Shown here one piece after another: positions 1 to 64,000 of a stretch of DNA of 64,000 nucleotides. The translations under genes and the position numbers were made by a program. The stretch covers positions 25,485 through 89,484 of the forward strand of contig FR890374.1 of the NCBI GenBank assembly GCA_000432835.1. The letters run 5' to 3'. The number at the start of each line of letters is the position of its first letter. Positions within the stretch are counted from its first letter, which is position 1. The DNA is from Clostridium sp. CAG:417. GTDB lineage: Bacteria; Bacillota_I; Bacilli_A; RF39; UBA660. The notes beneath the pieces are model-generated. The model did no database searches. It saw only the letters and a program-made list of their open reading frames with translations, and was not told the DNA's origin.

Positions 1-961
1 CAAAACAACTTTAGTTATTGTTCCTATTGTGGCATCATTAAAAATACCTGTAGTTAAAATGAGTGGTAGAGGGTTAGGATATACTGGAGGTACTATTGAT
101 AAACTCGAATCTATTCCTGGTTTTAGAACTAACTTATCTGATCAAGAAATTTTTAGCAGTGTTTCTAAGGTAGGAGCAGTTATAACATCTCAAACTAAAA
201 ATTTAGTTGCACTTGATAAAATGGTATATGCTTTAAGAGATGTTACTGCGACTGTTTCATCTATTCCTTTAATAGCAGTTAGTATTATGAGTAAAAAAAT
301 AGCCTCTGGTGCTGATAAAATTATGTTGGATGTAAAATATGGAAATGGGGCACTTATTCATGATAAAGATGATGCTTTAAAACTTGCGCAACTTATGAAA
401 AAAATAGGTGAATACTATGGTAGAGAAGTTCGTTATATTTTATCAGATATGAATATGCCCCTTGGTTATAATATAGGTAATAGTCTAGAGGTAATTGAGG
501 CAGCACAAGTATTAAAAAATAATGTAAGAGGTCATTTGTTTGATGTTTGTGTTGAGTTAGCTAGTAACATGGTTAGTATGGGTAAAAATATAGATCTTAC
601 TACAGCTAGAAAGATGGTAATAGAAGTTATTGAAAATGGTGATGCTTACAATAAATTTATCCAAATAGTAACTAATCAGGGTGGAAATATTTCTTCTGTA
701 AAAATAAGTAATAAAGTGTCAAAAATAATTTCGCCTAAAAATGGTGTGGTAGAAGGAATTAGTGCAATAGAAATAGGAAAAATATCTTTGGGATTAGGAG
801 CCGGAAGGAAAGAACTTACTGATAAAATAGATTTTGGTGTAGGAATTAGTTTAAATGTTCAAATTGGAGATAAAATAAAAAAAGGTGATGTTATTGCGAC
901 AATCTATGGTGATGATAATTATCAAATTGACAATTTTGACAGTGTATTTAAAATAATTTAA
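1..961 (+). CDS. pdp: Pyrimidine-nucleoside (thymidine) phosphorylase, 5'-truncated at window edge
   Basis: Open frame runs from base 2 with no upstream stop. It contains SGRGLGYTGGTIDKLESIPGF, which matches the DeoA/Pdp phosphate-binding motif (SGRGLGHTGGTLDKLE), followed by the C-terminal alpha/beta domain. Confidence 0.85.
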   Translation, partial: KTTLVIVPIVASLKIPVVKMSGRGLGYTGGTIDKLESIPGFRTNLSDQEIFSSVSKVGAVITSQTKNLVALDKMVYALRDVTATVSSIPLIAVSIMSKKIASGADKIMLDVKYGNGALIHDKDDALKLAQLMKKIGEYYGREVRYILSDMNMPLGYNIGNSLEVIEAAQVLKNNVRGHLFDVCVELASNMVSMGKNIDLTTARKMVIEVIENGDAYNKFIQIVTNQGGNISSVKISNKVSKIISPKNGVVEGISAIEIGKISLGLGAGRKELTDKIDFGVGISLNVQIGDKIKKGDVIATIYGDDNYQIDNFDSVFKII

Positions 962-1028
962 AAAATAACTTTAAAAAGAGAAGTTTTGTGTTATACTATA
1001 GTTAAATATAAAGATAAGGAGAATTGTG

Positions 1029-2183
1029 ATGAAAAAGAAAAATTTTAGATTAGATGGTAAGTCTGGTGCTTCAATTATTCTTGGTGTTTTAGTATGTTTC
1101 TTTATGGTTACTGTTTTCGCTTTTAGTAATAAATTGAAGACTAGTTATGCTTTACCAACAAATTTAGATGCTAAAGATATTAGTGAAGTTAAGACAAAAT
1201 TAACACCTATTAATATAGCTGCTGGTTCTAAATTTGCAGATAGCGTTGTTATGGTAAATAAATTTACTTCAGAATTTAGCAAAGATAATGTTAACTATGT
1301 TGTTGATATGTTCTGTTTGGAACATGAAAAAGGTATGCCTGATGCTACTAAGTATGTTAAAGTAACTAATTCCGATAGTTATGTTGATGCAGGAATTGCT
1401 AATATTGTTAATAGAGCTTATGCAAGCGCTAAAGAAACTGTTAGTGGTTCAAATACTGTAATTACATTATCAAATGATGAATATTATATAGCTCAATCTG
1501 CTATTTGGATTTATCAAGAAATTTTAAATGCAAAAAATGCTGATATTGCAAAAATGTGGACTTCAGTTCAAGCATTAAAAGATACAAATGCGACTGCTAA
1601 AGCTATATATGATTATGTTGATAGCGCAAAGAATGTTAAATCTTCTAATTTAACTAATTCTATTAAATTATCAGATGGTAATCCAGAACTTAAATTAAGT
1701 GCGGATAAAAATTATTATGAAACTGGAGTTATGAGTGTAGCAGTTACTACTGCTGTTAATACTGAGTTCTCTGGATTCAAATTTACAATTAATTCTAATA
1801 ATTATACTACAACTGTAGTAGATGAAAATAATAATGAAATTACTGATTTAGCTACAATTGCTACTGGTAAAAAGTTTAAAATAAGAGTTGCAGCAACTAA
1901 TTTAAATGCTGGTAATGAAGCAACAATTACAGGAGATATCTCAGGTGTGTTTACAACTCATACATTCTTAGCATACCAAGATCAAGATAATCCAACAGAG
2001 TCACAGATTGCTTTATTAGTAACTAATAATTATAAAGAAACTACAGTACCATTAAAATTAAATATTAAAGTTCCTGATACTGGTTCAAATTATTCTAAGT
2101 ATATTTATATAGTTGGTACATTAGTATTAGTTATAGGTTTATCTGTAATTTATGTTAATACAAAGACAAGAAAAGAACAATAA
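1029..2183 (+). CDS. Cell-wall-anchored surface protein / pilin-like sortase substrate (VPDTG sorting signal)
   Basis: N-terminal signal peptide with RBS AAGGAGA upstream. The C-terminus is VPDTG, then a hydrophobic stretch, then a KTRKEQ tail, which is a classic sortase sorting signal. The mature part is Thr/Asn/Val-rich. Confidence 0.75.
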   Translation: MKKKNFRLDGKSGASIILGVLVCFFMVTVFAFSNKLKTSYALPTNLDAKDISEVKTKLTPINIAAGSKFADSVVMVNKFTSEFSKDNVNYVVDMFCLEHEKGMPDATKYVKVTNSDSYVDAGIANIVNRAYASAKETVSGSNTVITLSNDEYYIAQSAIWIYQEILNAKNADIAKMWTSVQALKDTNATAKAIYDYVDSAKNVKSSNLTNSIKLSDGNPELKLSADKNYYETGVMSVAVTTAVNTEFSGFKFTINSNNYTTTVVDENNNEITDLATIATGKKFKIRVAATNLNAGNEATITGDISGVFTTHTFLAYQDQDNPTESQIALLVTNNYKETTVPLKLNIKVPDTGSNYSKYIYIVGTLVLVIGLSVIYVNTKTRKEQ

Positions 2184-2823
2184 ACGTAAACAAGGGATTA
2201 AGAGGAGTCAAATTTTATTGTTTGGCTCTTTACTTGTATTTATTGGTATTATTACATTGTCCTATGGACATTTAAAAGTTTTAAAGGAACTAATATATGA
2301 AAATGTAAGATTATCACTTATAGATGCTAAAGAAGAAAAAAAAGAGGTAAAAAAAGAGGATGATAATCCAATAGTTCAGGAGACTCCTGTACAAGAAGAG
2401 AAGGTACAACAACCTAAAGTTTATTATAATTATATAGGATATTTAGAAATACCTAAAATTAAATTAAAGAGAGGTTTTGTTGATAGAAACTCTAAATACA
2501 ATAATATTCAATATAACGTTACTATTTCTGATGTTGCTAATATGCCAGATGTAGATAATGGAAATTTTATTTTATATGCTCATTCAGGAGATGCATATAT
2601 AGCTTATTTTGCCTTTTTATATAAGTTAAATATTGGTGATTATGCTTATGTTACTTGGAATAATCAAAAATACACATATCAATTAGTAAAAAAAGAAGAT
2701 TTACCTAAAACGGGTGTATTAGAAATTAATAGACCTAATACTAATACAAAAGAGTTGACACTTATTACATGTACGAAAGATAGTGATAGTCAACAATCTG
2801 TTTATTATTTTGATATAAGATAA
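2152..2823 (+). CDS. Sortase (class B/C-like transpeptidase)
   Basis: N-terminal membrane anchor, His in LYAHSG, catalytic Cys in TLITCT, and a C-terminal Arg. It lies immediately downstream of the VPDTG substrate and overlaps it. An alternative TTG start at 2218 follows AAGAGGAG. Confidence 0.75.
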   Translation: MLIQRQEKNNKRKQGIKRSQILLFGSLLVFIGIITLSYGHLKVLKELIYENVRLSLIDAKEEKKEVKKEDDNPIVQETPVQEEKVQQPKVYYNYIGYLEIPKIKLKRGFVDRNSKYNNIQYNVTISDVANMPDVDNGNFILYAHSGDAYIAYFAFLYKLNIGDYAYVTWNNQKYTYQLVKKEDLPKTGVLEINRPNTNTKELTLITCTKDSDSQQSVYYFDIR

Positions 2824-2839
2824 AAAGGAGTGGTAAAAT

Positions 2840-3418
2840 ATGTATATAGATTTATCTTTATTTGATAGATTAAAGATAGTTTTAAAGTATTTTACCTCTT
2901 CTTTTATGTCTATTGAATTAATTGTAATAGTTTTGTGTTTATTCTTATTTTTATTTTTTAATTTAAAACGTAACAAAAAAAGTGTAAACATATTTGTGCC
3001 AGTTGTTGTTTTATTATTTTTGGCTTTTATTTCTATGGGATTTCACGAGTATGCTATAGCAGCAATAAATGAAGTTGTTAAATTTTTAATCAATTATTAT
3101 TACTTTCCTTCAATGTCTTTTTATTTCGTAATTATGTTATTTACTACTATTTATTTAATTTATATAGTTTATAGTAATAAGTACTCTGATAGATTTAAAA
3201 TATTTAATTATATATTTTGCTTTATTTTATATGTTTTCTTTGTAGGATTATTTAGTTATATTGTTAGTAATAATTTATTACTTTCTATTGATTATGCTAT
3301 TTATAAAGATAAATATATACTTTCATTTGTGCAACTTAGTAATTTGATATTTTGGTTGTGGATGTTAATAACATTTTTTATTAAGATATATAATTATTTC
3401 AGAAAAAAGTTTGATTAG
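2840..3418 (+). CDS. Hypothetical polytopic membrane protein
   Basis: Very hydrophobic 192-aa ORF with 5-6 predicted TM helices. I recognise no motif. Confidence 0.45.
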   Translation: MYIDLSLFDRLKIVLKYFTSSFMSIELIVIVLCLFLFLFFNLKRNKKSVNIFVPVVVLLFLAFISMGFHEYAIAAINEVVKFLINYYYFPSMSFYFVIMLFTTIYLIYIVYSNKYSDRFKIFNYIFCFILYVFFVGLFSYIVSNNLLLSIDYAIYKDKYILSFVQLSNLIFWLWMLITFFIKIYNYFRKKFD

Positions 3419-3444
3419 ATTAAATACACGTATTTGTGTATTTT

Positions 3445-4266
3445 TTAATTTTTGTCAATAAATTTTATATAGTATTCATCAAATGTTATATTATGTGTGT
3501 GAATATATTTGGCTATATCCTTTCCAACATAACGATAATGCCATGACTCATAATTGTAACCGGTTATTTCTTCTTTATCTTTTGGATACCTTAAAATAAA
3601 TCCATATTTATAACAATTATTTATCATCCAAGTATAGGTTTTAGTTTGTTCAAAGGAAGTATAAGGTAGTAAATTATTATCTATATCAACTGCTAGTCCT
3701 GTTTGATGTTCTGAAAACCCTGGTCTGGCTGAATAGGCATCAGCCTCCTCTTTGCCATCAACGGCTACATAATCATTATATAATTTTTCTTGATATTGAT
3801 AGCTACGATAACTCGACATTACTCGTATATCATATCCTTCTTTTCTAGCTTCATGTACCATTATTTCTAACATATCCTTGGCACATTTTACTAATTTCAT
3901 GCCATTTCGTGAATAACTGGGATCTAAATCTACGAGATTATTTGGAGTATATTCGGGATTTAAGCTCCTATATTTATTTACTAAAATATTCGTTTTGTTT
4001 AATTTATCGGCTGGTTTTGTATTTGTATATGGTTTTTGGTCTAATCCTATATTTACTTTGATGATTACTTTTTCAAATTTTAGATTAGGATTTAGTAGTT
4101 GATATGTTTTATAACGTTTCTTGTATTCTTTTTTATAATACGGGTATTTTTTTACTTTACTGTTTTCTTCTATATTTTTATTGTTTGCTTTTTTTATAGG
4201 AACATTTAAAAGAATAGTGGTTATAACTAATAAAAATACTATAATAGCTAGATAAAATTTTTTCAT
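3445..4266 (-). CDS. VanY-family D-alanyl-D-alanine carboxypeptidase (peptidase M15B), membrane anchored
   Basis: N-terminal TM anchor plus the M15B motifs SSYRSYQYQ and SEHQTGLAVDI (H-x-x-G-x-A-x-D metal ligands) and ESWHYRY. Confidence 0.8.
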   Translation of the reverse strand: MKKFYLAIIVFLLVITTILLNVPIKKANNKNIEENSKVKKYPYYKKEYKKRYKTYQLLNPNLKFEKVIIKVNIGLDQKPYTNTKPADKLNKTNILVNKYRSLNPEYTPNNLVDLDPSYSRNGMKLVKCAKDMLEIMVHEARKEGYDIRVMSSYRSYQYQEKLYNDYVAVDGKEEADAYSARPGFSEHQTGLAVDIDNNLLPYTSFEQTKTYTWMINNCYKYGFILRYPKDKEEITGYNYESWHYRYVGKDIAKYIHTHNITFDEYYIKFIDKN

Positions 4267-4315
4267 GTTTCACCTCTATTATAGTAGATTAATTATCATT
4301 AAATGATATGCACAA

Positions 4316-5215
4316 TTATTTTTTATTTTCTATGAATCGTGCATAATATTCCTCAAAAGAAATATTGTTTTTGTGGATGTATTTAGCTATATCTTTTCCA
4401 ACATAACGATAATGCCATGATTCATATATATATCCTGTTTCATTTACCTTGTCTTTAGGAAATCTTAAGATAAATCCATACTTATAGGCATTTTCTTGCA
4501 TCCAGTTAAATTCTTCGGTATTTTCGAAATCTGTATAAACTTTTTTTCCATTATGTATGTCAACAGCAAGTCCTGTTTGATGTTCCGAATATCCTGGTCT
4601 TGCTGAGTATGTATCTGCTTCTTCTTTGCTATTTTCTTCGGCATATTGATTATAAAGTTTTACTTGATACTCATAACTTCTGTAACTAGAGGTAACGAGT
4701 ATGGTCATGTTATCTTTTTTTGCTGCATTAATTAATTCTTCAAGCGCTGATTTAGCTACGTTAGTTAATTTCATACCACTTCTAGAATATGATAAAGGAA
4801 GACTTTCAAGATTTTCTGGAACGTATTTTTCACCAACATAATAGTATTTATTTACTAAAATATATTCTTTATTTAAATATTTTGAAGGAATTATTTTTTC
4901 ATAAAATTTATAATCTAGGTTCATGTTGACGTTTAAAACTATCTGTTTATCACTAAGATTATTATTTTTCTTTTTATAATTAATATATCTATCTAAGTAG
5001 TTATAGTTAAAATAATTAACTTTTTTATCAATGTTATTTAGTTTTTCTAATTTAATTTCTTTTGTACTTAGTGTTTTTTGAGGTTTATTTTTATGACTTA
5101 TTTCTTTAACTACCATTCGTGTTAGAAGCGTTACTGATCCTATAAGGACAATTATAGTAAGACAAAGAATCATAAAATTTTTTTTATGTAGTTTCAGTCT
5201 CTTTTTCTTTTTCAT
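4316..5215 (-). CDS. VanY-family D-alanyl-D-alanine carboxypeptidase, tandem paralog
   Basis: Same motifs as its neighbour (SSYRSYEYQ, SEHQTGLAVDI, ESWHYRYVGKDIAKYIH). The catalytic half is about 55-60% identical to the adjacent gene. It has its own TM anchor. Confidence 0.8.
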   Translation of the reverse strand: MKKKKRLKLHKKNFMILCLTIIVLIGSVTLLTRMVVKEISHKNKPQKTLSTKEIKLEKLNNIDKKVNYFNYNYLDRYINYKKKNNNLSDKQIVLNVNMNLDYKFYEKIIPSKYLNKEYILVNKYYYVGEKYVPENLESLPLSYSRSGMKLTNVAKSALEELINAAKKDNMTILVTSSYRSYEYQVKLYNQYAEENSKEEADTYSARPGYSEHQTGLAVDIHNGKKVYTDFENTEEFNWMQENAYKYGFILRFPKDKVNETGYIYESWHYRYVGKDIAKYIHKNNISFEEYYARFIENKK

Positions 5216-5378
5216 ACTCTCACCTTAATTATATAATAACATTAAATACTTCAATTGTTTTTTATTTGTGCTTATTTTTACGTCAACTTTATTTAAATTA
5301 ATAGTTATTAATATTAATTATATTATTTATGAGATATACTTTTGTTATGTAGTAAATATTATTTGGTAGGAATTTTTT

Positions 5379-6611
5379 ATGGAAGAAGAAAAGAAAAAAA
5401 GTCGAAAAAAGATAATTTTTTTAGTGGGCATAATTTTTTTAGTAGTTTTTATTTTAAGTGTTGTTATTTTTTTACTTTTAAAGGCTAACTATTACAATAA
5501 TTATGTTTTAAAAAGTATATATGTAGATAAATATAATATATCAGATGTTAAGTTTAATGATTTAAATGATAAAATAGATCAAATTTCAGCAGAAATTTTA
5601 AAGAAAAATATAAGTTTGAATGTTTCATCTAATACTTTTAGTGCTTCATATGAGGAACTTGGAATAGCACTTGATAAAGATAGTTTGATAAAAGAAATTA
5701 AAGATTATCAAAAGGGGTTGGGAATAAACAAACTTGAATATTTTTTAGGAAATAAAAAACATGTTTTTAAATATAGGCTAGTTGTGGATGAGGAAAAGTT
5801 ACGAATAAAATTACAGGAATTTAAAAATAAATATGACTTTAGTGGTAGTGATTGGAGATTTGAAATTGATGATAATAGGAATGTAAAATTTGTAGCTGCT
5901 CAAAATGGTATTTTTTTAAATATTGATAAATCGGTGGAAGTTATTAAAACGGAGTGCAAGAAGGGAAATCTTAAAAATTCAATTACATTAAAATATGATG
6001 TTTTAGAAAAAGCAAATCGTGACAGTTATAAATATATTGATACTAAGATATCTGAATTTACAACTTTATTTAATCCTTATATATCTAGAGCTACAAATCT
6101 AAAAATGGCTTTAAGTCATATAGATGGTGCGGTGATAGAACCGGGCGAAGTGTTTTCATTTTATAAATATGCTGGTCCATATAATAGAAAGGGTTATGTT
6201 TTTTATTATGAATATGTTGGTAATGGGGTTTGTCAAATAGCAACTACTATATATAATACTGCCTTATTAGGTGGTTTGGAAATAGTTAGACGTTATCCTC
6301 ATGCCGCTTTACCGGTATACGTTCCAGGTGGGCTTGATGCGACCGTAGCAAGTTACGCTAATGGTGGATATGTTGATTTCCAGTTTAAAAATACATATAA
6401 ATATCCTATATATATTTCAGCATATGCAAAGGGTGGCGAAGCTCATGTTGATTTTTGGTCTAACAGTATGGCAAAAGAGGGTAAAACTTATACCACAGAA
6501 TCAGTAAAAATAGGGTATTTAGGATATAATACATATTTGCATGTTTTTGAAAACGGTCAAGAAATAGAAAAACGTAAAATAGCAACAACCTGGTATAGCA
6601 AAAGCAGCTAA
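5379..6611 (+). CDS. VanW-domain protein
   Basis: N-terminal TM and a C-terminal VanW-like region ([20 protein letters not shown]...[28 protein letters not shown]). It is transcribed divergently from the VanY pair. Confidence 0.7.
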
Positions 6612-6682
6612 AAAAATTTATATTTATTATTTTCAAGACCTCTTTTGTATGTTATTCTATTCTTATAGAAGGTGTTGGTAGT

Positions 6683-9073
6683 ATGAGTAATCTTTATATT
6701 CCTGGATGTGCATTTTTCATTAGTTTATTATTGTTAATTTTATTTTATTCAAAGAAAAGAGTTAACAACATTGAAACAAAAATATATTTATATTTGTTGC
6801 TTACTAACGTTTTAGATACAGTATTGATGTTGATAATATTATGTCTTTATTACTTTAACTATGATTTAACTTTTCTTTCCTTTCTTAGTAAATTTGAATA
6901 TTTAGCTTTATTAGTGTGGATATGGTTGTTTTTTATTTATGTTATTTATTATTTGTTCTTTGACGGGAGAAAGGAAGAAGATAGCTTTAACAATATAACA
7001 AAAATTACGGGATTGATTACTTTTTTTGCAGCAATTTTGATTCTTTTCTTACCTGTTTCTATCTATAGTAGTGATGGCATCATGTATAGTTATGGTCCAG
7101 CTCTTAATGTCGTTTATTATTTATCACTTTTATATTCAGTTTTAGCTATTATTTTAATATTTTTCTTTAGGAAGAAATGTCTTAATAAGAAAAAGTTTCA
7201 TTTATATTCGTTTATTGTGTTAGCTTCTATATTTTTTGTTGTTAGGTATTTTCACCCCGAAGTTATGTTGATTGCATTTTTGTTATCTTATTTAGATTTA
7301 ATTATGTATTTTACTATCGAAAATCCGGATGCTAAGTTGTTGAGTGAATTACGATTAGCTAAAGAACAAGCAGAAATTGCTAATAGAGCTAAAACAGATT
7401 TTTTATCAAATATGTCTCATGAAATTAGAACACCACTGAATGCAATTGTTGGATTCAGTGATTGCATATTGGAAGAGGAAGATTTAGAGAGTGCAAAAAA
7501 TGACGCTAAAGATGTTAAGATGGCTAGTCAAAATTTGTTAGAAATAGTTAATGGAATATTAGATATTTCTAAGATTGAAGCTAATAAAATGGAAATTGTT
7601 GAGGCAAATTATGAACCACGAGATTTATTTTTAAATATTGTTAAATTAGTTAAGCCTAGAATAGGAGAAAAACCGGTAGAATTTAATGTCCATATTGCTG
7701 ATGATTTGCCGCATATTTTATATGGTGATGGAACAAAAGTAAAACAGGTTGTTACTAATATTTTAACGAATGCTTGTAAATATACTGATAAAGGTAAAGT
7801 GGATTTTGTTGTTAGTTGTATTAATCAACGTAATTTATGTAATTTGGTTATTTCAGTAAAGGATACTGGAAGAGGAATTAAAGAAGAAAATGTAGATAAG
7901 TTATTTACCAAATTTGATAGGTTAGAGGAAGATAAGAATTCTACAATAGATGGAACTGGACTTGGACTTGTTATTACTAAATCATTAGTAGAACTAATGG
8001 GTGGTAGAATAGTCGTACAGAGTAAATATGGTGTTGGTTCTAAGTTTACAATTTATCTTAGTCAACAAATAATTGAAAAAGAAAGTGGAATGACATCTAT
8101 CATTAAACCTAAAGATATGGTGTTAGATCTTAGTGATAAAAAGATATTAATAGTAGATGATAATTTACTTAATATAAAAGTGGAGGAGAAGCTTCTTTCA
8201 AAATATAGGGCTATAGTTGATGTAGCACAAAGTGGTATGGAGTGTATTCAAAAAATATATAATGGTCAAGTTTATGATATGATTTTGATGGATGATATGA
8301 TGCCTCAAATGAGTGGCGTTGAAACATTTCATAAATTAAAAGATAACCCTAATTTTAATATGACTACGATTGCACTTACAGCTAATGCTATTTCTGGAAT
8401 GAAAGAAAAATATTTAAGTGAAGGATTTGATGGTTATTTGTCTAAACCTGTAGCAAAAGATGATCTTGATCAACTTTTAAGAGAGTTTTTTAATACAGGT
8501 ACCTTAGTTACTAATTTTAATAAAAAAAGAGTACATTATGATCCATTGCCAAATGATATTTATATAATTAATAAAAGTGATATTGAAAAACAGGGTCTTA
8601 GTGTAGATGAAGCGACAGTAGAAATAGATATTAATGATTTAACTACTTTGGGTAATACAAGTACAGTTACTTTTGATATTAATTATCCAGATGATGATAT
8701 TGATAGTAATAATTATCTCAATAAAGAGTATTTGGAGCAAAATGGGATAAATGTAGATGATAGTATTTTGTTATTAGGTGATTTAGATACTTATAATGAA
8801 ACGGTTACGGGCTTTGTGGAGGAAATACCGGCAAAAGTTTCTAGATTAAAAAATGCTTTCAATAATGATGATTTAAATGGTTATGCGATTGAGGCACATT
8901 CTATTAAAAGTGATAGTAAATATTTAGGCTTTATTAATTTAGCTGAGACGTCTTTTCAACATGAAATTCATGCTAAAGAAGGAGATGTTAATTTTATAAG
9001 GGAAAATTATGAAAAATATTTAGAGGAAATTGAAAGAATTACGAAGATTTTAAAGAATTATTTGGCAAAGTAG
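6683..9073 (+). CDS. Hybrid sensor histidine kinase (multi-TM sensor, HisKA, HATPase, REC, HPt)
   Basis: About 6 N-terminal TM helices. H-box [17 protein letters not shown]. HATPase N/G boxes ([31 protein letters not shown]). Receiver domain ([11 protein letters not shown]...[13 protein letters not shown]...LSKP). C-terminal HPt ([13 protein letters not shown]). No response regulator gene is adjacent. Confidence 0.85.
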
Positions 9074-9104
9074 TTCTTTTTTCTTTATTATGATGGGTTA
9101 GAAG

Positions 9105-9113
9105 TGTTATAAT
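9105..9113 (+). promoter_or_regulatory. Candidate extended -10 element (TGTTATAAT) upstream of the glycopolymer cluster
   Basis: TGnTATAAT lies 34 nt upstream of the first GT start. There is no good -35. Confidence 0.3.
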
Positions 9114-9146
9114 GATTTTAGATACATTAAATTAAGGCGGTATATT

Positions 9147-10235
9147 ATGAAGAAAAAGTTATTGTTTACAGCATATAGTCTTGATATCGGTGGAATAGAG
9201 AGTGCTTTAGTTAATTTATTAAATTATATAGATTATGATAAGTATGAAGTTTGTTTGGTTTTGGAAAAAATGAGTGGTTACTTATTAAAGAAGGTTAACA
9301 AAAATGTTCAAATAAGTGAGTTTAGGGTTTCAAATCATAAAAATATTATTTTCAGAAAAGCAATTAATTTAATACATCAATTATCTTTTTTTCTAAAAAA
9401 TTATCATAAATATGACTTTAGTTGTTGTTATGCTACATATAGTTTTAGTTGCAATAAATTAGCAAGACTTGCTTCTAAAAACAATTCTATTTATGTTCAT
9501 AGTAATTATAGACAACTGTATGATGAGAATAGTTTTAAAAACTTTTTTGATAAAAGAAATATTAATAAGTTCAAAACAATCTTTTTTGTTTCTAATGAAT
9601 CTAAGAGAGACTTTTTGGAGATATATAGTGCACTTGCAGATAGAAGTGTAGTTATTAATAATTTTGTGGATGTTAAGTCTATAAAAGAAAAAAGTCTTGA
9701 AAAGATAACTTTAAAAAAGAAGAAATGCGAAACATTATTTGTCTATGTAGGTAGGCTTGATGATACATCTAAAAAATTAGGACGCGCTATTAACTTGATA
9801 GATAAAATTGATAATACAAAATTATTGATTGTTGGGAGTGGTCCTGATGATACAAAATATCGGAATTTAGTTAAACAAAAAAGTCTTTTAGATAGAGTTA
9901 TTTTTGTAGGAAGAAGAACTAATCCATACCCTTATATGTTACAGGCAGATTATATTATTTTAACGTCTGACTATGAGGGCTTTCCGGTTACTTATTTGGA
10001 GGCAATAGTTTTAGAAAAAAGAATAATTACTACCATAGATGTAAGCGATGATAAAATTAATATGGGAAAAGACTATGCTGAAATAGTTTCTAAGAATGAA
10101 GATATAATGGTACAAGAAGTTAAGACAATTTTAGAAAAACCTAGAAAAATAAAAAAAATCGACCTTGCTTTGATTCAAAAAGAAAGAAGTAAAGAATTAG
10201 AAAAATATTTTGATGGTGGTGATATAGATGACTAA
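9147..10235 (+). CDS. Glycosyltransferase family 1/4
   Basis: N-terminal SLDIGGIE motif and the C-terminal GT-B E-x7-E region (YEGFPVTYLEAIVLEK). Confidence 0.75.
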   Translation: MKKKLLFTAYSLDIGGIESALVNLLNYIDYDKYEVCLVLEKMSGYLLKKVNKNVQISEFRVSNHKNIIFRKAINLIHQLSFFLKNYHKYDFSCCYATYSFSCNKLARLASKNNSIYVHSNYRQLYDENSFKNFFDKRNINKFKTIFFVSNESKRDFLEIYSALADRSVVINNFVDVKSIKEKSLEKITLKKKKCETLFVYVGRLDDTSKKLGRAINLIDKIDNTKLLIVGSGPDDTKYRNLVKQKSLLDRVIFVGRRTNPYPYMLQADYIILTSDYEGFPVTYLEAIVLEKRIITTIDVSDDKINMGKDYAEIVSKNEDIMVQEVKTILEKPRKIKKIDLALIQKERSKELEKYFDGGDIDD

Positions 10236-11148
10236 GTATAGTATCATTATTCCTGTTTATAATGTAGAAAAATATATAAGGAAATGTTTGGATAGTGTTT
10301 TTAGTCAAACTGATAAGGATTTTGAGGTAATAGTTGTTAATGATGGAACCAAAGATAATTCAATGGATATTGTAAAAAAATATGATGTCAAAATTATTAA
10401 TCAGAAAAATCAAGGGTTAAGTGCGGCAAGAAATAGGGGAGTAAAAGAGGCTGTTGGAGATTATTTAATATTTTTAGATAGTGATGATTACTGGGAAAAA
10501 AACATTTTAAAAGAATTAAGTAAATCCTTAAAAAATAATCCTGATTTAGTAAGATTTCAGATAAAGCAAGTTGATGAAAATGATAATAGTATGTGTTACA
10601 ATGAAGAAGGATTCAAAGGACTTGCTGGAGAAGAGGCCTTTAGTAAAATAGTTAAATATCATTTTGTTGAAAATGCCTGGGCTTATTGTATAAAAAGAAA
10701 ATATTGGCTAGAAAATAAATTTCAATTTGCTAAGGGAAGAATTCATGAGGATTTTGGTATAATACCGCTTGTAATTATTAAAGCTACCAAGGTTAATTCA
10801 ATAGAATATGTTGGGTATAATTATTTTCAAAGATCTAATTCAATTATGAATAATGGAGATTACGAAAAGACAAAAAGAAAAGTTGAAGACTTTTACCAAC
10901 ATTATTTATATTTAAGAGATGAAATTAATAAGACTAATTTAGATAAACAGGTGTTTATGAGTTTTATAGCTAATTCATTAATTATAAAAATAACAGAGCT
11001 AAATAATCCTTTGTATAAAGAATATAAGACTAGATTGAAAAGAGATGGAGTCTTTAATGATATTTTAGATGATACAATAACTAGAAAGTTAAAAAAAATT
11101 GTTATGAAGGTTAGTCCAAAGTTATTTAAAAAAGTGGGTAGGAGGTAG
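10228..11148 (+). CDS. Glycosyltransferase family 2
   Basis: YSIIIPVYNVEKYIRKCLDSV...VIVVNDGTKDNS...DSDD, which is the GT-A DxD signature. Confidence 0.8.
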   Translation: MTKYSIIIPVYNVEKYIRKCLDSVFSQTDKDFEVIVVNDGTKDNSMDIVKKYDVKIINQKNQGLSAARNRGVKEAVGDYLIFLDSDDYWEKNILKELSKSLKNNPDLVRFQIKQVDENDNSMCYNEEGFKGLAGEEAFSKIVKYHFVENAWAYCIKRKYWLENKFQFAKGRIHEDFGIIPLVIIKATKVNSIEYVGYNYFQRSNSIMNNGDYEKTKRKVEDFYQHYLYLRDEINKTNLDKQVFMSFIANSLIIKITELNNPLYKEYKTRLKRDGVFNDILDDTITRKLKKIVMKVSPKLFKKVGRR

Positions 11149-11152
11149 TATT

Positions 11153-12118
11153 ATGGAAAAAAATGTGAAAGAAAAAATATCGATTGTTGTTCCTTGCTAT
11201 AATGAGGAGGAATCCTTAGAAATATTTTATAAAGAAATTAATAAAATTTCAAAAGAAATGAAGGAAGTAGATTTTGAGTTCTTGTTTGTGAATGATGGAA
11301 GTAGTGATAATACTCTTTTAGAACTTAGGAAATTAGCAAAGAAAGATGAGCGAGTTCGTTATATTTCTTTTTCAAGAAACTTTGGAAAAGAGGCTGGAAT
11401 GTATGCTGGTTTACAAAATGCTAAGGGAGACTTTGTTGCTATAATGGATGCTGATATGCAGGATCCTCCTAGTATGATAAAAACTATGTATGAAGGTATT
11501 AAAAATGAGGGATATGATTGTGTTGCATTATGCAGTCCTAAACATGGTGACTATAGTCCTTTGAGAAAGTTTTTTACAAATTGTTGGTATAAGTTAATTG
11601 GAAAAATTTCTTCTACACCGCAAGTTCCTGGAGCAAGAGATTTTAGATTGATGAAGAGAAAAGTTGTGGACTCAATTATTAGTATGCAAGAGTATAATCG
11701 TTATTCTAAAGGAATATTTAGTTTTGTTGGATTTAATACTAAGTGGATAGAATATGAAACTCCAGAAAGAGTGGCAGGAAATTCAAAATTTAATTTTTGG
11801 AAACTATTTAAATATGCATTAGAAGGTATTCTTGCTTTTTCCACTACTCCTCTTGTTATCTCTGCATTTGTGGGTTTGATATTTTGCTTGATAGCTTTTG
11901 TAGCAGTAATAGTAATTATTGTTAAAACATTAGCTTTTGGAGATCCAGTTGGTGGATGGCCAAGCCTTGCTTGTATTATTATGTTTGTCAGCGGTATTCA
12001 ATTATTATTTTTAGGTGTTATTGGAATGTATTTGTCAAAATTATACTTAGAAGTTAAAAAACGTCCAGTTTATATAATAGATGAAACTGAAAAAATGAGA
12101 GAAAATTATGATAAATAG
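11153..12118 (+). CDS. Polyprenyl-phosphate glycosyltransferase (GT2, GtrB/CsbB/ArnC-like) with C-terminal TM helices
   Basis: ISIVVPCYNEEESL...FVNDGSSDNT...MDADMQDPP plus two C-terminal TM helices. This is the architecture of Und-P-sugar synthases. Confidence 0.8.
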   Translation: MEKNVKEKISIVVPCYNEEESLEIFYKEINKISKEMKEVDFEFLFVNDGSSDNTLLELRKLAKKDERVRYISFSRNFGKEAGMYAGLQNAKGDFVAIMDADMQDPPSMIKTMYEGIKNEGYDCVALCSPKHGDYSPLRKFFTNCWYKLIGKISSTPQVPGARDFRLMKRKVVDSIISMQEYNRYSKGIFSFVGFNTKWIEYETPERVAGNSKFNFWKLFKYALEGILAFSTTPLVISAFVGLIFCLIAFVAVIVIIVKTLAFGDPVGGWPSLACIIMFVSGIQLLFLGVIGMYLSKLYLEVKKRPVYIIDETEKMRENYDK

Positions 12119-13079
12119 AAAAGATGTAAGTATTATTATTCCTATATATAATGCTTCAAAATATCTCAAAAGATGTTTAGATTCAGTAATAAATCAAACT
12201 AAAACAGAACTTGAAATAATATTAATAAATGATGGGTCTACTGATAATTCTGAAGAAATTATAAAAGAATATAAAGATAAGAGAATTAGGTATTTTAAGA
12301 ATAAAAATCAAGGAATTGGAAAGACGAGAAATTTTGGTATTACTAAAGCGACAGGTAAATATATTATGTTTCTTGATAGTGATGACTTTTTAGATAAACA
12401 TGCTTGTAAAACTTTGTTTGATAAAGCTTTTTCAAATAGTTTGGATATGGTAATATGTGATTTTTATATAAAAAAAGGACAAGAATTAGAAAAAGAAAGC
12501 TTATTAGATTTTAAGCCAACAACTTTGAAATCAATGCCAATTCTTGCATATGAAGTTAATCTTGCTCCTTGGAATAAATTATATAAAACAGAATTTTTAA
12601 AAGAAAATAATATTAAGTTTATAGAAAATTTAAAGTATGAAGATGCTCCATTTGTGTTGGAAGCAATGGATAAGGCAAATAAAATTGGAAAGGTTAATAA
12701 ATATTTAAATTATTATGTAATTAATGAAAAGAGTGAGACAACTATTAGAGATGCTCGTGTCTTTGATATTATTAAAATAATAGACATAATAAGACATTAC
12801 TTTAGTGATAAGAAATATATGCAGGATATTATTGACAAATTAACTGTTAGAATACTTATGAATTATAATATACAAGAATGTTATCAAAGTGATAAAAAAG
12901 TGGCTATGAAATTTATTAGTGATAGCTTTGATTATTTGAAGTTAAATGTTCCTAATTATAAAAAGAGTTCTTACTTTAAAGAAAGAGGATTTGCTCGTTC
13001 TATAATAGAAAAACATGAGTTTATAACAAAACTATACTGTTTACTTTATATTTCTTTTAGGAGGGAGTTTAAAAAATGA
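12108..13079 (+). CDS. Glycosyltransferase family 2
   Basis: VSIIIPIYNASKYLKRCLDSV...ILINDGSTDNS...LDSDD. Confidence 0.8.
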   Translation: MINRKDVSIIIPIYNASKYLKRCLDSVINQTKTELEIILINDGSTDNSEEIIKEYKDKRIRYFKNKNQGIGKTRNFGITKATGKYIMFLDSDDFLDKHACKTLFDKAFSNSLDMVICDFYIKKGQELEKESLLDFKPTTLKSMPILAYEVNLAPWNKLYKTEFLKENNIKFIENLKYEDAPFVLEAMDKANKIGKVNKYLNYYVINEKSETTIRDARVFDIIKIIDIIRHYFSDKKYMQDIIDKLTVRILMNYNIQECYQSDKKVAMKFISDSFDYLKLNVPNYKKSSYFKERGFARSIIEKHEFITKLYCLLYISFRREFKK

Positions 13080-14392
13080 AAAAAATTGTTGCTTGTTTAA
13101 AAAAAGAAAAAAATCAGATAATAATATTTATGTTTTTAATATTTATATCAATTTTATTACTAAATATTTTTACTCCGTTAATAGCAGATGATTATGGCTA
13201 TTCTTTTGGTGTTAATGGTCGTTTACACAGTTTTATTGATGTTATAGAAAAACAGGTTCAGCATTATTTCACGTGGGGAGGGAGAAGTGTTGCTCACACT
13301 ATTGCTCAAACATTCTTACTTTTTCCTAAAATTTTGTTTAGTATTGCCAATTCATGTGTTTATTTATTGTTGATATGGTTAATTTATCTCAATATAAAAG
13401 GTATAAATAAAAAGGAATATCCTATAATTTTGTTGCTTATTCATTTGTGTTTGTGGTTTGTTGTTCCTGCATTTGGTCAAGACTGTTTATGGTTAATTGG
13501 GTCATGTAATTATCTTTGGACTACTACGATAATTTTGCTGTTTTTATATTTATTTAGGACTTCAAAAAGGAATGATAATTTATTTAAATCAATTGGCTTT
13601 TTGTTACTCGGAATTATTGCGGGATGGACAAATGAAAATACTGCCTTTGGATTGATAGTTGCAACAGTAGGAATATTATTAATTAGTAAGTTTGAATATA
13701 AGGAAAAGATTACTAAGTGGAAGATTTCTGGATTGGTAGGAACTATTGTTGGTTTTGTTATACTTATTATAGCGCCCGGTAATTATGTTAGAAACAGTTT
13801 AGTTAATGATAATACCTTTATTGTAGTTAAGTTGATAGGAAGAATTTTAAATGATACTGTTTCTATGATAAACGTTCTTAAGCCACTATTTATATTAATG
13901 ATTGTTTTATCTACTATTTATATATATTATAAAAAGAAGATAGATAAATATTTTTATGTATTCTTTAGTGCAAGCATTTTATCAGTTTATGCAATGGTTT
14001 TATCACCTACCTTTCCTGAACGAGCTTGGTTTGGTATTGTGGTTTTTATGGTGATTTCCGTTTTTAATCTGTTAATTAATATTTTAAGTATGAAAAAGGT
14101 AATTAAGTATATATTAGTTGATTCAGTTATTATTTTATTTATTATTTATGTAGAGCAATTTATTGTAGCCTTAGGTGAAATTCGTCAACTAAATTCAGTG
14201 TGGAGTTATAGAAGTGAATATATTGAAAGACAAAAGAGTAAAAAAATATATGATATAAAACTTACACCATTTGTTTGTAATGATAAACATAGTCCTGCTT
14301 ATGGGTTAGCTGATATTACTCCAGGAAAAGATATTTGGTTAAATAAGGACTTAGCGAGATATTTTGAAGTAAATAGTATTGATGCAAAATAG
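13076..14392 (+). CDS. Large polytopic membrane protein, possible GT-C-type extracytoplasmic glycosyltransferase or polymer-modifying partner
   Basis: 438 aa with at least 10 TM helices and no soluble catalytic motif. It is translationally coupled to the upstream GT2 genes and sits directly after the GtrB-like synthase. Confidence 0.5.
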   Translation: MKKIVACLKKEKNQIIIFMFLIFISILLLNIFTPLIADDYGYSFGVNGRLHSFIDVIEKQVQHYFTWGGRSVAHTIAQTFLLFPKILFSIANSCVYLLLIWLIYLNIKGINKKEYPIILLLIHLCLWFVVPAFGQDCLWLIGSCNYLWTTTIILLFLYLFRTSKRNDNLFKSIGFLLLGIIAGWTNENTAFGLIVATVGILLISKFEYKEKITKWKISGLVGTIVGFVILIIAPGNYVRNSLVNDNTFIVVKLIGRILNDTVSMINVLKPLFILMIVLSTIYIYYKKKIDKYFYVFFSASILSVYAMVLSPTFPERAWFGIVVFMVISVFNLLINILSMKKVIKYILVDSVIILFIIYVEQFIVALGEIRQLNSVWSYRSEYIERQKSKKIYDIKLTPFVCNDKHSPAYGLADITPGKDIWLNKDLARYFEVNSIDAK

Positions 14393-14469
14393 TTGATTTT
14401 ACAGATATCTTTTACAAAGTGGTTTATTGATGTTATAATTAATATGTTAAAGATTTAGGAGGAAAGAAG

Positions 14470-15261
14470 ATGTTAAAAAATATTGCTTCGAATTTTAATA
14501 GATATCAGTTTTTAATGAAACAATTAATATCTAGAGATTTTAAGGTAAAATATAAAAGGAGTGTTTTAGGAATTCTATGGAGTCTACTTTATCCAATACT
14601 AATGATGTTGGTAATGGCTGTTGTTTTTTCTAAAATGTTTAGATTTAGTGTTCCAGGAGTAAATTATTTTGTTTACTTTGAAGTTGGATTTATTATGTTT
14701 AATTATTTTAGTGAAGCCACAAATAATGGTATGACTTCTGTAGTTTTCAATTTTAATTTATTGACAAAAGTATATATACCAAAATATATTTTTCCATTAT
14801 CAAAGTGCCTTTTTTGTGGAATTAATTTTATTTTGACTTTAATACCATTGTTTTTTGTTATTATTTTTACAGGTACAATAAAAGAAATATCATGGTTTTA
14901 CTTGCTATTACCACTTATATTTTTATTTGGATTTTTATTTACTGTAGGTATAAGCTTTATTTTAGCTACTGTGTCAGTGTTTTTCCGTGATATGTTTTAT
15001 ATTTATAGTATTTTACTTACTATATGGAATTATGCTACACCTGTATTTTATGATATTTCAATTATACCAGCTACTCTACAGAGAATATTTAGATTTAATC
15101 CTTTGTACGTATATATAGATTCTGCTAGACAAATTATTTTGTTTGGTAATTGCCCGTCTATGACAAACATATTTTTAATGGTATTTTATGGTGTTTTTGC
15201 CGTAGTAATTGGATCTATTATTTTCAAAAAACATCAAGATAATTTTGTTTATTATGCATAA
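14470..15261 (+). CDS. ABC-2 type polysaccharide/teichoic acid export permease (Wzm/TagG-like)
   Basis: Six TM helices, ABC-2 family pattern (LGILWSLLYPILMM...), immediately upstream of its ATPase. Confidence 0.8.
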   Translation: MLKNIASNFNRYQFLMKQLISRDFKVKYKRSVLGILWSLLYPILMMLVMAVVFSKMFRFSVPGVNYFVYFEVGFIMFNYFSEATNNGMTSVVFNFNLLTKVYIPKYIFPLSKCLFCGINFILTLIPLFFVIIFTGTIKEISWFYLLLPLIFLFGFLFTVGISFILATVSVFFRDMFYIYSILLTIWNYATPVFYDISIIPATLQRIFRFNPLYVYIDSARQIILFGNCPSMTNIFLMVFYGVFAVVIGSIIFKKHQDNFVYYA

Positions 15262-15273
15262 AAGGAGGAAAAT

Positions 15274-16077
15274 ATGATTGATATAAAAAATGTAACAATG
15301 AAGTTTGATATGGGAATTGAAAAAGGTTTTTCATTTAAACAATTGTTTATTAATATGCTTGATCCAAGAGAAAGAAAGAAAAACAAAAAGAAAAAAAGTG
15401 TTTTTGTAGCATTGAATGATGTTTCATTTCATGTTGATAAGGGTGAAGTAGTTGGTTTAATTGGTAGTAATGGTGCTGGAAAGTCTACTTTATTGAAAGT
15501 TGTTAGTGGTGTTATGAAACCTACAAAAGGTAATGTAACTGTCAATGGTTCTATTGCTCCAATGATTGAATTAGGAGCAGGTTTTGATGCTGAATTAACA
15601 GCTAGAGAGAATATTTATTTAAATGGAGCAGTTTTAGGTTATTCAAAGAACTTTATTGATCAAAAATTTGAGGAAATTGTCGATTTTTCTGAGTTACGAG
15701 ATTTTTTGGATGTTCCAATAAAAAACTTTTCTTCTGGTATGACAGCTAAACTTGCATTTGCAATTGCTACTGTTGTTGATCCAGAGGTTCTGATTGTAGA
15801 TGAAATTTTATCAGTCGGAGATATTAAGTTTCAGGAAAAAAGTAGAAATAAAATGATGAGCATGATTAATGGTGGTACTACTGTGTTATATGTATCACAT
15901 TCTCTGGAAAGTATAAGAGAATTATGTACTAAGGTAGTATGGTTGGAACATGGTACAATGAAGATGATAGGTGATCCTGATACTATTTGTGATACATATT
16001 ACCGCTTTCAAATGGGTGAACCTATCGATATGAAAAAGAGTAAGAAGGATAATAAGAGAAAAAAACAAGATAAGTAG
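15274..16077 (+). CDS. ABC transporter ATP-binding protein (Wzt/TagH-like, no C-terminal carbohydrate-binding domain)
   Basis: Walker A GSNGAGKST, signature FSSGMTAKLAFA, Walker B LIVDEILSVGD, and a Lys-rich C-terminal tail. Confidence 0.85.
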   Translation: MIDIKNVTMKFDMGIEKGFSFKQLFINMLDPRERKKNKKKKSVFVALNDVSFHVDKGEVVGLIGSNGAGKSTLLKVVSGVMKPTKGNVTVNGSIAPMIELGAGFDAELTARENIYLNGAVLGYSKNFIDQKFEEIVDFSELRDFLDVPIKNFSSGMTAKLAFAIATVVDPEVLIVDEILSVGDIKFQEKSRNKMMSMINGGTTVLYVSHSLESIRELCTKVVWLEHGTMKMIGDPDTICDTYYRFQMGEPIDMKKSKKDNKRKKQDK

Positions 16078-16091
16078 TTGTGGAGGATAAT

Positions 16092-18668
16092 ATGAATATA
16101 TTAGGCAGAAATTATATAAAATCATCTGGAAAATTAAGGGTTGTTAGGGAAAAAAATAAAATAGTAATAGAGAATAATTCCGATATAAAACAAAAATTAA
16201 TTTTTTATAAATCGATAAAAACAGATAATAAAAGATTAACAATTAATTCTGTTTCAAATATTAATACAGAGGAAAATTGTACAATAAAAATTTTAAATAG
16301 AAAGTTTAGAGTTATTCAATCAGTTGATATGAATACTAAATCATTTTTTTCTAATTTACCTAAAAAGGTTTTTATAGGGCTTTCAATTTTACCAAATGCT
16401 AAGATTGAAATTGATTCTTTGGAGGTTTCCTTTGAAAAAGAAGATGCAAGTATTAAGGAATATTTTTCTGGTAATATATTGTTAATTTGTCCTGGGTATC
16501 CAATGGTAAAAAATAAATATTTATTTTCTTTTATTCATTCAAGGGTGCAAGCTTATAAGGAAAATAAATTGAATGTTGATGTTGCAGTTGTTCATAGTGA
16601 ATATATTGAAAAAACTGAATTTGCTACTTTTGAAAATGTTGATTATATAAGAACTGGATACAATCAAATAAGAAATTTATTACAAGTTAAAAAGTATGAT
16701 AAAATTTTAATACACTTTTTTGATCCTGCCTATTTTCAATTGTTAGAACCACAGGATTTATCGAATACTCAAATTATTTTATATTCTCATGGTACTGATG
16801 CCTTGTATAGAGCTTTTGATGTGATTGGACGTCCATACTTTGTTTCAGATTATGTTGTTCCAGAATCATTCACTAAAACTTTTGCTTTGAGGGATTATTA
16901 TATAAAAAAATATAATAATCTGCCAAATGTGAAATTTGTGTTTGTGTCAAATTGGGCTAAAAAGATGAGTGAGGAATTACTGAAAATAAAATATAATAAT
17001 GCAGAAGTTATACCTTGCTTTATAGATGAAAAGCAATTTCCATATACTGAAAAGGATCCAGAATTAAGAAAAAGAGTTTTTGTGCTTAGAAAGTTTGATG
17101 ATTTAAGTACTTATTCTATTGATATTGATGTTAGAGTAATTTTAGAACTTAGTCATAGAAAATGTTTTAATGACATGGAATTTTCAATTTATGGTGATGG
17201 AGGAATTCATGATAAGTTGGTTGAACCATTAAGAAAGTTTTCTAATGTTCATATATATAGAAAATTTTTATCGCATGATGAAATTAAAATGATGCAAAAA
17301 GAAAATGGTATAGGCCTTTTTGCAACAAGATTTGATACACAGGCTGTGTCTTCATGTGAGGCAGCAATGGCAGGTTGTGTTGTTGTAAGTTCTAAAAATG
17401 TTGGAACTTGTGAGTACATAGATCCTAAAATAGGTGCTTTTTGTGAAACAGAAAATATTATCGAATATGCTGACCTAATCGAAGAATTATATAATGATCC
17501 AAAATTGTTTAAAACAATGTCTGAGAAGATGCATGATTCTGTTATGAAAACGTGTAGTTATAAGTATTCTATAAAAAAAGATATGGATATGATACTTAGT
17601 TTTGATAAGACTGAAAAAATTAAGGTTCCTGATATAAAGAAAAATCCTATATTGAGTATTGTTATTCCTTCTTATAATGTTGGTAAGTATATTAAAGGTG
17701 GTGTAAAATCACTTTTACGTTCTAAATATGCATCTGACTTGGAAATAATTATTGTGAATGATGGCTCTAAGGATGATACAGTCGCTAAAAGTAACGAATT
17801 ATTGAGTAATTATCGTGGTAAGAATCCTATTATAAAAATAATAGATAAGGAAAATGGTGGACATGGTTCTACAATTAATAAGGGAATTGAAATAGCTACT
17901 GGTAAGTATTTTAGACTTATGGATGGCGATGACTATTATATTACTGAAAATTTAGATAAGTTATTGGAAAAATTAAAGGACGAAGATAGTGATATAGTTC
18001 TAACAAATTATATAGAGGATTTTGCTGTTACAGCTGTTTATAATCCTACTAAATTTTATCCTAATTTGGTACCTGGTGTTCAATATAATTTGGATGAAAT
18101 GTATTATAATGGTAATGAATATGGATTTATAATGTTTGGCCCATTATTACCAACCTCAACATATAAAACATCCATATTAAAAAATGCTAATTTTAAAATC
18201 GATGAACATTGTTTCTATGTAGATATGGAATACAATTTAGTTGGGTATATAAATGCCAAAACAGTTAGTTATTATCCTTTTGATATTTATAACTATTATT
18301 TAGGACGACAGGGACAATCTATTTCAAAAGAATCATATAAGAAAAATATTTTACATCACGAAAAAGTATGTTTAAGATTAATAGATTATTATACTGAAAA
18401 AGAAAAGGAATTATCAGAAAGTAAGAAGGCTTATCTTAATAATTGTATTATTGTTCCTATGTGCAAAAGGCAGTATGAACTTACTACAGAAATGTTTAAA
18501 AATAATGAACATTTTATATCATTTGATAGAAAATTAAAAAAATATCCACAATTTTATAATAATACTTCAATTGCTGGAAGAAGAGTTAAGATACATAGAC
18601 TAACTAACGGACACTTTATATGGATGAATGAAGTTTTTATAAAATTAGGTAAATTGATTAGGAGGTAA
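16092..18668 (+). CDS. Multidomain glycosyltransferase (N-terminal beta-rich domain + GT1/GT4-like + GT2)
   Basis: Start at 16092 follows GGAGGA. The central region has GT-B features. The C-terminal third has a GT2 signature (LSIVIPSYNVGKYIKGGVKSL...IIIVNDGSKDDT...MDGDDYY). Confidence 0.7.
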   Translation: MNILGRNYIKSSGKLRVVREKNKIVIENNSDIKQKLIFYKSIKTDNKRLTINSVSNINTEENCTIKILNRKFRVIQSVDMNTKSFFSNLPKKVFIGLSILPNAKIEIDSLEVSFEKEDASIKEYFSGNILLICPGYPMVKNKYLFSFIHSRVQAYKENKLNVDVAVVHSEYIEKTEFATFENVDYIRTGYNQIRNLLQVKKYDKILIHFFDPAYFQLLEPQDLSNTQIILYSHGTDALYRAFDVIGRPYFVSDYVVPESFTKTFALRDYYIKKYNNLPNVKFVFVSNWAKKMSEELLKIKYNNAEVIPCFIDEKQFPYTEKDPELRKRVFVLRKFDDLSTYSIDIDVRVILELSHRKCFNDMEFSIYGDGGIHDKLVEPLRKFSNVHIYRKFLSHDEIKMMQKENGIGLFATRFDTQAVSSCEAAMAGCVVVSSKNVGTCEYIDPKIGAFCETENIIEYADLIEELYNDPKLFKTMSEKMHDSVMKTCSYKYSIKKDMDMILSFDKTEKIKVPDIKKNPILSIVIPSYNVGKYIKGGVKSLLRSKYASDLEIIIVNDGSKDDTVAKSNELLSNYRGKNPIIKIIDKENGGHGSTINKGIEIATGKYFRLMDGDDYYITENLDKLLEKLKDEDSDIVLTNYIEDFAVTAVYNPTKFYPNLVPGVQYNLDEMYYNGNEYGFIMFGPLLPTSTYKTSILKNANFKIDEHCFYVDMEYNLVGYINAKTVSYYPFDIYNYYLGRQGQSISKESYKKNILHHEKVCLRLIDYYTEKEKELSESKKAYLNNCIIVPMCKRQYELTTEMFKNNEHFISFDRKLKKYPQFYNNTSIAGRRVKIHRLTNGHFIWMNEVFIKLGKLIRR

Positions 18669-18671
18669 TAT

Positions 18672-19940
18672 ATGAAAACTAAATATTTATTAATTGGAGC
18701 TGGAATTTCAAATTTAACATTTGCTAATTATGTTAAGGATGATTATTTAATTGCTGAAAAGGAAAATGAAGTAGGTGGCTACTGTAGAACTATTAGTAGA
18801 AATGGATTTGTGTGGGATTATGCGGGACATTTTTTCCATTTTAATACCGAAGAATTTAAGAAAAAATTTTTAGCAAAGGTTCCAAAAAATGAAATTATAA
18901 CACAGGATAAATGTACAAAAATTTTATATAATAAAAAGTTAATTGATTATCCGTTTCAAACTAATATACATCAGCTAGAAAAGGAAGAATTTATTGATTG
19001 TTTGTATGATTTATTTAATAAGGAAGAAAAGGAAAACTATGATAGCTTTTTGGACATGTTATATGGAAAATTTGGACGTTCAATTACAGAAAAATTTTTA
19101 AAGCCTTATAATGAAAAATTATACGCTATTGACTTAACTAAATTAGATAAAGATGCTATGGGAAGATTTTTTCCTTACGCTAATAAAGAGCAAATTATAA
19201 ATAATATGAAGAACTCTAAGGATGTATCTTATAATAATTCTTTTTTGTATCCTAAAAAGGGAGCAGAAACTTTTATTAAGATTTTGTATGATAATTTAGA
19301 TAAGAAAAAGATTTTATTAAATACTAGAATTGTAGATATAGATGTAAAAAATAAAGTAGCAACAACTGATAAAGGTGAAAAAATTGAATATGAATATTTA
19401 GTTAATTCTTCACCACTTAATCACTTTTTACAATTATTTAATGATGATAGAATTAAAAGTTTACAAAAAGAATTATCATATAATAAGGTTCTTGTGTTTA
19501 ATCTAGGATTTAATAAAAAGTCTAAATTGGTTAATGAACACTGGTTGTATATTCCTGATAAGAAATGTAATTATTATAGAATTGGCTTTTATGATAATAT
19601 TTTGAATTCTGATAGGTTAAGTATGTATGTTGAGATTGGTTATTCTAAAGATGCTGTCATTACTAATGAAGAAATTGATAGACAACTTAAATTAACTTTA
19701 GAAAATTTAAGAGATCAAGATATTATAGATGATGATACAAAATTGATTGATCATTGTGCTATTGTTATGGATCCAGCATATGTTCATATTGAAAAGGAAA
19801 CCGATCAAAAAATAAAAGCTTTATTCAATGATTTTGCAAAGAATAACATTTATTGTATTGGAAGATATGGTGCGTGGACGTATTGTTCAATGGAAGATTG
19901 TATGTTACAGGCAAAGAATTTATATGAAAAACTATCTTAA
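18672..19940 (+). CDS. FAD-dependent UDP-galactopyranose mutase-like protein
   Basis: Rossmann FAD motif LLIGAGISNL, then VGGYCRT and GHFFHF, then C-terminal GRYGAWTY. These match the Glf hallmarks (IGGNSYD, HxYGPHIFHT, GRLGTYRY). Confidence 0.65.
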   Translation: MKTKYLLIGAGISNLTFANYVKDDYLIAEKENEVGGYCRTISRNGFVWDYAGHFFHFNTEEFKKKFLAKVPKNEIITQDKCTKILYNKKLIDYPFQTNIHQLEKEEFIDCLYDLFNKEEKENYDSFLDMLYGKFGRSITEKFLKPYNEKLYAIDLTKLDKDAMGRFFPYANKEQIINNMKNSKDVSYNNSFLYPKKGAETFIKILYDNLDKKKILLNTRIVDIDVKNKVATTDKGEKIEYEYLVNSSPLNHFLQLFNDDRIKSLQKELSYNKVLVFNLGFNKKSKLVNEHWLYIPDKKCNYYRIGFYDNILNSDRLSMYVEIGYSKDAVITNEEIDRQLKLTLENLRDQDIIDDDTKLIDHCAIVMDPAYVHIEKETDQKIKALFNDFAKNNIYCIGRYGAWTYCSMEDCMLQAKNLYEKLS

Positions 19941-19963
19941 TGTTAAATGGGAGGAAGTATTAT

Positions 19964-21778
19964 ATGAGTAAGTATATCCATTATTTTGTAGGCAAGAATA
20001 AAGAAATACCTCCATTTAGTGAAAAGTGTTTAAACTCTTGGAAAGAATATATGAGTGAAGAGTATGAAATTAAACTTTGGACACTTGATGATTTATATAC
20101 AATAGATGATGATATAGCTGTCGAAATTGCAAGAATAGATAATTATAATATCAGTAAGGACTTTTTAGAAATATATGCCCTATATAAATATGGTGGTATT
20201 TATGTTGATCAAAATATTAAAATTGTTGAACCTATATGTGATTTATTAGCGAATAGTAACTCTTTTTTGGGAATGGATGAAAGACATAGAATTTGTTCTA
20301 ATATATGGTATGAAAAAAATGCAAAAAGTGATTTCTCACAGAGAGTATATGAATGCTTTAAGGAAAAAATGGCGGAAGGCGAATATAATCCGTTTTTTGT
20401 CGGTTTACAATTTATATTTAAAGAGGTTCTTAATGATTTTGATTTTACTAATAAAAAAACTCAATATTTGGATAATGGTGTAGTTGTTTATAGTTGTGAT
20501 TATTTTTATCCTTTATCTTATGATGGTCACACTAAATCTATCTCTAAAAATACGAGAACTAAAAATTATTTTCATTATGATTTTATTACTTTAAAGGGAA
20601 GGCTAAAAAATATAATTTATAGTATTTTTGGTAGCTATATATCTACTTTCTTGTTTAGTGTTGCTAGAATGTTAAAGAAAGTAATAAAAATACTATTATT
20701 TCCACTTTTAAAGTTTAAAGAATTTAGGAAAAAGGATACTAAAAAGCATAGAGAACTTTTGCAACTAACACTTAATGAAATAGATTCGTGTAAAAATAAA
20801 GACTATGTTGCTTTTCATAATCCGGCCTTTACAGGAGTTTCTAGTGCAACTGTAGAATTATTTGAAAATAGTGTTCCTTGTGGTGAATTAATTAGTTCTA
20901 AAGAAATTAAAATGGTTCGAAATCGTATTAAAAGTAATAATATAAAGGAAGTTATCTTTAGTGGATTTGTTATTGGGTGGTATAAGCTAGCAAAATTGCT
21001 TCATAAAGATGGTGTTGTTGTAAAGACATATTTTCATGGAAGTCACTCACAATATCTTGATGAATATGGGTGGAAGATGAATAAACAAATTTATTTGTTA
21101 GAGAAAAAGAACATAGTTTCTGAAATGGCTTTTTGTAAAGAATCAATTATTGACTTTTATAAAGATAAAGGATGTAACGCAACCTTTTTGAAAAATTTAG
21201 TTAACATTAATTTTGATATTAATAAGAAGAAAAAAGATAAAAATAGGTTTGTAATAGGTGTTTATGCTGTTCAGGCAACAAATACTAGAAAAAATGTGTT
21301 CTCTAGTTTGGCAAGTGCTTATTTTGTTGGAAAAGAAATAAAAGACAAGGAAGTTATATTAGATATTGTTCCTAGATCTGAAACAACGGTTGCTTTTTGT
21401 CATCTTCTTGGTATAAAAACAACTGGTGTTGATAAAGGTATTCCTCGTGAACAATTGTTAAATAGAATGAGTAATACAGATATAAATCTTTATGTTACAT
21501 TTAGTGAATGCGCGCCTATGGTACCTCTTGAAAGTTTTTATGTAGGTGTTCCATGTTTAACAGGAAATAATCATCATTATTTTAAAAATAGCGAGTTAGA
21601 ACAATATTTGGTTGTTAATAATGAGAATAATCCTTTAGATATATATAAGAAAATAATTTATTGCAATGATAATAGAAAAAAAGTCCTTAAATTGTATGAT
21701 GAATTTAGTGTGAAAAATTTAAATAGTGGTAAAGAATTAGTAAAACGTTATATAGAATTAGGTGATAATAGTGATTAA
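19964..21778 (+). CDS. Two-domain glycosyltransferase (N-terminal GT32/Caps_synth-like DXD domain + C-terminal GT4-like Rossmann domain)
   Basis: ATG at 19964 follows GGGAGGA. The N-terminus (YIHYFVGKNKEIPPFSEKCLNSWKEYMSEEYEIKLWTLDD) looks like capsular-polysaccharide-synthesis/GT32 proteins. The C-terminus has a GT-B E...P...E pattern. Confidence 0.6.
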   Translation: MSKYIHYFVGKNKEIPPFSEKCLNSWKEYMSEEYEIKLWTLDDLYTIDDDIAVEIARIDNYNISKDFLEIYALYKYGGIYVDQNIKIVEPICDLLANSNSFLGMDERHRICSNIWYEKNAKSDFSQRVYECFKEKMAEGEYNPFFVGLQFIFKEVLNDFDFTNKKTQYLDNGVVVYSCDYFYPLSYDGHTKSISKNTRTKNYFHYDFITLKGRLKNIIYSIFGSYISTFLFSVARMLKKVIKILLFPLLKFKEFRKKDTKKHRELLQLTLNEIDSCKNKDYVAFHNPAFTGVSSATVELFENSVPCGELISSKEIKMVRNRIKSNNIKEVIFSGFVIGWYKLAKLLHKDGVVVKTYFHGSHSQYLDEYGWKMNKQIYLLEKKNIVSEMAFCKESIIDFYKDKGCNATFLKNLVNINFDINKKKKDKNRFVIGVYAVQATNTRKNVFSSLASAYFVGKEIKDKEVILDIVPRSETTVAFCHLLGIKTTGVDKGIPREQLLNRMSNTDINLYVTFSECAPMVPLESFYVGVPCLTGNNHHYFKNSELEQYLVVNNENNPLDIYKKIIYCNDNRKKVLKLYDEFSVKNLNSGKELVKRYIELGDNSD

Positions 21779-22682
21779 ATATAAAGTAGTAATATCTCCA
21801 AATAGTAATTATTACAATGCTATTTCATACAGTTTTGGGGAAGATGCAGTATTTGAATTTGATGAAAAAAATTCAATTAAGAAAATTGAAAAATATGCCT
21901 CAAGCCTTGGCGGTGTTCAAAATATAGTTTTCTATAACTTAACAGAAGCAAATGATTTATTATTGAATATGCTATCTAATAATTCAAAAAAATATATTAT
22001 TTTTGAATATTCTGTATCTGAATTATCTGATTATAAGAAATTAAATGAATTACTTTTACTTTTAAAATATATAGATATGAATTTAGTAGATGGTATAATA
22101 TGTATTGACTATGCGACTTATATGTTGTTAAAGGATAAATATGGAGCTAAATATTTAAAACTTGATGTTTTACAAACAAAAGGATCTACTGGCAACAGTA
22201 TTGGTATTATTGATGATTCTAGTAGTGTTTATGGTAATACAATTAATGAACTTAGTGCCATTACGTTGACAAACTACAAAAATGTTAAGACGTATAAGCC
22301 TATTAGGGCTGTTTCCAAATTTGCTAAAAGATTTAATCTAAAATTGATTAAATCAAAAAGTATATCTGAGTGTATTGATGGAAATACTATTAATTTTTAT
22401 GGACAATTTTCTTCTATATGTTATCCTTTTATATTAGAAAGTATGGATAGAGGTATTCCTTGTATTGTTGGAAATACTGACTTTTTCGATGGTAATGAAG
22501 TATTAAAAAGTAATCTAGTATTGAAGAGTGATGATGATATTAATGAAATGAATGATAAAATATTATCTGTAGAAAAAAACAAACAGATTATTTTGAACGA
22601 ATATGCTAAGTTTAGAAAGGAATATACAAAGTTAGCAAAAAAAAGTATAAAAGATATAAAAGAATTATTTAATTTAAGATAA
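21762..22682 (+). CDS. Hypothetical cytoplasmic protein in the glycopolymer cluster
   Basis: 306-aa ORF with coding periodicity, an overlapping start, and no recognised motif. Confidence 0.45.
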   Translation: MIIVIKYKVVISPNSNYYNAISYSFGEDAVFEFDEKNSIKKIEKYASSLGGVQNIVFYNLTEANDLLLNMLSNNSKKYIIFEYSVSELSDYKKLNELLLLLKYIDMNLVDGIICIDYATYMLLKDKYGAKYLKLDVLQTKGSTGNSIGIIDDSSSVYGNTINELSAITLTNYKNVKTYKPIRAVSKFAKRFNLKLIKSKSISECIDGNTINFYGQFSSICYPFILESMDRGIPCIVGNTDFFDGNEVLKSNLVLKSDDDINEMNDKILSVEKNKQIILNEYAKFRKEYTKLAKKSIKDIKELFNLR

Positions 22683-22793
22683 TAATTATTTGTTTGATTA
22701 TTATCTTTTTTCTTTTGTATACTTGAAAAAACCTATATTGTAATTTATAATGTACATATAAGATTGGATACATACTTAGGGGGATATAGGTAT

Positions 22794-23936
22794 ATGGCAA
22801 ATGCAGTAACAAGAGAAAGAAACTCTAATCATGAATTAATGAGAATTTTATCAATGTTTTTCATAGTGTTAGGACACGTATTTTTATTTGGAAAGTTATT
22901 AGATACACCAAATAAGTCAATGAGTATTATTTATTATTTTTTCGAATTTATATTAATAGTACATGTTAATTCTTATGTTTTAGTATCTGGATATTATCAG
23001 TCTAAATCTAAATTTAAGCAAAAACAGTTGTTGAAAATAATTAATGCTAGTTGGTTCTATAGAGTTGTGATATTATTACTTTTTTCTATTTTAGGAATTA
23101 TTTCCGTCAGTAAGGTGCAAGTTTTAAAAGACTTGTTACCAGTTACTATTGATAATTATTGGTTTATAAAAGTGTATATTTTATTATATTGTTTATCCCC
23201 TTTTATTAATAAATTAATATCTAGTATTAGTAAAAATTTTTATCAGAAAATGTTGTTGTGTGGATTTCTAGTTTTTTCAATAATCCCAGCAATTACTGGT
23301 GGAGAAATGTTTTTTAATAATGGTTATTCTTTATATGGTTTTATATATTTATACTTAGTAGGAGCCTATCTTAGAATATATCCATTGGAGAATAGTTACT
23401 TTTTTAAAATCTTTTCTAAAAAGTTATTTAGAGTAATTATGATTTGTTTATTTTTGGGATGTGCTCTACTAAATAATATATTATTTTACTATGGTAAACA
23501 TATTTCTGGTACTAATCAAATTTTAGATTTAGTCGCAAGTTATATAGATTCAGCCTCATTAGCTTATAGTAACCCTATAATTATAATACAAAGTGTTGCT
23601 TATTTTTCTATTTTTACCACTTTAGATATAAAGTCTAAATTTATTAATAAGTGTTCTAGTTTGATGCTAGGAGTATACTTTATTCATGAAAATAATTATG
23701 TAAGAAGTAAAATATATGGATGGCTTGGCCTATTATCTGTTAATAGTAGTAAGAGTTGGTTTATATTCTATGCATTTTTAATGACTATAGCAATATTTGT
23801 AGGTTCTATGATTATAGAAAGATTGCGAGTAGCATTGTTTAAGTTCATTTCTAATAGAAAAATATCAGAAAAAATTAGAAACAGATATTACAAATGGTTG
23901 AGTGAACTTTACATTATTAGATCATCTCAAGGATAA
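22794..23936 (+). CDS. Acyltransferase family 3 (OatA/OafA-like membrane O-acyltransferase)
   Basis: N-terminal NHELMRILSMFFIVLGHV, which is the AT3 R/H motif, and about 10 TM helices. ATG at 22794 follows AGGGGGAT. Confidence 0.8.
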   Translation: MANAVTRERNSNHELMRILSMFFIVLGHVFLFGKLLDTPNKSMSIIYYFFEFILIVHVNSYVLVSGYYQSKSKFKQKQLLKIINASWFYRVVILLLFSILGIISVSKVQVLKDLLPVTIDNYWFIKVYILLYCLSPFINKLISSISKNFYQKMLLCGFLVFSIIPAITGGEMFFNNGYSLYGFIYLYLVGAYLRIYPLENSYFFKIFSKKLFRVIMICLFLGCALLNNILFYYGKHISGTNQILDLVASYIDSASLAYSNPIIIIQSVAYFSIFTTLDIKSKFINKCSSLMLGVYFIHENNYVRSKIYGWLGLLSVNSSKSWFIFYAFLMTIAIFVGSMIIERLRVALFKFISNRKISEKIRNRYYKWLSELYIIRSSQG

Positions 23937-24041
23937 AACATTAGTCAAAATTTTCAGTTATATTGAATAATAATCTTAATTTTGCTATAATTGGTAGTGG
24001 TTAAGAATATTATTCTTTTTTTAATTTTAGGAGTTTTATAT

Positions 24042-25055
24042 ATGATTTATATTTCAGTAAAAAATAAAAAAATTTTAGATAATATAATAGAAATATTTGA
24101 TAATAATGAATTAAAATTTTGTTATGATAATGATGATATGTATAGTTTGATAAGAAAATCAACTATAGTTGTTACTGACTCTAATCCTACTGTTATTAAA
24201 TTTGCTTTAAAAGAAAAGAAACAGATTATTATTTTGACTAGTAAGGAAAAAATGACAAAATTAGAAAAAAATTATGAAAGCTATACAAATGTATATTGTT
24301 GTAATAAGGAAGAGGCAGTTTTAGATTTAGTAAAATGTATTACGAGAAGAGGCAAAAGGAAAAAATTAATTATTGGTGTAGGTATTATTTTGATTATATT
24401 ATTACTCTTATTAATAAGTAGTCTATGTTTTTTTAAATTAGGAACAAAAGAGAAAAAGGTAGTTGTTGAAAATAAAATTGATTATAGAAAAGAAAATATT
24501 GTTTTTATTGGTGACTCTATTACTGAACTTTATGATTTAGATAAACACTATAAAAATCTTCCAGTAATTAATACAGGAAAGTCTGGGTATAAAACTATGG
24601 ATATTTATGATGAACTATATGATAGGTTATATATTTATAATCCAACTAAAGTATTTTTACTTATTGGAACAAATGATTTTTTTGATGATAGAAGTAATGA
24701 ATACATAGTAGGAAATATAAAAAAAATTGTTAATGATATCAATGATAAAAGACCTAATGCAAAAGTATATTTAGAAAGTATTTATCCTGTTAATAATAGT
24801 GATGATGAAAAGATTAATAAGGAAATGGTTTATGATAGAGATAATAAAACAATAAAAGATATAAATAAAGAATTAAAAAAGTTTTGTGATAAGAAAAAGG
24901 TATGTACGTATATTGATATTTATAATCATCTACTTGATGATGATGGAAATTTAAAATTAGAATACACAAGAGATGGGCTACATGTTTCAGATGAAGCTTA
25001 TAACATTATTACAGATATTTTGATGCCATATATAAAAGAAAATAATAATAATTAG
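24042..25055 (+). CDS. SGNH/GDSL hydrolase-type acyl-esterase/transferase with TM anchor
   Basis: GDS block IVFIGDSITE, LIGTNDF and the DGLH catalytic-triad region. A TM segment precedes the SGNH domain. The start is uncertain: a TTG at 23991 is the alternative. Confidence 0.65.
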   Translation: MIYISVKNKKILDNIIEIFDNNELKFCYDNDDMYSLIRKSTIVVTDSNPTVIKFALKEKKQIIILTSKEKMTKLEKNYESYTNVYCCNKEEAVLDLVKCITRRGKRKKLIIGVGIILIILLLLLISSLCFFKLGTKEKKVVVENKIDYRKENIVFIGDSITELYDLDKHYKNLPVINTGKSGYKTMDIYDELYDRLYIYNPTKVFLLIGTNDFFDDRSNEYIVGNIKKIVNDINDKRPNAKVYLESIYPVNNSDDEKINKEMVYDRDNKTIKDINKELKKFCDKKKVCTYIDIYNHLLDDDGNLKLEYTRDGLHVSDEAYNIITDILMPYIKENNNN

Positions 25056-25119
25056 TCTATGATTTTATCATAGTTCTTTTTTTTTATTTCAAGAATAATC
25101 TTTAATAGGAGTTGATATA

Positions 25120-26340
25120 TTGAAAAGAATAATATTTATATTTATTTTTTGTTTGTTGGTAATGCCTATTAGTGTTTTAGCTCAAGAAACTAATACTAAT
25201 AATAGTCAAGATAATAATAATACAAACACTAATGTGGAAAAAAATAGTGAAAGTGAAGAAACATCTCTTATAAGTAATGCTGTTAGTGGTCTATTAATGG
25301 AAGAGTCTACTGGGGAAATTATTTTTGAAAAAGATAAGGATAAACAGGTAGCGGTGGCTTCTATGACAAAGATGGTCGCTCAAATAATAATATTAGAGAA
25401 CATAGAATCAGGAAATATTAAATGGTCTGATGTAGTAACAGCTTCTAAAAATGCAGCAGATATGGGTGGCTCACAAATATATTTAGCAGCTAATGAAAAG
25501 ATGACAGTAAGAGATTTATTTAAGGGTATTTCTATGGCTAGTGCTAATGATGCGGTGGTTGCTATGGCAGAATATATAGCAGGAAGTGAGGATAAGTTTG
25601 TCAAAAAAATGAATGACAAAGTAAAGAAGTTAGGACTTAAAAACACGGTATTTAAAAATGCTACCGGACTTGATGAAGATGGACATTTTTCTAGTGCCTA
25701 TGATATGGCAATAATTGCTAGAACATTACTTAGTCATCAAGAAATATTAGAATTTTCTGGAGTTTATGAAGATTATTTAAGAGTTAATACACCAAACAAA
25801 TTTTGGCTTGTTAATACAAATAAATTAGTAAGAACTTATAATGGAGCAGATGGACTAAAGACTGGGCATACGGATAATGCTAAGTACTGCTTGGCAGTGA
25901 CAGCAAAACGAGATGGAATGAGACTTATTGCAATAGTTTTGGGAGAAGATAATGCTAAAGTAAGAAATAGTGAGGCAGCTCAATTATTGGATTATGGATT
26001 TAATAATAAGCAAATTCAATTGATTAAAAAGAGTACGGATGAAATAAAGAAAATTAAATTAGACAAGGCAACAGAAAAGTCTATTACTATAGTGCCAAAA
26101 TATGATGTTAGTATCCTTAAGGATAAAGGAATTAGTAACACTAAATATAAAACGAGTGTAAAAGTAGACAAGATAGTATTACCTTTGAAAAAAGGTGATG
26201 TGGTAGGAAAAATATCAGTATTAGATAATAATAAAGTAGTGGCAACACAAGATTTAGTAGCTACTAAAAATGTTGATAAATTAAACTTTTTTCAATTGTT
26301 TATGAAAAATATTACAAAAATTAGTAGTGGTATATTATAG
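25120..26340 (+). CDS. dacF: D-alanyl-D-alanine carboxypeptidase (PBP5/DacF-like, peptidase S11)
   Basis: Signal peptide; SxxK active site ASMTKM; SxN (SANDA) and KTG (LKTGHT) motifs. The position upstream of spoIIAA-sigF matches the Bacillus dacF-spoIIA synteny. The gene symbol is assigned from synteny only. Confidence 0.8.
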   Translation: MKRIIFIFIFCLLVMPISVLAQETNTNNSQDNNNTNTNVEKNSESEETSLISNAVSGLLMEESTGEIIFEKDKDKQVAVASMTKMVAQIIILENIESGNIKWSDVVTASKNAADMGGSQIYLAANEKMTVRDLFKGISMASANDAVVAMAEYIAGSEDKFVKKMNDKVKKLGLKNTVFKNATGLDEDGHFSSAYDMAIIARTLLSHQEILEFSGVYEDYLRVNTPNKFWLVNTNKLVRTYNGADGLKTGHTDNAKYCLAVTAKRDGMRLIAIVLGEDNAKVRNSEAAQLLDYGFNNKQIQLIKKSTDEIKKIKLDKATEKSITIVPKYDVSILKDKGISNTKYKTSVKVDKIVLPLKKGDVVGKISVLDNNKVVATQDLVATKNVDKLNFFQLFMKNITKISSGIL

Positions 26341-26496
26341 ATAAAATTTAATCATAATACTTAAATTTATGTAATATTGTTAGTAGTTAACATTCCTTGA
26401 ATATATGAGTAATAAATAATATTTGTTTTCACAAAATAAAAGTTTCGCATTGAACAAAATAGAAATTTGTAATATAATGTTAGAGACATTAAATGC

Positions 26497-26535
26497 TGTC
26501 TAGTCTATGTCTGCGACTAGATGGTATTTTTTTAT
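26497..26535 (+). terminator. Predicted Rho-independent terminator/attenuator hairpin
   Basis: A 7-bp stem (TCTAGTC ... GACTAGA) is followed by TGGTATTTTTTTATTT. Confidence 0.45.
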
Positions 26536-26583
26536 TTATAGAAAAAATACCGATAACTTTTGAAAGAAAGGAGGAGGTATATA

Positions 26584-27060
26584 ATGCCTAAAACAAAGTT
26601 TCAGAACTTTATATTTACTTTAATAACTACTGTTGTAATGGCTTATTGTATGGTAGTTTATAGCGTAGCAATAAATTTATCTGAGGGTTTAATCAATCAA
26701 ACTTTTCTAATTGCCTTAAAAGAGTTTCCCATTGAAGGGATAATAGTATTTGTATTAGCGTTTTTTGTTGCAAGTCCTATTGCAAAAAAATTGGCATTTA
26801 GAATAGTAAATCCTAAAGAGGATAATAAAATGTTTGTTATTGTATCAATTCAAACATTTACAGTGCTTATTATGGTAGGATTAATGAGTATATATGCTTT
26901 ATTTGCACAATACTTAATAAATAGTAATATTGTATGTAATTACTTGATATTATATTGTAAGAACTTTATAATGGCTTATCCTTTACAAATCTTTTTTGTA
27001 GGACCATTAGTAAGAAATATTTTTAGAATAGTATTTAAAAAACAATTAAAACAAATATAG
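26584..27060 (+). CDS. Small polytopic membrane protein, function unknown
   Basis: ATG follows a perfect AAGGAGGAGG RBS. Four TM helices. Confidence 0.55.
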   Translation: MPKTKFQNFIFTLITTVVMAYCMVVYSVAINLSEGLINQTFLIALKEFPIEGIIVFVLAFFVASPIAKKLAFRIVNPKEDNKMFVIVSIQTFTVLIMVGLMSIYALFAQYLINSNIVCNYLILYCKNFIMAYPLQIFFVGPLVRNIFRIVFKKQLKQI

Positions 27061-27175
27061 TAAAAACTTAATTTATATGAAGAATTATTATAGATGAAAA
27101 ATCGCATTTGGCGATTTTTATTTACTTTGAATATATTAATAAGTATAATTATTTTAGATAATGGAGTTTGATAAT

Positions 27176-27904
27176 ATGAAAAGATCTAGAAAAATATCAA
27201 TAGGAACAATAGTATTGTTTGTAGTTTGTTCATTAATATATTATAGAAATGATTTAGCTGTTTTAATTGGAAATAAGACAAATAGTATTAAAGTTGTCAA
27301 TGTTAATGATAATACTTCTTTAGAAAATAGTAATATTCCTGATTATAGTGGTAATAGCTATATAATTATAAATAATAATAAACCAAACTTTTCTGATAAT
27401 GATATGTCATTAACTGGTGAAGTTTATAGTGAACTTGATTCCTTAGGAAGATGTGGAGTAGCTTTTGCAAGAGTTGGAAAAGATACTATGCCTACAGAAG
27501 AGAGGGGGAGTATAGGAATGATAAAACCATCTGGATGGCATACAATAAAGTATGATATTGTAAATGGTAAATATCTTTATAATCGTTGTCATTTAGTAGG
27601 ATATCAATTAACAGGTGAAAATGCTAATCCTAAAAACCTTATTACTTGTACAAGATATATGAATACTGTAGGAATGTTAGAATTTGAAAATAAAGTAGCA
27701 TCATATGTTAAAAAGACAAATAATCATGTATTATATAGAGTTACTCCAATATTTCGTAATGATAATTTATTAGCAACAGGGGTTCAAATAGAAGCAGAAT
27801 CAATAGAAGACTTAGGTAAGGGAATTAGTTTTAATGTTTTTGTTTATAATGTTCAACAGGGAATAGAAATTGATTATAAAACAGGTGATAGCAAGTTAAA
27901 GTAG
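27176..27904 (+). CDS. Membrane-anchored DNA/RNA non-specific endonuclease (EndA/NucA-like, DNA-entry nuclease family)
   Basis: Signal-anchor, then the nuclease core NRCHLVGYQLTGENANPKNLITCTRYMN. I read this as the DRGH-type beta-beta-alpha-metal nuclease motif with its downstream Asn. Confidence 0.7.
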   Translation: MKRSRKISIGTIVLFVVCSLIYYRNDLAVLIGNKTNSIKVVNVNDNTSLENSNIPDYSGNSYIIINNNKPNFSDNDMSLTGEVYSELDSLGRCGVAFARVGKDTMPTEERGSIGMIKPSGWHTIKYDIVNGKYLYNRCHLVGYQLTGENANPKNLITCTRYMNTVGMLEFENKVASYVKKTNNHVLYRVTPIFRNDNLLATGVQIEAESIEDLGKGISFNVFVYNVQQGIEIDYKTGDSKLK

Positions 27905-28018
27905 GAAGTATTACTTCCTTTTTTTGTTATATTTTGTCGAAAGAATAATTTGTAATGTTTTGTCGAATTGGTATAAAAAAAATAAAAAATGGTCTATATT
28001 TTTATAGAGGTGAAAATA

Positions 28019-28347
28019 TGTTATATACACAAGTTATCAATGGAATACTATATATGGGTTTTGAAGGGGTGATTAATGATCAGGCAATATTAGAATTAAG
28101 TCGGGAAATAGATTATATGTTATATAGACAAGGAATAAATTATTACGCAATTGATTTTAATAATCTAAATATTGAAAGTAGTAAATTTATTAATTTATTT
28201 CAAAATAAGTTAGTAGAAATATTTTTAAGATGTGGTAGTGTAGTTTTATGTGGAATGAATAATATTATGAGGAAGGTAATAGGAGATAGAAACAATCTTT
28301 TTTATGTAAATAATAAGGCAGATATATTTAAAGTTTTGAGTTTATAA
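28019..28347 (+). CDS. spoIIAA: Anti-sigma-F factor antagonist (STAS domain)
   Basis: Matches B. subtilis SpoIIAA block by block (ILYMGFEGVINDQA..., IDFNNLNIESSKFINLF for the phospho-Ser region DSSGLG, SVVLCGMNNIMRKVIG). RBS AGAGGTG upstream. Lies directly upstream of sigF. Confidence 0.7.
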
Positions 28348-28356
28348 AGGAGAAAT

Positions 28357-28992
28357 ATGGATACTATTTTACAATACGAAAATTTAGTGAGAAGCATAAT
28401 TAGTAAATACACATATTATGGTGATTATGAGGATTTATATCAAGTGGGAATGATGGGACTTGTAAAGGCATGTAAAAATTATAAAGAGAGTACAGCAAAA
28501 TTTTCAACTTATGCTTATAAATATATATTAGGAGAAGTAAATACATTTATTAGAGAGAGTCAACCTGTAAAAATTAGTAAGGATATTATTAGACTTAATA
28601 AACAAATAGAAAAATGTCGTGAATTATTACATCAAAAATTACAACGAGAACCTAGTGATTTAGAAGTTTCACTTTTTTTGGAAATAGATGAAAATAGGAT
28701 AAGAGAAGTTAAAAACTTAATGCAGAAAGTAGAAAGTCTTGATTCCGTAAAAAGTGAGGATGAAGATAGTTATTATAATTCTATTATCACCTATGATGAT
28801 AATTTAGATTCAATGCATTTAGATTTACAAGAGCAGTTAAAAAATTTAAATGATGATGAGAAAAAACTTATTTATGCAAGATATTATGATGGTTATACAC
28901 AAAGTGAATTGAGTAGAGAACTTGGAATGAGCCAAGTACAAATTTCTAGGAAAGAATCAAAAATTTTACAAAAACTAAAGGTTAATCTTTAG
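28357..28992 (+). CDS. sigF: Sporulation sigma factor F-like (group 3 sigma-70)
   Basis: Region 2 (DLYQVGMMGLVKACKNY...FSTYAYKYILGEV), region 3 (VKISKDIIRLNKQIEKCRE) and region 4 (YTQSELSRELGMSQVQISRKESKILQKLK) match B. subtilis SigF very closely (GISQVQVSRLEKKILKQIK). The N-terminal region 1.2 is short. Confidence 0.8.
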   Translation: MDTILQYENLVRSIISKYTYYGDYEDLYQVGMMGLVKACKNYKESTAKFSTYAYKYILGEVNTFIRESQPVKISKDIIRLNKQIEKCRELLHQKLQREPSDLEVSLFLEIDENRIREVKNLMQKVESLDSVKSEDEDSYYNSIITYDDNLDSMHLDLQEQLKNLNDDEKKLIYARYYDGYTQSELSRELGMSQVQISRKESKILQKLKVNL

Positions 28993-29044
28993 TTTTTTTG
29001 TATATAAAGAAATTATTGGTAAAGAATAATACTGGTGATTAAAA

Positions 29045-29491
29045 ATGATTAATAAAAAGTATGATGAGATAGTAGAAAGACATAAACCTACAGAACAGAG
29101 AAGTAAAAATTCATTGATTGCATTTTTAATAGGAGGACTAGTAGGTGCAATTGGAGAGGGATTAATCCAAATTTATTGTAGTATTTGGCATATTTCTAGA
29201 ACTGTAAGTTCTGTTTATATGATTATAACCTTAATTTTTATAGCTGCTTTAGCAACAGCGATTGGTTTTTTTGATAAATGGGTTAATTTTGCAAGATGTG
29301 GTTTATTAATACCTATTACTGGTTTTTCACATTCAATGATGAGTGCGGCTTTGGAATATAAAAGAGAAGGACCTATATTTGGTATCGGAAGTAATACATT
29401 TAAATTGGCTGGTTCGGTAATTGTTTATGGAGTAGTATCAGCTTGGACCTTTGGTCTCATTAGGCTAATTATAGGAGGTAGCTTGCTATGA
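29045..29491 (+). CDS. spoVAC: Stage V sporulation protein AC
   Basis: Small 4-TM protein of about 150 aa, conserved SpoVAC pattern, first gene of a spoVAC-AD-AE operon. Confidence 0.8.
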   Translation: MINKKYDEIVERHKPTEQRSKNSLIAFLIGGLVGAIGEGLIQIYCSIWHISRTVSSVYMIITLIFIAALATAIGFFDKWVNFARCGLLIPITGFSHSMMSAALEYKREGPIFGIGSNTFKLAGSVIVYGVVSAWTFGLIRLIIGGSLL

Positions 29492-30480
29492 CATTTAAAT
29501 ATGATAAAGTCTATCTTAATGAAACTTATACTGTTGTAGGTCCATATGAAGATAAAGGACCACTTGGAAAATATTTTGACAATAGTTATGAAGATTTATA
29601 TTGTGAAGCTGATTCTTGGGAAAAGGCAGAAACTAAGTTATTAGAAGAAAGTATGAAAAAAGCACTTAGAAAAAATAAATTAACAAAAGAAAATATTGAT
29701 TTAGTTATTTCTGGTGATTTATTGAATCAGGTAACTTCTTCTTGTTATGCGGCAAGTAAAATAAATAAGCCATTTTTAGGAATTTATAGTGCATGTGCTT
29801 CAAATGTAGAAGGACTTATTATTGGATCAAATTTTATTAACAGTGGAATTATTAATAATTGTTTATGTGGTACTAGTTCACATAATATGTCTAGTGAAAA
29901 ACAATTTAGAAATCCTACCGAATATGGTGCACCTAAACCTGAAACTGCTACCTTTACAGCAACAGGTGGAGCGAGTGCTGTGATTTCTAATAAAAAAAGT
30001 AATATTAAAATAGAGAGTGCTACTATCGGGAGAATTGTAGATTATAATCAAAAGGATGCTTTAAATATGGGTGCAGTGATGGCTTGTGCAGCTGCAGATA
30101 CATTAAAAAGACATTTAGATGATTTAAATCGTAAAGAAGATTACTATGATTTAATTTTAACTGGTGATTTAGGTCTTTATGGTAGAGAAATATTGAAAGA
30201 GTTTATGATGAAAGAACATAAAATTAATATAAGTTGTAACTATAATGATTGTGGTGTAATGCTTTATGATTTGGAAGAACAAAAAGAAGTCTTGGCCGGA
30301 GGTAGTGGTCCTGTATGTAGTGCATTGGTATTATATGGTTTTATTTTAAATGAAATGAAGAAAAAGAATATTAAAAAAGTTTTATTAATTGCTACTGGGG
30401 CATTATTTAGTCCAACTATGCTTTATCAAAAAGAAAATATTTTAAGTATTGCTCATGCAATTAGTTTGGAGGCTATATAA
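29488..30480 (+). CDS. spoVAD: Stage V sporulation protein AD (thiolase-like fold)
   Basis: 330 aa, KASIII/thiolase-like (GIYSACASNVEGL, GGSGPVCSAL), overlapping start codon. Confidence 0.8.
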   Translation: MTFKYDKVYLNETYTVVGPYEDKGPLGKYFDNSYEDLYCEADSWEKAETKLLEESMKKALRKNKLTKENIDLVISGDLLNQVTSSCYAASKINKPFLGIYSACASNVEGLIIGSNFINSGIINNCLCGTSSHNMSSEKQFRNPTEYGAPKPETATFTATGGASAVISNKKSNIKIESATIGRIVDYNQKDALNMGAVMACAAADTLKRHLDDLNRKEDYYDLILTGDLGLYGREILKEFMMKEHKINISCNYNDCGVMLYDLEEQKEVLAGGSGPVCSALVLYGFILNEMKKKNIKKVLLIATGALFSPTMLYQKENILSIAHAISLEAI

Positions 30481-30833
30481 TGGAAAAAATACTTTTATCA
30501 TTCTTATTTTGTGGAGCAATTTGTTTAATAGCGCAAATAATTTTAGATAATACAAAACTTACTCCTGGACATATAACAAGTATATTTGTTGTACTTGGAG
30601 CCTTACTTGATACATTTAATATTTATGATATTATTGTAGAAAAAGTAGGTGGTGGTGCGATGGTACCAATTACTAGTTTCGGTCATCAACTAATTCATGG
30701 TGGACTTCATCAGGCCGAGGGTGCTGGAGTATTTGGTTTAGTAATGGGAATGTTTGACTTAACGGCTTCTGGAATAAGTGCAGCTATCATATTTTCATTT
30801 TTCCTTACTTTAATATTTAAACCTAGAAATTAA
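30480..30833 (+). CDS. spoVAEb: Stage V sporulation protein AE (SpoVAEb)
   Basis: 117-aa membrane protein, SpoVAC paralog, start overlaps the spoVAD stop. Confidence 0.75.
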   Translation: MEKILLSFLFCGAICLIAQIILDNTKLTPGHITSIFVVLGALLDTFNIYDIIVEKVGGGAMVPITSFGHQLIHGGLHQAEGAGVFGLVMGMFDLTASGISAAIIFSFFLTLIFKPRN

Positions 30834-30862
30834 AAAAACTAAGAAAATTCTTAGCTTTGTTT
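30832..30862. terminator. Bidirectional Rho-independent terminator between the spoVA operon and the convergent RNHCP gene
   Basis: A-run, then stem CTAAGA-AAAT-TCTTAG, then CTTTGTTTGG. Confidence 0.5.
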
Positions 30863-31162
30863 GGATATTTCTATTATCATATCCATGTTATCATCTTTGG
30901 CCATAATATTTTTATGATGTTCGTGACATTTTAAACACTCGTATATTATCTTATATGTATCTTTAAATTTTTCAATGCCAACGGGTTTTAATAATCCTTG
31001 GCATTTATTTTGTCTATCACCCGGATTAATATCTATGTGAATAGAGTATAGACAATAAGGACAATGATCTCTTGCTGTATAATTTAGAGGTAGGACTTTT
31101 TTTCCACAATTTTGACATATAAATTCTTCATCACGCATCACAAATTTTTTCATTAAAATCAC
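30851..31162 (-). CDS. RNHCP-domain zinc-ribbon protein
   Basis: Two CxxC pairs (CQNCGKK, CPYC, CLKC) and the RDHCP motif characteristic of the RNHCP family. Confidence 0.6.
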   Translation of the reverse strand: MILMKKFVMRDEEFICQNCGKKVLPLNYTARDHCPYCLYSIHIDINPGDRQNKCQGLLKPVGIEKFKDTYKIIYECLKCHEHHKNIMAKDDNMDMIIEISKQS

Positions 31163-31216
31163 CTAGAATCATTATAACATATATGGTATAATAACAATAT
31201 AGTTAGGGTTGATTTT

Positions 31217-31939
31217 ATGAATTTAGATTTTACATTAGGAGATTTTAGTGGTCCACTTGATTTGTTACTTCATTTGATAAAAGAAAATAAGATGGATATT
31301 TTAAATATTGAAATAGAAAAAATTACAGATCAGTATATGGATTATCTTAATAAAATGGAAAGTATGAATTTAGAGGTAACTAGTAATTACCTTGTTCTTG
31401 CGTCTGAACTTTTATATATAAAGTCTAAAATGCTTTTACCAAGTGTCAAGGAAGAAGAAGAGAGCGAAGAAGTTGATCCTAGAGAAGAATTAGTTAATAG
31501 ACTTTTGGAATATCAAACTTATAAAGAAATTACTAAAACACTTAAAGAAAAAGAGGAGTTACGAAAAGAGATATATACTAAAGCTCCAGAGGATATTAGA
31601 GAATATATTAGTAATGAAGTTAATATAGTTCAGGAAATGAGTGTTGATTCATTGGTTGATACTTTCAAAAAATTTTTGGAAAGACAAAAAGAGAATAGAC
31701 CAATTCATACACAAGTAACAGAAAAAGAAGTTACGGTTGCTGAAAGGCGAAAAAAAATTAAAGATATAATTATGAGAAGAAAAAAGGTATCTTTTTTTGA
31801 ACTCTTTGAGGATTATAGTAGAGAATATGTAGTAGCAACTTTTTTAGCTATCTTAGAAATGGCTAAAGCAGGAGAGTTGTTTATCAATCAAAATAATAAT
31901 TTTGATGAGATAATATGTGAGGTAGGAAATGGAGAATAG
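31217..31939 (+). CDS. scpA: Segregation and condensation protein A
   Basis: N-terminal FSGPLDLLLHLIKENKMDI kleisin motif. Confidence 0.85.
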   Translation: MNLDFTLGDFSGPLDLLLHLIKENKMDILNIEIEKITDQYMDYLNKMESMNLEVTSNYLVLASELLYIKSKMLLPSVKEEEESEEVDPREELVNRLLEYQTYKEITKTLKEKEELRKEIYTKAPEDIREYISNEVNIVQEMSVDSLVDTFKKFLERQKENRPIHTQVTEKEVTVAERRKKIKDIIMRRKKVSFFELFEDYSREYVVATFLAILEMAKAGELFINQNNNFDEIICEVGNGE

Positions 31940-32498
31940 AGCAATATTAGAAGGTTTACTTTTTGTAGTAGGTGAAGATGGATTAAATATTGAACAGATA
32001 AAAGATGTTTTTCAAATTGATGAAGAAGAGGCAAAAAATTTAATTTTTGATCTTAAAAATAGTTATAATAATCCTGATAGGGGATTAAGGATAGACTTTT
32101 TGGGTAACAAAATTAAATTAACTACTAAACCTGAGCACAAGGCTTATTATCAAAAGTTAATTCTTAATCCTGAAACTAATGTATTAAGTCAGGCTGCTTT
32201 GGAAACTTTAGCCATAATTGCGTATAATGAACCTGTAACTAGAATGCAAATAGATGAATTAAGGGGTGTTTCAACTGTACAAATTATAAGAAAGCTTGTT
32301 GCTAAAGGATTTATTAAGGAGTCTGGTAGAAGTAATCTTCCTGGAAGGCCTATATTATATGAGACCACGAGTGAATTTCTGGATTATTTTGGACTTAATT
32401 CTATAGATGATTTGCCAGATATGAGAGACTTCATAACACAGGATGAAAATGAAGATGAAGTTGATTTATATCATTCTAAATATAAAGAACAAAATTAA
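31929..32498 (+). CDS. scpB: Segregation and condensation protein B
   Basis: Winged-helix repeats (ILEGLLFVVGEDGLNIEQI, QAALETLAIIAYNEPVTRMQIDELRGV), coupled to scpA. Confidence 0.85.
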   Translation: MENRAILEGLLFVVGEDGLNIEQIKDVFQIDEEEAKNLIFDLKNSYNNPDRGLRIDFLGNKIKLTTKPEHKAYYQKLILNPETNVLSQAALETLAIIAYNEPVTRMQIDELRGVSTVQIIRKLVAKGFIKESGRSNLPGRPILYETTSEFLDYFGLNSIDDLPDMRDFITQDENEDEVDLYHSKYKEQN

Positions 32499-32549
32499 TT
32501 TAATCTCTTGTTAAAAATATATTAATTATGATATAATTATTTTGTTCTT

Positions 32550-32636
32550 GCCTGTGTGGTGGAATTGGTAGACGCGTTGGACTCAAAATCCAATGGTAGC
32601 AATACCGTGTCGGTTCAAGTCCGACCACAGGCACCA
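32550..32636 (+). tRNA. tRNA-Leu (anticodon CAA), type II with long variable arm, CCA encoded
   Basis: Acceptor stem GCCTGTG/CACAGGC, D-arm, anticodon loop CTCAAAA giving anticodon CAA, long variable arm, T-arm GGTTCAAGTCCGACC, 3' ACCA. Confidence 0.85.
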
Positions 32637-32827
32637 GATTGATAGGAAACTCGAACTTTTTCGAGATAATATAAAAACTACTCTCAAATTAAATTGAAAG
32701 TAGTTTTATTTTTTTATTTAGAAGCAAACTTGCAAATTGATATATCAATTTTTCGTGTGTAAAAGGAAATACTCTATATAATTATTATAATTCTTTAAAA
32801 ATTATGATTTATTAGTAATCATTTCAA
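32633..32827 (+). repeat. Direct repeat copy 1 (tRNA-Leu 3' end plus downstream terminator region)
   Basis: ACCAGATTGATAGGAAACTCGAACTTTTTC is identical over 30 nt to 35084-35113. Homology continues through a terminator hairpin (AAACTACTctcaaattaaattgaaAGTAGTTT plus a T-run) and a second block, ATTTATTAGTAATCATTTCAAT, at 32806-32827. Confidence 0.8.
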
Positions 32828-33084
32828 TAAGCTTTTTAGAACTATAATTTGGTTTCCTTTATCAATTGTTGCGATTACAATAGTTCTTTTTGAAATATTA
32901 TTGTCAATTTTTATTTCATATAAGAATTTATTATTTAATTCATCTGATATGAATTCTTTAGTAGCATATTCAATCCCAAAACCGGCTTTAATTATAACTA
33001 ACGACTTCTAGTTTTGAATTTATTACATTATTATTTTTATAGAATATATGATATAATATCGGTGAGTTAAAAAAGGAGACGATA

Positions 33085-33918
33085 ATGAAAAATATAATAT
33101 TAGACACAGATTTATATAATGAAATAGATGACCAAATTGCTTTAGCATATGTATTAAAATCAAAAGATGAATTAAATTTAAAAGCAGTTACAATTGCGCC
33201 ATTTACCAAAGGTGAATATAATACAAAAACGTCAATTGATAAAAGTTATGAAGTAGCTAAGAAAATATTTAAAATGTGCAATGAACAAAATGATAAGATA
33301 ATATTTAAAGGGGCTACAGAATATTTTACAAACGATTCAACTCAAACCAATGCAGCAGTTAATGAGATAATACAAATAGCTAAAAAAAATGATAAAACAT
33401 ATATTTTAAGTATAGGATGTATAACTAATATTGCATTAGCAATAAAAAAGGACTCATCAATAATAAACAAAATAGAAGTAATTTGGTTAGGTACTAACTT
33501 TTTATTTATGAAAAATGATGATTTTAATTTTAGACAAGACGTTGAAGCTGTTAGATATGTATTGGATAGTAAAGTAAAAATAACTATAATTCCTGTTTAT
33601 CCGGTAAGCTATGGACTAATGATTTCAAAATATGAATTAGAAAGTAGAATAAGAAATTCTAACAAATTGTGTAATTATTTTTGTGATATATTTACAGATG
33701 ATTACGGTACTGAAAAAATAAGAAGAGTTATATGGGATATTAGCGCTATAGCATATATGATTAATAAAGAATGGTTTGAAACAATGGAAATAAGTTGTCC
33801 TAGAATAAAAGAGGATACATCATTTAAATTAACGAAATTTAGACATAAAATAAAATTTGTCCAAAATCTTGATAGTACTGAAATATATGATGATTTATTT
33901 TCAAAAATTACGAGGTGA
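33085..33918 (+). CDS. Inosine-uridine-preferring nucleoside hydrolase family protein (IUNH)
   Basis: N-terminal ILDTDLYNEIDDQIALAYVL, which is the DxDxxxDD aspartate cluster of nucleoside N-ribohydrolases. Confidence 0.7.
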   Translation: MKNIILDTDLYNEIDDQIALAYVLKSKDELNLKAVTIAPFTKGEYNTKTSIDKSYEVAKKIFKMCNEQNDKIIFKGATEYFTNDSTQTNAAVNEIIQIAKKNDKTYILSIGCITNIALAIKKDSSIINKIEVIWLGTNFLFMKNDDFNFRQDVEAVRYVLDSKVKITIIPVYPVSYGLMISKYELESRIRNSNKLCNYFCDIFTDDYGTEKIRRVIWDISAIAYMINKEWFETMEISCPRIKEDTSFKLTKFRHKIKFVQNLDSTEIYDDLFSKITR

Positions 33919-33924
33919 GGTATA

Positions 33925-34396
33925 TATGAAAATAAAATATTATGGTGATAAAATTGAAAAAAGCACTAGAGCAATATCATTATGTGGACCAACTCCTAGA
34001 AATAATAAAGTAACTAGTTGGAGAAAAGAAGCTTTGAATATATTACAAAATATTAATTATGATGGAATTGTGTATGTTCCGGAGCTAAAAGATGAAACGC
34101 CAGTATTTAAGACAAAGGATGAACAAGTATCTTGGGAGAGAGATTGTTATATGAATTCAAATGTATTATTGTTTTGGGTACCAAGGAAATTTCCATCAAT
34201 GCTAGGCTTAACTACAAATGTAGAATTTGGTTATTGGCTAAAAAGTAAAAAATGCATATATGGTAGACCAGATGGTGCTTATAGAACACACTATTTGGAT
34301 TGGTTATATAATTTAGAATATAATAAAAATCCAATAAATTCATTAGAAGAACTGTTAAAACAAGCAGTAAAAATGAGTAAAGGAGAGCAACTATGA
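33925..34396 (+). CDS. Nucleoside 2-deoxyribosyltransferase-like / dNMP N-glycosidase-fold protein
   Basis: ATG follows GAGGTGAGG. ISLCGPTP matches the YxAGPxF nucleoside-binding motif of the NDT/Rcl fold. TNVEFGYWL places a Glu where the catalytic nucleophile sits. Confidence 0.55.
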
Positions 34397-34962
34397 AAAA
34401 TATAATGATATTTGGGATATGTAGAACCGGGAAGACTACCTTTTCAAAAATGATACAAAAAGAATATAATAACTATCAAATTATAGAAGTTGACACAATC
34501 ATTTCTGCATTACAAAAAACTGTTCCTAATGTTCCAATTGGATTTATTCACGATAATTTAAAAGAAAATAGATTGCCGGAATTTTTAAATTTGTTTATAC
34601 AAAAGAATATTAATAAAAACGGGAAAGAACTAGGTTTTATTATAAATGGGGATTCTATCTTGCCAGAAGATTTATCTAAATATTTTGATTTAAAAGATAT
34701 GATTGTTTATTATTTTGTAACTGAAAAGTTATCTCCTGAACAAATTCTAGAAAATTGTAGGAAGTTTGATTCAAAAGAAGAATGGACTACTAGAAGGTCC
34801 GATGATGAATTATTAAATCATTTTAAATTTTATAAAGATATAGAAAAGAAAATTATAAAAGATTGTAAGATGTATAATATAAAATGCATTGATACATCTG
34901 AAAACAGGCAAATATTATTTAACCAGTTATTGGATGAGGTAAAATGTGAGTTGAATATATAA
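34393..34962 (+). CDS. P-loop NTPase, (deoxy)nucleoside/nucleotide kinase-like
   Basis: Walker A IFGICRTGKTT; about 190 aa, typical of small nucleoside or NMP kinases; coupled to the upstream gene by overlapping stop/start. Confidence 0.55.
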   Translation: MKNIMIFGICRTGKTTFSKMIQKEYNNYQIIEVDTIISALQKTVPNVPIGFIHDNLKENRLPEFLNLFIQKNINKNGKELGFIINGDSILPEDLSKYFDLKDMIVYYFVTEKLSPEQILENCRKFDSKEEWTTRRSDDELLNHFKFYKDIEKKIIKDCKMYNIKCIDTSENRQILFNQLLDEVKCELNI

Positions 34963-35083
34963 ATTTTATGTAATAGTAAAGCTTATTCCAATTTATAAAA
35001 AATATGATATACTTTAGTAAATTGATTGATATTTGTATCAACCTTTATGAGAGCCAAAAGCTGTATATATCTACTTTATTGGT

Positions 35084-35226
35084 ACCAGATTGATAGGAAA
35101 CTCGAACTTTTTCAAGATACTCTCAAATTAAATTGAAAGTAGTTTTATTTTGAAGCTTAATAATATATGAGTAAATTAATATATTGTTAAGTGTGTATAA
35201 AATAATTTATTAGTAATCATTTCAAT
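35084..35226 (+). repeat. Direct repeat copy 2 (degenerate duplicate of the tRNA-Leu 3' flank)
   Basis: Same 30-nt core as copy 1, a truncated hairpin (AAGATACTctcaaattaaattgaaAGTAGTTT) and ATTTATTAGTAATCATTTCAAT at 35205-35226. It lacks the 12-nt block AATATAAAAACT of copy 1. No intact tRNA body precedes it (only GGTACCA). Confidence 0.8.
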
Positions 35227-35268
35227 TTATTTTTAATATTCAAATGATGTTATGATGGAGGTAAGATT

Positions 35269-35925
35269 ATGAATTTAGAAAAAGGAAAAGTTAGTAAAAA
35301 ACAAAAAATAGTTATTTTTGATTTGTTTGGTGTAATTATAGATAGTCATTCTAAAACAAAATATAATGTACATGATGCTAGAAGAGATATAGCAAATGAT
35401 TGTAAATTTGATATAAATATATTTTCAATGTTTTTTAAGGATGCAAAATTTGGTATAACAAATGGAAAAGATTTTGATGATTTAATAAAAGAATATATAA
35501 ATAAATGTAAATCAAATATAGATATTAACAGATTTAAGGAATCATATATAAAATATTATGGAAAAGTTTCTTGTTATGAGAAGGTTATTAAATTTATAGA
35601 AAATTTACAAGATAAAAATTATAAGACAGCAATTTTATCTAAATTGTGTGTTTTGGATAAAATATATTTAGAGAAAAATATAAATCTAAGTAGGTTTGAT
35701 AATTTATTTTTTTCTTGTGATTTAGGAATGGAAAAGCCGGATGTTAAAGTATTTGAATATGTATCTAGGGAAACTGGAATTGAAGGGAAAAATATTTTAT
35801 TTATAGATGATAGTATTAAAAATATAGATGCCGCAAGAGAGCTAGGCTGGAATGTATGCAATGCAACAGGCGATGAATTTGATAAAATAAAAGAAACAGT
35901 GGAAGAATTTTTGATGAAGGATTAA
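35269..35925 (+). CDS. HAD-superfamily hydrolase (phosphatase / nucleotidase-like)
   Basis: Motif I IVIFDLFGVII, with nucleophile Asp in the DxF variant of DxDG; motif IV region FIDDSIKNIDAARELG. Confidence 0.65.
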   Translation: MNLEKGKVSKKQKIVIFDLFGVIIDSHSKTKYNVHDARRDIANDCKFDINIFSMFFKDAKFGITNGKDFDDLIKEYINKCKSNIDINRFKESYIKYYGKVSCYEKVIKFIENLQDKNYKTAILSKLCVLDKIYLEKNINLSRFDNLFFSCDLGMEKPDVKVFEYVSRETGIEGKNILFIDDSIKNIDAARELGWNVCNATGDEFDKIKETVEEFLMKD

Positions 35926-35939
35926 AGGTGTATTTATGC

Positions 35940-36340
35940 GGATTGGAGTAGAGATGGTGTTTTGACAAATGACGATGATTATATTTTAGTAAATATTGTT
36001 ATGAAAATAATCTGAATGGATTTGATAATGCTAATCTGTATGAATATAGAAAACTAAGTTGGAATGAAGATGTAATCAACGATTATAGGAAAAAATATTT
36101 TTTAAATTATGTAAAAAATAAACCTGCACAAAGTTCGCAAGCGATGTTATAAAAAGACTAAGACTTGGTGGACATGAAATATATATTATATCTGCACGAT
36201 ATAAAACATCTGAAAATAAATGGTCATAGTGTAAGAAAATGTACGCTAGAGGGGTTAAGAAAAAACAATATAGAGGTAAAATGTAAATTAGCTGGAAAAC
36301 ATAAAATGAGGATGAAACATTAATTATAATGTGGTTTATC
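35940..36340 (+). pseudogene. Decayed HAD-like nucleotidase/phosphatase gene (multiple frameshifts and stops)
   Basis: Homologous pieces sit in three frames: DWSRDGVLTNDDDYILVNIV; YENNLNGFDNANLYEYRKLSWNEDVINDYRKKYFLNYVKNKPAQS; ASDVIKRLRLGGHEIYIISARYKTSENKWS; TLEGLRKNNIEVKCKLAGKHK. Each is cut by stops. It looks like a single ancestral ORF of about 130 aa. Confidence 0.55.
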
Positions 36341-36406
36341 TAGTTTAATAATTAATTTACTTATTAGTGTTATGTGTGTATAATTGTTACAGAAAGAAGT
36401 GATAGG

Positions 36407-37279
36407 ATGGAATTTACTAAGGACTGGCAAGATTATGAGATAATAGATGCTTCAAGAGGAGAAAAATTGGAACGCTGGGGAAATATTTATTTACTTAGAC
36501 CAGATCCACAAATTATTTGGGACAATGGGGATTTATCTCAAAAATATAAAGGTAAGATTGATGCGATATATCATCGCAGTAATAAAGGTGGGGGACAATG
36601 GGAAAATTTAAAAAAATTTAATCCAGTTTGGCAAGTTAAGTATAAAAATTTAACGTTTAATATAAAACAAATGGGCTTTAAACATACAGGATTATTTCCT
36701 GAACAGGCTTATAATTGGGATATGATGATTAAAAAGATAAAAAACAGTAAAAAACCAGTTAAAGTATTAAACTTATTTGCCTATACTGGTGGAGCTAGTT
36801 GTGCTTGTCTAAGTGCTGGGGCATCAGTTGTTCATGTTGATTCCTCTAAGGGAATGGTTGATTGGTGTAAAGAAAATGTCAACTCTTGTAAATTAGGTGA
36901 TAAACCAATTCGATTTTTGATAGATGATGTTGTCAAATTTGTAAAAAGAGAAATAAGAAGAGGCAATAAGTATGACGCTATTATAATGGATCCTCCAAGT
37001 TACGGTAGAGGAAGTAATGGTGAAGTTTGGGATATTGAAAAAGATTTAGCAGAATTAGTTTCATTATGTTGTGATATTTTAGTAGATAATCCATTGTTTT
37101 TCCTTATAAATTCATATACTACGGGATTGTCATCTACAGTTCTTGCAAATTTATTAACATTGACTGTGGATAAACATAAAAAGGGGAAGATCACTTGTGG
37201 AGAAATAGGATTACCTATAAAAAATTCAAATTTAATTTTGCCTTGTGGTATTTATGGAAGATGGGAAAGCTGTGAATAA
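36407..37279 (+). CDS. Class I SAM-dependent rRNA methyltransferase (RlmI/RlmK/YwbD-like)
   Basis: N-terminal PUA-like region, SAM fold (LNLFAYTGGASCA, IIMDPPSYG with the DPPxY catalytic motif). Confidence 0.75.
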   Translation: MEFTKDWQDYEIIDASRGEKLERWGNIYLLRPDPQIIWDNGDLSQKYKGKIDAIYHRSNKGGGQWENLKKFNPVWQVKYKNLTFNIKQMGFKHTGLFPEQAYNWDMMIKKIKNSKKPVKVLNLFAYTGGASCACLSAGASVVHVDSSKGMVDWCKENVNSCKLGDKPIRFLIDDVVKFVKREIRRGNKYDAIIMDPPSYGRGSNGEVWDIEKDLAELVSLCCDILVDNPLFFLINSYTTGLSSTVLANLLTLTVDKHKKGKITCGEIGLPIKNSNLILPCGIYGRWESCE

Positions 37280-37937
37280 ATTAAGAGTTTTGTATGAAGA
37301 TAATCATGTGATAGTTGTAGTCAAAGAAAAAAATGTTTTGAGTCAGGCTGATAATACCCATGATATAGATATGCTTACTATAATAAAGAAATATTTAAAA
37401 GAAAAATATAATAAACCTGGTAATGTTTATTTGGGACTCGTGCATAGACTTGATAGACCTGTTAGTGGGATTATGGTGTTTGCTAAAACTAGTAAAGCTG
37501 CCAGTAGACTATCTGATCAAGTTCGAAAAAAAGAAATTAAGAAAACATATATGGCAGTGGTAAAAGGAATAATAAAAAAAGATGAGGATACGTTTGTTGA
37601 TTATTTATTAAAGTTAGATAATGGTAATACCATTGTTACGACGAAAGACAAGGGAAAAGAAAGTGTTTTAACTTATAAAGTATTAAAACGTAATTATGAA
37701 AAGAATGAGACACTAGTAAGTATTGATTTAAAAACTGGTAGACATCATCAAATTAGAGTACAATTTGCAAGTAGGGGATATCCATTATGTGGTGATCAGA
37801 GATATGGAAAAAGTGATAAGACTCAAATTGCTCTTTGTGCATATAAATTAGAGTTTATTCATCCCACGACGAAACAATTGATGAAGTTTGAAATAGAAAA
37901 ACCATTGGACACATATTGGACAGACTTTACTTTGTAA
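37254..37937 (+). CDS. RluA-family pseudouridine synthase
   Basis: VLYEDNHVIVVVKEKNVLSQ, then HRLDRPVSGIMVFAKT (catalytic Asp motif), then RHHQIRVQFA. Confidence 0.8.
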   Translation: MEDGKAVNKLRVLYEDNHVIVVVKEKNVLSQADNTHDIDMLTIIKKYLKEKYNKPGNVYLGLVHRLDRPVSGIMVFAKTSKAASRLSDQVRKKEIKKTYMAVVKGIIKKDEDTFVDYLLKLDNGNTIVTTKDKGKESVLTYKVLKRNYEKNETLVSIDLKTGRHHQIRVQFASRGYPLCGDQRYGKSDKTQIALCAYKLEFIHPTTKQLMKFEIEKPLDTYWTDFTL

Positions 37938-38027
37938 ACAAATTGTCAACTTAAAGAATTAGTTGCATTTGAAAAGTTTTTTTGTTATGATGTTAATAGA
38001 ATAAAAATAGAGGGAGATTGATTTAGT

Positions 38028-39167
38028 ATGAATTTTGATTTAAGCTGGTTTAAGACAGTACCAGGTTTACTTATTACTTGTGGTGTTGTTTTATTAATAA
38101 TAGCTTTAATAATATTTATTGTTACTTCTAAAAATAATAAAAATGTAAAGAAGGAAGCTCAAAATAATAATCCAAAGGGAGAGGATACTACTCCTAAAGA
38201 TAATGTTCAGCCTGTTTCTGATAGTGTTTCTAGTGAAACAGTTGTAGCAGTTAATACGGATGCTGGTTCTAAGACATCTGTAGAAACTCCTATGCAAAAT
38301 GCTACTCCGGTTACTGAAAATGTTGGAATAGAATCTCTTCAAAATATGCAACCTACACAGACAGTTAATCCAACTCCTATTGAAGTTGAGACTGTAAGTA
38401 GTGCTCCAGTAGTTGAAGATACTCCAGCTCTATCTAGTCCTGTAGTAAATAATACTACTGTTGATGCTTATCAAGCAATGGCTAATAGTGCTGCTATTTT
38501 AAATGATAATTATGTTCAAGAACCAGTAGCTCCTGTTAGTCAAAGTGTAGAACCAATTGAAGTAGCTCCTGAAGTTACTCCAGTAATGAATAGTGTAACT
38601 GCTCCAGCAACTCCAGTTGAAGTTGCTCCAATTCTTGATACTCCAGTAGTTCAACCAGAAGTTTCTTCTCCAATTAATCCTGAAGTTATTTCTCCAAGTG
38701 TTGATGCTATTCCAACTCCAGTTGCTCCTACTGTTTCTAGTGTAAGCAATGAACAACATGCTATATATGGAGGAGTTAGTCAAATTTTACCTAATGATAT
38801 GTCAATCAATACTGGCTCTAGTAATCATCAAATTTATGGTGGGGCTAATCCTTTAGAGAATACGCAATCATTACCAATTATGGGTAATACACAACCTGAA
38901 ATGTCTACTGCACCAGTATCAGTTGCTCCTGAAGTAGCTCCAGTTGTTCCAGATATTCCTAGTGTAAATGCTACACCAATAATTCCAAATGTATCAGTAA
39001 CACCAGTGGAGGAAAATATAGTTATTCCAACACCTGAAGTTTCAACACCAGTTGTTCCAAGTGGATTAGAGCAACAAAATCAAGTACCTATAGTTCCTAC
39101 TGGTATACCATCAGTACAAGTTACAGCAACGGCGCCTATAATGCCAGCTGATAATCAACAATTATAA
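38028..39167 (+). CDS. Membrane-anchored low-complexity Pro/Val/Thr/Ser-rich protein
   Basis: Single N-terminal TM, then about 340 aa of degenerate P-V-(A/T/S)-P-E-V repeats (VAPEVTPV, VEVAPIL, PEVSSPINPEVISPS). Probably extracytoplasmic. Confidence 0.6.
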   Translation: MNFDLSWFKTVPGLLITCGVVLLIIALIIFIVTSKNNKNVKKEAQNNNPKGEDTTPKDNVQPVSDSVSSETVVAVNTDAGSKTSVETPMQNATPVTENVGIESLQNMQPTQTVNPTPIEVETVSSAPVVEDTPALSSPVVNNTTVDAYQAMANSAAILNDNYVQEPVAPVSQSVEPIEVAPEVTPVMNSVTAPATPVEVAPILDTPVVQPEVSSPINPEVISPSVDAIPTPVAPTVSSVSNEQHAIYGGVSQILPNDMSINTGSSNHQIYGGANPLENTQSLPIMGNTQPEMSTAPVSVAPEVAPVVPDIPSVNATPIIPNVSVTPVEENIVIPTPEVSTPVVPSGLEQQNQVPIVPTGIPSVQVTATAPIMPADNQQL

Positions 39168-39171
39168 TAAA

Positions 39172-39200
39172 AAAATAGAAGCTCTAGTGGGCTTCTATTA
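39172..39200. terminator. Bidirectional terminator hairpin between convergent genes (overlaps the spoVS stop)
   Basis: ATAGAAGC-tctagtgg-GCTTCTAT inverted repeat with flanking A/T runs. Confidence 0.45.
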
Positions 39201-39456
39201 TTAGTTTAATGGCAGTTCTTTCTTCACCATCAATTGTAATATCCGCAAAAGCTGGAATACAAACCAAATTCTTTCCAGATGGGGCCATAAAACCTCTGGC
39301 TATAGCGACAGCTTTAATTGCTTGATTTAGCGCTCCTGCTCCTACTGCTTGTATTTCAACATTTCCTTTTTCACGAAATACATTGGCTAGTGCCCCAGCA
39401 ACACTACTAGGGTTTGATTTTGATGAAACTTTAAGTGTTTCCATTATTTTAATCAT
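39184..39456 (-). CDS. spoVS: Stage V sporulation protein S
   Basis: METLKVSSKSNPSSVAGALANVFREKGNVEIQAVGAGALNQAIKAVAIARGF...LVCIPAF...IDGEERTAIKLIIE is near-identical in pattern to B. subtilis SpoVS. The start may be the second Met, at 39444. Confidence 0.85.
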   Translation of the reverse strand: MIKIMETLKVSSKSNPSSVAGALANVFREKGNVEIQAVGAGALNQAIKAVAIARGFMAPSGKNLVCIPAFADITIDGEERTAIKLIIEAH

Positions 39457-39518
39457 TCCTTTCTATAGTAAAATATATGAATAGTGATTTTAAAAATTCT
39501 TAAATATTTAGAAAATCT

Positions 39519-39549
39519 ATTGCAATATTTATTAAAAAAACGTATAATT
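39519..39549 (+). promoter_or_regulatory. Sigma-A-type promoter for the serS leader (TTGCAA-17-TATAAT)
   Basis: TTGCAA at 39520-39525, a 17-nt spacer, and TATAAT at 39543-39548. Confidence 0.5.
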
Positions 39550-39554
39550 GAGGC

Positions 39555-39765
39555 AAATCAATGATTAGAGACAATAATAAGAATATTTAACTTTAGAGAG
39601 GTTATGTTTGGTGAAAATAACTGTTAAATACTTATTTATCTACTCTATAAGATGAAGTTTTAACTTCCGGGGAACCGTTATCTAAGAAAGTCAAATTAAA
39701 AGGATGGTACCGTGCTTTAGCACTCCTTGTACTGTTCTTTTTTTTGTAAAAATAAAGGAGAGATG
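39555..39765 (+). promoter_or_regulatory. T-box riboswitch leader (Ser-specific) upstream of serS
   Basis: The conserved T-box sequence AAAAGGATGGTACCGTG is followed by a terminator-like GTGCTTTAGCAC hairpin and a T-run just before the serS RBS. A candidate specifier is TCT-A in CTACTCTATAAG. Confidence 0.6.
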
Positions 39766-39768
39766 AAT

Positions 39769-41061
39769 ATGATAGACATAAAGTTAGTAAGAGAAAATCC
39801 TGAAATGGTTAAAGAAAATATTAAGAAAAAGTTTCAAGATCAAAAATTAGTATTAGTTGATGAAGTAATAGATCTTGATCAAAAAGTGAGAGATTTAAAG
39901 AAAAATGGAGATGCTTTACGTAGTAAACGTAATTCAATTAGTAATGAAATTGGACAACTTATGCGAGATAAGAAAGTTGATGAAGCTAATGACAAAAAAG
40001 AAGAAGTTAAAAATATTAATGAACAATTAGTTTCAATGGAAGAAGAAGAGCAAAAACTTAATCAACAAATAAGAGAAATTATGATGAAGATTCCTAATAT
40101 TATGGATCCAAGTGTACCTATTGGAAAGGATGATTCTTGTAATGTAGAAAATGAAAAATTTGGTGATCCAGTAGTACCAGAATATGAAATTCCTTATCAT
40201 GCTGATATTTGTGAAAAATTATTAGGTTTAGACAAAGAAAGTGCAGGAAGAACAAGTGGTAATGGTTTTTATTATTTAATGGGTGATGTTGCTAGACTTC
40301 ATTCTGCTATGCTTTCATATGCAAGAGATTTTATGATTAATAAGGGATTTACTTATTGTGTACCTCCATTTATGATTAGAAGTGATGTAGTTGATGGTGT
40401 TATGTCTTTTGAAGAAATGGATGCTATGATGTATAAGATTGAAGGAGAAGATCTTTATTTAATTGGTACTAGTGAACATTCAATGATTGGTAAATTTAAA
40501 GGCCAACTATTAAAAGAAGAAGAATTACCACTTACTTTAACTTCTTATTCTCCATGTTTTAGAAAAGAAGTTGGAGCACATGGTATCGAGGAAAGAGGAC
40601 TTTATAGAGTTCATCAATTTGAAAAACAAGAAATGGTTGTTTTATGTAAAAAAGAGGATGGAATGGATTGGTACAATAAAATGTGGCAATATACTGTAGA
40701 ATTCTTTAGAAGTTTGGATGTCCCTGTTAGAACATTAGAATGTTGTAGTGGTGATCTTGCTGATTTAAAAGTTAAGTCTTGTGATGTTGAAGCTTGGAGT
40801 CCTAGACAAAAGAAATACTTTGAGGTTGGAAGTTGCTCTATTTTAGGAGATGCTCAATCAAGAAGATTAGGTATTAGAGCAAAAGGTAAGGAAGGAAACT
40901 ATTTAGTTACAACTCTTAATAATACAGTTCTTGCAACACCTCGTGGTATGATAGCTGTTCTTGAAAATAATTATCAGGCAGATGGTAGTGTTAAAATTCC
41001 TAAGGCATTACAACCTTATATGGGTGGTAAAGAAATTATTAGTCCTAAAAAAGATAAATAA
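39769..41061 (+). CDS. serS: Seryl-tRNA synthetase
   Basis: N-terminal coiled-coil arm and class II motifs (FRKEVGAHGIEERGLYRVHQFEKQE, GSCSILGDAQSRRLGIR). ATG follows AAAGGAGA. Confidence 0.9.
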   Translation: MIDIKLVRENPEMVKENIKKKFQDQKLVLVDEVIDLDQKVRDLKKNGDALRSKRNSISNEIGQLMRDKKVDEANDKKEEVKNINEQLVSMEEEEQKLNQQIREIMMKIPNIMDPSVPIGKDDSCNVENEKFGDPVVPEYEIPYHADICEKLLGLDKESAGRTSGNGFYYLMGDVARLHSAMLSYARDFMINKGFTYCVPPFMIRSDVVDGVMSFEEMDAMMYKIEGEDLYLIGTSEHSMIGKFKGQLLKEEELPLTLTSYSPCFRKEVGAHGIEERGLYRVHQFEKQEMVVLCKKEDGMDWYNKMWQYTVEFFRSLDVPVRTLECCSGDLADLKVKSCDVEAWSPRQKKYFEVGSCSILGDAQSRRLGIRAKGKEGNYLVTTLNNTVLATPRGMIAVLENNYQADGSVKIPKALQPYMGGKEIISPKKDK

Positions 41062-41071
41062 TAAAAATATA

Positions 41072-41117
41072 AGTAAATATTATTTTGGTTATGAAAATAG
41101 TATTTACTTTTTTTATT
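41072..41117 (+). terminator. Rho-independent terminator after serS
   Basis: Nested hairpin AGTAAATA-tTATTTTggttatGAAAATAg-TATTTACT followed by TTTTTTTAT. Confidence 0.65.
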
Positions 41118-41205
41118 TCAATTATTAGTATATGATGCTTATACTTTTTCTTGAATAAATCTTTATTTTGTGGTATTATATAGCACATAAAAAGAGGTGA
41201 AGTAT

Positions 41206-42063
41206 GTGTTCTTTAAGAAAAACAAGAATGATTTTGAACTAAAAACAGAAGAAGATAGTTCATATTATGAATATGAAGATGATACTGACTTTTTTAGATT
41301 TGATAATGAAGAGCCTATCAATTCTTCTTTAAAATATAAGGCAGAATCTAATATAGATAGTTTAGATAATAATAATGATAATTCAGACTATGTTTCAACA
41401 GATTTTTATAATGGTTATGATCAAGTAGATGAAGATGACAATGCAGATGATAATGATAATAATACTACTTATACTGATGACTCTACTAAGTCTGTTGGTG
41501 GTATTATGTTAAAAGTTTTAAACTTTTTCTTAATTCTAGTTATGGCAGGTGCTTTTTTAGTTGTTTTTGATGTTGTAATGGTTACTAAATTTAATGTAGG
41601 ACCTATTTTTGCTATAAAGGTGAAAACATATAATGATGGTGGAACTAAGGAATATGCTGGTATTTTTTATAAGGTGATTAAATATAAGCAGACTAATGGA
41701 AGACGTGATATGGTTTTAGGAAGTTATAAGCTTTCTTATTCTGGTGAAGTTTATAAAAAATCAGTGTTAGATCTTGCTATATTATATCGTGATGATTTTA
41801 CTAATTTTTCACTTTTAGAAGGAAAATATGTTGTTGTTACGGGAAAAGTTTTAAGTGTTTCTAAAGAGAAGCAAGTTGTTAAATTAATATATGAAGATAG
41901 TGATAACAAATATCAAACGATTGTTACATTTAAGATGGATAAAGATGCTAATTATGATGAACTTAAAAAGGGAAATACAGTAAAAATTGCTGGTGTTTTA
42001 GATGATTATAGTGATAATAAGCAGGGAATAAATATTAATATGATAAATGGTACTAGAAAGTAG
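41206..42063 (+). CDS. Hypothetical protein with acidic disordered N-terminus, one TM and a C-terminal globular domain
   Basis: ORF with periodicity. Asp/Asn/Glu-rich first 100 aa, TM at NFFLILVMAGAFLVVFDVVMV. The start codon is uncertain (GTG at 41197 or 41206). Confidence 0.5.
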   Translation: MFFKKNKNDFELKTEEDSSYYEYEDDTDFFRFDNEEPINSSLKYKAESNIDSLDNNNDNSDYVSTDFYNGYDQVDEDDNADDNDNNTTYTDDSTKSVGGIMLKVLNFFLILVMAGAFLVVFDVVMVTKFNVGPIFAIKVKTYNDGGTKEYAGIFYKVIKYKQTNGRRDMVLGSYKLSYSGEVYKKSVLDLAILYRDDFTNFSLLEGKYVVVTGKVLSVSKEKQVVKLIYEDSDNKYQTIVTFKMDKDANYDELKKGNTVKIAGVLDDYSDNKQGININMINGTRK

Positions 42064-42148
42064 ATTTCTACTTTTTTTCTTTTAAATAAATAGAAATTTA
42101 CATCATTTGTTATTAGTGTTATAATTAAAGCTAGTTGAGGAGGATATT

Positions 42149-42445
42149 ATGACAGATAAATTAACTAGAGAAGAAGTCGAACATGTTGCGAAGCTTGCTA
42201 GAATCAGGATTAGTGATAGTGAGATGGAAAAGTATCAAATAGAATTAAAAAAGATTCTTGATGAAGTAGAAAAAATCAATGATGTAGTTGGATACGATGA
42301 CCAATTTTTAATTGCACCTTGGAGTGATGATAGTACCTTAAGAGAAGATGAAAGTGGAGAAATGTTAGAGGCAAAAGAGGTACTTTTAAATGTTCCTAGA
42401 CATAGTGGTAATTATATTGAGGTACCTGTTGTAATAGGAGAGTAA
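42149..42445 (+). CDS. gatC: Asp/Glu-tRNA amidotransferase subunit C
   Basis: 98 aa, LTREEVEHVAKLARI, followed by gatA and gatB. Confidence 0.85.
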   Translation: MTDKLTREEVEHVAKLARIRISDSEMEKYQIELKKILDEVEKINDVVGYDDQFLIAPWSDDSTLREDESGEMLEAKEVLLNVPRHSGNYIEVPVVIGE

Positions 42446-42447
42446 AT

Positions 42448-43914
42448 ATGAGTAAATATATAGAAAAAGATATACAAGAAATTCATGAGTTATTAGTTAA
42501 TAAGAAGATAAAACCTATTGATTTAGTAGAAGATGCTATAAATACAATCAAAGAGAATAGTGATTTAAATTGTTTTATTACTCTAAATGAAGATGGAGCT
42601 AGAAAGATGGCTTTAGAACTTGAAAATATTGAAGTAGAAAAAGATAATTTATTATTTGGTATTCCTATTGCTGTAAAAGATAATATAGTTACTTGTGGAC
42701 TTAGAACTACTTGTGCTTCTAAGATGTTAGATAATTTTATTCCTATTTATGATGCTACTGTTGTAGAGAAAATTAAAGCTAATCACATGATTATCATAGG
42801 AAAAACTAATATGGATGAGTTTGCTATGGGTTCTACTAGTCGCACTAGTTATTATGGTGCTCCTCATAATCCTTGGAATAAGAATAAAATAGCAGGTGGT
42901 TCAAGTGGTGGAAGTGCATCTTGTATTAGTGCTGGATTGGTAAAATTTGCGCTTGGTAGTGATACAGGAGGAAGTATTCGTCAACCAGCTAGTTATTGTG
43001 GAATTGTAGGAATGAAGCCTACCTATGGAAGAGTGTCTCGCTTCGGTTTAGTTGCATTTGCTTCAAGCTTAGATCAGATTGGTCCAATGACTAAAAATGT
43101 ATATGATAATGCACTACTTTTAAATGCTATTGTTGGTAGAGATGAAAAGGATTTAACTTCAAGTAAGAAAGAAGCAGAAGACTTTACAAGATTAATAGGT
43201 CAGGATGTTAAAGGTATGCGTATTGCTATACCGGATTACTTCATGAGTGATATAGTTTCTGATGAAGTTAAAAATAAGATTTTGGAGATTAAAGATTTAC
43301 TTGAGAAAAATGGTGTTACAGTGTCTTTTGTTTCAGTAAAATATTTAGAAAATGCTGTTACATTATATCAAATAATAGCGATGGGTGAAGCAAGTAGTAA
43401 TTTAGCTAGATTTGATGGTATCCGATATGGTTATTCTTATGATAAACCAAAAGATATAGAGGATTTATATCTATCAACTCGTTCTTTAGGCTTTGGTGAT
43501 GAAGTGAAGAGAAGAATAATGGTTGGTTCTTATTTGTTAAGTGGAGACAATGCCAAGGCTTATTATAATAAAGCTTTATCTATTCGTGACGATATGAAAA
43601 AGGAATTCTTGAATGTTTTTAATGATTATGACTTGATAATTGGACCAACAACCACTACAACAGCATATGGCTTAGATGAAAATTTGGATGATCCATTAAA
43701 GAGCTTTATGGACGATGTTTTGGTTATTCCTGTTAATATGGCTGGTCTTCCGGCTATCAATGTGCCAGTTGGTTTTGATAAAAGTCATATGCCTATTGGT
43801 ATGCATATTATTGGTAAACATTTTGATGAGGCTACTATTTATAAATTAGCAAGCTTTGTTGAAAATAAATTAAAGCTTAACTTAACACCAGGGGAGGGAC
43901 TTAACAATGAGTAA
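42448..43914 (+). CDS. gatA: Glutamyl-tRNA(Gln) amidotransferase subunit A
   Basis: Amidase signature GGSSGGSASCISAG...GSDTGGSIRQPAS. Confidence 0.9.
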   Translation: MSKYIEKDIQEIHELLVNKKIKPIDLVEDAINTIKENSDLNCFITLNEDGARKMALELENIEVEKDNLLFGIPIAVKDNIVTCGLRTTCASKMLDNFIPIYDATVVEKIKANHMIIIGKTNMDEFAMGSTSRTSYYGAPHNPWNKNKIAGGSSGGSASCISAGLVKFALGSDTGGSIRQPASYCGIVGMKPTYGRVSRFGLVAFASSLDQIGPMTKNVYDNALLLNAIVGRDEKDLTSSKKEAEDFTRLIGQDVKGMRIAIPDYFMSDIVSDEVKNKILEIKDLLEKNGVTVSFVSVKYLENAVTLYQIIAMGEASSNLARFDGIRYGYSYDKPKDIEDLYLSTRSLGFGDEVKRRIMVGSYLLSGDNAKAYYNKALSIRDDMKKEFLNVFNDYDLIIGPTTTTTAYGLDENLDDPLKSFMDDVLVIPVNMAGLPAINVPVGFDKSHMPIGMHIIGKHFDEATIYKLASFVENKLKLNLTPGEGLNNE

Positions 43915-45325
43915 TTATATTCCAACAATTGGTATTGAGGTACACGTTGAATTAAAAACTAAAACAAAGATATTTTCTAATTCTATTAATGGATATGGTC
44001 AAGGAGCTAATATGCTTACGAATGTTGTTGATCTAGGATATCCTGGAACTTTACCTACTATTAATCGTGAAGTTGTAAGACAAGCTATAAGAGCGGCTAA
44101 GGTTTTACACTGTGATATTCAAAAAGAAATGCATTTTGATCGTAAGAATTATTTTTATCCAGATAATCCTAAGAACTATCAAATTACACAATTTAATACT
44201 CCTATTGGATGTAATGGTTATGTTTTAATTGAAGTTGATGGATGTGAGAAGAAAATTGAAATAGAAGAGATGCATATAGAAGAGGATACATGTAAGAGTG
44301 CTCATAGAGGTAATGTTACTTTACTTGATTTTAATAGAGCTGGTGTTCCACTAATAGAAATAGTTACTAAACCTTGTATTTCTTCTAGTGTTGAGGCTAG
44401 ATTATATATAGAAAAATTACGTGAACTTTTACTATACTCAGATATTAGTGATTGTAAAATGGAAGAAGGAAGCATGAGATGTGATGCGAACGTATCAATT
44501 AGGAAAAGGGAAACAGATCCTTTTGGTACTAAGGCAGAAATTAAAAACATAGGCTCTATTAGTAACGTTTCTCTAAGTATAGAAAAAGAAATAGAAAGAC
44601 AATCTAAGTTATATGATAATAATGAAGAGTTCTTACCACAAACTAGACGTTTTGATTCTAAACTTAATGATACTGTTTTAATGCGTGTAAAAGAAACAGG
44701 AAATGATTATCGTTACTTTCCAGAGCCAGATATTCCATTTATTCACTTGAGTGATGAAGAGATTTTGGAGGCTAGTAAAGATATTCCAATGTTACCTGAT
44801 GAAAGAAGAAAAATATATGTAGAAAGAGGTATATCTGAATTAAATACCCAAAAGGTAATTAATCACCGTGAAATGAGTGACTTCTTAAACACATATATTG
44901 ATAGTGATTTAGATTTTGTGATTGCAAGCAACTTACTATTAGGTGATATTGCTTCATATTTAAATAAAACTAATAAAGCCTTAAAAGATACAGCGCTTAG
45001 TCATGATAAATTTAGTGATTTAGTTTTAAAACTTTCTACTAAAAAATTAGTTAGCAAAAATGTTAAGGATTTAATTAATGATATAATGGAAACTACTGAT
45101 ACTATTGATCAGTTAATTGAAAAACATCATATTGAAAATATAACTGATGATAGTGTTATTTTAGAAATTATTGATGAGGTAATAAAAGAAAATCCTGATA
45201 GTGTTGTTGACTATCATAATGGTCATGATAGATGTATCAAATTCCTAATGGGGCAGGTAATGAAAAAGTCTAAGGGTAAAGCAGATCCTAAGACTGCTAT
45301 GGAATTATTAATCCAAAAGTTATAA
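43907..45325 (+). CDS. gatB: Asp/Glu-tRNA amidotransferase subunit B
   Basis: IGIEVHVELKTKTKIF N-terminus, GatB/YqeY C-terminal domain. Confidence 0.9.
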   Translation: MSNYIPTIGIEVHVELKTKTKIFSNSINGYGQGANMLTNVVDLGYPGTLPTINREVVRQAIRAAKVLHCDIQKEMHFDRKNYFYPDNPKNYQITQFNTPIGCNGYVLIEVDGCEKKIEIEEMHIEEDTCKSAHRGNVTLLDFNRAGVPLIEIVTKPCISSSVEARLYIEKLRELLLYSDISDCKMEEGSMRCDANVSIRKRETDPFGTKAEIKNIGSISNVSLSIEKEIERQSKLYDNNEEFLPQTRRFDSKLNDTVLMRVKETGNDYRYFPEPDIPFIHLSDEEILEASKDIPMLPDERRKIYVERGISELNTQKVINHREMSDFLNTYIDSDLDFVIASNLLLGDIASYLNKTNKALKDTALSHDKFSDLVLKLSTKKLVSKNVKDLINDIMETTDTIDQLIEKHHIENITDDSVILEIIDEVIKENPDSVVDYHNGHDRCIKFLMGQVMKKSKGKADPKTAMELLIQKL

Positions 45326-45396
45326 ATCGATTTTTCTAGATTGAAATATACTTGAAATAAGTGTATAATTAAAACTAATAATAGGGAGTTGATTAG

Positions 45397-45846
45397 ATGA
45401 AATTTTTGAAGGAACATGCAAAACTTATAGCGATAGTTGTTATCTTTGTTTTAGCAGTAATAATTTTATTTTCAATTTATAATAGTATCTTTTTAAATAA
45501 TTCCTCTAAGTATGGTGATAGATTAGAAGGAATTGATGAAGTTAAAGTTACTAGTAATTTAGAAAAAGAAATCAAAGAAAATATTAAGACACTTGATATT
45601 ACTAAGTCAGTAGAAATAGAAGAATCAGGTAAAATTATTAATGTTATAGCTTTAGTTAATGATGATATTGAAGTAAATAAAAGTAAGGAAATTGGAAATA
45701 AAGTTATAGAAAAATTATCTGATAAACAGAAAAAATATTTTGATGTACAAATCTTTATTAAAAAAAGTAGTAAAGATGAGAAGTTTCCTATAATTGGTTA
45801 TAAACATCATAATAAAGACAATATTACTTGGACTAAAGATAGGTAG
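45397..45846 (+). CDS. Hypothetical membrane-anchored protein
   Basis: 149 aa, N-terminal TM, no recognised motif. Confidence 0.45.
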   Translation: MKFLKEHAKLIAIVVIFVLAVIILFSIYNSIFLNNSSKYGDRLEGIDEVKVTSNLEKEIKENIKTLDITKSVEIEESGKIINVIALVNDDIEVNKSKEIGNKVIEKLSDKQKKYFDVQIFIKKSSKDEKFPIIGYKHHNKDNITWTKDR

Positions 45847-45855
45847 GAGAAATAT

Positions 45856-47892
45856 ATGAAAAAAAAACTATTAATTATTATGCCAATATTAATAGCGATA
45901 ATTGCATTTGTATTTGTATATCGTTACTATAATAAGGAAGATAAAAATACATCTTTAACAGTAGTAGAAAAGAAATGGGTAGAAGAAAATAAAAAACAGG
46001 TAATTGATTTTGAAATAATTAATGATTATCCTTTATATGGTATGAATGGTAATGGAGTATTCTTTGATTTTGTTAATGATTTTGAGAAAAATGTCGGATT
46101 AGAATTTAATAAAATACCTTATTTAAAGGAGTCTACTTCAACTACTGATAGCTATAGAATTCGTATATTGAATAATAATGATGAAGTTAGTAATGATGAT
46201 TTAGTTATTTTTCAAGATAGTTATATAGCAGTTGGACGTAGTTATAGAAGAATTAATCATATTTCGGATATGAAAAACTTAACATTTGGAGTTTTTTCTA
46301 ATGATAGTAGTGATATTAGTTATTACTTAAAGAGTGGTACAAACTTATCTTTTAAAAATTATGATACAATAGATGAGTTATATAAAGCTCTTGATAGTAG
46401 TGAAGTAGATATGATTATTGTACCTAATATTATGTATTTAGATAGAACTATTGGTAAAAGTGAATATTCAATTAACTACTATTTTACAGAGATTAATAAA
46501 AAAGTTGTTTTAACTCTTAGTAAAAATAATAATGAGTTAAATAAAATAGTAAGAAAATATTTTAATAAATGGAAAGAATCTAGATATGTAAAAGAATATA
46601 ATGATAGTTATTTAGATTATTATGTAGAAAAAAATAATTTAAGTGATAAGATAAAAACTTCTTTAATTGCTAAAACATATACATATGGTTATGTTGATAA
46701 TTCACCATATGAGGTAAAGAGTTCAGATGGAATAGCTGGAATAGCTGGAGAATATATTAATAGAATTTCAAGATTAACTGATATTGAATTTAAATTTAAA
46801 AAATATAAAAATACTAAAGAGTTAAAGAAAGCTATTGATAATAAAGAAATAGATATTTATTTTGATTATTATAATTACTCTAATGACTCTTATTTAGCAA
46901 CATTATCGACTTTTGTTGAATATTATGTTGTTTTAGGAAGAGAAAAAGATCAACATATAGTGAATTCCTTTGAAAGTCTTAGAGGAGAAAATATTAGTAT
47001 GCTTGGGGGAGATTCTTTATATAATTATTTTGCTAATAACAGTCGTGCTAATATAAGAAAATATGATAATATTAAAGATATGTTAAATGATAAAAACAGT
47101 GATTTAATAGTCTTAGATAGAGAAGTATATAATTATAATAAAAATAAATTTAAAGATTATAATATTTTATATCTTGATACGATGATGAATGATTATAAAT
47201 TTATGGTTAAATCTAATAATGGTTCATTCTATAATTTACTTAACTATGTTATTAATACTAATTCATATTATAATTATCGTAATAGTGGAATAGAAAGTTT
47301 AAATGAATCAATATTTAAAGGCGCTACTTTCCAAAAACTTTATATAATAGTATTACTTATAATATTTATTCCTCTTACTGCTTTGGCATTGTTCTATTTA
47401 ATTATTAAACATAAAAATAAGAAAAAGAAGGTTAAGAAGATAGATAGACATAAATATACAGATATGCTTACATCTTTGAAGAATAGAAATTATTTAAATG
47501 CTAAGATGAGTGAGTGGGAAGATTGTAATGTTTATCCACAAGCTATTGTTATGGTTGATTTAAATAATGTAAAATATGTAAATGATAACTATGGACATAG
47601 TGAAGGAGATAATTTAATAATTAAAGCGGCAGCTCTTCTTGTTAATACACAGCTTGAAAATAGTGAAATAATAAGAACAGATGGTAATGAATTCTTAATT
47701 TATTTGATTGGTTATAGTGAAAGACAGATATCTACTTATTGTAAAAAATTAACTAAAGAGATGAAAAATTTACCACATGAATTTGGAGCAGCTATTGGAT
47801 TTAGTATGATAGAAGATTCGATTAAGACCTTAGATGATGCTATTAATGAAGCTACTTTAGATATGATTAACGCCAAAGAAGATTTTAAATAG
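45856..47892 (+). CDS. Membrane sensor with two extracytoplasmic solute-binding-like domains and a degenerate GGDEF domain
   Basis: Signal/TM, two SBP-like segments, a TM at residues 490-515, then a GGDEF-fold domain. In that domain the signature reads RTDGNEF, where GG[DE]EF has become DGNEF. Confidence 0.65.
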   Translation: MKKKLLIIMPILIAIIAFVFVYRYYNKEDKNTSLTVVEKKWVEENKKQVIDFEIINDYPLYGMNGNGVFFDFVNDFEKNVGLEFNKIPYLKESTSTTDSYRIRILNNNDEVSNDDLVIFQDSYIAVGRSYRRINHISDMKNLTFGVFSNDSSDISYYLKSGTNLSFKNYDTIDELYKALDSSEVDMIIVPNIMYLDRTIGKSEYSINYYFTEINKKVVLTLSKNNNELNKIVRKYFNKWKESRYVKEYNDSYLDYYVEKNNLSDKIKTSLIAKTYTYGYVDNSPYEVKSSDGIAGIAGEYINRISRLTDIEFKFKKYKNTKELKKAIDNKEIDIYFDYYNYSNDSYLATLSTFVEYYVVLGREKDQHIVNSFESLRGENISMLGGDSLYNYFANNSRANIRKYDNIKDMLNDKNSDLIVLDREVYNYNKNKFKDYNILYLDTMMNDYKFMVKSNNGSFYNLLNYVINTNSYYNYRNSGIESLNESIFKGATFQKLYIIVLLIIFIPLTALALFYLIIKHKNKKKKVKKIDRHKYTDMLTSLKNRNYLNAKMSEWEDCNVYPQAIVMVDLNNVKYVNDNYGHSEGDNLIIKAAALLVNTQLENSEIIRTDGNEFLIYLIGYSERQISTYCKKLTKEMKNLPHEFGAAIGFSMIEDSIKTLDDAINEATLDMINAKEDFK

Positions 47893-47906
47893 AATAGGGG
47901 ATTGTG

Positions 47907-48770
47907 ATGGAGCGAGTTAGAAAGTTTTTGAAAAAAGTTATTTTTGTAGTTCAAAAACCTTATATGCGAGTATTGCCAGGTCAACTCGCTTTTTTCACTG
48001 TGCTATCATTAATTCCATTGGTCGCAGTTGTTGGAACACTTGCAACTTATTTTTCGTTATCATTAAATTCATTAGAAGAAATACTCAATACTTTTTTCCC
48101 AACAGATTTATCTGTGATGTTTACTAGTTCTATTACTGGTAAAGGGTTAACATTTAATATTGTAGTATTTCTTTTTTCTGCTTTTATCTTGGCCTCTAAT
48201 GGAGCTCATTCGGTTATTATTACGTCGAATGAAATATATGGAATTAAAGGAAGAGGATATATAGGTAGAAGATTTAAAGCTATAGCTATTACATTTCTCC
48301 TAGTGTGGATTATCTTTTTTACCTTAGCAGTTCCTGTATTTGGAGATACTTTGTTTGAGGCTTTATTTTTGCAATATGGTCATACTAAGTTTTTAGTAAT
48401 ATGTAATGGGATATATACGATAATTAAAATTCCAGTTACTATGATTCTAATGTTTTTAGCAGTCAAAATGATTTATGCAATGGCTCCTGATGAAGAAGTA
48501 CCTACTAAAGATAATTTATTAGGACCATTTTTTACTACTGTACTATGGATTATTGGTACAGAGATTTACTCGATTTATGTAAAGTATTTTTCTAACTATA
48601 ATTTATTTTATGGAAGTATTTCTAATATTATTATTTTAATGATTTGGGTATATTATTTAGCTTATGTCTTTGTACTTGGAATGGCCATAAGTGCCACTAG
48701 TGATAAAGAACTTAATTTAACAAAACAAATAGAACTTAGTGACTTGACTAAAAAAAATAGGCGAGATTGA
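47907..48770 (+). CDS. YihY/BrkB family membrane protein
   Basis: Six TM helices and the YihY pattern (PGQLAFFTVLSLIPL...). Confidence 0.7.
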   Translation: MERVRKFLKKVIFVVQKPYMRVLPGQLAFFTVLSLIPLVAVVGTLATYFSLSLNSLEEILNTFFPTDLSVMFTSSITGKGLTFNIVVFLFSAFILASNGAHSVIITSNEIYGIKGRGYIGRRFKAIAITFLLVWIIFFTLAVPVFGDTLFEALFLQYGHTKFLVICNGIYTIIKIPVTMILMFLAVKMIYAMAPDEEVPTKDNLLGPFFTTVLWIIGTEIYSIYVKYFSNYNLFYGSISNIIILMIWVYYLAYVFVLGMAISATSDKELNLTKQIELSDLTKKNRRD

Positions 48771-48818
48771 AAAAGTATACTATTAGTGTTATAATAAAAA
48801 AATAAGTGAGGTAATAAA

Positions 48819-50888
48819 ATGGAAAAAATTAAAAATTTGAAAAATAAATTTATTAATACTTGTAAAAAAATAAAAGAGGAACATCTTATTTCTAAATACA
48901 TCAAAAATAATAAAATTTTTGTATTTTTCGTTTTGGTTAATGTTATTAATTCAACTTTGTTAAGAATTCTTACAATGCCAAATGCGGAAAATATTTTTGC
49001 TTTAAAGCCTATTATTGCTGATTTAGCAGTGGTAATTATTATAGGATCGTTTAATTACTTGTTTCATAAAGGCAAGTCACAAGTAATTTATTTAAGTATA
49101 ATTACATTTATTTTTACGGCTATATGTACAATAAATTCAGTTTATTATACTTTTTACACATCATTTGCAAGCTTTTCAATGCTTTCTTTGACACAGTTCA
49201 TTGCGCCTGTAGGAGATGCAGTTGTAGAAAATGTTTTACAGATTAAAGATTTGGTATATCTAATTCCTACTATTGCATTTTATGTGTATTGCTTTTTGAA
49301 GAAGAAACAATATAAAAACAAGTTTGAACTTAAGAGAAAGAGAAAAGATAAATTTGTTAAAACTATCTCGACAGGTGGTATTTTAGTTCTATTATTTTGT
49401 GTTACTCTAACCAGTTTAGAAATAGGACGTTTTGTTAAACAATGGAATAAAGAATATGTGGTACAAAGATTTGGTATTTATGTTTATCAAGTAAATGATG
49501 GATTTACTAGTTTACAACCTAAGATCAGTTCTATGTTTGGATATGATGAAGCGGCTAGAAAATTTAGAGAATATTTTAAGAAAAAGAGTGAACAAACTGA
49601 ATATACTAAGAAAAATGAATATACAGATATTCTTAAGGGAAAAAATGTTTTAGTAATTCATGCTGAAAGTTTACAGACTATAGCGTTAAATACCTCTTTT
49701 AATGGACAAGATGTAGCGCCAAACTTTAAGAGATTAGCTAGTGAAGGAATTTATTTTTCTAATTATTACTCCCAAGTTAGTGTTGGAACAAGTAGTGATG
49801 CTGAACTTTCCTTTAATACATCATTAATGCCAACTAAGAGTGGTACAGCTTTTGTTTCTTATTCAGATAGAACTTATACAGCTACCCCTCAAAAAATGAA
49901 GGAACTTGGTTATTATACCTTTAGTATGCATGGTAATACTGCAGATTTCTGGAATAGGCGTGTTATGCATAAAAATTTTGGTTTTGATAAGTTTTATAGT
50001 AAAGTAGATTATAATGTTACTAAAGAAAATACAATAGGACTTGGAATAAGTGATAAAGCTTTCTTTAGTCAATCAGTAGACTATATAGAAAAAATTAGCA
50101 AAGAACATGATAAATTCTATGGAACTTTGATTACACTTACTAATCATACACCTTTCTCTGAAGTAGATAAGTATGGCGATTTTGATGTTAATATTAAAGA
50201 AAGTGTCACTAATGAAGACGGAACAGTTACAGATGTTACTTATCCTTATATGGAAGGAACTAAACTAGGAAACTATTTTAAATCTGTTCATTATGCAGAT
50301 GAAGCACTTGGTGAATTTATAAATAAACTTGATGAAAAAGGATTACTAGATAATACAGTAGTTGTAATATATGGTGATCATGATGCTAGACTTCCTAAAA
50401 AAGATTACAATAGACTATATAATTATGATAAAACAACTGATAGTGTAAAAGATGAAGATAGCGAAGGTTATGTTAATTTTGATAGCTATCAATATGAACT
50501 TAATAGAAAAGTTCCATTCATTATTTGGACAAAAGATAAAAAATATAATGTTGAAGTTAAAAATGTTATGGGAATGTATGATGCTATGCCAACTCTTGGT
50601 AATATGTTAGGATTTAGTAATAAATATGCTTTAGGACATGATATCTTTAACATAAAAGAAAATAATATAGTAGTTTTCCCTAATGGTAATTGGGTTACTA
50701 ATAAGGTTTACTATAATGCACAAAAAGGACAATATTTATCATTAAATAATAATGAAATTATAGATAAAAATTATATTTCTGAGAATACTAAATATGCAGA
50801 GGATTTATTAAGTGTCTCTAACGATATGATAGTATTCGATTTAGTAAAAAAAGAGAATGAAAAAGAACAAGCTAGTTCTTCAAAGTAA
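48819..50888 (+). CDS. ltaS: Lipoteichoic acid synthase family protein (LtaS-like sulfatase-fold)
   Basis: Five N-terminal TM helices plus an extracellular alkaline-phosphatase/sulfatase domain (VLVIHAESLQT, YYSQVSVGTSSDAELSFNTSL, GDHD). Confidence 0.8.
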   Translation: MEKIKNLKNKFINTCKKIKEEHLISKYIKNNKIFVFFVLVNVINSTLLRILTMPNAENIFALKPIIADLAVVIIIGSFNYLFHKGKSQVIYLSIITFIFTAICTINSVYYTFYTSFASFSMLSLTQFIAPVGDAVVENVLQIKDLVYLIPTIAFYVYCFLKKKQYKNKFELKRKRKDKFVKTISTGGILVLLFCVTLTSLEIGRFVKQWNKEYVVQRFGIYVYQVNDGFTSLQPKISSMFGYDEAARKFREYFKKKSEQTEYTKKNEYTDILKGKNVLVIHAESLQTIALNTSFNGQDVAPNFKRLASEGIYFSNYYSQVSVGTSSDAELSFNTSLMPTKSGTAFVSYSDRTYTATPQKMKELGYYTFSMHGNTADFWNRRVMHKNFGFDKFYSKVDYNVTKENTIGLGISDKAFFSQSVDYIEKISKEHDKFYGTLITLTNHTPFSEVDKYGDFDVNIKESVTNEDGTVTDVTYPYMEGTKLGNYFKSVHYADEALGEFINKLDEKGLLDNTVVVIYGDHDARLPKKDYNRLYNYDKTTDSVKDEDSEGYVNFDSYQYELNRKVPFIIWTKDKKYNVEVKNVMGMYDAMPTLGNMLGFSNKYALGHDIFNIKENNIVVFPNGNWVTNKVYYNAQKGQYLSLNNNEIIDKNYISENTKYAEDLLSVSNDMIVFDLVKKENEKEQASSSK

Positions 50889-50898
50889 TGGAGGATAT

Positions 50899-51519
50899 AT
50901 GCATTTAAAGAAAAGTGTTAAGAGAAAATTAATCTTCTTGTTAATAATAATACTAATTTGTGTAGGGGTTTTATGTTATTTTAAATTTTTTGATACAAAG
51001 AAAGCACGTAAAGTAAAGGTAATTGATGAAATAAAAGAGTATTCTTATCAGTTAAAAGACTCTAAGAGTAAGTTATATAAAGATGAATTCAAAAATTTAG
51101 AGAAGATACTTGCTAAAAAAGATGTTGATGAAGAAGAATACGCTAAGAGTATTTCTAAGTTATTTATCATAGACTTTTTCTCTCTATCAGATAAGTTAGC
51201 AAAAACTGATGTTGGTGGTAGTGATTTCGTTCATAGTGATGAACTTACAGACTTTTTAGAAAAAGCAGAAGATACTTTTTATAAATATGTAGAAAGTAAT
51301 GTTTATGGTGGTAGAACACAAAAGTTACCTACTGTTGATAGTGTAAAGATTAATAGTATTACTAAAGATACTTTTAAATACAAAAAAACAGATGTTGAGA
51401 GTTATGTTGTAAAAGTATCTTGGACTTATTCTGATGAACAATTTGATAGCTATCAGAAGAGTGCTACATTAACTATTATTCATCAAGATAAAAAATTAGT
51501 AATAGTTGAAATGGAATAG
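50899..51519 (+). CDS. Hypothetical membrane-anchored protein
   Basis: ATG follows GGAGGA. N-terminal TM, about 180-aa extracytoplasmic domain. Confidence 0.5.
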   Translation: MHLKKSVKRKLIFLLIIILICVGVLCYFKFFDTKKARKVKVIDEIKEYSYQLKDSKSKLYKDEFKNLEKILAKKDVDEEEYAKSISKLFIIDFFSLSDKLAKTDVGGSDFVHSDELTDFLEKAEDTFYKYVESNVYGGRTQKLPTVDSVKINSITKDTFKYKKTDVESYVVKVSWTYSDEQFDSYQKSATLTIIHQDKKLVIVEME

Positions 51520-51529
51520 GAGGGTAATG

Positions 51530-53578
51530 ATGGCAAAAGAAAAAAATAATGAAGAAAAAGTTAGACCTAAGGGTAGAATAGTACTTACAGTTCTTTTAAT
51601 TCTTGCTTTACTCTCTGGTGGTTTTGCAATATATAATTTGTTTCTATTAAGAAATATGGGTAACCTAGTAAAATATTTTTATTTTGCAATGGTACTAATT
51701 ATTGGTTTATATATTTTGCTATTTTTTAAAGTTAAAGTTAGATTAAAGAGAAGAAAAAAGGGAAAAGAAAAGAAAGAGAAAAAGGATAGAGGACTTATTA
51801 TTTGTTTTGTTCTTTATATCATTTTTACAGCTATCTTAGGTGGTGCGATAGCGTATGTTTATGGCTTTGTCGGTAGTTTTAATAAAGAATATGTAACATA
51901 TTCATCAAGTTTAGTAACTTTAAGTTCTAATGAGAGTAAAACAATAGAAGATGTTGATGATTATAGAATAGGTATTCTTTCTGATAAAAATTCGGTAGAA
52001 GGATATATTATTCCTCAAGAAGTTATTAAGAAATATAAATTAAAAGATAACAATGATATAGTGGAATATGATAACTACACTGAAATGATGGCTGATTTGT
52101 ATGCGAAAGAAATAGATGCTTTATTTATTACAACTTCATATCACTCTATTTTTAGTAGTATTGATGCTTATGAAAATATAGATAATGAAACTAAGAAAAT
52201 ATTTACTCAAGAGAAAAAGATGAAGAAAGTTGTTACTAGTAAAAGGGAAACTTCTTCAAAGGGTAAAAATATTAAAGAACCATTTACCATTTTACTTATG
52301 GGAGTTGATTCAACAGATGAAGGTCTTACAAAAAATACTGTTGCTAATGGAGATTCTTTAGTATTAATTACATTTAATCCCAAAACATTAAATGCAACTA
52401 TGATTAGTATTCCGCGTGATAGTTATGTTCCTATTGCTTGTTGGAGTGGTAAACCAGAAAATAAGATAACACATGCTGCGGCATATGGAACTGATTGTAT
52501 GATGAGTACAATAGAAGAGTATTTTGATATTAAAATAGATTATTATGCTAAGATTAATTTTAAAGGTTTAGTTAAATTAGTTGATGCTATGGGTGGAATT
52601 GATGTAGAAGTACCAAAAGATTTATGTACTGATAATTCTAATCGTGAGGGAGAAGTATGTATATCACAAGGATATCAACATTTAAATGGTGAACAGGCAT
52701 TAGTTTTATCAAGAAACAGAAAACAATTAGCGGCTGGAGATCTTGATAGAGGTCGTAATCAACAATTAGTAATACAAGCAATGGTCAATAAAGTTAGAAC
52801 GATTAAGAGTGCCTCTAAGTTTATGAAGATACTTGATACAATATCTAATAACTTTGATACTAACTTTACAGCTAATCAAATTTTATCTTTCTATAGTATT
52901 GCTGAAGATATTTTAAATAATAATTTGGCTAAAGATGATGCGGACTTAGTGAATATCCAACAACTTTACTTACAAGGAACTGGTCAGATGATATATGATG
53001 AGAGAGCAAGAATGGTTCTTTGGAATTATGTTCCTAATAAAGATAGTCGTAAAGATGTTGTTAATGCTATGAAAACTAATTTAGGATTATTAGAATATGA
53101 AGATAAGAAAACATTTAGTTTCTCAATTAACGATGAATATGAAAAACAAATAGTTGGTTATGGACCATATAATAGTAATTATACTTATAAATTAGTTCCA
53201 AATTTTGTTGGTTACAGTGAAGCTGTAGCAAGATCAATTGCTTCGCGTAACGGTATTAAAGTAGTCTTTTCTGGAAGTGGTGGAACAGTAGTTAGTCAAA
53301 GTGCTCCTGTTAATAAGAGAGTTGATAAATTAAATGGTTCTGTAACACTAACTCTTTCAGGTAGTAGTAAATCTAATACTACAACTGAAAGTAGTAAGGA
53401 TACTAGTAAAAATAATAATAATAATAACAATAATAAAGATAAAGGAACATCATCTGATGAGACAAAAAAAGATGATGAAAAAGATGATGAAAAAGATGAT
53501 ATAGGCAGTGATGATAAAACAACATCATCTGATGAGACAAAAAAAGATGAGAAATCATCTAATGGTGGTAATAATTAA
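51530..53578 (+). CDS. LytR-CpsA-Psr (LCP) family protein with C-terminal PASTA-like domain and low-complexity tail
   Basis: TM anchor, then the LCP core (ILLMGVDS...DSLVLITFNPKTLNATMISIPRDSYV, LNGEQALVLSRNR), then a PASTA-like module (LVPNFVGYSEAVARSIASRNGIKVVFSG), then an Asn/Asp/Lys-rich tail. Confidence 0.75.
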   Translation: MAKEKNNEEKVRPKGRIVLTVLLILALLSGGFAIYNLFLLRNMGNLVKYFYFAMVLIIGLYILLFFKVKVRLKRRKKGKEKKEKKDRGLIICFVLYIIFTAILGGAIAYVYGFVGSFNKEYVTYSSSLVTLSSNESKTIEDVDDYRIGILSDKNSVEGYIIPQEVIKKYKLKDNNDIVEYDNYTEMMADLYAKEIDALFITTSYHSIFSSIDAYENIDNETKKIFTQEKKMKKVVTSKRETSSKGKNIKEPFTILLMGVDSTDEGLTKNTVANGDSLVLITFNPKTLNATMISIPRDSYVPIACWSGKPENKITHAAAYGTDCMMSTIEEYFDIKIDYYAKINFKGLVKLVDAMGGIDVEVPKDLCTDNSNREGEVCISQGYQHLNGEQALVLSRNRKQLAAGDLDRGRNQQLVIQAMVNKVRTIKSASKFMKILDTISNNFDTNFTANQILSFYSIAEDILNNNLAKDDADLVNIQQLYLQGTGQMIYDERARMVLWNYVPNKDSRKDVVNAMKTNLGLLEYEDKKTFSFSINDEYEKQIVGYGPYNSNYTYKLVPNFVGYSEAVARSIASRNGIKVVFSGSGGTVVSQSAPVNKRVDKLNGSVTLTLSGSSKSNTTTESSKDTSKNNNNNNNNKDKGTSSDETKKDDEKDDEKDDIGSDDKTTSSDETKKDEKSSNGGNN

Positions 53579-53586
53579 TTAGAAGT

Positions 53587-53612
53587 AGAGATAGTAATAT
53601 CTCTTTTCTTCT
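53587..53612 (+). terminator. Rho-independent terminator after the LCP gene
   Basis: AGAGATA-gtaa-TATCTCT hairpin followed by TTTCTTCTT. Confidence 0.55.
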
Positions 53613-53664
53613 TGGGAATTTATACTGATTTGTGTTAAAATATGTTTAGAGAGGAGAGGATTAA

Positions 53665-56595
53665 ATGGTTAATTTAAATGTTAAAAGTAATTACTCTCTT
53701 CTATCTAGTATGCTTAGAATAGATGACATTATAAAAGTAGCACTTGATAATAAAAGTAAAGCTGCATTTTTATGTGATAATAATATGTATGGTGTCATGG
53801 AATTTTATAAAAAATGTAGAAATAATAATATTAAACCTATTATAGGAGTTAATATTCATCTTGAATTATTTGAACTTTACTTATATTGTAGAAATTATGA
53901 TGGTTATAAAAATATTATAAAATTAACTACTATTCAGAATGAAAGAGAAGTAAATATTAATGACTTAGAAAAATATAATACTAATTTGGTTACGGTATTA
54001 AAGTATGATAATATTAAATATTATGATCAATTAAAAAATATTTTTGATATGTTATATATAGGTGTAGATAATAAGGAACAAGAAAAAAATGCCTTAAATG
54101 TAACAGAGAAAGTTATCTTTTTTAAAGAATGTTTATATTTAGAGAGAAAAGACAGTAAATATTTAAATTATCTATATTTAATTAGAGATGGTAAAACTAT
54201 AAGTGATGAGATTAATTATGATATTTATCATAAAGAATTGTTAAATAATACGGATTTATCATCAAATAGTCATAATAATATTTTAGATATTATTAGTATG
54301 TGTGATCTTTTATTTCCTAAGAGTGAAATTTTACTACCTGTTTATAAAATAGATAATAATATGTCACCAGATAAATATTTATTTGAACTTGCTAAGGCAG
54401 GACTTCGAAAAAGACTAGGAAGTGAAATCCCTGAGAAGTATCAAAAAAGACTTAGCTATGAACTTAATATAATAAAACAAATGGGATTTCCTAATTATTT
54501 TTTAGTAGTATATGATTTTATTAAATACGCTAAGACTCATAATATTTTAGTTGGACCAGGAAGGGGAAGTGCCGCTGGGAGTTTAGTGGCTTATGCTTTA
54601 GGAATTACAGAAATTGATCCTTTAGAATATGATTTGTTGTTTGAAAGATTTTTAAATCCTGAAAGACATGGAATGCCAGATATAGATACGGATTTTCCAG
54701 ATGAAAAAAGAGATCAAGTAATAGAGTATGTGACTAATAAATATGGGAAGAAACATGTTTCAGGAATTGTTACTTTTGGAACTTTAAGTAGTAAACAAGT
54801 TTTAAGAGATTTAGCTAGGATTTTTAATATTCCAGGTTATAAAATAGATTCTTTAACTAAACTTATTCCTAACATGTCAAAAGATAAGTTAAAAGATATT
54901 TATCAAAAAAATACTAATTTTAAAATGATGATTGATGGAGATGTTACTTTAAAAAATTTATTTGTATCTGCGCTTAAATTAGAAGGCTTTCCGAGACATA
55001 TCTCCTCTCATGCGGCTGGAATATTAATGTGTTCTAAAGAGTTAGATGAAGTTATTCCATTAACTGTTAATGATTCAATGTATTTATCAGGTTATTCTAT
55101 GGAGTATTTAGAGGAGTTAGGACTTCTTAAAATGGACTTTTTAGGTCTTAAAAATTTAAGTATTATTGAAAATATTATTAGTGACATAAAAAAAATTTAT
55201 GGTGTAGATATTAACTTTAATAAGATTGCCCTAAATGATGATAGAGTACTTTCTGTTTTTAGAGAAGCTGATACAGTTGGAATATTTCAATTTGAATCTA
55301 GTGGAATGAAGAATTTTTTGAAAAGACTTCGTCCGACTACTTTTGAAGATATCTTTGCGGCAATAGCGCTTTTTAGACCTGGGCCAGCAGTTAATATTGA
55401 TACATATATTAGAAGAAAACATGGTTTAGAAAAAGTGACTTATTTGGATCCTACCTTGGAGCCAATACTAAAAAATACTTATGGAATATTTATCTATCAG
55501 GAACAGATTATGCAAGCAGCTAATAAATATGCTGGTTATACCTTAGGTGAAGCTGATATTTTGAGACGAGCTATGAGTAAGAAAAAGTTAGAACTATTAA
55601 AAACAGAAGAAACTAAGTTTTTAGAAAAAAGTGCTAAACTTAATCGTAATAAAGAAGTATCTAAGAAAATATATGACTTAATTTTAAACTTTGCAGGATA
55701 TGGTTTTAACAGATCTCACTCTGTTGCTTATTCCTTGATTGCTTATAAAATGGCATATTTTAAGGTGTATTATCAACATATATTTTATAGTAATCTATTA
55801 ACTAATGTGATAGGAAGCGAAGTAAAAACTAAAGAGTATATTTTAGAAGCTAGGAGTAAAGGAATAGAAATTGAACTTCCGGATATCAATATTAGTACGG
55901 ATAAATATATAGTTCTTGATAAAAAAATATATTATCCCTTTACTAATATAAAATCAGTGGGATTAGTAGCGGCTTTGAAAATAATAAAATCTCGAAATGA
56001 GTGCTTTCAAGATATATATGATGCCTTTAGTAAATTAATTATTAATGGTGTAGGAAGATCTACTTTAGAATCTTTAATATTTAGTTTAGCATTTCGAACA
56101 TTTAATTATAATAGACAAACGCTTATTTATAATTTAGATGAATTAATTAATTATGGTGAATTGACTAAAGACTTAGATCCAAGTTTAGTAATGAAACCTG
56201 AAATAGAGATAAGAGATGAATATGATAGTGATTTCTTATTGCAGAAAGAAAAAGAAATATTTGGTTTTTATTTAACGAATCATCCTTCGACAAAATATAA
56301 ATATGGAAGACGTGACTATGTTAATTTGAAGGATGTCGCTAACTATTTTGATAAAAATATTAATACAGTAGTATTAGTCGAAAGAGTGAAGGTTATAAAA
56401 ACTAAAAATGGTGACAATATGGCTTTTCTTACATGTAGTGATGAAGATGGTAGTATTAGTTATACCTGTTTTCCAAAGGTATATAATTTATATAATAACA
56501 TTACTAGGGGAGACGTTATCTTAGTATTTGGAAAAGTTGAAAAAAGACTTAATGAATTACAAATAATAGTTAGTAAAATAACAAAACTTAATTAG
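53665..56595 (+). CDS. dnaE: DNA polymerase III alpha subunit (DnaE-type)
   Basis: PHP domain N-terminus; GLLKMDFLGLKNL; FNRSHSVAYSLIAYKMAYFKVYY; 976 aa. Confidence 0.9.
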   Translation: MVNLNVKSNYSLLSSMLRIDDIIKVALDNKSKAAFLCDNNMYGVMEFYKKCRNNNIKPIIGVNIHLELFELYLYCRNYDGYKNIIKLTTIQNEREVNINDLEKYNTNLVTVLKYDNIKYYDQLKNIFDMLYIGVDNKEQEKNALNVTEKVIFFKECLYLERKDSKYLNYLYLIRDGKTISDEINYDIYHKELLNNTDLSSNSHNNILDIISMCDLLFPKSEILLPVYKIDNNMSPDKYLFELAKAGLRKRLGSEIPEKYQKRLSYELNIIKQMGFPNYFLVVYDFIKYAKTHNILVGPGRGSAAGSLVAYALGITEIDPLEYDLLFERFLNPERHGMPDIDTDFPDEKRDQVIEYVTNKYGKKHVSGIVTFGTLSSKQVLRDLARIFNIPGYKIDSLTKLIPNMSKDKLKDIYQKNTNFKMMIDGDVTLKNLFVSALKLEGFPRHISSHAAGILMCSKELDEVIPLTVNDSMYLSGYSMEYLEELGLLKMDFLGLKNLSIIENIISDIKKIYGVDINFNKIALNDDRVLSVFREADTVGIFQFESSGMKNFLKRLRPTTFEDIFAAIALFRPGPAVNIDTYIRRKHGLEKVTYLDPTLEPILKNTYGIFIYQEQIMQAANKYAGYTLGEADILRRAMSKKKLELLKTEETKFLEKSAKLNRNKEVSKKIYDLILNFAGYGFNRSHSVAYSLIAYKMAYFKVYYQHIFYSNLLTNVIGSEVKTKEYILEARSKGIEIELPDINISTDKYIVLDKKIYYPFTNIKSVGLVAALKIIKSRNECFQDIYDAFSKLIINGVGRSTLESLIFSLAFRTFNYNRQTLIYNLDELINYGELTKDLDPSLVMKPEIEIRDEYDSDFLLQKEKEIFGFYLTNHPSTKYKYGRRDYVNLKDVANYFDKNINTVVLVERVKVIKTKNGDNMAFLTCSDEDGSISYTCFPKVYNLYNNITRGDVILVFGKVEKRLNELQIIVSKITKLN

Positions 56596-56603
56596 GAGAT
56601 AAT

Positions 56604-57143
56604 ATGGAGAAAACAAAGAAAGTATTTTTAATAGCGGCTATAACACTAGTTATAGATCAGGTTTTAAAATTAGTTGTAAAATGCAATATTTTGATGTCAT
56701 CGACAGTTACAATTATTCCACACTTCTTTTCTTTAACTTATGTTGAAAATGAAGGAGCAGCATGGTCTATTCTAGAAGGAAAAAGCGTATTTTTGGTGAT
56801 TATAAGTTTTTTATTTCTATTATTTATATTTAGATGTTTAAAAACTGATAAGCGTAAAACCAAAATAAATGTATTAGCGTATGGACTGATGATTGGTGGA
56901 ATTATTGGAAATATGTTAGATAGAATATTTTATCAAAAAGTAATAGATTTTTTATCATTTAAGATTTTTCATTACTATTTTCCAATATTTAATTGTGCTG
57001 ATATGGCTATTGTAATAGGAATGTTTTTATTTATTATAGATGTTATACTAGAAGGTAATGAAAAGACAATTATGGATGAACAATATGAAAAAATTAGGGA
57101 GATAAGTAATGGAAAAAATAGTAGTAGAAGAAGAAAACATTAG
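56604..57143 (+). CDS. lspA: Lipoprotein signal peptidase II
   Basis: NEGAAWSIL and FNCADMAIVIG motifs; 4 TM. Confidence 0.85.
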   Translation: MEKTKKVFLIAAITLVIDQVLKLVVKCNILMSSTVTIIPHFFSLTYVENEGAAWSILEGKSVFLVIISFLFLLFIFRCLKTDKRKTKINVLAYGLMIGGIIGNMLDRIFYQKVIDFLSFKIFHYYFPIFNCADMAIVIGMFLFIIDVILEGNEKTIMDEQYEKIREISNGKNSSRRRKH

Positions 57144-57993
57144 ACTTGATCAATATATTAGTAATATACTAGATATTTCGCGTAGTAAGATACAGAAATT
57201 AATTAAGCAAGATAAAATATTGGTTAATAATAAAGTAGAAAAGGGAAGTTATCTTGTTAAGATAGGTGATGAACTAACAATTAATGATTTATTAGATTTC
57301 TCAATTAAAGTACAGGCAAAGGATATTAAGCTTGATATTTTATATGAAGATCAGTATTTAATGATTATTAATAAAAAGAGTGGAATGGTTGTTCATCCTG
57401 CTCCAGGACATTATGATGATACATTAGTAAACGCTTTGTTATATCATTTGCATATTGATGAAGCTAGTGATATTAGAGTAGGAATAGTACATAGATTAGA
57501 CAAGGATACCAGTGGTGTAATGATGGTCGCGAAAGACGATAGAATTTTGGAAAAATTATCTTTGATGATAAAAAATAAGGAAGTAAAAAGACATTATTTA
57601 GCTTTGGTTGACGGAGTTATTGGACCAGATAGTGGGACAATAGATGCTCCTATCGGTAGAGATGTAAATTATAGAGAGAAAATGAGTGTTACAGATATTA
57701 ATGGAAAAGAGGCTATTACGCATTTTCAAGTTATCAAAAGATATGCCGCTAATACATTGGTAGAGTGTGTTTTAGGAACAGGAAGAACACATCAAATACG
57801 TGTGCATATGGCCTACATTAATCATCCAATTACTAATGATCCAGTATATAATAAAAAGAAGGCAACAGAATTTGGCCAAATGTTACATTCTAAGAGTATA
57901 GAATTTATTCATCCTGTAACGGGAGAAAAAATTTATTATGAAGTGGAACCACCAAAAGAGTTTATGGAAATATTAAATAGTTTAGAAGATTAA
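57109..57993 (+). CDS. rluD: RluD-type 23S rRNA pseudouridine synthase (S4 domain + catalytic domain)
   Basis: S4 domain (RLDQYIS...SRSKIQKLIK), HRLDKDTSGVMMVAKD, RTHQIRVHMA. The lspA-rluD pairing is conserved. Confidence 0.85.
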   Translation: MEKIVVEEENIRLDQYISNILDISRSKIQKLIKQDKILVNNKVEKGSYLVKIGDELTINDLLDFSIKVQAKDIKLDILYEDQYLMIINKKSGMVVHPAPGHYDDTLVNALLYHLHIDEASDIRVGIVHRLDKDTSGVMMVAKDDRILEKLSLMIKNKEVKRHYLALVDGVIGPDSGTIDAPIGRDVNYREKMSVTDINGKEAITHFQVIKRYAANTLVECVLGTGRTHQIRVHMAYINHPITNDPVYNKKKATEFGQMLHSKSIEFIHPVTGEKIYYEVEPPKEFMEILNSLED

Positions 57994-58058
57994 TATTTTC
58001 CTTTTTTTTATTAGAAAATTAAGTTATAATATTAATAGTTTTAGAAGGGAGTAGTTTT

Positions 58059-59213
58059 ATGGAAGAAATTGCTGAAGAACAACTTTTGGATAGTAAAAAT
58101 ATGTTAGTTATGAAACTATTACATTATTTTATAATAGATAAAAATTATAACCCTATTATTTTACAGGGAGCAGAAAATGAAATTTGGTTGGAAAATTTAG
58201 ATGAGGATTATAGAATTGTAAGAATTGTTACGGGAACTATTTTAAATGAAGAACAGTTTGGATTTGATATATTTAAGACAAAAAGAATTATGAAAAAAAT
58301 TCGAAATAAAACTTTTTCTTTTAATCTTAAAACTTTAAGTATTTTTCTTGATTTAGGAGATAGGGTAAAATTAGATTCCCCTAAGGGTATTACGTGTGTT
58401 TCGGCACCTAATGAAGAGGATTTACAAAAAAATGTTGCTATAAAAGAGTCTTTTCCTGATATGAAGGATAAGTTAAAGTATAGTGAAGATGGTATGCAGT
58501 TATTTGTTAAAATTACTAATGATATTAATGAACATAATTTAGAAGATAGTGAGAAAGTTGAGAAAGTGTTTAAGCCAAAATATCCGATGATTACTTATAT
58601 TTTGATTGCTTTAAATGTGGCGATGTTTTTCTTTCCACTTATCTTTAATAAACAAGATTATTTCCTAAATAAATTTTGTGTATATGCTCCCTATATTAGA
58701 AATGGAGAGTATTATCGATTATTAACAGGAACATTTTTACATGCCAATATAATCCACTTACTTTGTAATATGTATGCTCTTTATATACTTGGAAGTCAGT
58801 TAGAAAGTTTTATTGGTAAAATTAAGTTTTTATGTGTTTACTTATTTAGTGCTTTAACCGGATCACTATTATCAATGGTATTTTTAGGTAATGGTGTAAG
58901 TATTGGTGCTAGTGGAGCAATATTTGGTGTAATGGGCGCTATTGTATATTTTGGATATCACTATAGAGTATATTTGGGAAATGTTGTAAGAACGAATCTT
59001 ATTCCTATAATAATCTTAAACTTAGCTTTAGGATTCCTAGTAAATGGAATAGATAATTGGGCACATATAGGTGGACTTATTGGAGGATTTTTAATTAATA
59101 TTGGATTAGGGGTAAAATATAAGAGTAGTACTTTTGAAAAAGTTAATGGTTATATTATTTCCTTGATTTACGTTTCCTTCCTAATCTTTATGGCTTTTAT
59201 TTATGTTAAGTAA
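58059..59213 (+). CDS. Rhomboid-family intramembrane serine protease with N-terminal cytoplasmic domain
   Basis: The C-terminal 6-TM core has GASGAIFGVMGA (GxSG) and AHIGGLIGG (catalytic His). Confidence 0.8.
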   Translation: MEEIAEEQLLDSKNMLVMKLLHYFIIDKNYNPIILQGAENEIWLENLDEDYRIVRIVTGTILNEEQFGFDIFKTKRIMKKIRNKTFSFNLKTLSIFLDLGDRVKLDSPKGITCVSAPNEEDLQKNVAIKESFPDMKDKLKYSEDGMQLFVKITNDINEHNLEDSEKVEKVFKPKYPMITYILIALNVAMFFFPLIFNKQDYFLNKFCVYAPYIRNGEYYRLLTGTFLHANIIHLLCNMYALYILGSQLESFIGKIKFLCVYLFSALTGSLLSMVFLGNGVSIGASGAIFGVMGAIVYFGYHYRVYLGNVVRTNLIPIIILNLALGFLVNGIDNWAHIGGLIGGFLINIGLGVKYKSSTFEKVNGYIISLIYVSFLIFMAFIYVK

Positions 59214-59392
59214 TTATAAAAAGTCTCGTTGTTTGGATATAATAACGGGATTTTTATTTTTATAACTCGATTAAAATTATTTACTAGTAAAGTAAAAAGT
59301 GTTAAAATATAAGCCAAATTTTATTCTTAGTGTTATATTGGTATTATATTAGGTGACACATGTAACTGTTTTTAATAGGTGGGTTTGGCATA

Positions 59393-60436
59393 ATGGAGGA
59401 AAATATGAATACAAGTGAAATATTTTTAAATATTGATAATTTGCCGGGAATTTTAAATAAATCTCAATTATATGAATTATTAGAAAAAGCAAAGGCTAAT
59501 GATAAAACTGCAATCAAAACAATAGTTGAACATAATATTAGACTGGTTTTGTATGAGGTAACAAATAGATTTAAGTCGGTTGAATATGATAGAAAAGATT
59601 TGGTTTCTGTTGGAAATGTTGGCTTGATGAAGGCAATATTAACATTTGATAGATCAAGAAATGTAGAATTTGCAACTTATGCAATTAGATGCATCGATAA
59701 TGAAATATTGATATTCTTAAGAGATGTAGCGAAAAATCAAAATGTTGATAGTTTAGAACGGGCAATTAAACAAGATAAAGAAGGCAATGAATTAAAAATT
59801 GAAGATACAATAAGTGATGAAACTGATATAGTTGATGAATATGAGAAAGATATAACCTGTAAAATTATACGAGAAATTATAAAAGAATTACCTGATCGAG
59901 ATAGAAAAATAATTATGCTTTATTTTGGATTTTATAATAAAAATTATACGCAGAAAGAAATAGCTCATATAATGTTAATTTCACAGGAATATGTTTCAAA
60001 ATTAATAAGGAAAAATTTGAAAAAAATAGAAGAACAGTTGGTTAAAAAAGATATTATAGTTATAAATTCAATGGGAGAATCTAGAAAGAAAAATACATCA
60101 AGAAAAGTAAAATCAATTTATACTATTTTTAATAATTATACTAAAAAACAAGTAAATTTAGTATTGGAGAGTTTGACAGAAGAAGAAAAGTTATTAGTGA
60201 AACTAAGATATGGCAAGGATTTAGATAATCCTGTATCAGTAAAATTGAGTATGGAACAACTTTATACATTCTATAACTCTTTAATTCCTAAAATGAGAAG
60301 GCTTTTACTTAAACTAGATAAAGGAATACACTTATTAAGTGTGCCTTCAGAAAATTCTCAAAAATATTATTGCTCTATGCAAGTATCTAAGGAAAATTTT
60401 GATACACCCAGGCTACTTAAAAAAATCAGTAAATAA
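59393..60436 (+). CDS. Sigma-70 family (group 3, sporulation-sigma-like) factor with about 130-aa C-terminal extension containing a second region-4-like module
   Basis: Region 2 (DLVSVGNVGLMKAILTFD...FATYAIRCIDNEIL) and region 4 (LPDRDRKIIMLYFGFYNKNYTQKEIAHIMLISQEYVSKLIRKNLKKI) lie within the first 215 aa or so. The extension then carries LTEEEKLLVKLRYGKDLDNPVSVKLSMEQL, which also resembles a region-4 helix-turn-helix. Confidence 0.7.
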   Translation: MEENMNTSEIFLNIDNLPGILNKSQLYELLEKAKANDKTAIKTIVEHNIRLVLYEVTNRFKSVEYDRKDLVSVGNVGLMKAILTFDRSRNVEFATYAIRCIDNEILIFLRDVAKNQNVDSLERAIKQDKEGNELKIEDTISDETDIVDEYEKDITCKIIREIIKELPDRDRKIIMLYFGFYNKNYTQKEIAHIMLISQEYVSKLIRKNLKKIEEQLVKKDIIVINSMGESRKKNTSRKVKSIYTIFNNYTKKQVNLVLESLTEEEKLLVKLRYGKDLDNPVSVKLSMEQLYTFYNSLIPKMRRLLLKLDKGIHLLSVPSENSQKYYCSMQVSKENFDTPRLLKKISK

Positions 60437-60529
60437 TATAATGTACTTCTGACTGTTTTCTTCTTAGTGTTGCTTATTATGTAGAAAAATGCTAAAATAA
60501 AATTAATAATAAAAATGTGAGGTGATATT

Positions 60530-60781
60530 ATGAGTATTGATGAAACAAGTGTTTTTCATGTTGAGGAGTCTAACACAGCAAGAATTAGAAAGACTTTAAA
60601 AGAAGTATATGATGCCTTAGAAGAAAGAGGTTATAATCCAGTTAACCAAATAGTGGGATATTTAACTAGTGGGGACTTAGGATATATTTCTAACCATAAG
60701 AATGCTCGTAATAAAATGAAAGAATTTGATCGTTGTGAGGTAGTAGAAGTTTTACTTAAGGAGTTTCAAAGGAATAGTTAA
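60530..60781 (+). CDS. ireB: IreB family regulatory phosphoprotein (UPF0297/DUF965)
   Basis: TLKEVYDALEERGYNPVNQIVGYLTSGDLGYISNH is the conserved family core. Confidence 0.85.
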   Translation: MSIDETSVFHVEESNTARIRKTLKEVYDALEERGYNPVNQIVGYLTSGDLGYISNHKNARNKMKEFDRCEVVEVLLKEFQRNS

Positions 60782-61209
60782 TGCGTTATTTAGGACTAGA
60801 TCTTGGTAGTAGAACACTTGGGTGTGCGTTATCCGATAAGGGTGGTATTTTTGCTCGAAGTTATACTATTATAAGACATAATGAAGAGTATGATAGATTA
60901 ATTAAGGATGTTTATGACATTGTTACTTTGGAAAAAGTAGAGGCAATTGTCTTGGGATATCCTAAAAATATGAATAATACAGTTGGGCCTAAAGGGGAAC
61001 TTAGTCTTTCATTTAAGAAAAAATTAGAAGAGGAAATAGGATTACCAGTTTTTTTACAAGATGAAAGACTTACTACAAAGCAAGCACAAGATATTTTAAT
61101 TTCAAATGATACTTCACGTAAAAAAAGAAAAAAAGTAATAGATAGTATGGCAGCAGTAATTATATTACAAAGTTACTTAGATAAGGAGAATAGTAAACAT
61201 GGAAAATAA
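60781..61209 (+). CDS. ruvX: Putative pre-16S rRNA nuclease / Holliday junction resolvase-like YqgF
   Basis: MRYLGLDLGSRTLGCALSD N-terminus; 142 aa. Confidence 0.85.
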   Translation: MRYLGLDLGSRTLGCALSDKGGIFARSYTIIRHNEEYDRLIKDVYDIVTLEKVEAIVLGYPKNMNNTVGPKGELSLSFKKKLEEEIGLPVFLQDERLTTKQAQDILISNDTSRKKRKKVIDSMAAVIILQSYLDKENSKHGK

Positions 61210-61498
61210 TTCATTTACAATGCTAAATGAGGCAGGAGAAGAAGTAAAATACGATGTATTATTTACTTTTGATAATGAGGAGACAAATAAAAGTTATATA
61301 GCTTATACGGATAATACATATGATGATGATGGTAATATTTCGGTATATGCATCTACATATGATCCTAACAGTAGTGAGGTTATTCTTGGAAAAATAGAAA
61401 CAGAAAATGAATGGAAGGTAGTAGAGACTATTCTTAATACTATTCAACAAGAAGTAAGACAAGCTGATAATATAGAAAATAGTAACGAGCAAGAGTAA
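61199..61498 (+). CDS. DUF1292 family protein (YrzB-like)
   Basis: FTMLNEAGEEVKYDVLFTFDNEETNKSYIAYTD; conserved position after ruvX. Confidence 0.75.
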   Translation: MENNSFTMLNEAGEEVKYDVLFTFDNEETNKSYIAYTDNTYDDDGNISVYASTYDPNSSEVILGKIETENEWKVVETILNTIQQEVRQADNIENSNEQE

Positions 61499-61528
61499 GC
61501 TCGTTATTTGTTACGGAGGGATTCAAAA

Positions 61529-62590
61529 TTGAAACTGAAGAAAAAGGTTAAGGTTACTGTGATATTATTAATTGTAGTGGGAATTATTTTAATTGGTTCT
61601 AGTCTTTTATATACTTATTATGTTTCACCAGTTGATAAGAAATCTCAGGCTGATATAGAATTAGTTATAGAACCTGGAATGTCTACTAAACAAATAGGGG
61701 AGTTATTAGAAAAAAGAGGTTTAATTAAAAGTTCTAAGTTTTTTCTTGTTTATACAAAAATAAATAATTGTGCGTCTTTAAAAGCTTCTACTTATGATTT
61801 AAAAAAGAGTATGAATATGGGAGAAATAGTTAAAAATATTTGCTCTGGAAATAGTTATAATAGTAATGTTATAAGAATTACTTTTAAAGAGGGAAAAAGA
61901 ATTACAGATTATGCTAAAGTTATTAGTGAAAAATTAAATGTTAACTATGAAGAAGTTATTAATATCATGAATGATACTAATTATCTTAAAAGTTTACAAC
62001 AAGATTATTGGTTTTTGACTAATGATATATTTGATTCTAGAATTTATTATCCTCTAGAAGGGTATTTAGCTCCTGATACTTATGAATTCAGTAAAGATTC
62101 AAGTGTTAAAGAGATTATTCAAGTTATGTTAGATCAAACTGCTAAAAATTTGAGTAGTTATAGATCTTTGAATAATATTCATAAATATATTACTTTAGCT
62201 TCTATGGCTGAACTTGAAGGCGTTAATACAAAAGATAGAAAAATGATAGTTGGGGTGTTTAATAATCGATTAGCGGCTAATATGAATTTGGGTAGTGATG
62301 TTACTACTTACTATGCTTTTCAAAAAACTATGACTGGAGATTTAACAGCGAAAGAATTTGCGACAAGTAATCCTTATAATACAAGAGCAAGTGATATGGC
62401 AGGAAAATTACCTGTTGGTCCAATTTGTAGTGTTTCTAAATCTAGTATAGATGCATCAATTAATCCAACAGCTAACGACTATTATTATTTTGTTGCTGAT
62501 AAGAATGGAAAAATATATTATAATAAAACTAGTAGTGGACATTTACAAACAATAAAGGAAATCAAAGAGGCGGGTAATTGGATATGGTAG
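61529..62590 (+). CDS. mltG: Endolytic murein transglycosylase MltG (YceG-like)
   Basis: TTG start follows GGAGGG. TM anchor, then the YceG domain (LEGYLAPDTYEF, LASMAELEGV, catalytic Glu). Confidence 0.8.
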   Translation: MKLKKKVKVTVILLIVVGIILIGSSLLYTYYVSPVDKKSQADIELVIEPGMSTKQIGELLEKRGLIKSSKFFLVYTKINNCASLKASTYDLKKSMNMGEIVKNICSGNSYNSNVIRITFKEGKRITDYAKVISEKLNVNYEEVINIMNDTNYLKSLQQDYWFLTNDIFDSRIYYPLEGYLAPDTYEFSKDSSVKEIIQVMLDQTAKNLSSYRSLNNIHKYITLASMAELEGVNTKDRKMIVGVFNNRLAANMNLGSDVTTYYAFQKTMTGDLTAKEFATSNPYNTRASDMAGKLPVGPICSVSKSSIDASINPTANDYYYFVADKNGKIYYNKTSSGHLQTIKEIKEAGNWIW

Positions 62591-63180
62591 ACGAAAATAA
62601 AGTATTACTTAAAGAAATAGAAAAATACGCAAAAGAAAATAAAGTACCTATTATGCAAAAAGATGGGATAAAGTTTTTAACTAATTATGTACAAGAACAA
62701 GGCGTAAAAAGCATATTAGAAGTTGGTACAGCTATTGGTTATTCTGCTATTTGTATGGCTTTAGTAGATCCTAAAATAAAAATTACAACTATTGAAAGAG
62801 ATGAAGAAAGATATCTAGAAGCAATTAAAAATATAAAAAATTTTGGATTAGAAAACAGAATTACCCTTATTTTTAATGATGCTTTTAATGTTCAAATTGA
62901 TAAAAAGTTTGATTTAATATTTTTTGATGCCGCAAAGGCGCAAAATATTCATTTCTTTACATATTTTGAAAAAAATTTGGAAAAACATGGTACAATAATA
63001 ACTGATAATATATTTTTCCATGGTTATACCTATATGGATCCTGAAAAAATTGAAAGTAGAAATGTGAGAGGTATAGCTAGAAAAATAAGAGATTATGTTT
63101 CATTTTTAGAGGAAAATGATAGTTATGAGACAGTAATTAAAAAAATTGGTGATGGTATAGCTGTTACAAGGAGAAAGTAG
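62578..63180 (+). CDS. Class I SAM-dependent O-methyltransferase (YrrM/caffeoyl-CoA OMT-like)
   Basis: ILEVGTAIGYSAICMA is SAM motif I; LIFFDAAK; conserved position after mltG. Confidence 0.8.
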   Translation: MDMVDENKVLLKEIEKYAKENKVPIMQKDGIKFLTNYVQEQGVKSILEVGTAIGYSAICMALVDPKIKITTIERDEERYLEAIKNIKNFGLENRITLIFNDAFNVQIDKKFDLIFFDAAKAQNIHFFTYFEKNLEKHGTIITDNIFFHGYTYMDPEKIESRNVRGIARKIRDYVSFLEENDSYETVIKKIGDGIAVTRRK

Positions 63181-63183
63181 TGT

Positions 63184-63900
63184 ATGAAGATTGGAAAATT
63201 TGAAGTTAATAAAAAGTTATTTATAACCTTTGCTGTAGTTGTTGGTTTAACTATAATTTTACTTCTAGTAAGACACTTTGTTAATAATAGATATGAAAAA
63301 TATAAATTAGATAAAAATGAAGATTATATCTATGATTATGTAACTTATAGTGCTAGTGAAACTAGTATTCCTTATATTAACTTAAATACGGATTTTGCTA
63401 AAGTACTTAATGGTCAATTGGAAAAACTTTCTTCAAGTTATAAAAATTCTAATAGCTCTACTAATTCTTTAAGTTATCGTTTTAATGTTTCTGGTAATTA
63501 CTTATCATTGGTGTTAATATTTAAAAAAATGGATAGTAGTAATAGATTACAGTTTGATTTTAAGAGTTATGTTTTTGATTTAAGTGATGGTGCAAGAGCA
63601 CTTAGTGATACAGAAATACTTAACTTATTTAACATTGATAATAATTATGTAGAAAAGCAAATTAATAATAAATTTAAAAATAAATATTTAGATGAAGTAA
63701 AAAAAGATATTATATCTAGTTCAAAATGTGATTATAATAATTGTTATTTGAAGCTTAGGGAAGTTAGTGATTTATTAAGTGGCGTCAATTATTATATTGA
63801 AAATGATAGTTTAGTTGTATATAGATCTTTTCAAACATATTCTATATATGATGAACAGGATTATTTTACAAGAGCTGACTTTAGGTTTTTAATTAAATAG
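63184..63900 (+). CDS. Hypothetical membrane-anchored protein
   Basis: N-terminal TM, 238 aa, no recognised motif. Confidence 0.45.
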   Translation: MKIGKFEVNKKLFITFAVVVGLTIILLLVRHFVNNRYEKYKLDKNEDYIYDYVTYSASETSIPYINLNTDFAKVLNGQLEKLSSSYKNSNSSTNSLSYRFNVSGNYLSLVLIFKKMDSSNRLQFDFKSYVFDLSDGARALSDTEILNLFNIDNNYVEKQINNKFKNKYLDEVKKDIISSSKCDYNNCYLKLREVSDLLSGVNYYIENDSLVVYRSFQTYSIYDEQDYFTRADFRFLIK

Positions 63901-63912
63901 TGGGGTGAAGTT

Positions 63913-64000
63913 ATGTTTTATATTCTTAATACTTGTTCAGATTATGCTTTAAAGGAAGTTTTAGGAATTATTAGGAGGGTAATTAGTGTTACTGCAATAG
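63913..64000 (+). CDS. Hypothetical protein, 3'-truncated at window edge
   Basis: ATG at 63913 (MFYILNTCSDYALKEVLGIIRRVISVTAI...) with the frame still open at the window end. Confidence 0.35.
   Translation, partial: MFYILNTCSDYALKEVLGIIRRVISVTAI

Follow-up and report, generated by a model that had tools for sequence, protein, structure and literature searches.

The partner switch of SpoIIAA, SpoIIAB and SpoIIE, which activates sigma-F, is the paradigm for the establishment of two cell fates in a dividing bacterium, and the gene for SpoIIAB normally lies inside the spoIIA operon. In the RsfA/RsfB-UsfX-SigF system of Mycobacterium tuberculosis, the STAS antagonist RsfA is regulated without phosphorylation and the anti-sigma factor UsfX does not act as a kinase. 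To our knowledge, the STAS antagonists characterised so far all act on GHKL-type anti-sigma factors, and we know of no STAS protein that binds a sigma factor directly. Turicibacter sanguinis encodes contiguous SpoIIAA (J3478_01580), SpoIIAB (J3478_01575) and sigma-F (J3478_01570) (PMC13492147). For the order RF39, the accessible text of a recent survey reports that the KOs for spoIIAB and spoIIE are reduced in presence or absent in genomes with a completeness above 95%, and predicts that these bacteria sporulate nonetheless (Field, Bowerman and Hugenholtz 2024, PMC10868615).

The DNA analysed here, a single stretch of 64 kb (the window), contains a STAS-domain gene (28018-28347, + strand, 109 amino acids, with an ATG start at 28018 and a TAA stop ending at 28347) whose start codon is preceded by the ribosome-binding site AGAGGTG. 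It is followed by a SigF-like sporulation sigma gene (28357-28992, + strand, 211 amino acids, ATG at 28357 with the RBS AGGAG upstream). The original prediction had placed the STAS start at 28019, which is corrected here by 1 nt; the 9 nt that it gave between the STAS stop codon and the sigma start codon were confirmed and leave no room for a gene of about 146 amino acids, so that its statement that spoIIAB could not be accommodated between the two genes stands.

Upstream of this pair lies a gene for an S11 D-Ala-D-Ala carboxypeptidase (25120-26340, + strand; Pfam Peptidase_S11, 2e-76, and PBP5_C), which gave no DacF-specific match in the NCBIfam profile scan and is dacF-like by position only. 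In some relatives (loci L007, L016 and L051) an S11 carboxypeptidase gene immediately precedes the STAS gene. In the window a DUF2798 membrane protein gene (26560-27060, + strand; Pfam DUF2798), with a terminator-like hairpin at its 3' side (27097-27119, + strand), and an inserted gene for a DNA/RNA non-specific endonuclease (27161-27904, + strand; Pfam Endonuclea_NS_2, 7e-24) intervene. The endonuclease was missing from this position in all 44 GTDB loci. A second terminator-like hairpin 3' of the endonuclease gene (27903-27919, + strand), consisting of a 7-bp stem followed by a T-run, is predicted to insulate the STAS-sigma operon from the genes upstream. Downstream of the sigma gene, the three-gene form of spoVA was identified with Pfam and NCBIfam scans in the order spoVAC (29045-29491, + strand; Pfam SpoVAC_SpoVAEB, and TIGR02838 with 158 bits, below the cut-off of 164), spoVAD (29488-30480, + strand; TIGR02845 with 423.6 bits, above the cut-off of 411.8) and spoVAEb (30480-30833, + strand; TIGR02839 with 137.4 bits, above the cut-off of 131.1), while spoVAA and spoVAB are missing from the locus. 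The synteny had been called textbook, which is correct for the carboxypeptidase upstream and spoVAC/AD/AEb downstream, but not entirely so given the two unrelated genes and two terminators before the STAS gene and the missing spoVAA and spoVAB. A second sporulation sigma factor, SigK/E-like, is also encoded in the window.

The window STAS protein, which is identical to CDC61563.1 of 'Clostridium sp. CAG:417', gave no Pfam match at E<=1 and scored 17.5 bits with TIGR02886, far under the cut-off of 114.75. As Pfam STAS (PF01740) was matched by 28 of 37 family members, the homology of the window protein to STAS is transitive only. The top PDB match of the family profile was SpoIIAA (1auz). An AF2 model of the protein (pLDDT 89.5, pTM 0.82) had RsbS 6jhk and SpoIIAA 1tid, 1h4y and 1th8 as its top Foldseek matches (TM 0.76-0.83), with a TM of 0.82 to RsbS/SpoIIAA; structure 8ih8, which we take to be a complex of the M. 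tuberculosis RsfA/UsfX-type system, was also among the matches. The STAS fold (beta-beta-alpha-beta-alpha-beta-alpha-beta-alpha), which the original prediction had named as a point at which it could be refuted, was thus confirmed, and the 109-amino acid ORF encodes a true STAS protein, albeit a highly divergent one, descended from SpoIIAA. The gene is under strong purifying selection, with a dN/dS (omega) of 0.03-0.14 in closely related pairs.

The arrangement was compared with that in related loci, comprising 44 GTDB species loci and four more distant metagenome loci (L051 and L053-L055), all from uncultured gut Bacilli and, where identifiable, from the order RF39; two of them (L024 and L042) belong to Ca. 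Faecimonas, which has been placed in RF39 (PMC8035907). The STAS-sigma pair, consisting of two genes only, was present in 47 of 47 related loci examined, with a STAS-to-sigma gap of -10 to +15 nt in 40 of the 44 GTDB loci, and the most distant family members (L051, L053-L055) have the same arrangement. Identical loci were found on 12 independent contigs which, together with the recurrence in the 44 GTDB and four distant loci, rules out chance or an assembly artefact. The spoVAC gene directly follows the sigma gene in most loci, with one to three unrelated genes between them in a minority.

No SpoIIAB-type gene was detected in the 64-kb window, either by Pfam scans covering every ORF of 90 or more amino acids, in which the sole HATPase_c domain was that of a hybrid histidine kinase (6683-9073), or by phmmer with a PDB-verified SpoIIAB query, which gave no match at E<=10. 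There was likewise no SpoIIAB match at E<=10 within 7 kb either side of the STAS-sigma pair in any of the 47 related loci, and no gene for a GHKL-fold anti-sigma partner in the 64 kb or in the related loci, the DNA covered being 64 kb of this genome and about 14 kb per related locus. The published absence of spoIIAB and spoIIE in RF39, as described in the accessible text, depends on KO presence/absence calls made with KOfam thresholds (PMC10868615); since the clade is fast-evolving and its own STAS and sigma proteins fall below curated cut-offs, an equally divergent SpoIIAB could escape KOfam.

The phosphorylation site was examined by alignment of the STAS family. The window protein carries E53-S54-S55-K56-F57, with S55 aligned with Ser58 of SpoIIAA, so that the Ser-Ser pair reported originally is present, although its reading as a retained phospho-site was not borne out: neither the Asp nor the Gly of D-S-x-G is present, the Ser58 position is Asn in the nearest homologues (52-61% identity), and only 7 of the 47 family members have Ser or Thr in this column (K12, Q7, N6, E5, D4, S4, F3, T3 and single others). 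The segment containing the phospho-loop was the most variable of the protein (entropy of 2.22 bits for the beta3-alpha2 loop and 2.41 bits for the alpha2 N-terminus), and the C-terminal halves of alpha1 (0.63 bits) and alpha2 (0.44 bits) were near-invariant, surface exposure of the invariant residues being deduced from helix periodicity. The alignment thus shows that constraint on the phospho-serine loop has been lost across the family. These data bear on the explanation that the operon has simply been rearranged, with a normal spoIIAB (and spoIIE) elsewhere in the genome and the classical partner switch still running. Ser55 in the window protein is what such an explanation would expect, and a gene in trans could lie beyond the 64 kb covered, but the serine is not kept even in the closest homologues, the motif Asp and Gly are lost, the two-gene arrangement is invariant across all 47 loci, and the spoIIAB and spoIIE KOs are, in the accessible text of the survey, reported as reduced or absent in RF39 (PMC10868615). 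We regard it as very improbable, and as the least probable of the readings considered.

The sigma gene, which has the SpoIIAA homologue on one side and the spoVA operon on the other, encodes all of sigma70 regions r2, r3 and r4 (Pfam). Its best NCBIfam matches were SigBFG (150.5 bits) and spore_sigF (148 bits), followed by SigG (119 and 111 bits) and SigB (88.5 bits), all of them sub-cut-off; for TIGR02885 (SigF) the 148 bits compare with an equivalog cut-off of 321.45. The best PDB match was SigF (1l0o_C, 1.6e-25), and on these scores SigF is the best-matching subfamily. Residue 8 aligns with residue 38 of Geobacillus stearothermophilus SigF (1l0o_C), so the N-terminal shortening described previously is real, with a size of about 30 rather than about 35 residues. 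The short length is clade-wide, as homologues (120 among the matches listed) were 179-218 amino acids long and nearly all 210-215.

Upstream of the STAS gene, two Spo0A boxes with the sequence TGTCGAA were identified, a distal one at 27935-27941 (+ strand, -83 from the STAS ATG) and a proximal one at 27961-27967 (+ strand, -57). Of 47 loci, 45 have a TGNCGAA box within 200 nt on the 5' side of the STAS gene, where the background rate is 0.058 per 200 nt; in these 45 loci the box was a perfect TGTCGAA except in L054 and lay at -49 to -73, mostly -57 to -62, and most related loci carry another box 26 nt (or 36 nt) further upstream. Conserved TAGAAA and TATAnT elements downstream of the proximal box look sigma-A-like rather than sigma-H-like, and in most loci the STAS start codon has the ribosome-binding site AGAGGTGA in front of it. 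A forespore-type (sigma-F/G-like) promoter-like element was found upstream of spoVAC (29000-29031, + strand; GTATA, a 20-nt spacer and AATAATA). Relatives carry a GTAT[AG]-N16-19-CATACTA-like motif at this position, the strict pattern being present in 30 of 40 loci; the copy in the window, with its 20-nt spacer, fails the strict pattern. A further forespore-type promoter-like match, at 26330-26359, is weak, as 7 matches were found and 2.9 were expected.

A decaying pathway, in which the lineage would be non-sporulating and the STAS and sigma genes would be remnants or co-opted for a function outside sporulation, would agree with the reduced RF39 sporulation gene set described in the accessible text of the survey (PMC10868615) and with the accessible literature on RF39, in which no report of spore formation was found. 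Four related species have a sigma gene broken into two ORFs, a possible sign of decay, and the SpoVA proteins evolve more slowly than both the STAS and the sigma protein. Against this, the omega values of the STAS gene are low, the Spo0A boxes keep their position in 45 of 47 loci, forespore-type promoters lie upstream of spoVAC, spoVAC/AD/AEb are intact throughout the related loci, and the window encodes the SigK/E-like second sigma factor. Decay is, in our estimation, improbable.

The explanation that we favour, and hold to be rather probable as a whole, is a reduced spoIIA operon working without kinase and phosphatase. The locus would be the spoIIA-spoVA sporulation locus of an AT-rich gut bacterium with a small genome, in whose clade an ancestral spoIIAA-spoIIAB-sigF operon would have been reduced to two translationally coupled genes, one for a divergent STAS protein and the other for a sigma-F with a shortened N-terminus, driven by a promoter with tandem Spo0A boxes. 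Phosphorylation by SpoIIAB and dephosphorylation by SpoIIE would have ceased to operate, and the STAS protein, produced in step with sigma-F, would have kept or acquired a kinase-independent role through a new conserved surface. Between the two options offered originally, spoIIAB in trans or a different control of sigma-F, the evidence favours the latter because of the 47 of 47 kinase-less loci, the decayed kinase-facing loop and the RF39 KO survey as far as its text is accessible (PMC10868615); the step at which sporulation first becomes cell-specific is probably under a control that departs from the Bacillus textbook model.

As to the role of the STAS protein, our tentative guess is that it may bind directly to sigma-F, either holding it or serving as a minimal anti-sigma factor, and that its release in the forespore would free sigma-F; binding of some partner other than the canonical GHKL kinase is the next most likely role. 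More doubtful still is the fuller proposal that the RF39-type sigma-F switch has collapsed to two proteins, with the STAS protein contacting sigma-F directly via its helix-1/helix-2 surface and SpoIIAB and SpoIIE dispensable. The lack of a STAS precedent known to us counts against direct binding, as does a mirror-tree test in which no special STAS-sigma co-evolution was seen (partial r of 0.20, lower than the 0.44 for STAS-SpoVAC).

A different possibility is that a divergent, non-kinase anti-sigma factor is encoded elsewhere, and that the STAS protein is still its antagonist under non-phospho regulation, by analogy with RsfA acting on UsfX in M. tuberculosis. The GHKL-type target of the STAS antagonists so far characterised speaks for it, loss of the phospho-serine and of spoIIE would fit a non-phospho antagonist, and a fast-evolving protein could be overlooked in KO-based absence calls, 64 kb of the genome having been covered. 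However, the beta3-alpha2 loop and alpha2 N-terminus, the canonical kinase-facing region, are the most variable part of the protein, which would be unexpected if a GHKL partner still docked there, and such a gene would be expected within the spoIIA operon, as in Turicibacter (PMC13492147). We judge this possibility to be unlikely, albeit less so than either decay or rearrangement.

On the favoured reading, a reduced operon without kinase and phosphatase, an order of abundant gut bacteria would break the paradigm, having kept sigma-F, the antagonist fold, Spo0A control and forespore-type promoters and dropped the kinase; the SpoIIE phosphatase has reportedly been dropped too in RF39, going by the accessible text (PMC10868615). 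Either fewer parts would suffice for compartment-specific activation of sigma-F, or an unrecognised regulator would exist. If the STAS protein does control sigma-F by direct binding, it would be the first of its family to regulate a sigma factor on its own, and would offer a minimal route to forespore-specific gene activation. The finding also bears on the prediction of spore formers among uncultured gut taxa, and hence on between-host transmission, as marker-gene tools would rate such RF39-type genomes as defective.

In comparison with known systems, the locus resembles the spoIIA region of Bacillus subtilis in the order carboxypeptidase, STAS gene, sigF and spoVA, in its upstream Spo0A boxes, in the STAS fold and in SigF being the best match for the sigma factor. 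Unlike in B. subtilis, spoIIAB is lacking, D-S-x-G is lost and unconserved, the sigma factor is about 30 residues shorter, two unrelated genes separate the carboxypeptidase from the operon, and the promoter elements appear sigma-A-like. The M. tuberculosis system differs in keeping the GHKL-fold anti-sigma factor UsfX, none being found in the window or related loci. Turicibacter sanguinis, like the present species, is a gut member of the Bacillota outside the classical Bacilli/Clostridia models and has all four sporulation sigma factors, but this related lineage retains the three-gene operon where the window species has two genes (PMC13492147). The closest comparison is the reduced gene set of RF39 itself, the same clade, in which sporulation is predicted with spoIIAB and spoIIE reduced or absent; that reduction was already reported in 2024, while the retained STAS gene, the decayed phospho-loop, the two-gene operon, the short sigma factor and the conserved promoter elements are new relative to the accessible text of that report (Field, Bowerman and Hugenholtz 2024, PMC10868615).

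The window has a GC content of ~26% and nearly all of its genes lie on the plus strand. Pfam scans identified a Peptidase_S11/PBP5_C carboxypeptidase (25120-26340, +), a DUF2798 membrane protein (26560-27060, +) followed by a terminator-like hairpin at 27097-27119, and a DNA/RNA non-specific endonuclease (27161-27904, +) with a hairpin at 27903-27919. These precede a STAS-like ORF of 109 amino acids (28018-28347, +), which has the ribosome-binding site AGAGGTG in front and, 9 nt past its end, a sigma factor gene encoding 211 amino acids (28357-28992, +; AGGAG in front), while family scans placed spoVAC (29045-29491, +), spoVAD (29488-30480, +) and spoVAEb (30480-30833, +) downstream. The original prediction, of an orphan spoIIAA and sigF without spoIIAB amid textbook Bacillus synteny, had the coordinates right save for 1 nt (the STAS gene starts at 28018), but passed over the two genes and two terminators that separate the carboxypeptidase from the STAS gene. 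Since 12 independent metagenome contigs, including one of 478 kb, carry identical DNA, the arrangement is not an assembly artefact. A forespore-type promoter pattern (GTATA-N18-CATAATA) was also seen at 26330-26359 (+), ahead of the DUF2798 gene and partly within the carboxypeptidase gene, whose end it overlaps; there were 7 matches to such patterns in the window against 2.9 expected, and this one may be due to chance.

The window's STAS protein matches CDC61563.1 exactly, an entry annotated 'unknown [Clostridium sp. CAG:417]'. It gave no Pfam family match in a direct scan and scored 17.5 bits (E=0.003) against TIGR02886 (SpoIIAA), for which the cut-off is 114.75. A profile of the 8 closest homologues had B. 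subtilis SpoIIAA (1auz) as its best PDB match, with RsbS and G. stearothermophilus SpoIIAA next; the AF2 model (pLDDT 89.5) has STAS topology and retrieved RsbS and SpoIIAA at the top of a Foldseek search (TM 0.76-0.83); and 28 of 37 full-length relatives match Pfam STAS (best 4.5e-15). The homologue profile, the structural model and the relatives' matches together bear out a STAS fold. Only 53 relatives came out of an exhaustive profile search across 1.8 billion representatives.

Regions 2, 3 and 4 are all present in the sigma gene product, which scored 150.5 bits against the SigB/F/G subfamily, 148 bits against the SigF equivalog, 119 and 111 bits against SigG and 88.5 bits against SigB, in each case below the curated cut-off. 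The closest solved structure is G. stearothermophilus SigF (1l0o_C, E=1.6e-25), residue 38 of which pairs with query residue 8, so that ~30 N-terminal residues are missing; the predicted shortening is thus real, with a size of ~30 rather than ~35 residues by this alignment. A longer start is ruled out by the in-frame stop codon of the STAS gene 9 nt upstream. Homologue lengths among the matches listed (n=120) were 179-218 amino acids, nearly all 210-215, and NCBI names the listed homologues only as 'sigma-70 family'. Four related species have two ORFs in place of an intact sigF-like gene (L010, ~7367-8057; L011, ~846-1524; L016, ~5659-6343; L021, ~303-983). The break always falls after ...KACKNYKES, in the loop of region 2.2/2.3, where an insert of ~35 nt brings in a stop codon, a stretch resembling an RBS and a new ATG in a different frame. 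The downstream ORF encodes 175-179 amino acids, with 8-15 new residues ahead of the conserved FSTYAYYYV, and both halves remain open; the split gene could be an early pseudogene or encode a sigma factor that is naturally in two pieces. The window holds a second sporulation-type sigma factor of 347 amino acids (59393-60436, +; best scores 165 bits for SigK and 160 bits for SigE, neither reaching its cut-off), whose gene closely follows that of a rhomboid protease (58059-59213). Its residues 11-219 form the sigma domain, and an extra ~130-amino-acid C-terminal stretch carries a second region-4-like helix-turn-helix (LTEEEKLLVKLRYG).

SpoIIAB was searched for with two phmmer probes, a B. subtilis sequence checked against PDB and, as the verified probe, the G. 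stearothermophilus sequence given in 1til_A, and neither found a match at E<=10 in any ORF of at least 50 amino acids from the window or the fetched related loci. Among the window ORFs of 90 or more amino acids, all of which were scanned with Pfam, there was no PP2C domain and a single HATPase_c domain, in a hybrid histidine kinase of 796 amino acids (6683-9073, +). This protein was rejected as SpoIIAB on its HisKA-HATPase-REC-Hpt architecture; the combination of all four domains in one protein is unusual given the genome size, and it is possible that the kinase provides input to Spo0A phosphorylation. GHKL motifs were not seen on reading the unannotated window ORFs by eye, including a 149-amino-acid ORF at 45397-45846. 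The lack of spoIIAB at the locus is confirmed by these Pfam and phmmer searches of the window. As for a plain spoIIAB encoded in trans, Field, Bowerman and Hugenholtz (2024), using KOfam annotation of genomes >95% complete, record reduced presence or absence of spoIIAB and spoIIE in RF39 in one line of their presence/absence survey (PMC10868615). As far as that line goes, it is independent, genome-wide support that the gene is not simply elsewhere, although KO thresholds can miss fast-evolving proteins, and we regard a trans-encoded copy as very unlikely.

Other features of the window were recorded alongside these searches. The 149-amino-acid ORF encodes a membrane-anchored protein with no family match and precedes the gene for a 678-amino-acid protein with a GGDEF diguanylate cyclase domain (45856-47892, +), in what is a reduced genome. 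At 1026-6611 lies a cell-wall cluster in which a sortase accompanies a surface protein with a thioester domain (TED); the cluster also has a VanW-like protein and, on the minus strand, two VanY-type D,D-carboxypeptidases in tandem. A PYNP-VanY-S11 carboxypeptidase neighbourhood is common to the window and a distant locus (L051). A 15-kb block (9147-23936), directly upstream of the sporulation genes, probably specifies a cell-surface polysaccharide or a teichoic acid. It encodes at least 6 glycosyltransferases alongside a DUF6056 membrane protein, an ABC-2 exporter pair, an acyltransferase and a flavoprotein resembling amine oxidases.

Scanning a single genome from each GTDB species yielded 44 related loci, all from uncultured gut MAGs labelled 'Bacilli', 'Tenericutes' or 'Mycoplasmatota'. 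A sigma gene of ~211 amino acids directly follows the STAS gene in all 44, and 40 of the gaps fall between -10 and +15 nt; the usual order beyond the sigma gene is spoVAC-AD-AEb, an oppositely oriented RNHCP gene and scpA-scpB. An order of STAS gene, sigma gene (212-220 amino acids) and spoVA likewise occurs in four of the most distant family members (L051, L053, L054 and L055), where Pfam annotation of the called genes included no HATPase gene. Two of the 44 loci belong to Candidatus Faecimonas (GTDB order RF39, family CAG-611; 28% GC, 1.4-Mb genome; PMC8035907). The window's own species is missing from the set (best identity 57%), though its FQNKLVEIF fits the search pattern. The protein collection represents this species well, with at least 1000 contigs of up to 1.3 Mb, and in its species-representative genome the region may be absent or masked. 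The RNHCP zinc-ribbon gene (30851-31162, -), convergent with spoVAEb and conserved in 22 related loci, was considered as a Gin/CsfB-like anti-sigma factor and dropped, as its conserved promoter is an extended -10 housekeeping one (TGnTATAAT) and not a forespore promoter. Clustering of all ORFs of the 44 loci gave no third conserved gene beside the STAS-sigma pair; common neighbours, none universal, have on sequence reading the appearance of a diacylglycerol-kinase-like protein, an LTA-synthase-like sulfatase and zinc-ribbon membrane proteins. The main rival explanation, a non-kinase anti-sigma factor of the RsfA/UsfX type, places that protein elsewhere in the genome, and we consider it unlikely.

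Two perfect Spo0A boxes (TGTCGAA), of only 4 in the full 64 kb, lie 26 nt apart at 27935 and 27961. In 45 of 47 loci the 200 nt preceding the STAS start contain a TGNCGAA box (background 0.058 per 200 nt), nearly always as a perfect TGTCGAA at 57-62 nt from the start; in one of the two remaining loci the available sequence begins just 19 nt before that start. A second box, a further 26 or 36 nt upstream, is present in most loci, and the ribosome-binding site of the STAS gene is conserved. When upstream regions were aligned on the proximal box, conserved TAGAAA and TATAnT elements were found downstream of it at sigma-A-like spacing; a sigma-H promoter was provisionally set aside, since TAGAAA-N17-TATAnT describes these elements better. 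Upstream of spoVAC, a strict forespore-type pattern (GTAT[AG]-N16-19-[CA]AHWHTA, typically GTATG...CATACTA) was found in 30 of 40 loci; the window copy, with a spacer of 20 nt, does not match it. Judged from sequence, these signals indicate a putative working cascade from Spo0A to the sigma-F operon and then to forespore genes. Conserved Spo0A boxes and forespore-type promoters are unlike decaying remnants, and a sporulation pathway in decay is accordingly rated improbable.

In B. subtilis SpoIIAA the phosphorylated Ser58 follows directly on Asp57 in D-S-S-G (UniProt numbering), as do the serines of RsbV (D55-S56) and RsbS (D58-S59). Two independent alignments placed Ser55 of the window protein (E53-S54-S55-K56-F57) at the Ser58 position, so that the original prediction was right to put a Ser there, but the motif has lost its Asp and Gly, Asn takes the place of the Ser in the closest homologues (52-61% identical), and the column is mostly not Ser/Thr (47 sequences: K12, Q7, N6, E5, D4, S4, F3, T3 and others). 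Per-column entropy over 43 core sequences was highest in this canonical phospho-serine region (mean 2.22 bits in the beta3-alpha2 loop, 2.41 bits in the N-terminal half of alpha2) and lowest in the C-terminal halves of alpha1 (E-I-D/N-Y-L/M-L-Y-x-Q-G, 0.63 bits) and alpha2 (Q-N-K-L-x-E-I-F-L-x-C-G, 0.44 bits). The gene is under strong purifying selection, as dN/dS was 0.03-0.14 in closely related species pairs with unsaturated synonymous sites; only low-dN pairs were used, and the all-pair median (0.44) was set aside as unreliable because synonymous sites saturate in a 26% GC genome. On this sequence evidence, the constrained surface appears shifted away from the canonical one.

The observation of a missing spoIIAB is therefore confirmed, and the interpretation first placed on it is supported in part. 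The best-supported reading, and one we hold to be reasonably probable, is a reduced spoIIA operon independent of kinase and phosphatase. The STAS gene is predicted to be co-transcribed with that of sigma-F and the two are probably translationally coupled. In such an operon the STAS protein might act directly on sigma-F, a tentative suggestion favoured by the co-transcription and coupling, the lack of a third conserved gene, the decayed canonical partner surface and the invariant new polar helix surface. A crude mirror-tree test of the STAS protein against the sigma and SpoVA proteins gave no specific co-evolution signal and so no support for direct action, for which we know of no precedent. 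The core fact, that spoIIAB is missing in RF39, is already published at the level of a survey entry; in the literature consulted, the retained STAS gene, decayed phospho-loop, two-gene operon and short sigma factor were not found described. In Turicibacter, by contrast, the genes for SpoIIAA, SpoIIAB and sigma-F are contiguous (PMC13492147).

Follow-up and report, generated by a model that had tools for sequence, protein, structure and literature searches.

A recombinase-less islet at tRNA-Leu(CAA), a probable derivative of an integrative element of serine-recombinase type

The DNA that follows tRNA-Leu(CAA) in the window (the whole 64-kb stretch analysed) is, at ~32637-35087, probably a decayed derivative of an integrative and mobilisable element of the large serine recombinase (LSR) type, inserted site-specifically at the GCACCA/G of the tRNA gene. 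The islet keeps both arms, both copies of the crossover region and a cargo operon, and has neither orf91, LSR nor Mob genes, so it cannot move by itself. As no recombinase is left in the window, the link to LSRs is drawn from arm homology over ~26-60 nt and from association. The cargo consists of genes of nucleoside-metabolism type, and the same cassette is found, with the same right arm, at a different tRNA-Leu gene in another genome.

The tRNA-Leu target and the repeated flank

The chromosomal target, tRNA-Leu(CAA) (32550-32636, + strand), is the only tRNA gene found by ARAGORN in the window, and no second tRNA body accompanies the repeat, in agreement with an earlier note on this DNA. The gene order scpB to tRNA-Leu(CAA) is kept in most of 63 related species. 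A scan of genome contigs gave 75% as its best ScpB match and none from the host species itself, which is placed by it as an uncultured gut lineage of Bacilli, Erysipelotrichales-like. The T-arm and the 3' strand of the acceptor stem are the predicted 'B' half of the attachment site. The crossover, or overlap, region O1 (GCACCAG, 32631-32637, +) comprises the last 6 nt of the tRNA plus one; its second copy O2 (GTACCAG, 35082-35088, +) shows one C-to-T change, and the equivalent of O2 in strain L002 is an unchanged GCACCAG. In L005 a 6288-bp LSR element carries GCACCAG at both ends, exactly at window 32631-32637, and in strain L100 the right end of a different element abuts the same GCACCAG (O1). 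Since both elements sit there, the insertion site at tRNA-Leu is active in the host species.

Sequence from the last nucleotides of the tRNA recurs 2451 bp downstream, a spacing noted before, and the repeat is made of a 30-nt exact core, a 34-nt hairpin block and a 25-nt distal block. The core ACCAGATTGATAGGAAACTCGAACTTTTTC is identical at 32633-32662 and 35084-35113, as reported; it occurs twice in 64 kb, and shuffled sequences lead to expect no occurrence. The recurrence begins upstream of 32633, the start first given, at 32630/35081 (GGCACCAG versus GGTACCAG). The hairpin is the same in both copies, as had been claimed, with 34 identical nucleotides (32679-32712 and 35118-35151). The second block is real too, but its first copy had been placed 1 nt off: it is exact at 32807-32828 and 35205-35226, and extends to 25 nt (32804-32828 and 35202-35226) if one mismatch is admitted. 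Blocks were located by repeat finding and pattern search; a MAFFT alignment misplaced block 2, the spacers of the two copies differing by a 41-nt indel. The three blocks are perfectly conserved within a spacer that has diverged by ~25-30%, and selection or gene conversion are conceivable.

Copy 1 of the flank starts with the type-A arm A1 (GATTGATAGGAAACTCGAACTTTTTCGAG, 32637-32666, +), an exact repeat which includes a small hairpin at 32650-32665. The arm is followed by a palindromic intrinsic terminator, AAAACTACT...AGTAGTTTT plus a T-run (32674-32719, +), whose 3' 34 nt are repeated at 35118-35151; the terminator would serve tRNA-Leu and, on the opposite strand, a former LysR gene. Copy 2 (35088-35226, +) includes the A2 arm (35088-35117), a truncated terminator (35118-35151), a diverged spacer and the last ~8 LysR codons (35202-35226). 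Copy 2 had been described as degenerate because of a 12-nt deletion in the terminator stem, and is indeed so. The 12 nt at 32667-32678 are missing, most of the left half of the stem is gone, and the trailer folds poorly (-7.8 kcal/mol, z = +0.6, versus -18.9 kcal/mol, z = -3.0, in copy 1).

The tRNA share of the repeat is only 6-7 nt, the remainder lying downstream of the tRNA gene. In complete relatives identity at the junctions is limited to 6-8 nt; the junctions share 7 nt in L005 (GCACCAG) and 8 nt in L084, with no long target duplication. The long repeat is thus not simply the footprint of an integration event. Repeats of 80-200 bp are not expected from an LSR crossover, and would reflect a duplicated flank or tandem units. 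The notion that the repeats testify to recombination at the tRNA 3' end holds; the notion that the long repeat arose by integration as such does not.

Right end, cargo and neighbourhood of the islet

The right end of the islet carries an inverted repeat (TTGATTGATATTTGTATCAA, 35022-35041, +) and the P-I arm (AAAAGCTGTATATATCTACTTTATTG, 35056-35081, +), which occurs once in the window and would be the right-end half-site of the element. Comparable inverted repeats are found, at equal distance from the junction, in L084 and at the right ends of the LSR-Mob elements L171, L186, L157, L111 and L117. The P-I arm fits a consensus, AAAAGTTGTAGATAnCTAC... followed at the junction by GC(A/T)CCA, present in L002, L084, L045, L053, L117, L124, L157, L171, L186, L202 and L219. 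Arm and inverted repeat align together with the right ends of the complete orf91-LSR-Mob elements L171, L186 and L157.

Three tightly coupled genes lie between the repeats, as previously stated. The first (33085-33918, +, 277 aa) encodes a nucleoside hydrolase (NH) of inosine-uridine type (Pfam IU_nuc_hydro, E = 1.9e-25; PDB match to purine nucleosidase IunH-2, E = 2e-11). The second (33926-34396, +, 156 aa) encodes a nucleoside 2-deoxyribosyltransferase-like protein (NDT; Pfam Nuc_deoxyri_tr2, E = 3.9e-10), for which no relative was found in PDB by sequence. The third (34393-34962, +, 189 aa) encodes a P-loop kinase-like protein which gives only weak AAA_17/AAA_18 and kinase-family matches, and is always linked with the first two in L084, L091 and L101. 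Within the islet Pfam recognizes only genes of nucleoside-metabolism type. The earlier statement that no recombinase is present in the islet is borne out, and applies to its vicinity too, by Pfam and by tblastn with orf91, LSR and Mob, the latter negative across the 64-kb window. GC content is slightly lower in the islet (0.21-0.28) than in the flanks (0.27-0.32). The cargo most likely serves salvage of nucleosides or deoxynucleosides in a nutritionally dependent gut bacterium with a genome of ~1.2 Mb. RT/Abi genes adjoin the trio in L091; the idea of a known defence system that they raised was dropped, as PADLOC gave no hits.

Between the tRNA and the cassette, tblastn detects on the minus strand (32802-33044) the pseudogene of a LysR-type regulator, which covers residues ~208-292 out of 292 aa and is damaged by a 16-nt deletion and a frameshift. 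A decayed integrase had been suspected on this strand at 32830-33080; the fragment is instead the C-terminal piece of LysR, and block 2 (32804-32828) corresponds to its last codons (I-E-M-I-T-N-K-S-stop). The remnant matches the intact LysR of L035 (59% over 46 aa, E = 3e-13), and the remnant in strain L100 gives 59% over 71 aa (E = 9e-24). The L035 protein has HTH_1 and LysR_substrate domains, and its gene is found immediately after scpB. A search for an intact parent of the remnant yielded 34 database hits, all fragments of 51-147 aa in contexts without arms, and the other LysR relatives are chromosomal pseudogenes, equally devoid of arms. Two further signals in this region were discarded. 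A match of 'LYHIFY' to the LysR N-terminus, which would have pointed to an internal deletion, is a coincidence, and overlaps the hydrolase -10 region conserved in L084; an inverted repeat plus GTGTGTA in both spacers, considered as an oriT remnant, has nothing alike in complete elements.

The left limit of the travelling cassette (33019-33084, +) includes the hydrolase promoter region. DNA homology begins at 33029 in the comparison with L084, at 33019 in that with L091, and the LysR remnant meets the cassette at ~33029-33044. L084-L087 host the NH-NDT-kinase cassette with 90% identity of NH, and are homologous at the DNA level to window ~33029-35087, inverted repeat and P-I arm included. In L084 the cassette comes directly after tRNA-Leu(TAG), with GCACCAAT repeats at 6874-6881 and 9011-9018. 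As read from this layout, L084-L087 represent an independent insertion of the same cassette at a different tRNA-Leu gene. Since the trio is present in L091 and L101 without arms or tRNA, the P-I arm being absent, the cargo genes also travel, or reside, independently of element ends.

Relatives keep scpB-tRNA-Leu, and differ in the 2.4-8.6 kb that precede the MTase/Rlu genes; none among the 63 has NH, NDT or HAD at this locus. An empty site, in which tRNA-Leu would be followed directly by the HAD gene and sequence from 35227 onward, was searched for in the species and not found, as the islet is in all ~45 conspecific contigs sampled by look-ups with ScpB, hydrolase and HAD and by metagenome hits. 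Nor was an empty site found for the tRNA-Leu(TAG) copy, orthologs of the 399-aa gene downstream in L084 residing in unrelated neighbourhoods. Insertion is thus deduced by comparison, not from a presence/absence pair. The view that the segment is acquired DNA agrees with the lack of these genes at the locus in relatives.

Could the repeat have arisen by a local segmental duplication of the tRNA trailer, through slippage or unequal crossing-over with no site specificity, the trio being the native target operon of LysR? The LysR remnant (-) and the trio (+) are divergent, as in a classical LysR-target pair, and the islet is fixed in the species. In L035 LysR, right after scpB, is divergent from a distant kinase-like gene (26% identity), which hints that LysR and kinase could be an old native pair and counts against the insertion model. 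Yet the crossover heptamer is the exact start of copy 2, and before it come the right arm and the inverted repeat of the family; the same cassette and arm are at a different tRNA-Leu in another genome; at the locus LysR is missing in 62/63 relatives, NH/NDT in all; and the LysR/cassette junction is where homology to L084 and L091 ends. A purely local origin is accordingly rated highly improbable, and site-specific insertion is preferred.

Beyond the islet lies a strain-variable distal segment (35112-36334, +), made of a HAD hydrolase gene (35269-35925) and a further ~410 nt that lack both an intact ORF and any Pfam hit; a supposed NT5C-type nucleotidase pseudogene at 35926-36335 was dropped on the latter ground. 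In L002, L003 and L007 homology to the window ends at 35111, and the HAD region is replaced by other DNA (~720 nt in L002-type strains). Copy 2 is thus a polymorphic junction which differs among strains, and the locus is an array, not one islet in a pristine site. In L005 and L097 the order is IME, GCACCAG, islet, GTACCAG, HAD.

Complete relatives and proposed formation of the islet

In complete members of the family the CCA end of a tRNA is followed by an arm of ~30 nt (type A, GATTGATAGGAAACTCGAAC..., or type B) with a replacement terminator, and then by orf91, LSR, often a Mob_Pre relaxase, cargo, an inverted repeat, a right arm (AAAAGTTGTAGATAnCTAC...) and a copy of the last 6 nt of the tRNA. 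The L005 element encodes orf91, a 626-aa LSR with Resolvase, Recombinase and Zn-ribbon domains, Mob_Pre, an S11 peptidase and VanZ. LSRs lie beside matching arms in L005 and in dozens of metagenome loci. Further recombinase-less islets with the same arms occur in L045 (a single HAD gene) and in L053 and L024 (117 nt). P-I arm, GCACCA and type-A arm form a dyad of ~56 bp, in which AAAAGTT opens the 26-nt left half and AACTTTT closes the 24-nt right half; the imperfect dyad of ~50 bp around the crossover that is typical of attP-like sites thus appears to be present.

The 30-nt core, found after many different tRNAs, seems to be the conserved tRNA-proximal arm of the family. Of 66 informative loci with the type-A arm, 37 have orf91 within the next 400 nt, and 31 the start of an LSR within 1200 nt. 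The genes ahead of type-A loci comprise no fewer than 8 tRNA identities as well as tmRNA-like ends, and beyond such elements come a right arm, a copy of the last 6 nt of that very tRNA, and a different trailer. Occurrence behind many different tRNA genes could also denote a genome-wide family of tRNA trailers and terminators kept alike by function, and uninformative on insertion; at some loci (L161, L029) a perfect terminator is present with no element downstream. Such a reading is hardly credible, as orf91 and/or LSR follows more than half of the informative modules, the module is also found after right arms carrying 6-nt copies of tRNA ends, most relatives have plain, unrelated terminators after tRNA-Leu, and the likeness of the window copies goes well beyond the module, to a specific terminator, to the spacer and to the LysR end. 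The earlier note regarded a common repeat family as evidence against tRNA-targeted insertion. Formally the repeats do belong to one, yet the family is strictly tied to tRNA 3' ends and element ends, which supports such insertion. Because the sister species L161 has a type-A-like trailer after tRNA-Leu, and no element signs in 3.7 kb, type A may be a native trailer as well, which blurs the distinction of copy 1 as element arm or flank.

Each of the two copies consists of crossover region, type-A arm, terminator, spacer and LysR 3' end. Because LysR is intact and directly follows scpB in L035, the block is most simply read as flanking DNA native to the locus. On this view the insertion would have displaced the flank, which survives as copy 2, its LysR part subsequently reduced to 8 codons and joined to the HAD region; copy 1 would be a second copy of the same flank, now at the tRNA-proximal end of the element. 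This could have been achieved by aberrant excision taking flank DNA, the element then re-integrating either at GCACCAG or inside the homologous flank; an equivalent outcome would follow from tandem duplication at the crossover site and subsequent deletions. Specialised transducing phages, such as lambda gal/bio, carry adjacent DNA upon aberrant excision, and leave flank on both sides when they re-integrate; the analogy concerns the mechanism of flank duplication only, no phage being involved here. This route of flank duplication is proposed on anatomical grounds. The element-borne trailer would restore the tRNA terminator and leave a usable target, so that later arrivals could stack up beside the tRNA, with older elements displaced outward.

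Alternatively, the two copies may be the left ends of sibling elements that entered successively at the tRNA, E1 bringing the nucleoside trio and E2 bringing HAD, each carrying arm, terminator and LysR as element DNA, LysR being cargo. Stacks of such elements are common (L053, L119, L143, L111), an element in L053 has a type-A arm at its start and a P-I arm at its end, as E1 does, and where the window has copy 2, L002-type strains have the canonical left-end module seen elsewhere ahead of orf91-LSR. Against a tandem array of this kind, LysR is beside the arm in no other type-A element at >60 loci, LysR relatives are chromosomal, one of them right after scpB, and E2 has neither a recognisable right arm nor a third crossover copy before the MTase gene. 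The array of siblings is therefore rated unlikely, though not negligible, and displacement of a native flank is favored.

On a broader scale, chances look about even that the islet is one visible outcome of a large and virtually uncharacterised superfamily of mobilisable elements with serine recombinases, at home in gut Bacilli with small genomes. According to this hypothesis, the chromosomal half of the attachment site would be the universally conserved T-arm together with the CCA end of tRNA and tmRNA genes, which would explain why one family is found at Gly, Thr, Leu, Arg, Cys, Phe and Ala tRNAs and at tmRNA. Elements would swap the tRNA trailer and terminator for their own arm, regenerating the target, hence the stacking. 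Cargo-only cassettes with both arms would be shed, and perhaps mobilised in trans; as for the arms, they may be tRNA trailers that were captured.

For the window, the analysis explains a puzzling repeat and identifies the accessory genes. An operon for a nucleoside hydrolase, a deoxyribosyltransferase-like protein and a kinase has moved between genomes and tRNA genes and is fixed in an abundant gut bacterium; salvage of nucleosides plausibly matters for a host with a ~1.2-Mb genome. Serine integrases are prized tools of genome engineering, and are thought not to target tRNA genes. A sizeable natural LSR family with defined attP-like sites of ~56 bp, and targets built on the tRNA T-arm plus CCA end, the most conserved sequence in biology, would be useful to engineer uncultured gut Firmicutes. 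The view of tRNA targeting as a trait of tyrosine integrases would need revising. Complete elements, accreted tandems, cargo-only islets and the 117-nt 'empty' arm pair offer a natural series for the growth and decay of islands.

Comparison with known systems

The islet differs from classical tRNA-targeting islands in that the minus-strand fragment is LysR, not a tyrosine integrase or its remnant, relatives carry LSRs, and the repeat includes no more than 6-7 nt of the tRNA, well short of a large 3' portion. As a CIME-like remnant (CIME, cis-mobilisable element) that forms part of a tandem array, the islet is of a known kind. CIMEs and tandem accretion of ICEs and IMEs at one att site have been described (Pavlovic et al. 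2004; Bellanger et al. 2011; reviewed in PMC5704250). As in CIMEs, the islet is bounded by attL- and attR-type sites (tRNA, GCACCAG and type-A arm at the left; inverted repeat, P-I arm and GTACCAG at the right) with arms matching the ends of complete LSR-Mob elements, lacks a recombinase and mobilisation genes of its own by Pfam and by tblastn with orf91, LSR and Mob, and resides in tandem with decayed or intact elements at a conserved gene 3' end. Arm homology to complete elements supports descent from an ICE or IME; however, a search for a full-length element with this cargo found none, and at the left end the LysR/flank block stands in place of an orf91-LSR remnant. The incoming IME that adjoins the islet in L005 reproduces the IME-CIME layout of PMC5704250. 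Described CIME cases involve tyrosine integrases, and direct repeats which include a substantial part of the target gene (PMC5704250). In contrast, complete relatives of the islet encode LSRs and share only 6-8 nt with the tRNA, and new arrivals at this locus insert on the tRNA side.

Encoding no LSR, the islet is a derivative, not a full member, of LSR integrative elements. Its relatives resemble serine IMEs (Tn4451/TndX; streptococcal Ser_1-4) in having a single LSR at one end, a Mob-type relaxase, small size (~6 kb in L005) and very short junction identity. Published serine IMEs of Firmicutes integrate inside protein-coding genes and disrupt them (PMC5357655, PMC5704250), whereas the present family inserts after the CCA of tRNA or tmRNA with no disruption, bringing along a new trailer and terminator. 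Of 297 S-Int elements in Mageeney et al. (2020), only 14 were at t(m)RNA genes; the authors termed such targeting previously unreported and in need of experimental proof. tRNA-targeting LSRs are thus an unusual, poorly documented variant.

Tycheposons of Prochlorococcus feature a lineage-specific tyrosine recombinase in 910/937 elements, partial-tRNA repeats and replication modules (bioRxiv 10.1101/2020.12.28.424599). The present family occurs in gut Bacilli and relies on another recombinase class, and the two are likened by layout, not by sequence. In both, integration at a tRNA gene is serial, newer elements push older ones outward, and degenerate, cargo-only remnants build a variable island.

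The repeat bordering the islet

tRNA-Leu(CAA), at 32550-32636, is the sole tRNA gene of the window, with scpA/scpB lying upstream and the islet of about 2.45 kb (~32637-35087) following directly. The direct repeat that the earlier note had placed at the two sides of the islet is real: the 30-mer ACCAGATTGATAGGAAACTCGAACTTTTTC is found exactly at 32633 and 35084, two copies in 64 kb where none is expected, and the period between repeat copies is 2451 bp. The true start of the repeat is GG(C/T)ACCAG, at 32630 in the left copy (copy 1) and at 35081 in the right one (copy 2). Both copies carry an identical hairpin block of 34 nt (32679-32712 and 35118-35151), and the 12-nt deletion described in copy 2 was confirmed, residues 32667-32678 being absent from it. 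The distal block (block 2) also recurs, as 25 nt at 32804-32828 and 35202-35226, the first coordinate having been reported off by one. Copy 1 folds into two hairpins (-18.9 kcal/mol, z = -3.0), and the fold of copy 2 is not better than shuffles. Block 2 includes the dyad ATGATT-N7-AATCAT (ATAATT in copy 2) and is kept at 24 of 25 positions between the copies, against ~25-30% divergence in the adjoining spacer, the LysR gene to which it belongs being dead; an operator, a hairpin or gene conversion may lie behind its conservation.

Occupancy of the tRNA end and the probable parent element family

The 3' end of tRNA-Leu(CAA) serves as a live site of integration. Contigs encoding a ScpB, hydrolase or HAD protein identical to that of the window (HAD being the hydrolase gene downstream of copy 2) numbered about 45, all of the same species; many are human-gut metagenome scaffolds of ~1.0-1.3 Mb, and the exact window ScpB has entries in ~3000 assembly blocks. 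The islet is present in all ~45 contigs, and no empty site was found among them. Extra DNA resides in the tRNA-islet interval in two strains, L005 and L100. In the former, an element of 6288 bp has GCACCAG at each boundary, exactly window 32631-32637, and encodes a 91-aa ORF (orf91, a candidate directionality factor), a 626-aa large serine recombinase (LSR, L005:9385-11265; Resolvase, Recombinase and Zn ribbon domains), a Mob_Pre relaxase (Mob), an S11 peptidase and VanZ. A different element in L100 (AAA_13 ATPase, ASCH and others) stops at the same nucleotide. The L005 element (L005:8709-14996, found also in L097) is an intact mobilisable element of 6.3 kb, and its cargo, an S11 peptidase/beta-lactamase-2-like gene and a VanZ-like gene, possibly serves cell-wall or glycopeptide-related accessory functions. 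The right part of the L100 element (L100:1-3344) has a P-II-type right arm at GCACCAG, and carries genes for two unknown proteins in addition to the AAA_13 ATPase and the ASCH-domain protein.

In three further strains (L002, L003 and L007) homology with the window breaks off within copy 2, at 35111, and returns at 36335, ~720 nt of other DNA taking the place of the HAD region. Copy 2 is therefore a recombination junction in its own right. Between HAD and the methyltransferase gene, ~410 nt (35926-36335) contain no intact ORF; they resemble coding DNA broken up by frameshifts, and the minus strand has a terminator-like hairpin at 36122-36142. The conceptual translation of this interval gave no Pfam match. 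A 19-nt direct repeat (17/19), TATTGTTAAGTGTGTATAA at 35182-35200 and TAGTGTTATGTGTGTATAA at 36365-36383, flanks the strain-variable HAD segment, and may be either a chance occurrence in AT-rich DNA or a deletion/insertion boundary.

A scan of species representatives covered 63 related species, the window's own not being among them (best ScpB identity, 75%). The order scpB, tRNA-Leu(CAA) is kept in most of them, the next 2.4-8.6 kb are variable, and neither the trio of cargo genes nor HAD occurs at this locus in any of the 63. The trailers following the tRNA gene are mostly plain terminators; a subset carries tRNA-proximal arms of type A (GATTGATAG[G/T]AAACTCGAAC...) or type B, and type-A-like trailers may also be native in some species, L161 being an example. 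At L024:2848-2970, a 117-nt "empty" element follows tRNA-Leu(CAA): a terminator-bearing type-B arm, a right arm and another GCACCA are all that separate the tRNA from a type-A trailer. In effect, this is an integrated attP devoid of cargo.

Scans of viral and metagenome collections identified 96 CCA-adjacent copies of the type-A core, which sit behind tRNA-Gly, Thr, Leu(CAA), Leu(TAG), Arg, Cys, Phe, Ala and tmRNA-like 3' ends. Among the 66 informative copies outside this species, 37 have an orf91 homolog within 400 nt downstream and 31 the start of an LSR gene within 1200 nt; for these LSRs, identity to that of L005 is 43-78%, and Mob is often the next gene. At the far end, the elements terminate with a right arm and a copy of the last 6 nt of their own tRNA (GCACCA, GCTCCA and others), after which a different trailer begins. 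The orf91/LSR/(Mob) elements form a large family, placed directly behind the CCA in at least 8 kinds of tRNA genes and behind tmRNA-like 3' ends (L105-L227, as L110, L126, L133, L144, L178 and L224).

The right end of the islet (an inverted repeat and AAAAGCTGTATATATCTACTTTATTG, followed by GTACCA) aligns with those of complete orf91-LSR-Mob elements (L171, L186, L157) and of other recombinase-less islets (L045, which hosts a single HAD gene, L053, L117 and L084). Read from the sequence, right arm, GCACCA and type-A arm compose a dyad of ~56 bp (AAAAGTT...AACTTTT), as LSR attP sites are expected to show. Judging from arm homologies, which are short, the islet is probably a decayed, recombinase-less derivative of the LSR family, integrated at the CCA of tRNA-Leu(CAA). 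The lack of a recombinase, reported earlier for the islet, holds for the window, in which none was found. The islet is CIME-like (cis-mobilisable element), and lies within a tandem array.

The LysR remnant and the length of the repeat

Reading the repeats as the footprint of integration, as had been proposed, fits the 6-8 nt of identity that an LSR crossover (here GCACCAG) explains; it does not account for the rest, and the long repeat requires a second process. On the minus strand, 32802-33044 retains the last ~85 codons of a gene for a LysR-type regulator, altered by a 16-nt deletion and a frameshift. L035 encodes an intact LysR of 292 aa with HTH_1 and LysR_substrate domains, to which the remnant is 59% identical (E = 3e-13); the less decayed remnant of strain L100 matches the same protein with E = 9e-24. 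Block 2 codes for the final residues, I-E-M-I-T-N-K-S-stop, and in copy 2 just the last ~8 codons are left, followed by the HAD promoter region. Since both copies end in the LysR 3' end, the repeated unit comprises crossover, arm, terminator, spacer and LysR 3' end.

Two sibling elements hosting LysR as cargo would be the main alternative source of such a unit, and an improbable one. In L035 the intact LysR directly follows scpB, the remaining relatives of the window LysR are chromosomal pseudogenes devoid of arms, and no LysR was found beside the arm in any other type-A element examined. We therefore favour the reading that arm, terminator and LysR were the native flank of the locus. Copy 2 would be this flank, displaced by the insertion and truncated later, and copy 1 a captured or duplicated copy of it, generated either by aberrant excision and re-integration, or by tandem duplication and deletion. 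Excision of the islet would join the tRNA end to copy 2 in the chromosome (...CCGACCACAGGCACCAGATTGATAGGAAACTCGAACTTTTTCAAGATACTCTC), and the right-end arm of the islet, P-I, to copy 1 in the circle (...ATATCTACTTTATTGG(C/T)ACCAGATTGATAGGAAACTCGAACTTTTTCGAGATAATATAAAAAC); the 12-nt indel would tell excision junctions from resident ones. Relatives of the LysR tail in a database of 5.8 billion proteins (P0241-P0274) are all fragments of 51-147 aa, and one of the corresponding loci (L233, L236, L237), L233, has a near-full-length, frameshifted copy. This regulator lineage seems to be undergoing parallel decay in several small-genome lineages.

Cargo mobility and known systems

The three coupled genes noted between the copies are indeed there, and encode an IU-type nucleoside hydrolase, a Nuc_deoxyri_tr2-like protein and a P-loop kinase-like protein, putative functions suggested by weak family matches; a PADLOC search with the trio gave no match. 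The cassette has moved between genomic sites. Hydrolase homologs form an identity ladder of 99, 90, 87, 82, 74, 70 and 68%. The 90% version (L084-L087) has unrelated neighbours and immediately follows a tRNA-Leu(TAG) gene that had not been called. Its DNA is homologous to the window from ~33029 as far as GGCACCA, a stretch that includes the kinase gene, the inverted repeat and the right arm. GCACCAAT is present at both boundaries of this element, which has a short type-B arm (ATGAAGTATCTGTTCGAACTTTTATAG) on its left, as the L005 element does, and lacks LysR. In L091 and L101 the trio is found with neither arms nor tRNA, and in L091 it adjoins RT/Abi genes. There (L091:7001-13876) the 68%-identical trio lies in a defence-island neighbourhood, beside an RVT_1 reverse transcriptase, an Abi_2 gene and an AbiA-like RT-HEPN gene; retron effectors include NDT-like domains. 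Many 55%-identical hydrolase homologs (P0086, P0092-P0120) are fusions of ~477 aa with an NT5C (5'(3')-deoxyribonucleotidase) domain, which points to deoxynucleotide/nucleoside metabolism for the hydrolase subfamily of the window.

Among ICEs and IMEs with tyrosine integrases, CIMEs and accretion are well documented (PMC5704250), and serial stacking with degenerate remnants at tRNA genes has been described for tycheposons. The islet resembles CIMEs in being a decayed remnant within a tandem array, and differs from those described in its probable parent family, LSR rather than tyrosine integrase. Serine-recombinase IMEs have been reported to integrate within genes, disrupting them (PMC5357655). 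The use of tRNA genes by serine integrases has been described as essentially unreported; of 297 cases identified computationally, only 14 lay at t(m)RNA genes, and proof was said to be needed for them (PMC7192596). No description of the orf91/LSR/Mob family of tRNA-end elements was found in the searchable literature. The islet is thus a further case of a known kind of remnant, derived from a parent family which is unusual and poorly documented.

Follow-up and report, generated by a model that had tools for sequence, protein, structure and literature searches.

A horizontally mobile three-gene module for a nucleoside hydrolase, an NDT/Rcl-fold protein and a P-loop kinase at a tRNA-Leu locus of Clostridium sp. 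CAG:417, with a possible role in nucleoside salvage

The window analysed here is a 64,000-nucleotide stretch of Clostridium sp. CAG:417 (contig FR890374.1, positions 25,485 to 89,484). It contains three linked plus-strand genes, encoding a short-form IUNH-family nucleoside N-ribohydrolase (33085-33918, 277 aa), an NDT/Rcl-fold protein of Pfam family PF15891 (33926-34396, 156 aa) and a P-loop small-molecule kinase (34393-34962, 189 aa). We confirmed the position of every open reading frame in the initial annotation, which had been made from the sequence alone, and also the tight linkage described there. The NDT-like gene starts 7 nt past the stop codon of the hydrolase gene, at ATG 33926, which we took as the biologically sensible start in place of TTG 33857 in the ORF list. 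Its stop codon overlaps the kinase start as ATGA, and the kinase is translationally coupled to the NDT-like gene.

The cassette genes were found together in other genomes as well. The NDT-like and kinase genes were adjacent, mostly with the 4-nt overlap, in 18/18 related species-level loci (those with an NDT-like protein at least 57% identical and with the downstream DNA present), and the IUNH gene accompanied the pair in 12 of 19, being fused to an NT5C 5'(3')-nucleotidase domain in 6 of those 12. The arrangement is not due to chance. The pair often remains where the IUNH gene has gone or decayed (L014, L016-20, L023, L027), so the three genes need not occur together. Phosphohydrolase genes directly flank the pair, encoding His_Phos_1 (L018, L021), HD (L021, L026, L028) and, in the window, HAD proteins; in L018 a gene for an Imp-YgjV membrane protein, of a family presumably related to PnuC, is located 3' of the NT5C-IUNH fusion. 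The gene order in L027 and L091-94 is aldose epimerase, NDT-like protein, kinase and ValRS, with the kinase gene overlapping the ValRS gene, and the pair sits in housekeeping, non-mobile contexts in some other species.

The first protein matched PF01156 (IU_nuc_hydro) with E 1.9e-25 (90.6 bits, cut-off 34.2) and IunH-2 in the PDB (3t8i) with E 2e-11, in agreement with its original assignment. The Asp cluster (DTDLYNEIDD), the DFN motif and the C-terminal Asp are all conserved, and Trp218 stands where YeiK has its catalytic His. Enzymes of the IUNH family require the ribose 2'-OH.

The second protein matched PF15891 (Nuc_deoxyri_tr2) with E 3.9e-10 (40.4 bits, cut-off 30), and the SLCGPTP and VEFGYWL motifs, from which an NDT/Rcl fold had been proposed, lie within the most conserved blocks of the family. 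Foldseek matched the AF2 model (pLDDT 89.6) best to 4mcj, a putative NDT (TM 0.70-0.74, E 3e-7), followed by NDTs, the CMP N-glycosidase MilB (TM 0.57-0.61) and YtoQ, supporting the proposed fold and not an unrelated Rossmann fold. The single sequence had no PDB match at E<=10, and its hhalign comparison with DNPH1 was not significant. With the family profile, too, 4mcj alone among PDB sequences gave a sensible alignment (E 0.15); it is BDI_0649 of Parabacteroides distasonis, a structural-genomics "putative nucleoside deoxyribosyltransferase", which has the FLAG, W, QVxWE and LxEMG blocks in common with our protein at 16-18% identity but lacks the invariant GPTPR and YGRP motifs.

Glu100, within TTNVEFGY, is invariant in the family, as are R25, R33, R87 and R114, with R72 nearly so; together with the TTN motif, the five Arg residues suggest that the ligand carries a phosphate. 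The catalytic-triad Tyr of NDT, Rcl and DmtZ, which marks the deoxy-specific NDT/Rcl enzymes, is missing (Ser18 here, Phe or Val in relatives), and the deoxy-specific chemistry raised earlier is thus not indicated. The equivalent residue of MilB is reportedly Phe and is said to set the ribo versus deoxy preference. The PF15891 NDT-like family matched in 235 species-level genomes of our scan and comprises >1200 protein clusters; its distant relatives are stand-alone chromosomal genes in reduced-genome Bacilli, suggesting a general metabolic role. In large viral contigs, 31/79 homologues carry a NUDIX domain fused at the C-terminus, and Metallophos and dNMP-kinase-like genes lie nearby; in a distant bacterial clade genes for NUDIX, PF01663 nucleotide pyrophosphatase, PHP and HD proteins directly adjoin the NDT-like gene (13/61 loci). 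The viral NUDIX fusions and pyrophosphatase neighbours point to nucleoside monophosphates as the PF15891 substrate, and all characterised hydrolases of the NDT superfamily use (d)NMPs (PMC12884076).

The third protein carries the Walker A motif GICRTGKTT, and its AF2 model (pLDDT 92.9) was matched by Foldseek to UMP-CMP kinase, AK6-like proteins, dTMP kinase and NRK1 (TM about 0.6-0.67), with UMP-CMP kinase and AK6 scoring above NRK1. The model thus agrees with the P-loop kinase call and predicts a fold of the NMP/nucleoside-kinase type. No curated Pfam or NCBIfam family was matched above cut-off: the AAA_17/AAA_18, shikimate and adenylate-type matches are all sub-threshold, placing the protein in no housekeeping kinase family, and the dNK family (PF01712) was unmatched. 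Residues G8, R11, G13, K14, T16, D34 and R172 are conserved across the kinase family. Asp34, after strand 2, aligns with the QDD motif of NRK1 and is followed by no AK-type Arg, suggesting a hydroxyl acceptor. Across the wider family (272 representatives at E<=1e-10) the genomic contexts are mixed, GT2 glycosyltransferase fusions occur, and there is weak similarity to Zeta-toxin/CPT and Gar-like proteins, so the acceptor need not be a nucleoside. None of its members was found in viral contigs, and no defence context was seen among its neighbourhoods.

Downstream, the plus-strand gene at 35269-35925 encodes a HAD-IA phosphatase (YihX/epoxide-hydrolase-N-terminal-like), as had been supposed, with matches to PF00702/PF13419 at E 1e-13 to 1e-15 and below cut-off to TIGR02247 (E 2e-21) and PRK09456 (E 6e-13). 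The gene is missing or replaced in strains L002, L009, L181, L182 and L186. Because its position is beyond the mobile module and its presence varies within the species, it does not belong to the cassette as a fixed component. The second, decayed HAD gene reported after it is plausible: on the plus strand at about 35936-36323, a broken frame begins MRIGVEMVF* and contains GHEIYIISAR, which matches the NT5C domain of the NT5C-IUNH fusions, although over 17-42 aa and with E 0.011 to 0.7 in tiny searches.

The proposal that the cassette is carried on mobile DNA was borne out more strongly than the sequence alone had indicated. A tRNA-Leu(CAA) gene at 32550-32636 (plus strand; ARAGORN, Rfam tRNA 57.9 bits) is the integration target and hotspot, and the repeats that bracket the cassette are genuine, duplicating the 3' end of this tRNA gene and the DNA beyond (repeat families D1, D2 and D4). 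Copy 1 (32630-32828, plus strand) comprises the last 7 nt of the tRNA, terminator-like hairpins (32650-32707) and downstream DNA; copy 2 (35081-35226, plus strand) is the displaced tRNA 3' end with downstream DNA. The matching blocks are 32630-32712 with 35081-35151 and 32804-28 with 35202-26. On the minus strand at 32816-33000, tblastn detected a truncated 3' remnant of a LysR-type regulator gene with no intact ORF, whose amino acids are 53-57% identical to the C-terminal ends encoded by the intact LysR-like genes of L037 and L068 (E 1e-9 to 1e-11).

Nucleotide homology to L011-L015 starts at 33014-33034, which defines the left end of the module (33014-33084, plus strand), where we read a promoter-like TGATATAAT (33049-33057) and a putative RBS AAAGGAGA (33071-33078). 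At the other end, a terminal element of ~100 nt (34980-35088, plus strand) finishes in the tRNA-like GCACCA, contains two short palindromes and is conserved in L011-L018 and L028 (nhmmer E 1e-17 to 1e-29); it gave no covariation and no Rfam match, and may be an att site or terminal arm of the mobile element. The 2.07-kb module (33014-35087) recurs at 91-92% identity in five other species, with different flanks each time. In L012 it is the cargo of an intact tRNA-targeting integrative mobilisable element with a serine recombinase and a Mob_Pre relaxase; this element is degenerate in the window. In L006/L184 the very 3' end of tRNA-Leu(CAA) is the insertion point of a second element (serine recombinase and Mob), which carries the resistance-like cargo genes PBP-like and VanZ. 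The three-gene module passes from one small-genome gut bacterium to another by way of a mobilisable element. Within the species of the window the cassette was found in 23/23 contigs read that carry its ScpB, and 4542 indexed assembly blocks contain the identical NDT-like protein, the contigs being 1.0-1.3 Mb long.

Starting from the gene structure, folds, conserved coupling, mobility and absence of defence signatures, our preferred reading, held tentatively and at somewhat less than even confidence, is that the cassette is a horizontally mobile salvage or catabolic module by which gut Firmicutes with reduced genomes and a nucleotide-scavenging way of life free the bases of nucleosides and nucleotides. 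The IUNH enzyme would hydrolyse ribonucleosides to base and ribose, and the kinase would phosphorylate a nucleoside at its 5'-OH to give a nucleoside 5'-monophosphate. The coupled NDT-like enzyme could then cut the N-glycosidic bond of the monophosphate via Glu100, yielding base and (deoxy)ribose-5-phosphate, or alternatively transfer the phosphopentose to a different base. Phosphatases encoded nearby (HAD here; NT5C, HD and histidine phosphatase elsewhere) may turn nucleotides back into nucleosides, and the net outcome would be bases and pentose phosphate re-usable without nucleoside phosphorylases. We infer the order of these steps and the hydrolase or transferase role of the NDT-like enzyme, and the proposed substrates come from context only. 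A kinase and phosphatases in one neighbourhood resemble a futile cycle, which counts against such a module. Its position as cargo, with resistance-like genes on a sister element, fits an accessory role (resistance, defence) at least as well as core salvage.

An unlikely alternative is deoxynucleoside salvage of the Lactobacillus type, in which the NDT-like protein would be a true nucleoside 2'-deoxyribosyltransferase swapping bases on deoxynucleosides, with the IUNH enzyme supplying acceptor bases and the kinase trapping the new deoxynucleoside as dNMP; if true, such a pathway would suit an organism with too little ribonucleotide reductase capacity. The NDT fold, with many NDT and PDT structures among the Foldseek matches, is consistent with this, as is an AGP/CGP motif after strand 1 that is nearer to the transferases (YxAGPxF) than to Rcl (CGSIRGG). 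An hhalign alignment, of low probability and made to a manually entered NDT sequence, sets E100 on the NDT nucleophile E98, a kinase gene downstream of NDT fits the order "make nucleoside, then phosphorylate", and deoxyribonucleotidase activity is established for the NT5C family. However, the triad Tyr is replaced by Ser18, the conserved Arg set and TTN motif suggest a ligand with a phosphate group, NMP substrates are favoured by the NUDIX fusions and the neighbouring pyrophosphatase genes, and the 2'-OH requirement of IUNH enzymes makes the partner enzyme ribo-directed.

We consider it quite unlikely that the module is detoxification or resistance cargo, spread like resistance genes, whose kinase and two N-glycosidases destroy toxic nucleoside analogues, nucleoside antibiotics or non-canonical nucleotides, as DNPH1 sanitises hmdUMP. 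Carriage on the serine recombinase/Mob_Pre element at 91-92% identity across differing flanks, the PBP-like and VanZ genes at the same tRNA, the CPT, Zeta-toxin and Gar-like similarities of the kinase family, and one distant kinase in an island with NUDIX, GNAT, Metallophos, a Zeta-like kinase and a resolvase would all agree with it. No curated resistance family was matched above cut-off, though, and the non-mobile housekeeping contexts of the pair and the widespread, stand-alone chromosomal NDT-like family of reduced genomes argue against it.

The anti-phage function offered as a second reading in the initial annotation is improbable. In that case the kinase, NDT-like and IUNH proteins would break down (modified) dNMPs, NAD+ or further nucleotides that an infecting phage requires. 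NDT-fold effectors are known from retron type II-A systems, with which our protein has the superfamily fold in common; one of 21 NDT-like family members weakly matches PADLOC NDT_II-A (E 8e-4), the cassette is on mobile DNA at a tRNA hotspot, Bro-N, KilA-N and WYL genes lie near distant NDT-like homologues, and the family also occurs in phages. PADLOC models, however, NDT_II-A included, match none of the four window proteins, and no reverse transcriptase, msr/msd, sensor, toxin/antitoxin or regulator is linked. Within the species the cassette genes are fixed, elsewhere they lie among housekeeping genes, their phosphatase, nucleotidase and transporter neighbours are metabolic, and the kinase family is free of viral-contig members and defence context.

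Nicotinamide riboside/NAD salvage, with the kinase as an NRK-like NR kinase, the IUNH enzyme as a Urh1-like NR hydrolase, the NDT-like enzyme exchanging or cleaving the pyridine base of NMN/NaMN and the phosphatases acting as NMN nucleotidases, is very improbable. In its favour, human NRK1 is among the closest PDB sequence matches of the kinase (E 0.016-0.3, catalytic Asp aligned; Foldseek TM 0.59-0.62), Imp-YgjV adjoins NT5C-IUNH in L018, and the DrHyd/NDT superfamily takes in NADases and ADP-ribosyl cyclases (PMC9503650), but the similarities all fall below threshold and are of a kind that P-loop kinases share in general, UMP-CMP kinase and AK6 fit the fold better, and no PnuC, NadR, NadD or NadE is linked in any locus examined.

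Among known systems, Lactobacillus NDT with deoxynucleoside kinases likewise joins an NDT-fold enzyme with the AGP motif after strand 1 and a P-loop kinase in a nucleotide-auxotrophic Firmicute; here the triad Tyr is missing, the kinase is non-dNK, the genes are translationally coupled and mobile, and the partner is an IUNH enzyme, ribo-specific in known members. The two-step logic of our preferred salvage reading is that of PsuK and PsuG, where pseudouridine is phosphorylated and the glycosidic bond of the monophosphate is then cleaved to base and ribose-5-phosphate; this is an analogy of mechanism only, as the families are unrelated (PfkB kinase; PsuG fold). Ribose-utilisation systems of Bacteroides combine a nucleoside hydrolase with ribokinases (bioRxiv 10.1101/574913). 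As is proposed here, a gut-bacterial IUNH-type hydrolase and kinases scavenge nucleoside-derived ribose; they differ in having PfkB ribokinases, no NDT-like enzyme, a PUL-type organisation with SusC/D and no mobilisable element.

The (d)NMP N-glycosidases DNPH1/Rcl, MilB and BlsM resemble our protein in fold, and context suggests a monophosphate substrate here too, although there is no sequence-level match and the Pfam family is PF15891, not PF05014. In Z-genome phages, DutZ converts dNTP to dNMP and DmtZ is an NDT-like dAMP hydrolase/dR5P transferase (PMC12884076). DmtZ is closest in structure to DNPH1 and MilB, whereas our protein is closest to 4mcj, and the triad Tyr of DmtZ is Ser here; the partner enzyme is a pyrophosphatase there and a kinase here, and the host here is a bacterium in which the PF15891 activity is predicted. 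Both systems nevertheless couple, by adjacency or fusion, an NDT-superfamily enzyme with a Glu nucleophile to an enzyme that makes, or here is predicted to make, nucleoside monophosphates, and the viral PF15891-NUDIX fusions share the DutZ and DmtZ architecture.

The best interpretation of the three-gene module at 33014-35088 of the window is that it is mobile and serves to release bases from both nucleosides and nucleotides. The surrounding region (G+C ~26% across the window) encodes sporulation and housekeeping functions (SpoVA, ScpA/B, SerRS, GatC). A tRNA-Leu(CAA) gene (32550-32636), located 3' of ScpB, is followed by four genes, all on one strand. Gene 1 (33085-33918) encodes an IUNH-family nucleoside hydrolase (PF01156, E 1.9e-25). 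Gene 2 encodes an NDT-like protein (PF15891, 'nucleoside 2-deoxyribosyltransferase-like', E 3.9e-10); ATG 33926, 7 nt past the gene 1 stop, is its most sensible start (the ORF list gives TTG 33857), and the gene extends to 34396. Gene 3 (34393-34962) encodes a P-loop kinase with the Walker A motif GICRTGKTT, and its start overlaps the gene 2 stop (ATGA). The fourth gene, 3' of gene 3 (35269-35925), encodes a HAD-IA phosphatase (PF00702 at 56.2 bits, cut-off 26.4; PF13419 at 51.5 bits, cut-off 23.8), for which NCBIfam gave no equivalog-level assignment. All sequence motifs quoted in the initial annotation were found in these genes. The decayed second HAD gene that it placed further 3' was recovered as a broken start (MRIGVEMVF, then a stop) and a GHEIYIISAR motif, although its resemblance to NT5C-type HAD nucleotidases is weak. 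A 379-aa ORF at 38028-39167 combines an N-terminal membrane anchor with a long Pro/Val/Thr/Ser-rich low-complexity region, has local G+C of up to 35% and is without a Pfam match in the precomputed tables.

Comparison of the window with the close species-level relatives L011-L015 detected 91-92% nucleotide identity from 33014-33034 to 35080-35087, with sharp ends and unrelated flanks. The module ends with a conserved ~100-nt element (34980-35088), present also in L011-L018 and L028, which carries a terminal tRNA-like GCACCA, a promoter-like TTGCAA-17-TGTGATATAC and two short palindromes (TTGATA..TATCAA and GTAGAT.ATCTAC). A riboswitch or sRNA was considered for this element and rejected. Rfam returned tRNA only, the genes beyond are unrelated or on the opposite strand, and RNAalifold gave two short invariant hairpins (-2.9 kcal/mol) with no covariation; the element probably forms the terminal/att arm of a mobilisable element of the serine-recombinase type. 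In L012, tRNA-Tyr is followed in turn by a serine recombinase gene, a Mob_Pre relaxase gene, a further small gene and then IUNH, the NDT-like gene, the kinase gene and the terminal element. Other tRNA-Leu genes precede the module by 65-95 nt in L011 and L013, and L028 carries the relaxase end and the terminal element without the cassette. The shared module in unrelated flanks, together with these arrangements, points to integrative mobilisable elements of one tRNA-targeting family as carriers of the cassette, in agreement with its earlier assignment to mobile DNA.

In some strains of the species, a second ~6.3-kb element (L006, 403-6689; L184, 6571-12570) is inserted exactly at the tRNA-Leu 3' end (window ~32637), forming a tandem array with the degenerate element that bears the cassette. 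The genes of this second element encode a serine recombinase and a Mob_Pre relaxase (the L012 proteins are 54% and 47% identical, respectively, to those of L006), a PBP-like S11/beta-lactamase2 protein and VanZ. No recombinase or relaxase gene was found within the window, so the element is degenerate there. Still present are the cargo and the terminal element, the tRNA 3' end in two copies together with downstream DNA, and a LysR-type regulator gene truncated to its 3' part (32816-33000, minus strand), which separates the cassette from the tRNA terminator. At six other loci (L013, L019, L021, L050, L051, L068) an intact LysR gene was observed near an NDT-like gene.

The cassette was present in all 23 contigs read that carry the ScpB of the species, and no empty site was seen among them. 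In L002, L009, L181, L182 and L186, other strains of the species, the segment 35112-36334, containing the HAD gene and the pseudogene, gives way to unrelated DNA of ~720 nt that is apparently non-coding. The HAD/pseudogene segment is a presence/absence polymorphism adjoining a fixed cassette. Thus, the identity of the HAD phosphatase was retained, but the gene is a neighbour outside the module and not a fixed member of it.

Relatives of gene 2 were matched in 235 genomes in a one-genome-per-species scan, and the best 80 of the 235 were examined. In the close set of 19 loci (L011-L029, NDT-like protein at least 57% identical) the kinase gene lies directly 3' of the NDT-like gene in 18/18 loci with enough DNA, its start mostly overlapping the preceding stop. 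IUNH accompanies the pair in 12 of the 19 loci (intact directly upstream in 11, <3 kb downstream in L018), and in six of these 12 it is fused to an N-terminal NT5C 5'(3')-nucleotidase domain. The IUNH gene is fragmented in L014; L018 and L019 retain remnants of it, and L016, L017, L020, L023 and L027 lack it. The homologues of the three genes thus co-occur elsewhere. Since the kinase is adjacent throughout and IUNH is often broken or missing, the core unit is the NDT-like/kinase pair, with IUNH as a frequent, dispensable companion. The pair is flanked by phosphohydrolase genes encoding histidine phosphatases (L018, L021), HD-domain proteins (L021, L026, L028) or HAD (the window). In L018 a gene for an Imp-YgjV membrane protein follows NT5C-IUNH on its 3' side. 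L027 and L091-94 represent a housekeeping setting of the pair, with the order aldose epimerase, NDT-like, kinase and ValRS, where the kinase gene overlaps the ValRS gene.

The gene 1 protein scored 90.6 bits against PF01156 (gathering threshold 34.2) and retains the N-terminal DxDxxxDD aspartate cluster for Ca2+ and ribose binding (D8, D10, D16, D17), with a 2-residue insertion relative to 4kpo (IIIDTDP--GIDD in 4kpo, IILDTDLYNEIDD in the window protein). DFN145-147 aligns to EFN of 3t8i and 1q8f, corresponding to the conserved (E/D)FN Asn, and D219, aligned to the Asp of the YeiK HD pair, is the C-terminal Ca2+-binding Asp. The catalytic His of group I enzymes (IU-NH / RihA-C type) is missing; Trp218 occupies the position of YeiK His239 (VIWD vs PVHD). 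Hydrolases of the purine-specific IAG type usually have Trp here, which we take as a lead only.

The gene 2 protein matched PF15891 (Nuc_deoxyri_tr2) with 40.4 bits against a gathering threshold of 30. Its AF2 model (pLDDT 89.6) has the flavodoxin-like fold of the NDT/Rcl superfamily, as proposed in the initial annotation. The best Foldseek match was 4mcj (BDI_0649, a putative NDT of Parabacteroides distasonis; TM 0.70-0.74, E 3e-7), followed by NDT/PDT enzymes, MilB and YtoQ; MilB is a CMP N-glycosidase. Invariant in the family alignment are GPT(P)R25, W32-R33, P52-E53, W70-E71, F83-W84-x-P86-R87, T96-T97-N98-V-E100-F-G-Y, Y112-G-R-P115 and L124-D125, with R72 nearly invariant. The invariant Glu100 of the ExG motif (TTNVEFGY) aligns to the E of LLEMG in 4mcj and, in a low-probability hhalign alignment, to E98 of L. 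leichmannii NDT, suggesting that it occupies the nucleophile position of the superfamily. The catalytic triad described for NDT, Rcl and DmtZ consists of Tyr, Asp/Asn and Glu, the Tyr being located at the end of strand 1 (Y7 in NDT, Y13 in Rcl, Y6 in DmtZ) (PMC12884076). This Tyr is missing from the family: by motif alignment (3 residues before the conserved Gly) rather than 3D superposition, the position is Ser18 in gene 2, Phe or Val in its relatives and Phe in 4mcj. The gene 2 sequence had no phmmer match among solved structures at E<=10, and the family profile matched 4mcj alone (E 0.15). The hhalign probabilities to DNPH1 and L. leichmannii NDT were 0.3% and 4%. These links to solved enzymes are too weak for phosphate-binding residues to be assigned in gene 2.

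The gene 3 model (AF2 pLDDT 92.9) has the NMP-kinase/nucleoside-kinase fold, with Foldseek matches to UMP-CMP kinase, AK6-like proteins, dTMP kinase and NRK1 (TM ~0.6, E 4e-7 to 3e-5), as expected from the earlier description of a P-loop kinase. Assignment to a curated family through 20 relatives was tried and rejected, as the Pfam and NCBIfam matches of gene 3 and these relatives were all below the cut-offs and disagreed with one another; of the nucleoside and NMP kinase families considered (dNK PF01712, ADK PF00406, Thymidylate_kin, AAA_33 and others), dNK gave no match at all. The protein is accordingly outside the housekeeping kinase families. Asp34, conserved family-wide, aligns to the catalytic Asp region of NRK1 and is not followed by the AK-type Arg.

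An exhaustive HMM search collected 272 representatives of the wider kinase family at E<=1e-10; the viral contigs of IMG/VR lack the kinase family. The family shows weak Zeta/CPT similarity. Its fusions (GT2, tandem kinase repeats, DUF4298) and gene contexts are heterogeneous and silent on nucleosides, and a substrate could not be taken from them. The distant members P0286, P0287, P0304, P0272, P0279 and P0353 carry an N-terminal GT2 glycosyltransferase fusion or tandem kinase repeats of ~527 aa, so the acceptor in the family may not always be a nucleoside. One distant kinase (58% identical) is without an NDT-like gene and adjoins a paralogous kinase and a HAD gene. Two unrelated contexts, L095 (4597-7772) and L192 (3788-5576), have a methyltransferase gene of the TrmA/RlmD-like type (tRNA_U5-meth_tr) directly 5' of the family kinase; in L095 a paralogous kinase and a HAD gene follow.

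More distant NDT-like genes (47-55% identical) stand alone at 61 loci in reduced-genome 'Bacilli', 'Tenericutes' and 'Mycoplasma sp. CAG' MAGs. No kinase homologue was found at these loci, and a search for a conserved partner up to two genes away yielded none shared by more than 6 of the 61. Nucleotide phosphoesterase genes are directly adjacent in 13/61 (NUDIX 4, PF01663 nucleotide pyrophosphatase 4, PHP 3, HD 2). In three Bacilli/Tenericutes MAGs (L074, L075 and L081, match from 7001) the NDT-like protein is fused to a ~400-aa DUF6829. The NDT-like family comprises >1200 protein clusters, 235 species-level genomes and ~95 IMG/VR viral contigs (L099-L178, 35-47% identity), many of them 150-600 kb long. 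A C-terminal NUDIX domain is present in 31 of 79 clustered viral NDT-like proteins, and Metallophos and dNMP-kinase-like genes are common neighbours. The viral PF15891 gene appears as a nucleotide-metabolism gene of large phages or viruses, apparently uncharacterised.

These viral fusions mirror the phage pair in which the dNTP pyrophosphatase DutZ feeds DmtZ, an NDT-like dAMP hydrolase and deoxyribose-5-phosphate transferase (PMC12884076). In the NDT superfamily, the characterised hydrolases all act on (d)NMPs and the transferases on nucleosides (PMC12884076). By Rosetta-stone logic, from the NUDIX fusions and the DutZ/DmtZ precedent, nucleoside monophosphates are the most likely substrates of PF15891 enzymes; the kinase or pyrophosphatase neighbours belong to the same contextual evidence. 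In the clade of the window the kinase replaces NUDIX as the proposed monophosphate supplier. The translational coupling of the NDT-like protein and the kinase suggests that the two may associate in a complex.

The data establish the gene structure, the folds, the conserved coupling, the mobility and a lack of defence signatures; the substrates of the module, the order of its steps and the choice between hydrolase and transferase chemistry we infer as follows. IUNH would cleave ribonucleosides. The kinase would form the 5'-monophosphate, as suggested by the Asp34 alignment to NRK1 and the missing AK-type Arg. The kinase-coupled NDT-like enzyme would then cleave or transfer at the monophosphate level via Glu100, and the phosphatases may interconvert the nucleoside and nucleotide levels. 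Two points weigh against such base release: the wider kinase family is diverse in its contexts and fusions (GT2 occurs among the fusions of its 272 representatives, and similarity to Zeta/CPT is weak), and a kinase placed beside phosphatases resembles a futile cycle.

It is conceivable, though we consider it improbable, that the PF15891 enzyme is a DmtZ-like natural phospho(deoxy)ribosyltransferase, with kinase-fed base exchange at the NMP level rewriting the nucleotide pool. Such exchange may operate without PRPP or nucleoside phosphorylases, in auxotrophs and in the large phages with NUDIX fusions. In a variant, the mobile cassette may destroy phage-specific modified dNMPs, a new kind of defence. 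Anti-phage defence, offered in the initial annotation, has no positive support: the cassette is mobile cargo, retrons include NDT-fold effectors according to the literature, and some distant homologues have Bro-N, KilA-N and WYL genes nearby, but the four window proteins, HAD included, matched no PADLOC-DB v2 model at E<=1 except the kinase to VakA (E 0.045), one of 21 NDT-like relatives weakly matched the retron NDT_II-A effector model (E 8e-4), PHROGs gave generic matches only, and the cassette has no linked gene for a reverse transcriptase, a sensor or a toxin.

The proposed base-releasing module is hosted by a gut Firmicute, as yet uncultured, whose genome measures ~1.2 Mb and which is very common in metagenome assemblies; the identical NDT-like protein appears in 4542 indexed assembly blocks. 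Neither the NDT-like family nor its dedicated kinase has a characterised member. If the proposed route (nucleoside to NMP to base and pentose phosphate, or NMP-level exchange) is true, it would close a gap in models of the metabolism of gut bacteria with reduced genomes; the same pair chemistry would explain the NDT-NUDIX fusions of large phages and provide a biocatalyst class of interest for nucleotide-analogue synthesis. The cassette would also be a clear case in which a small mobilisable element that targets tRNA genes carries metabolic and not resistance functions.

The literature searched contains no description of the cassette gene combination and no mention of PF15891 or Nuc_deoxyri_tr2. 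The kinase/PF15891 pairing, its spread on mobilisable elements in reduced-genome gut Firmicutes and the viral NUDIX fusions appear to be undescribed. The chemistry and the logic are of known kinds, namely those of an NDT-superfamily N-glycosidase, an IUNH and a P-loop kinase, and the proposed logic of the module parallels that of PsuK/PsuG and of DutZ/DmtZ.
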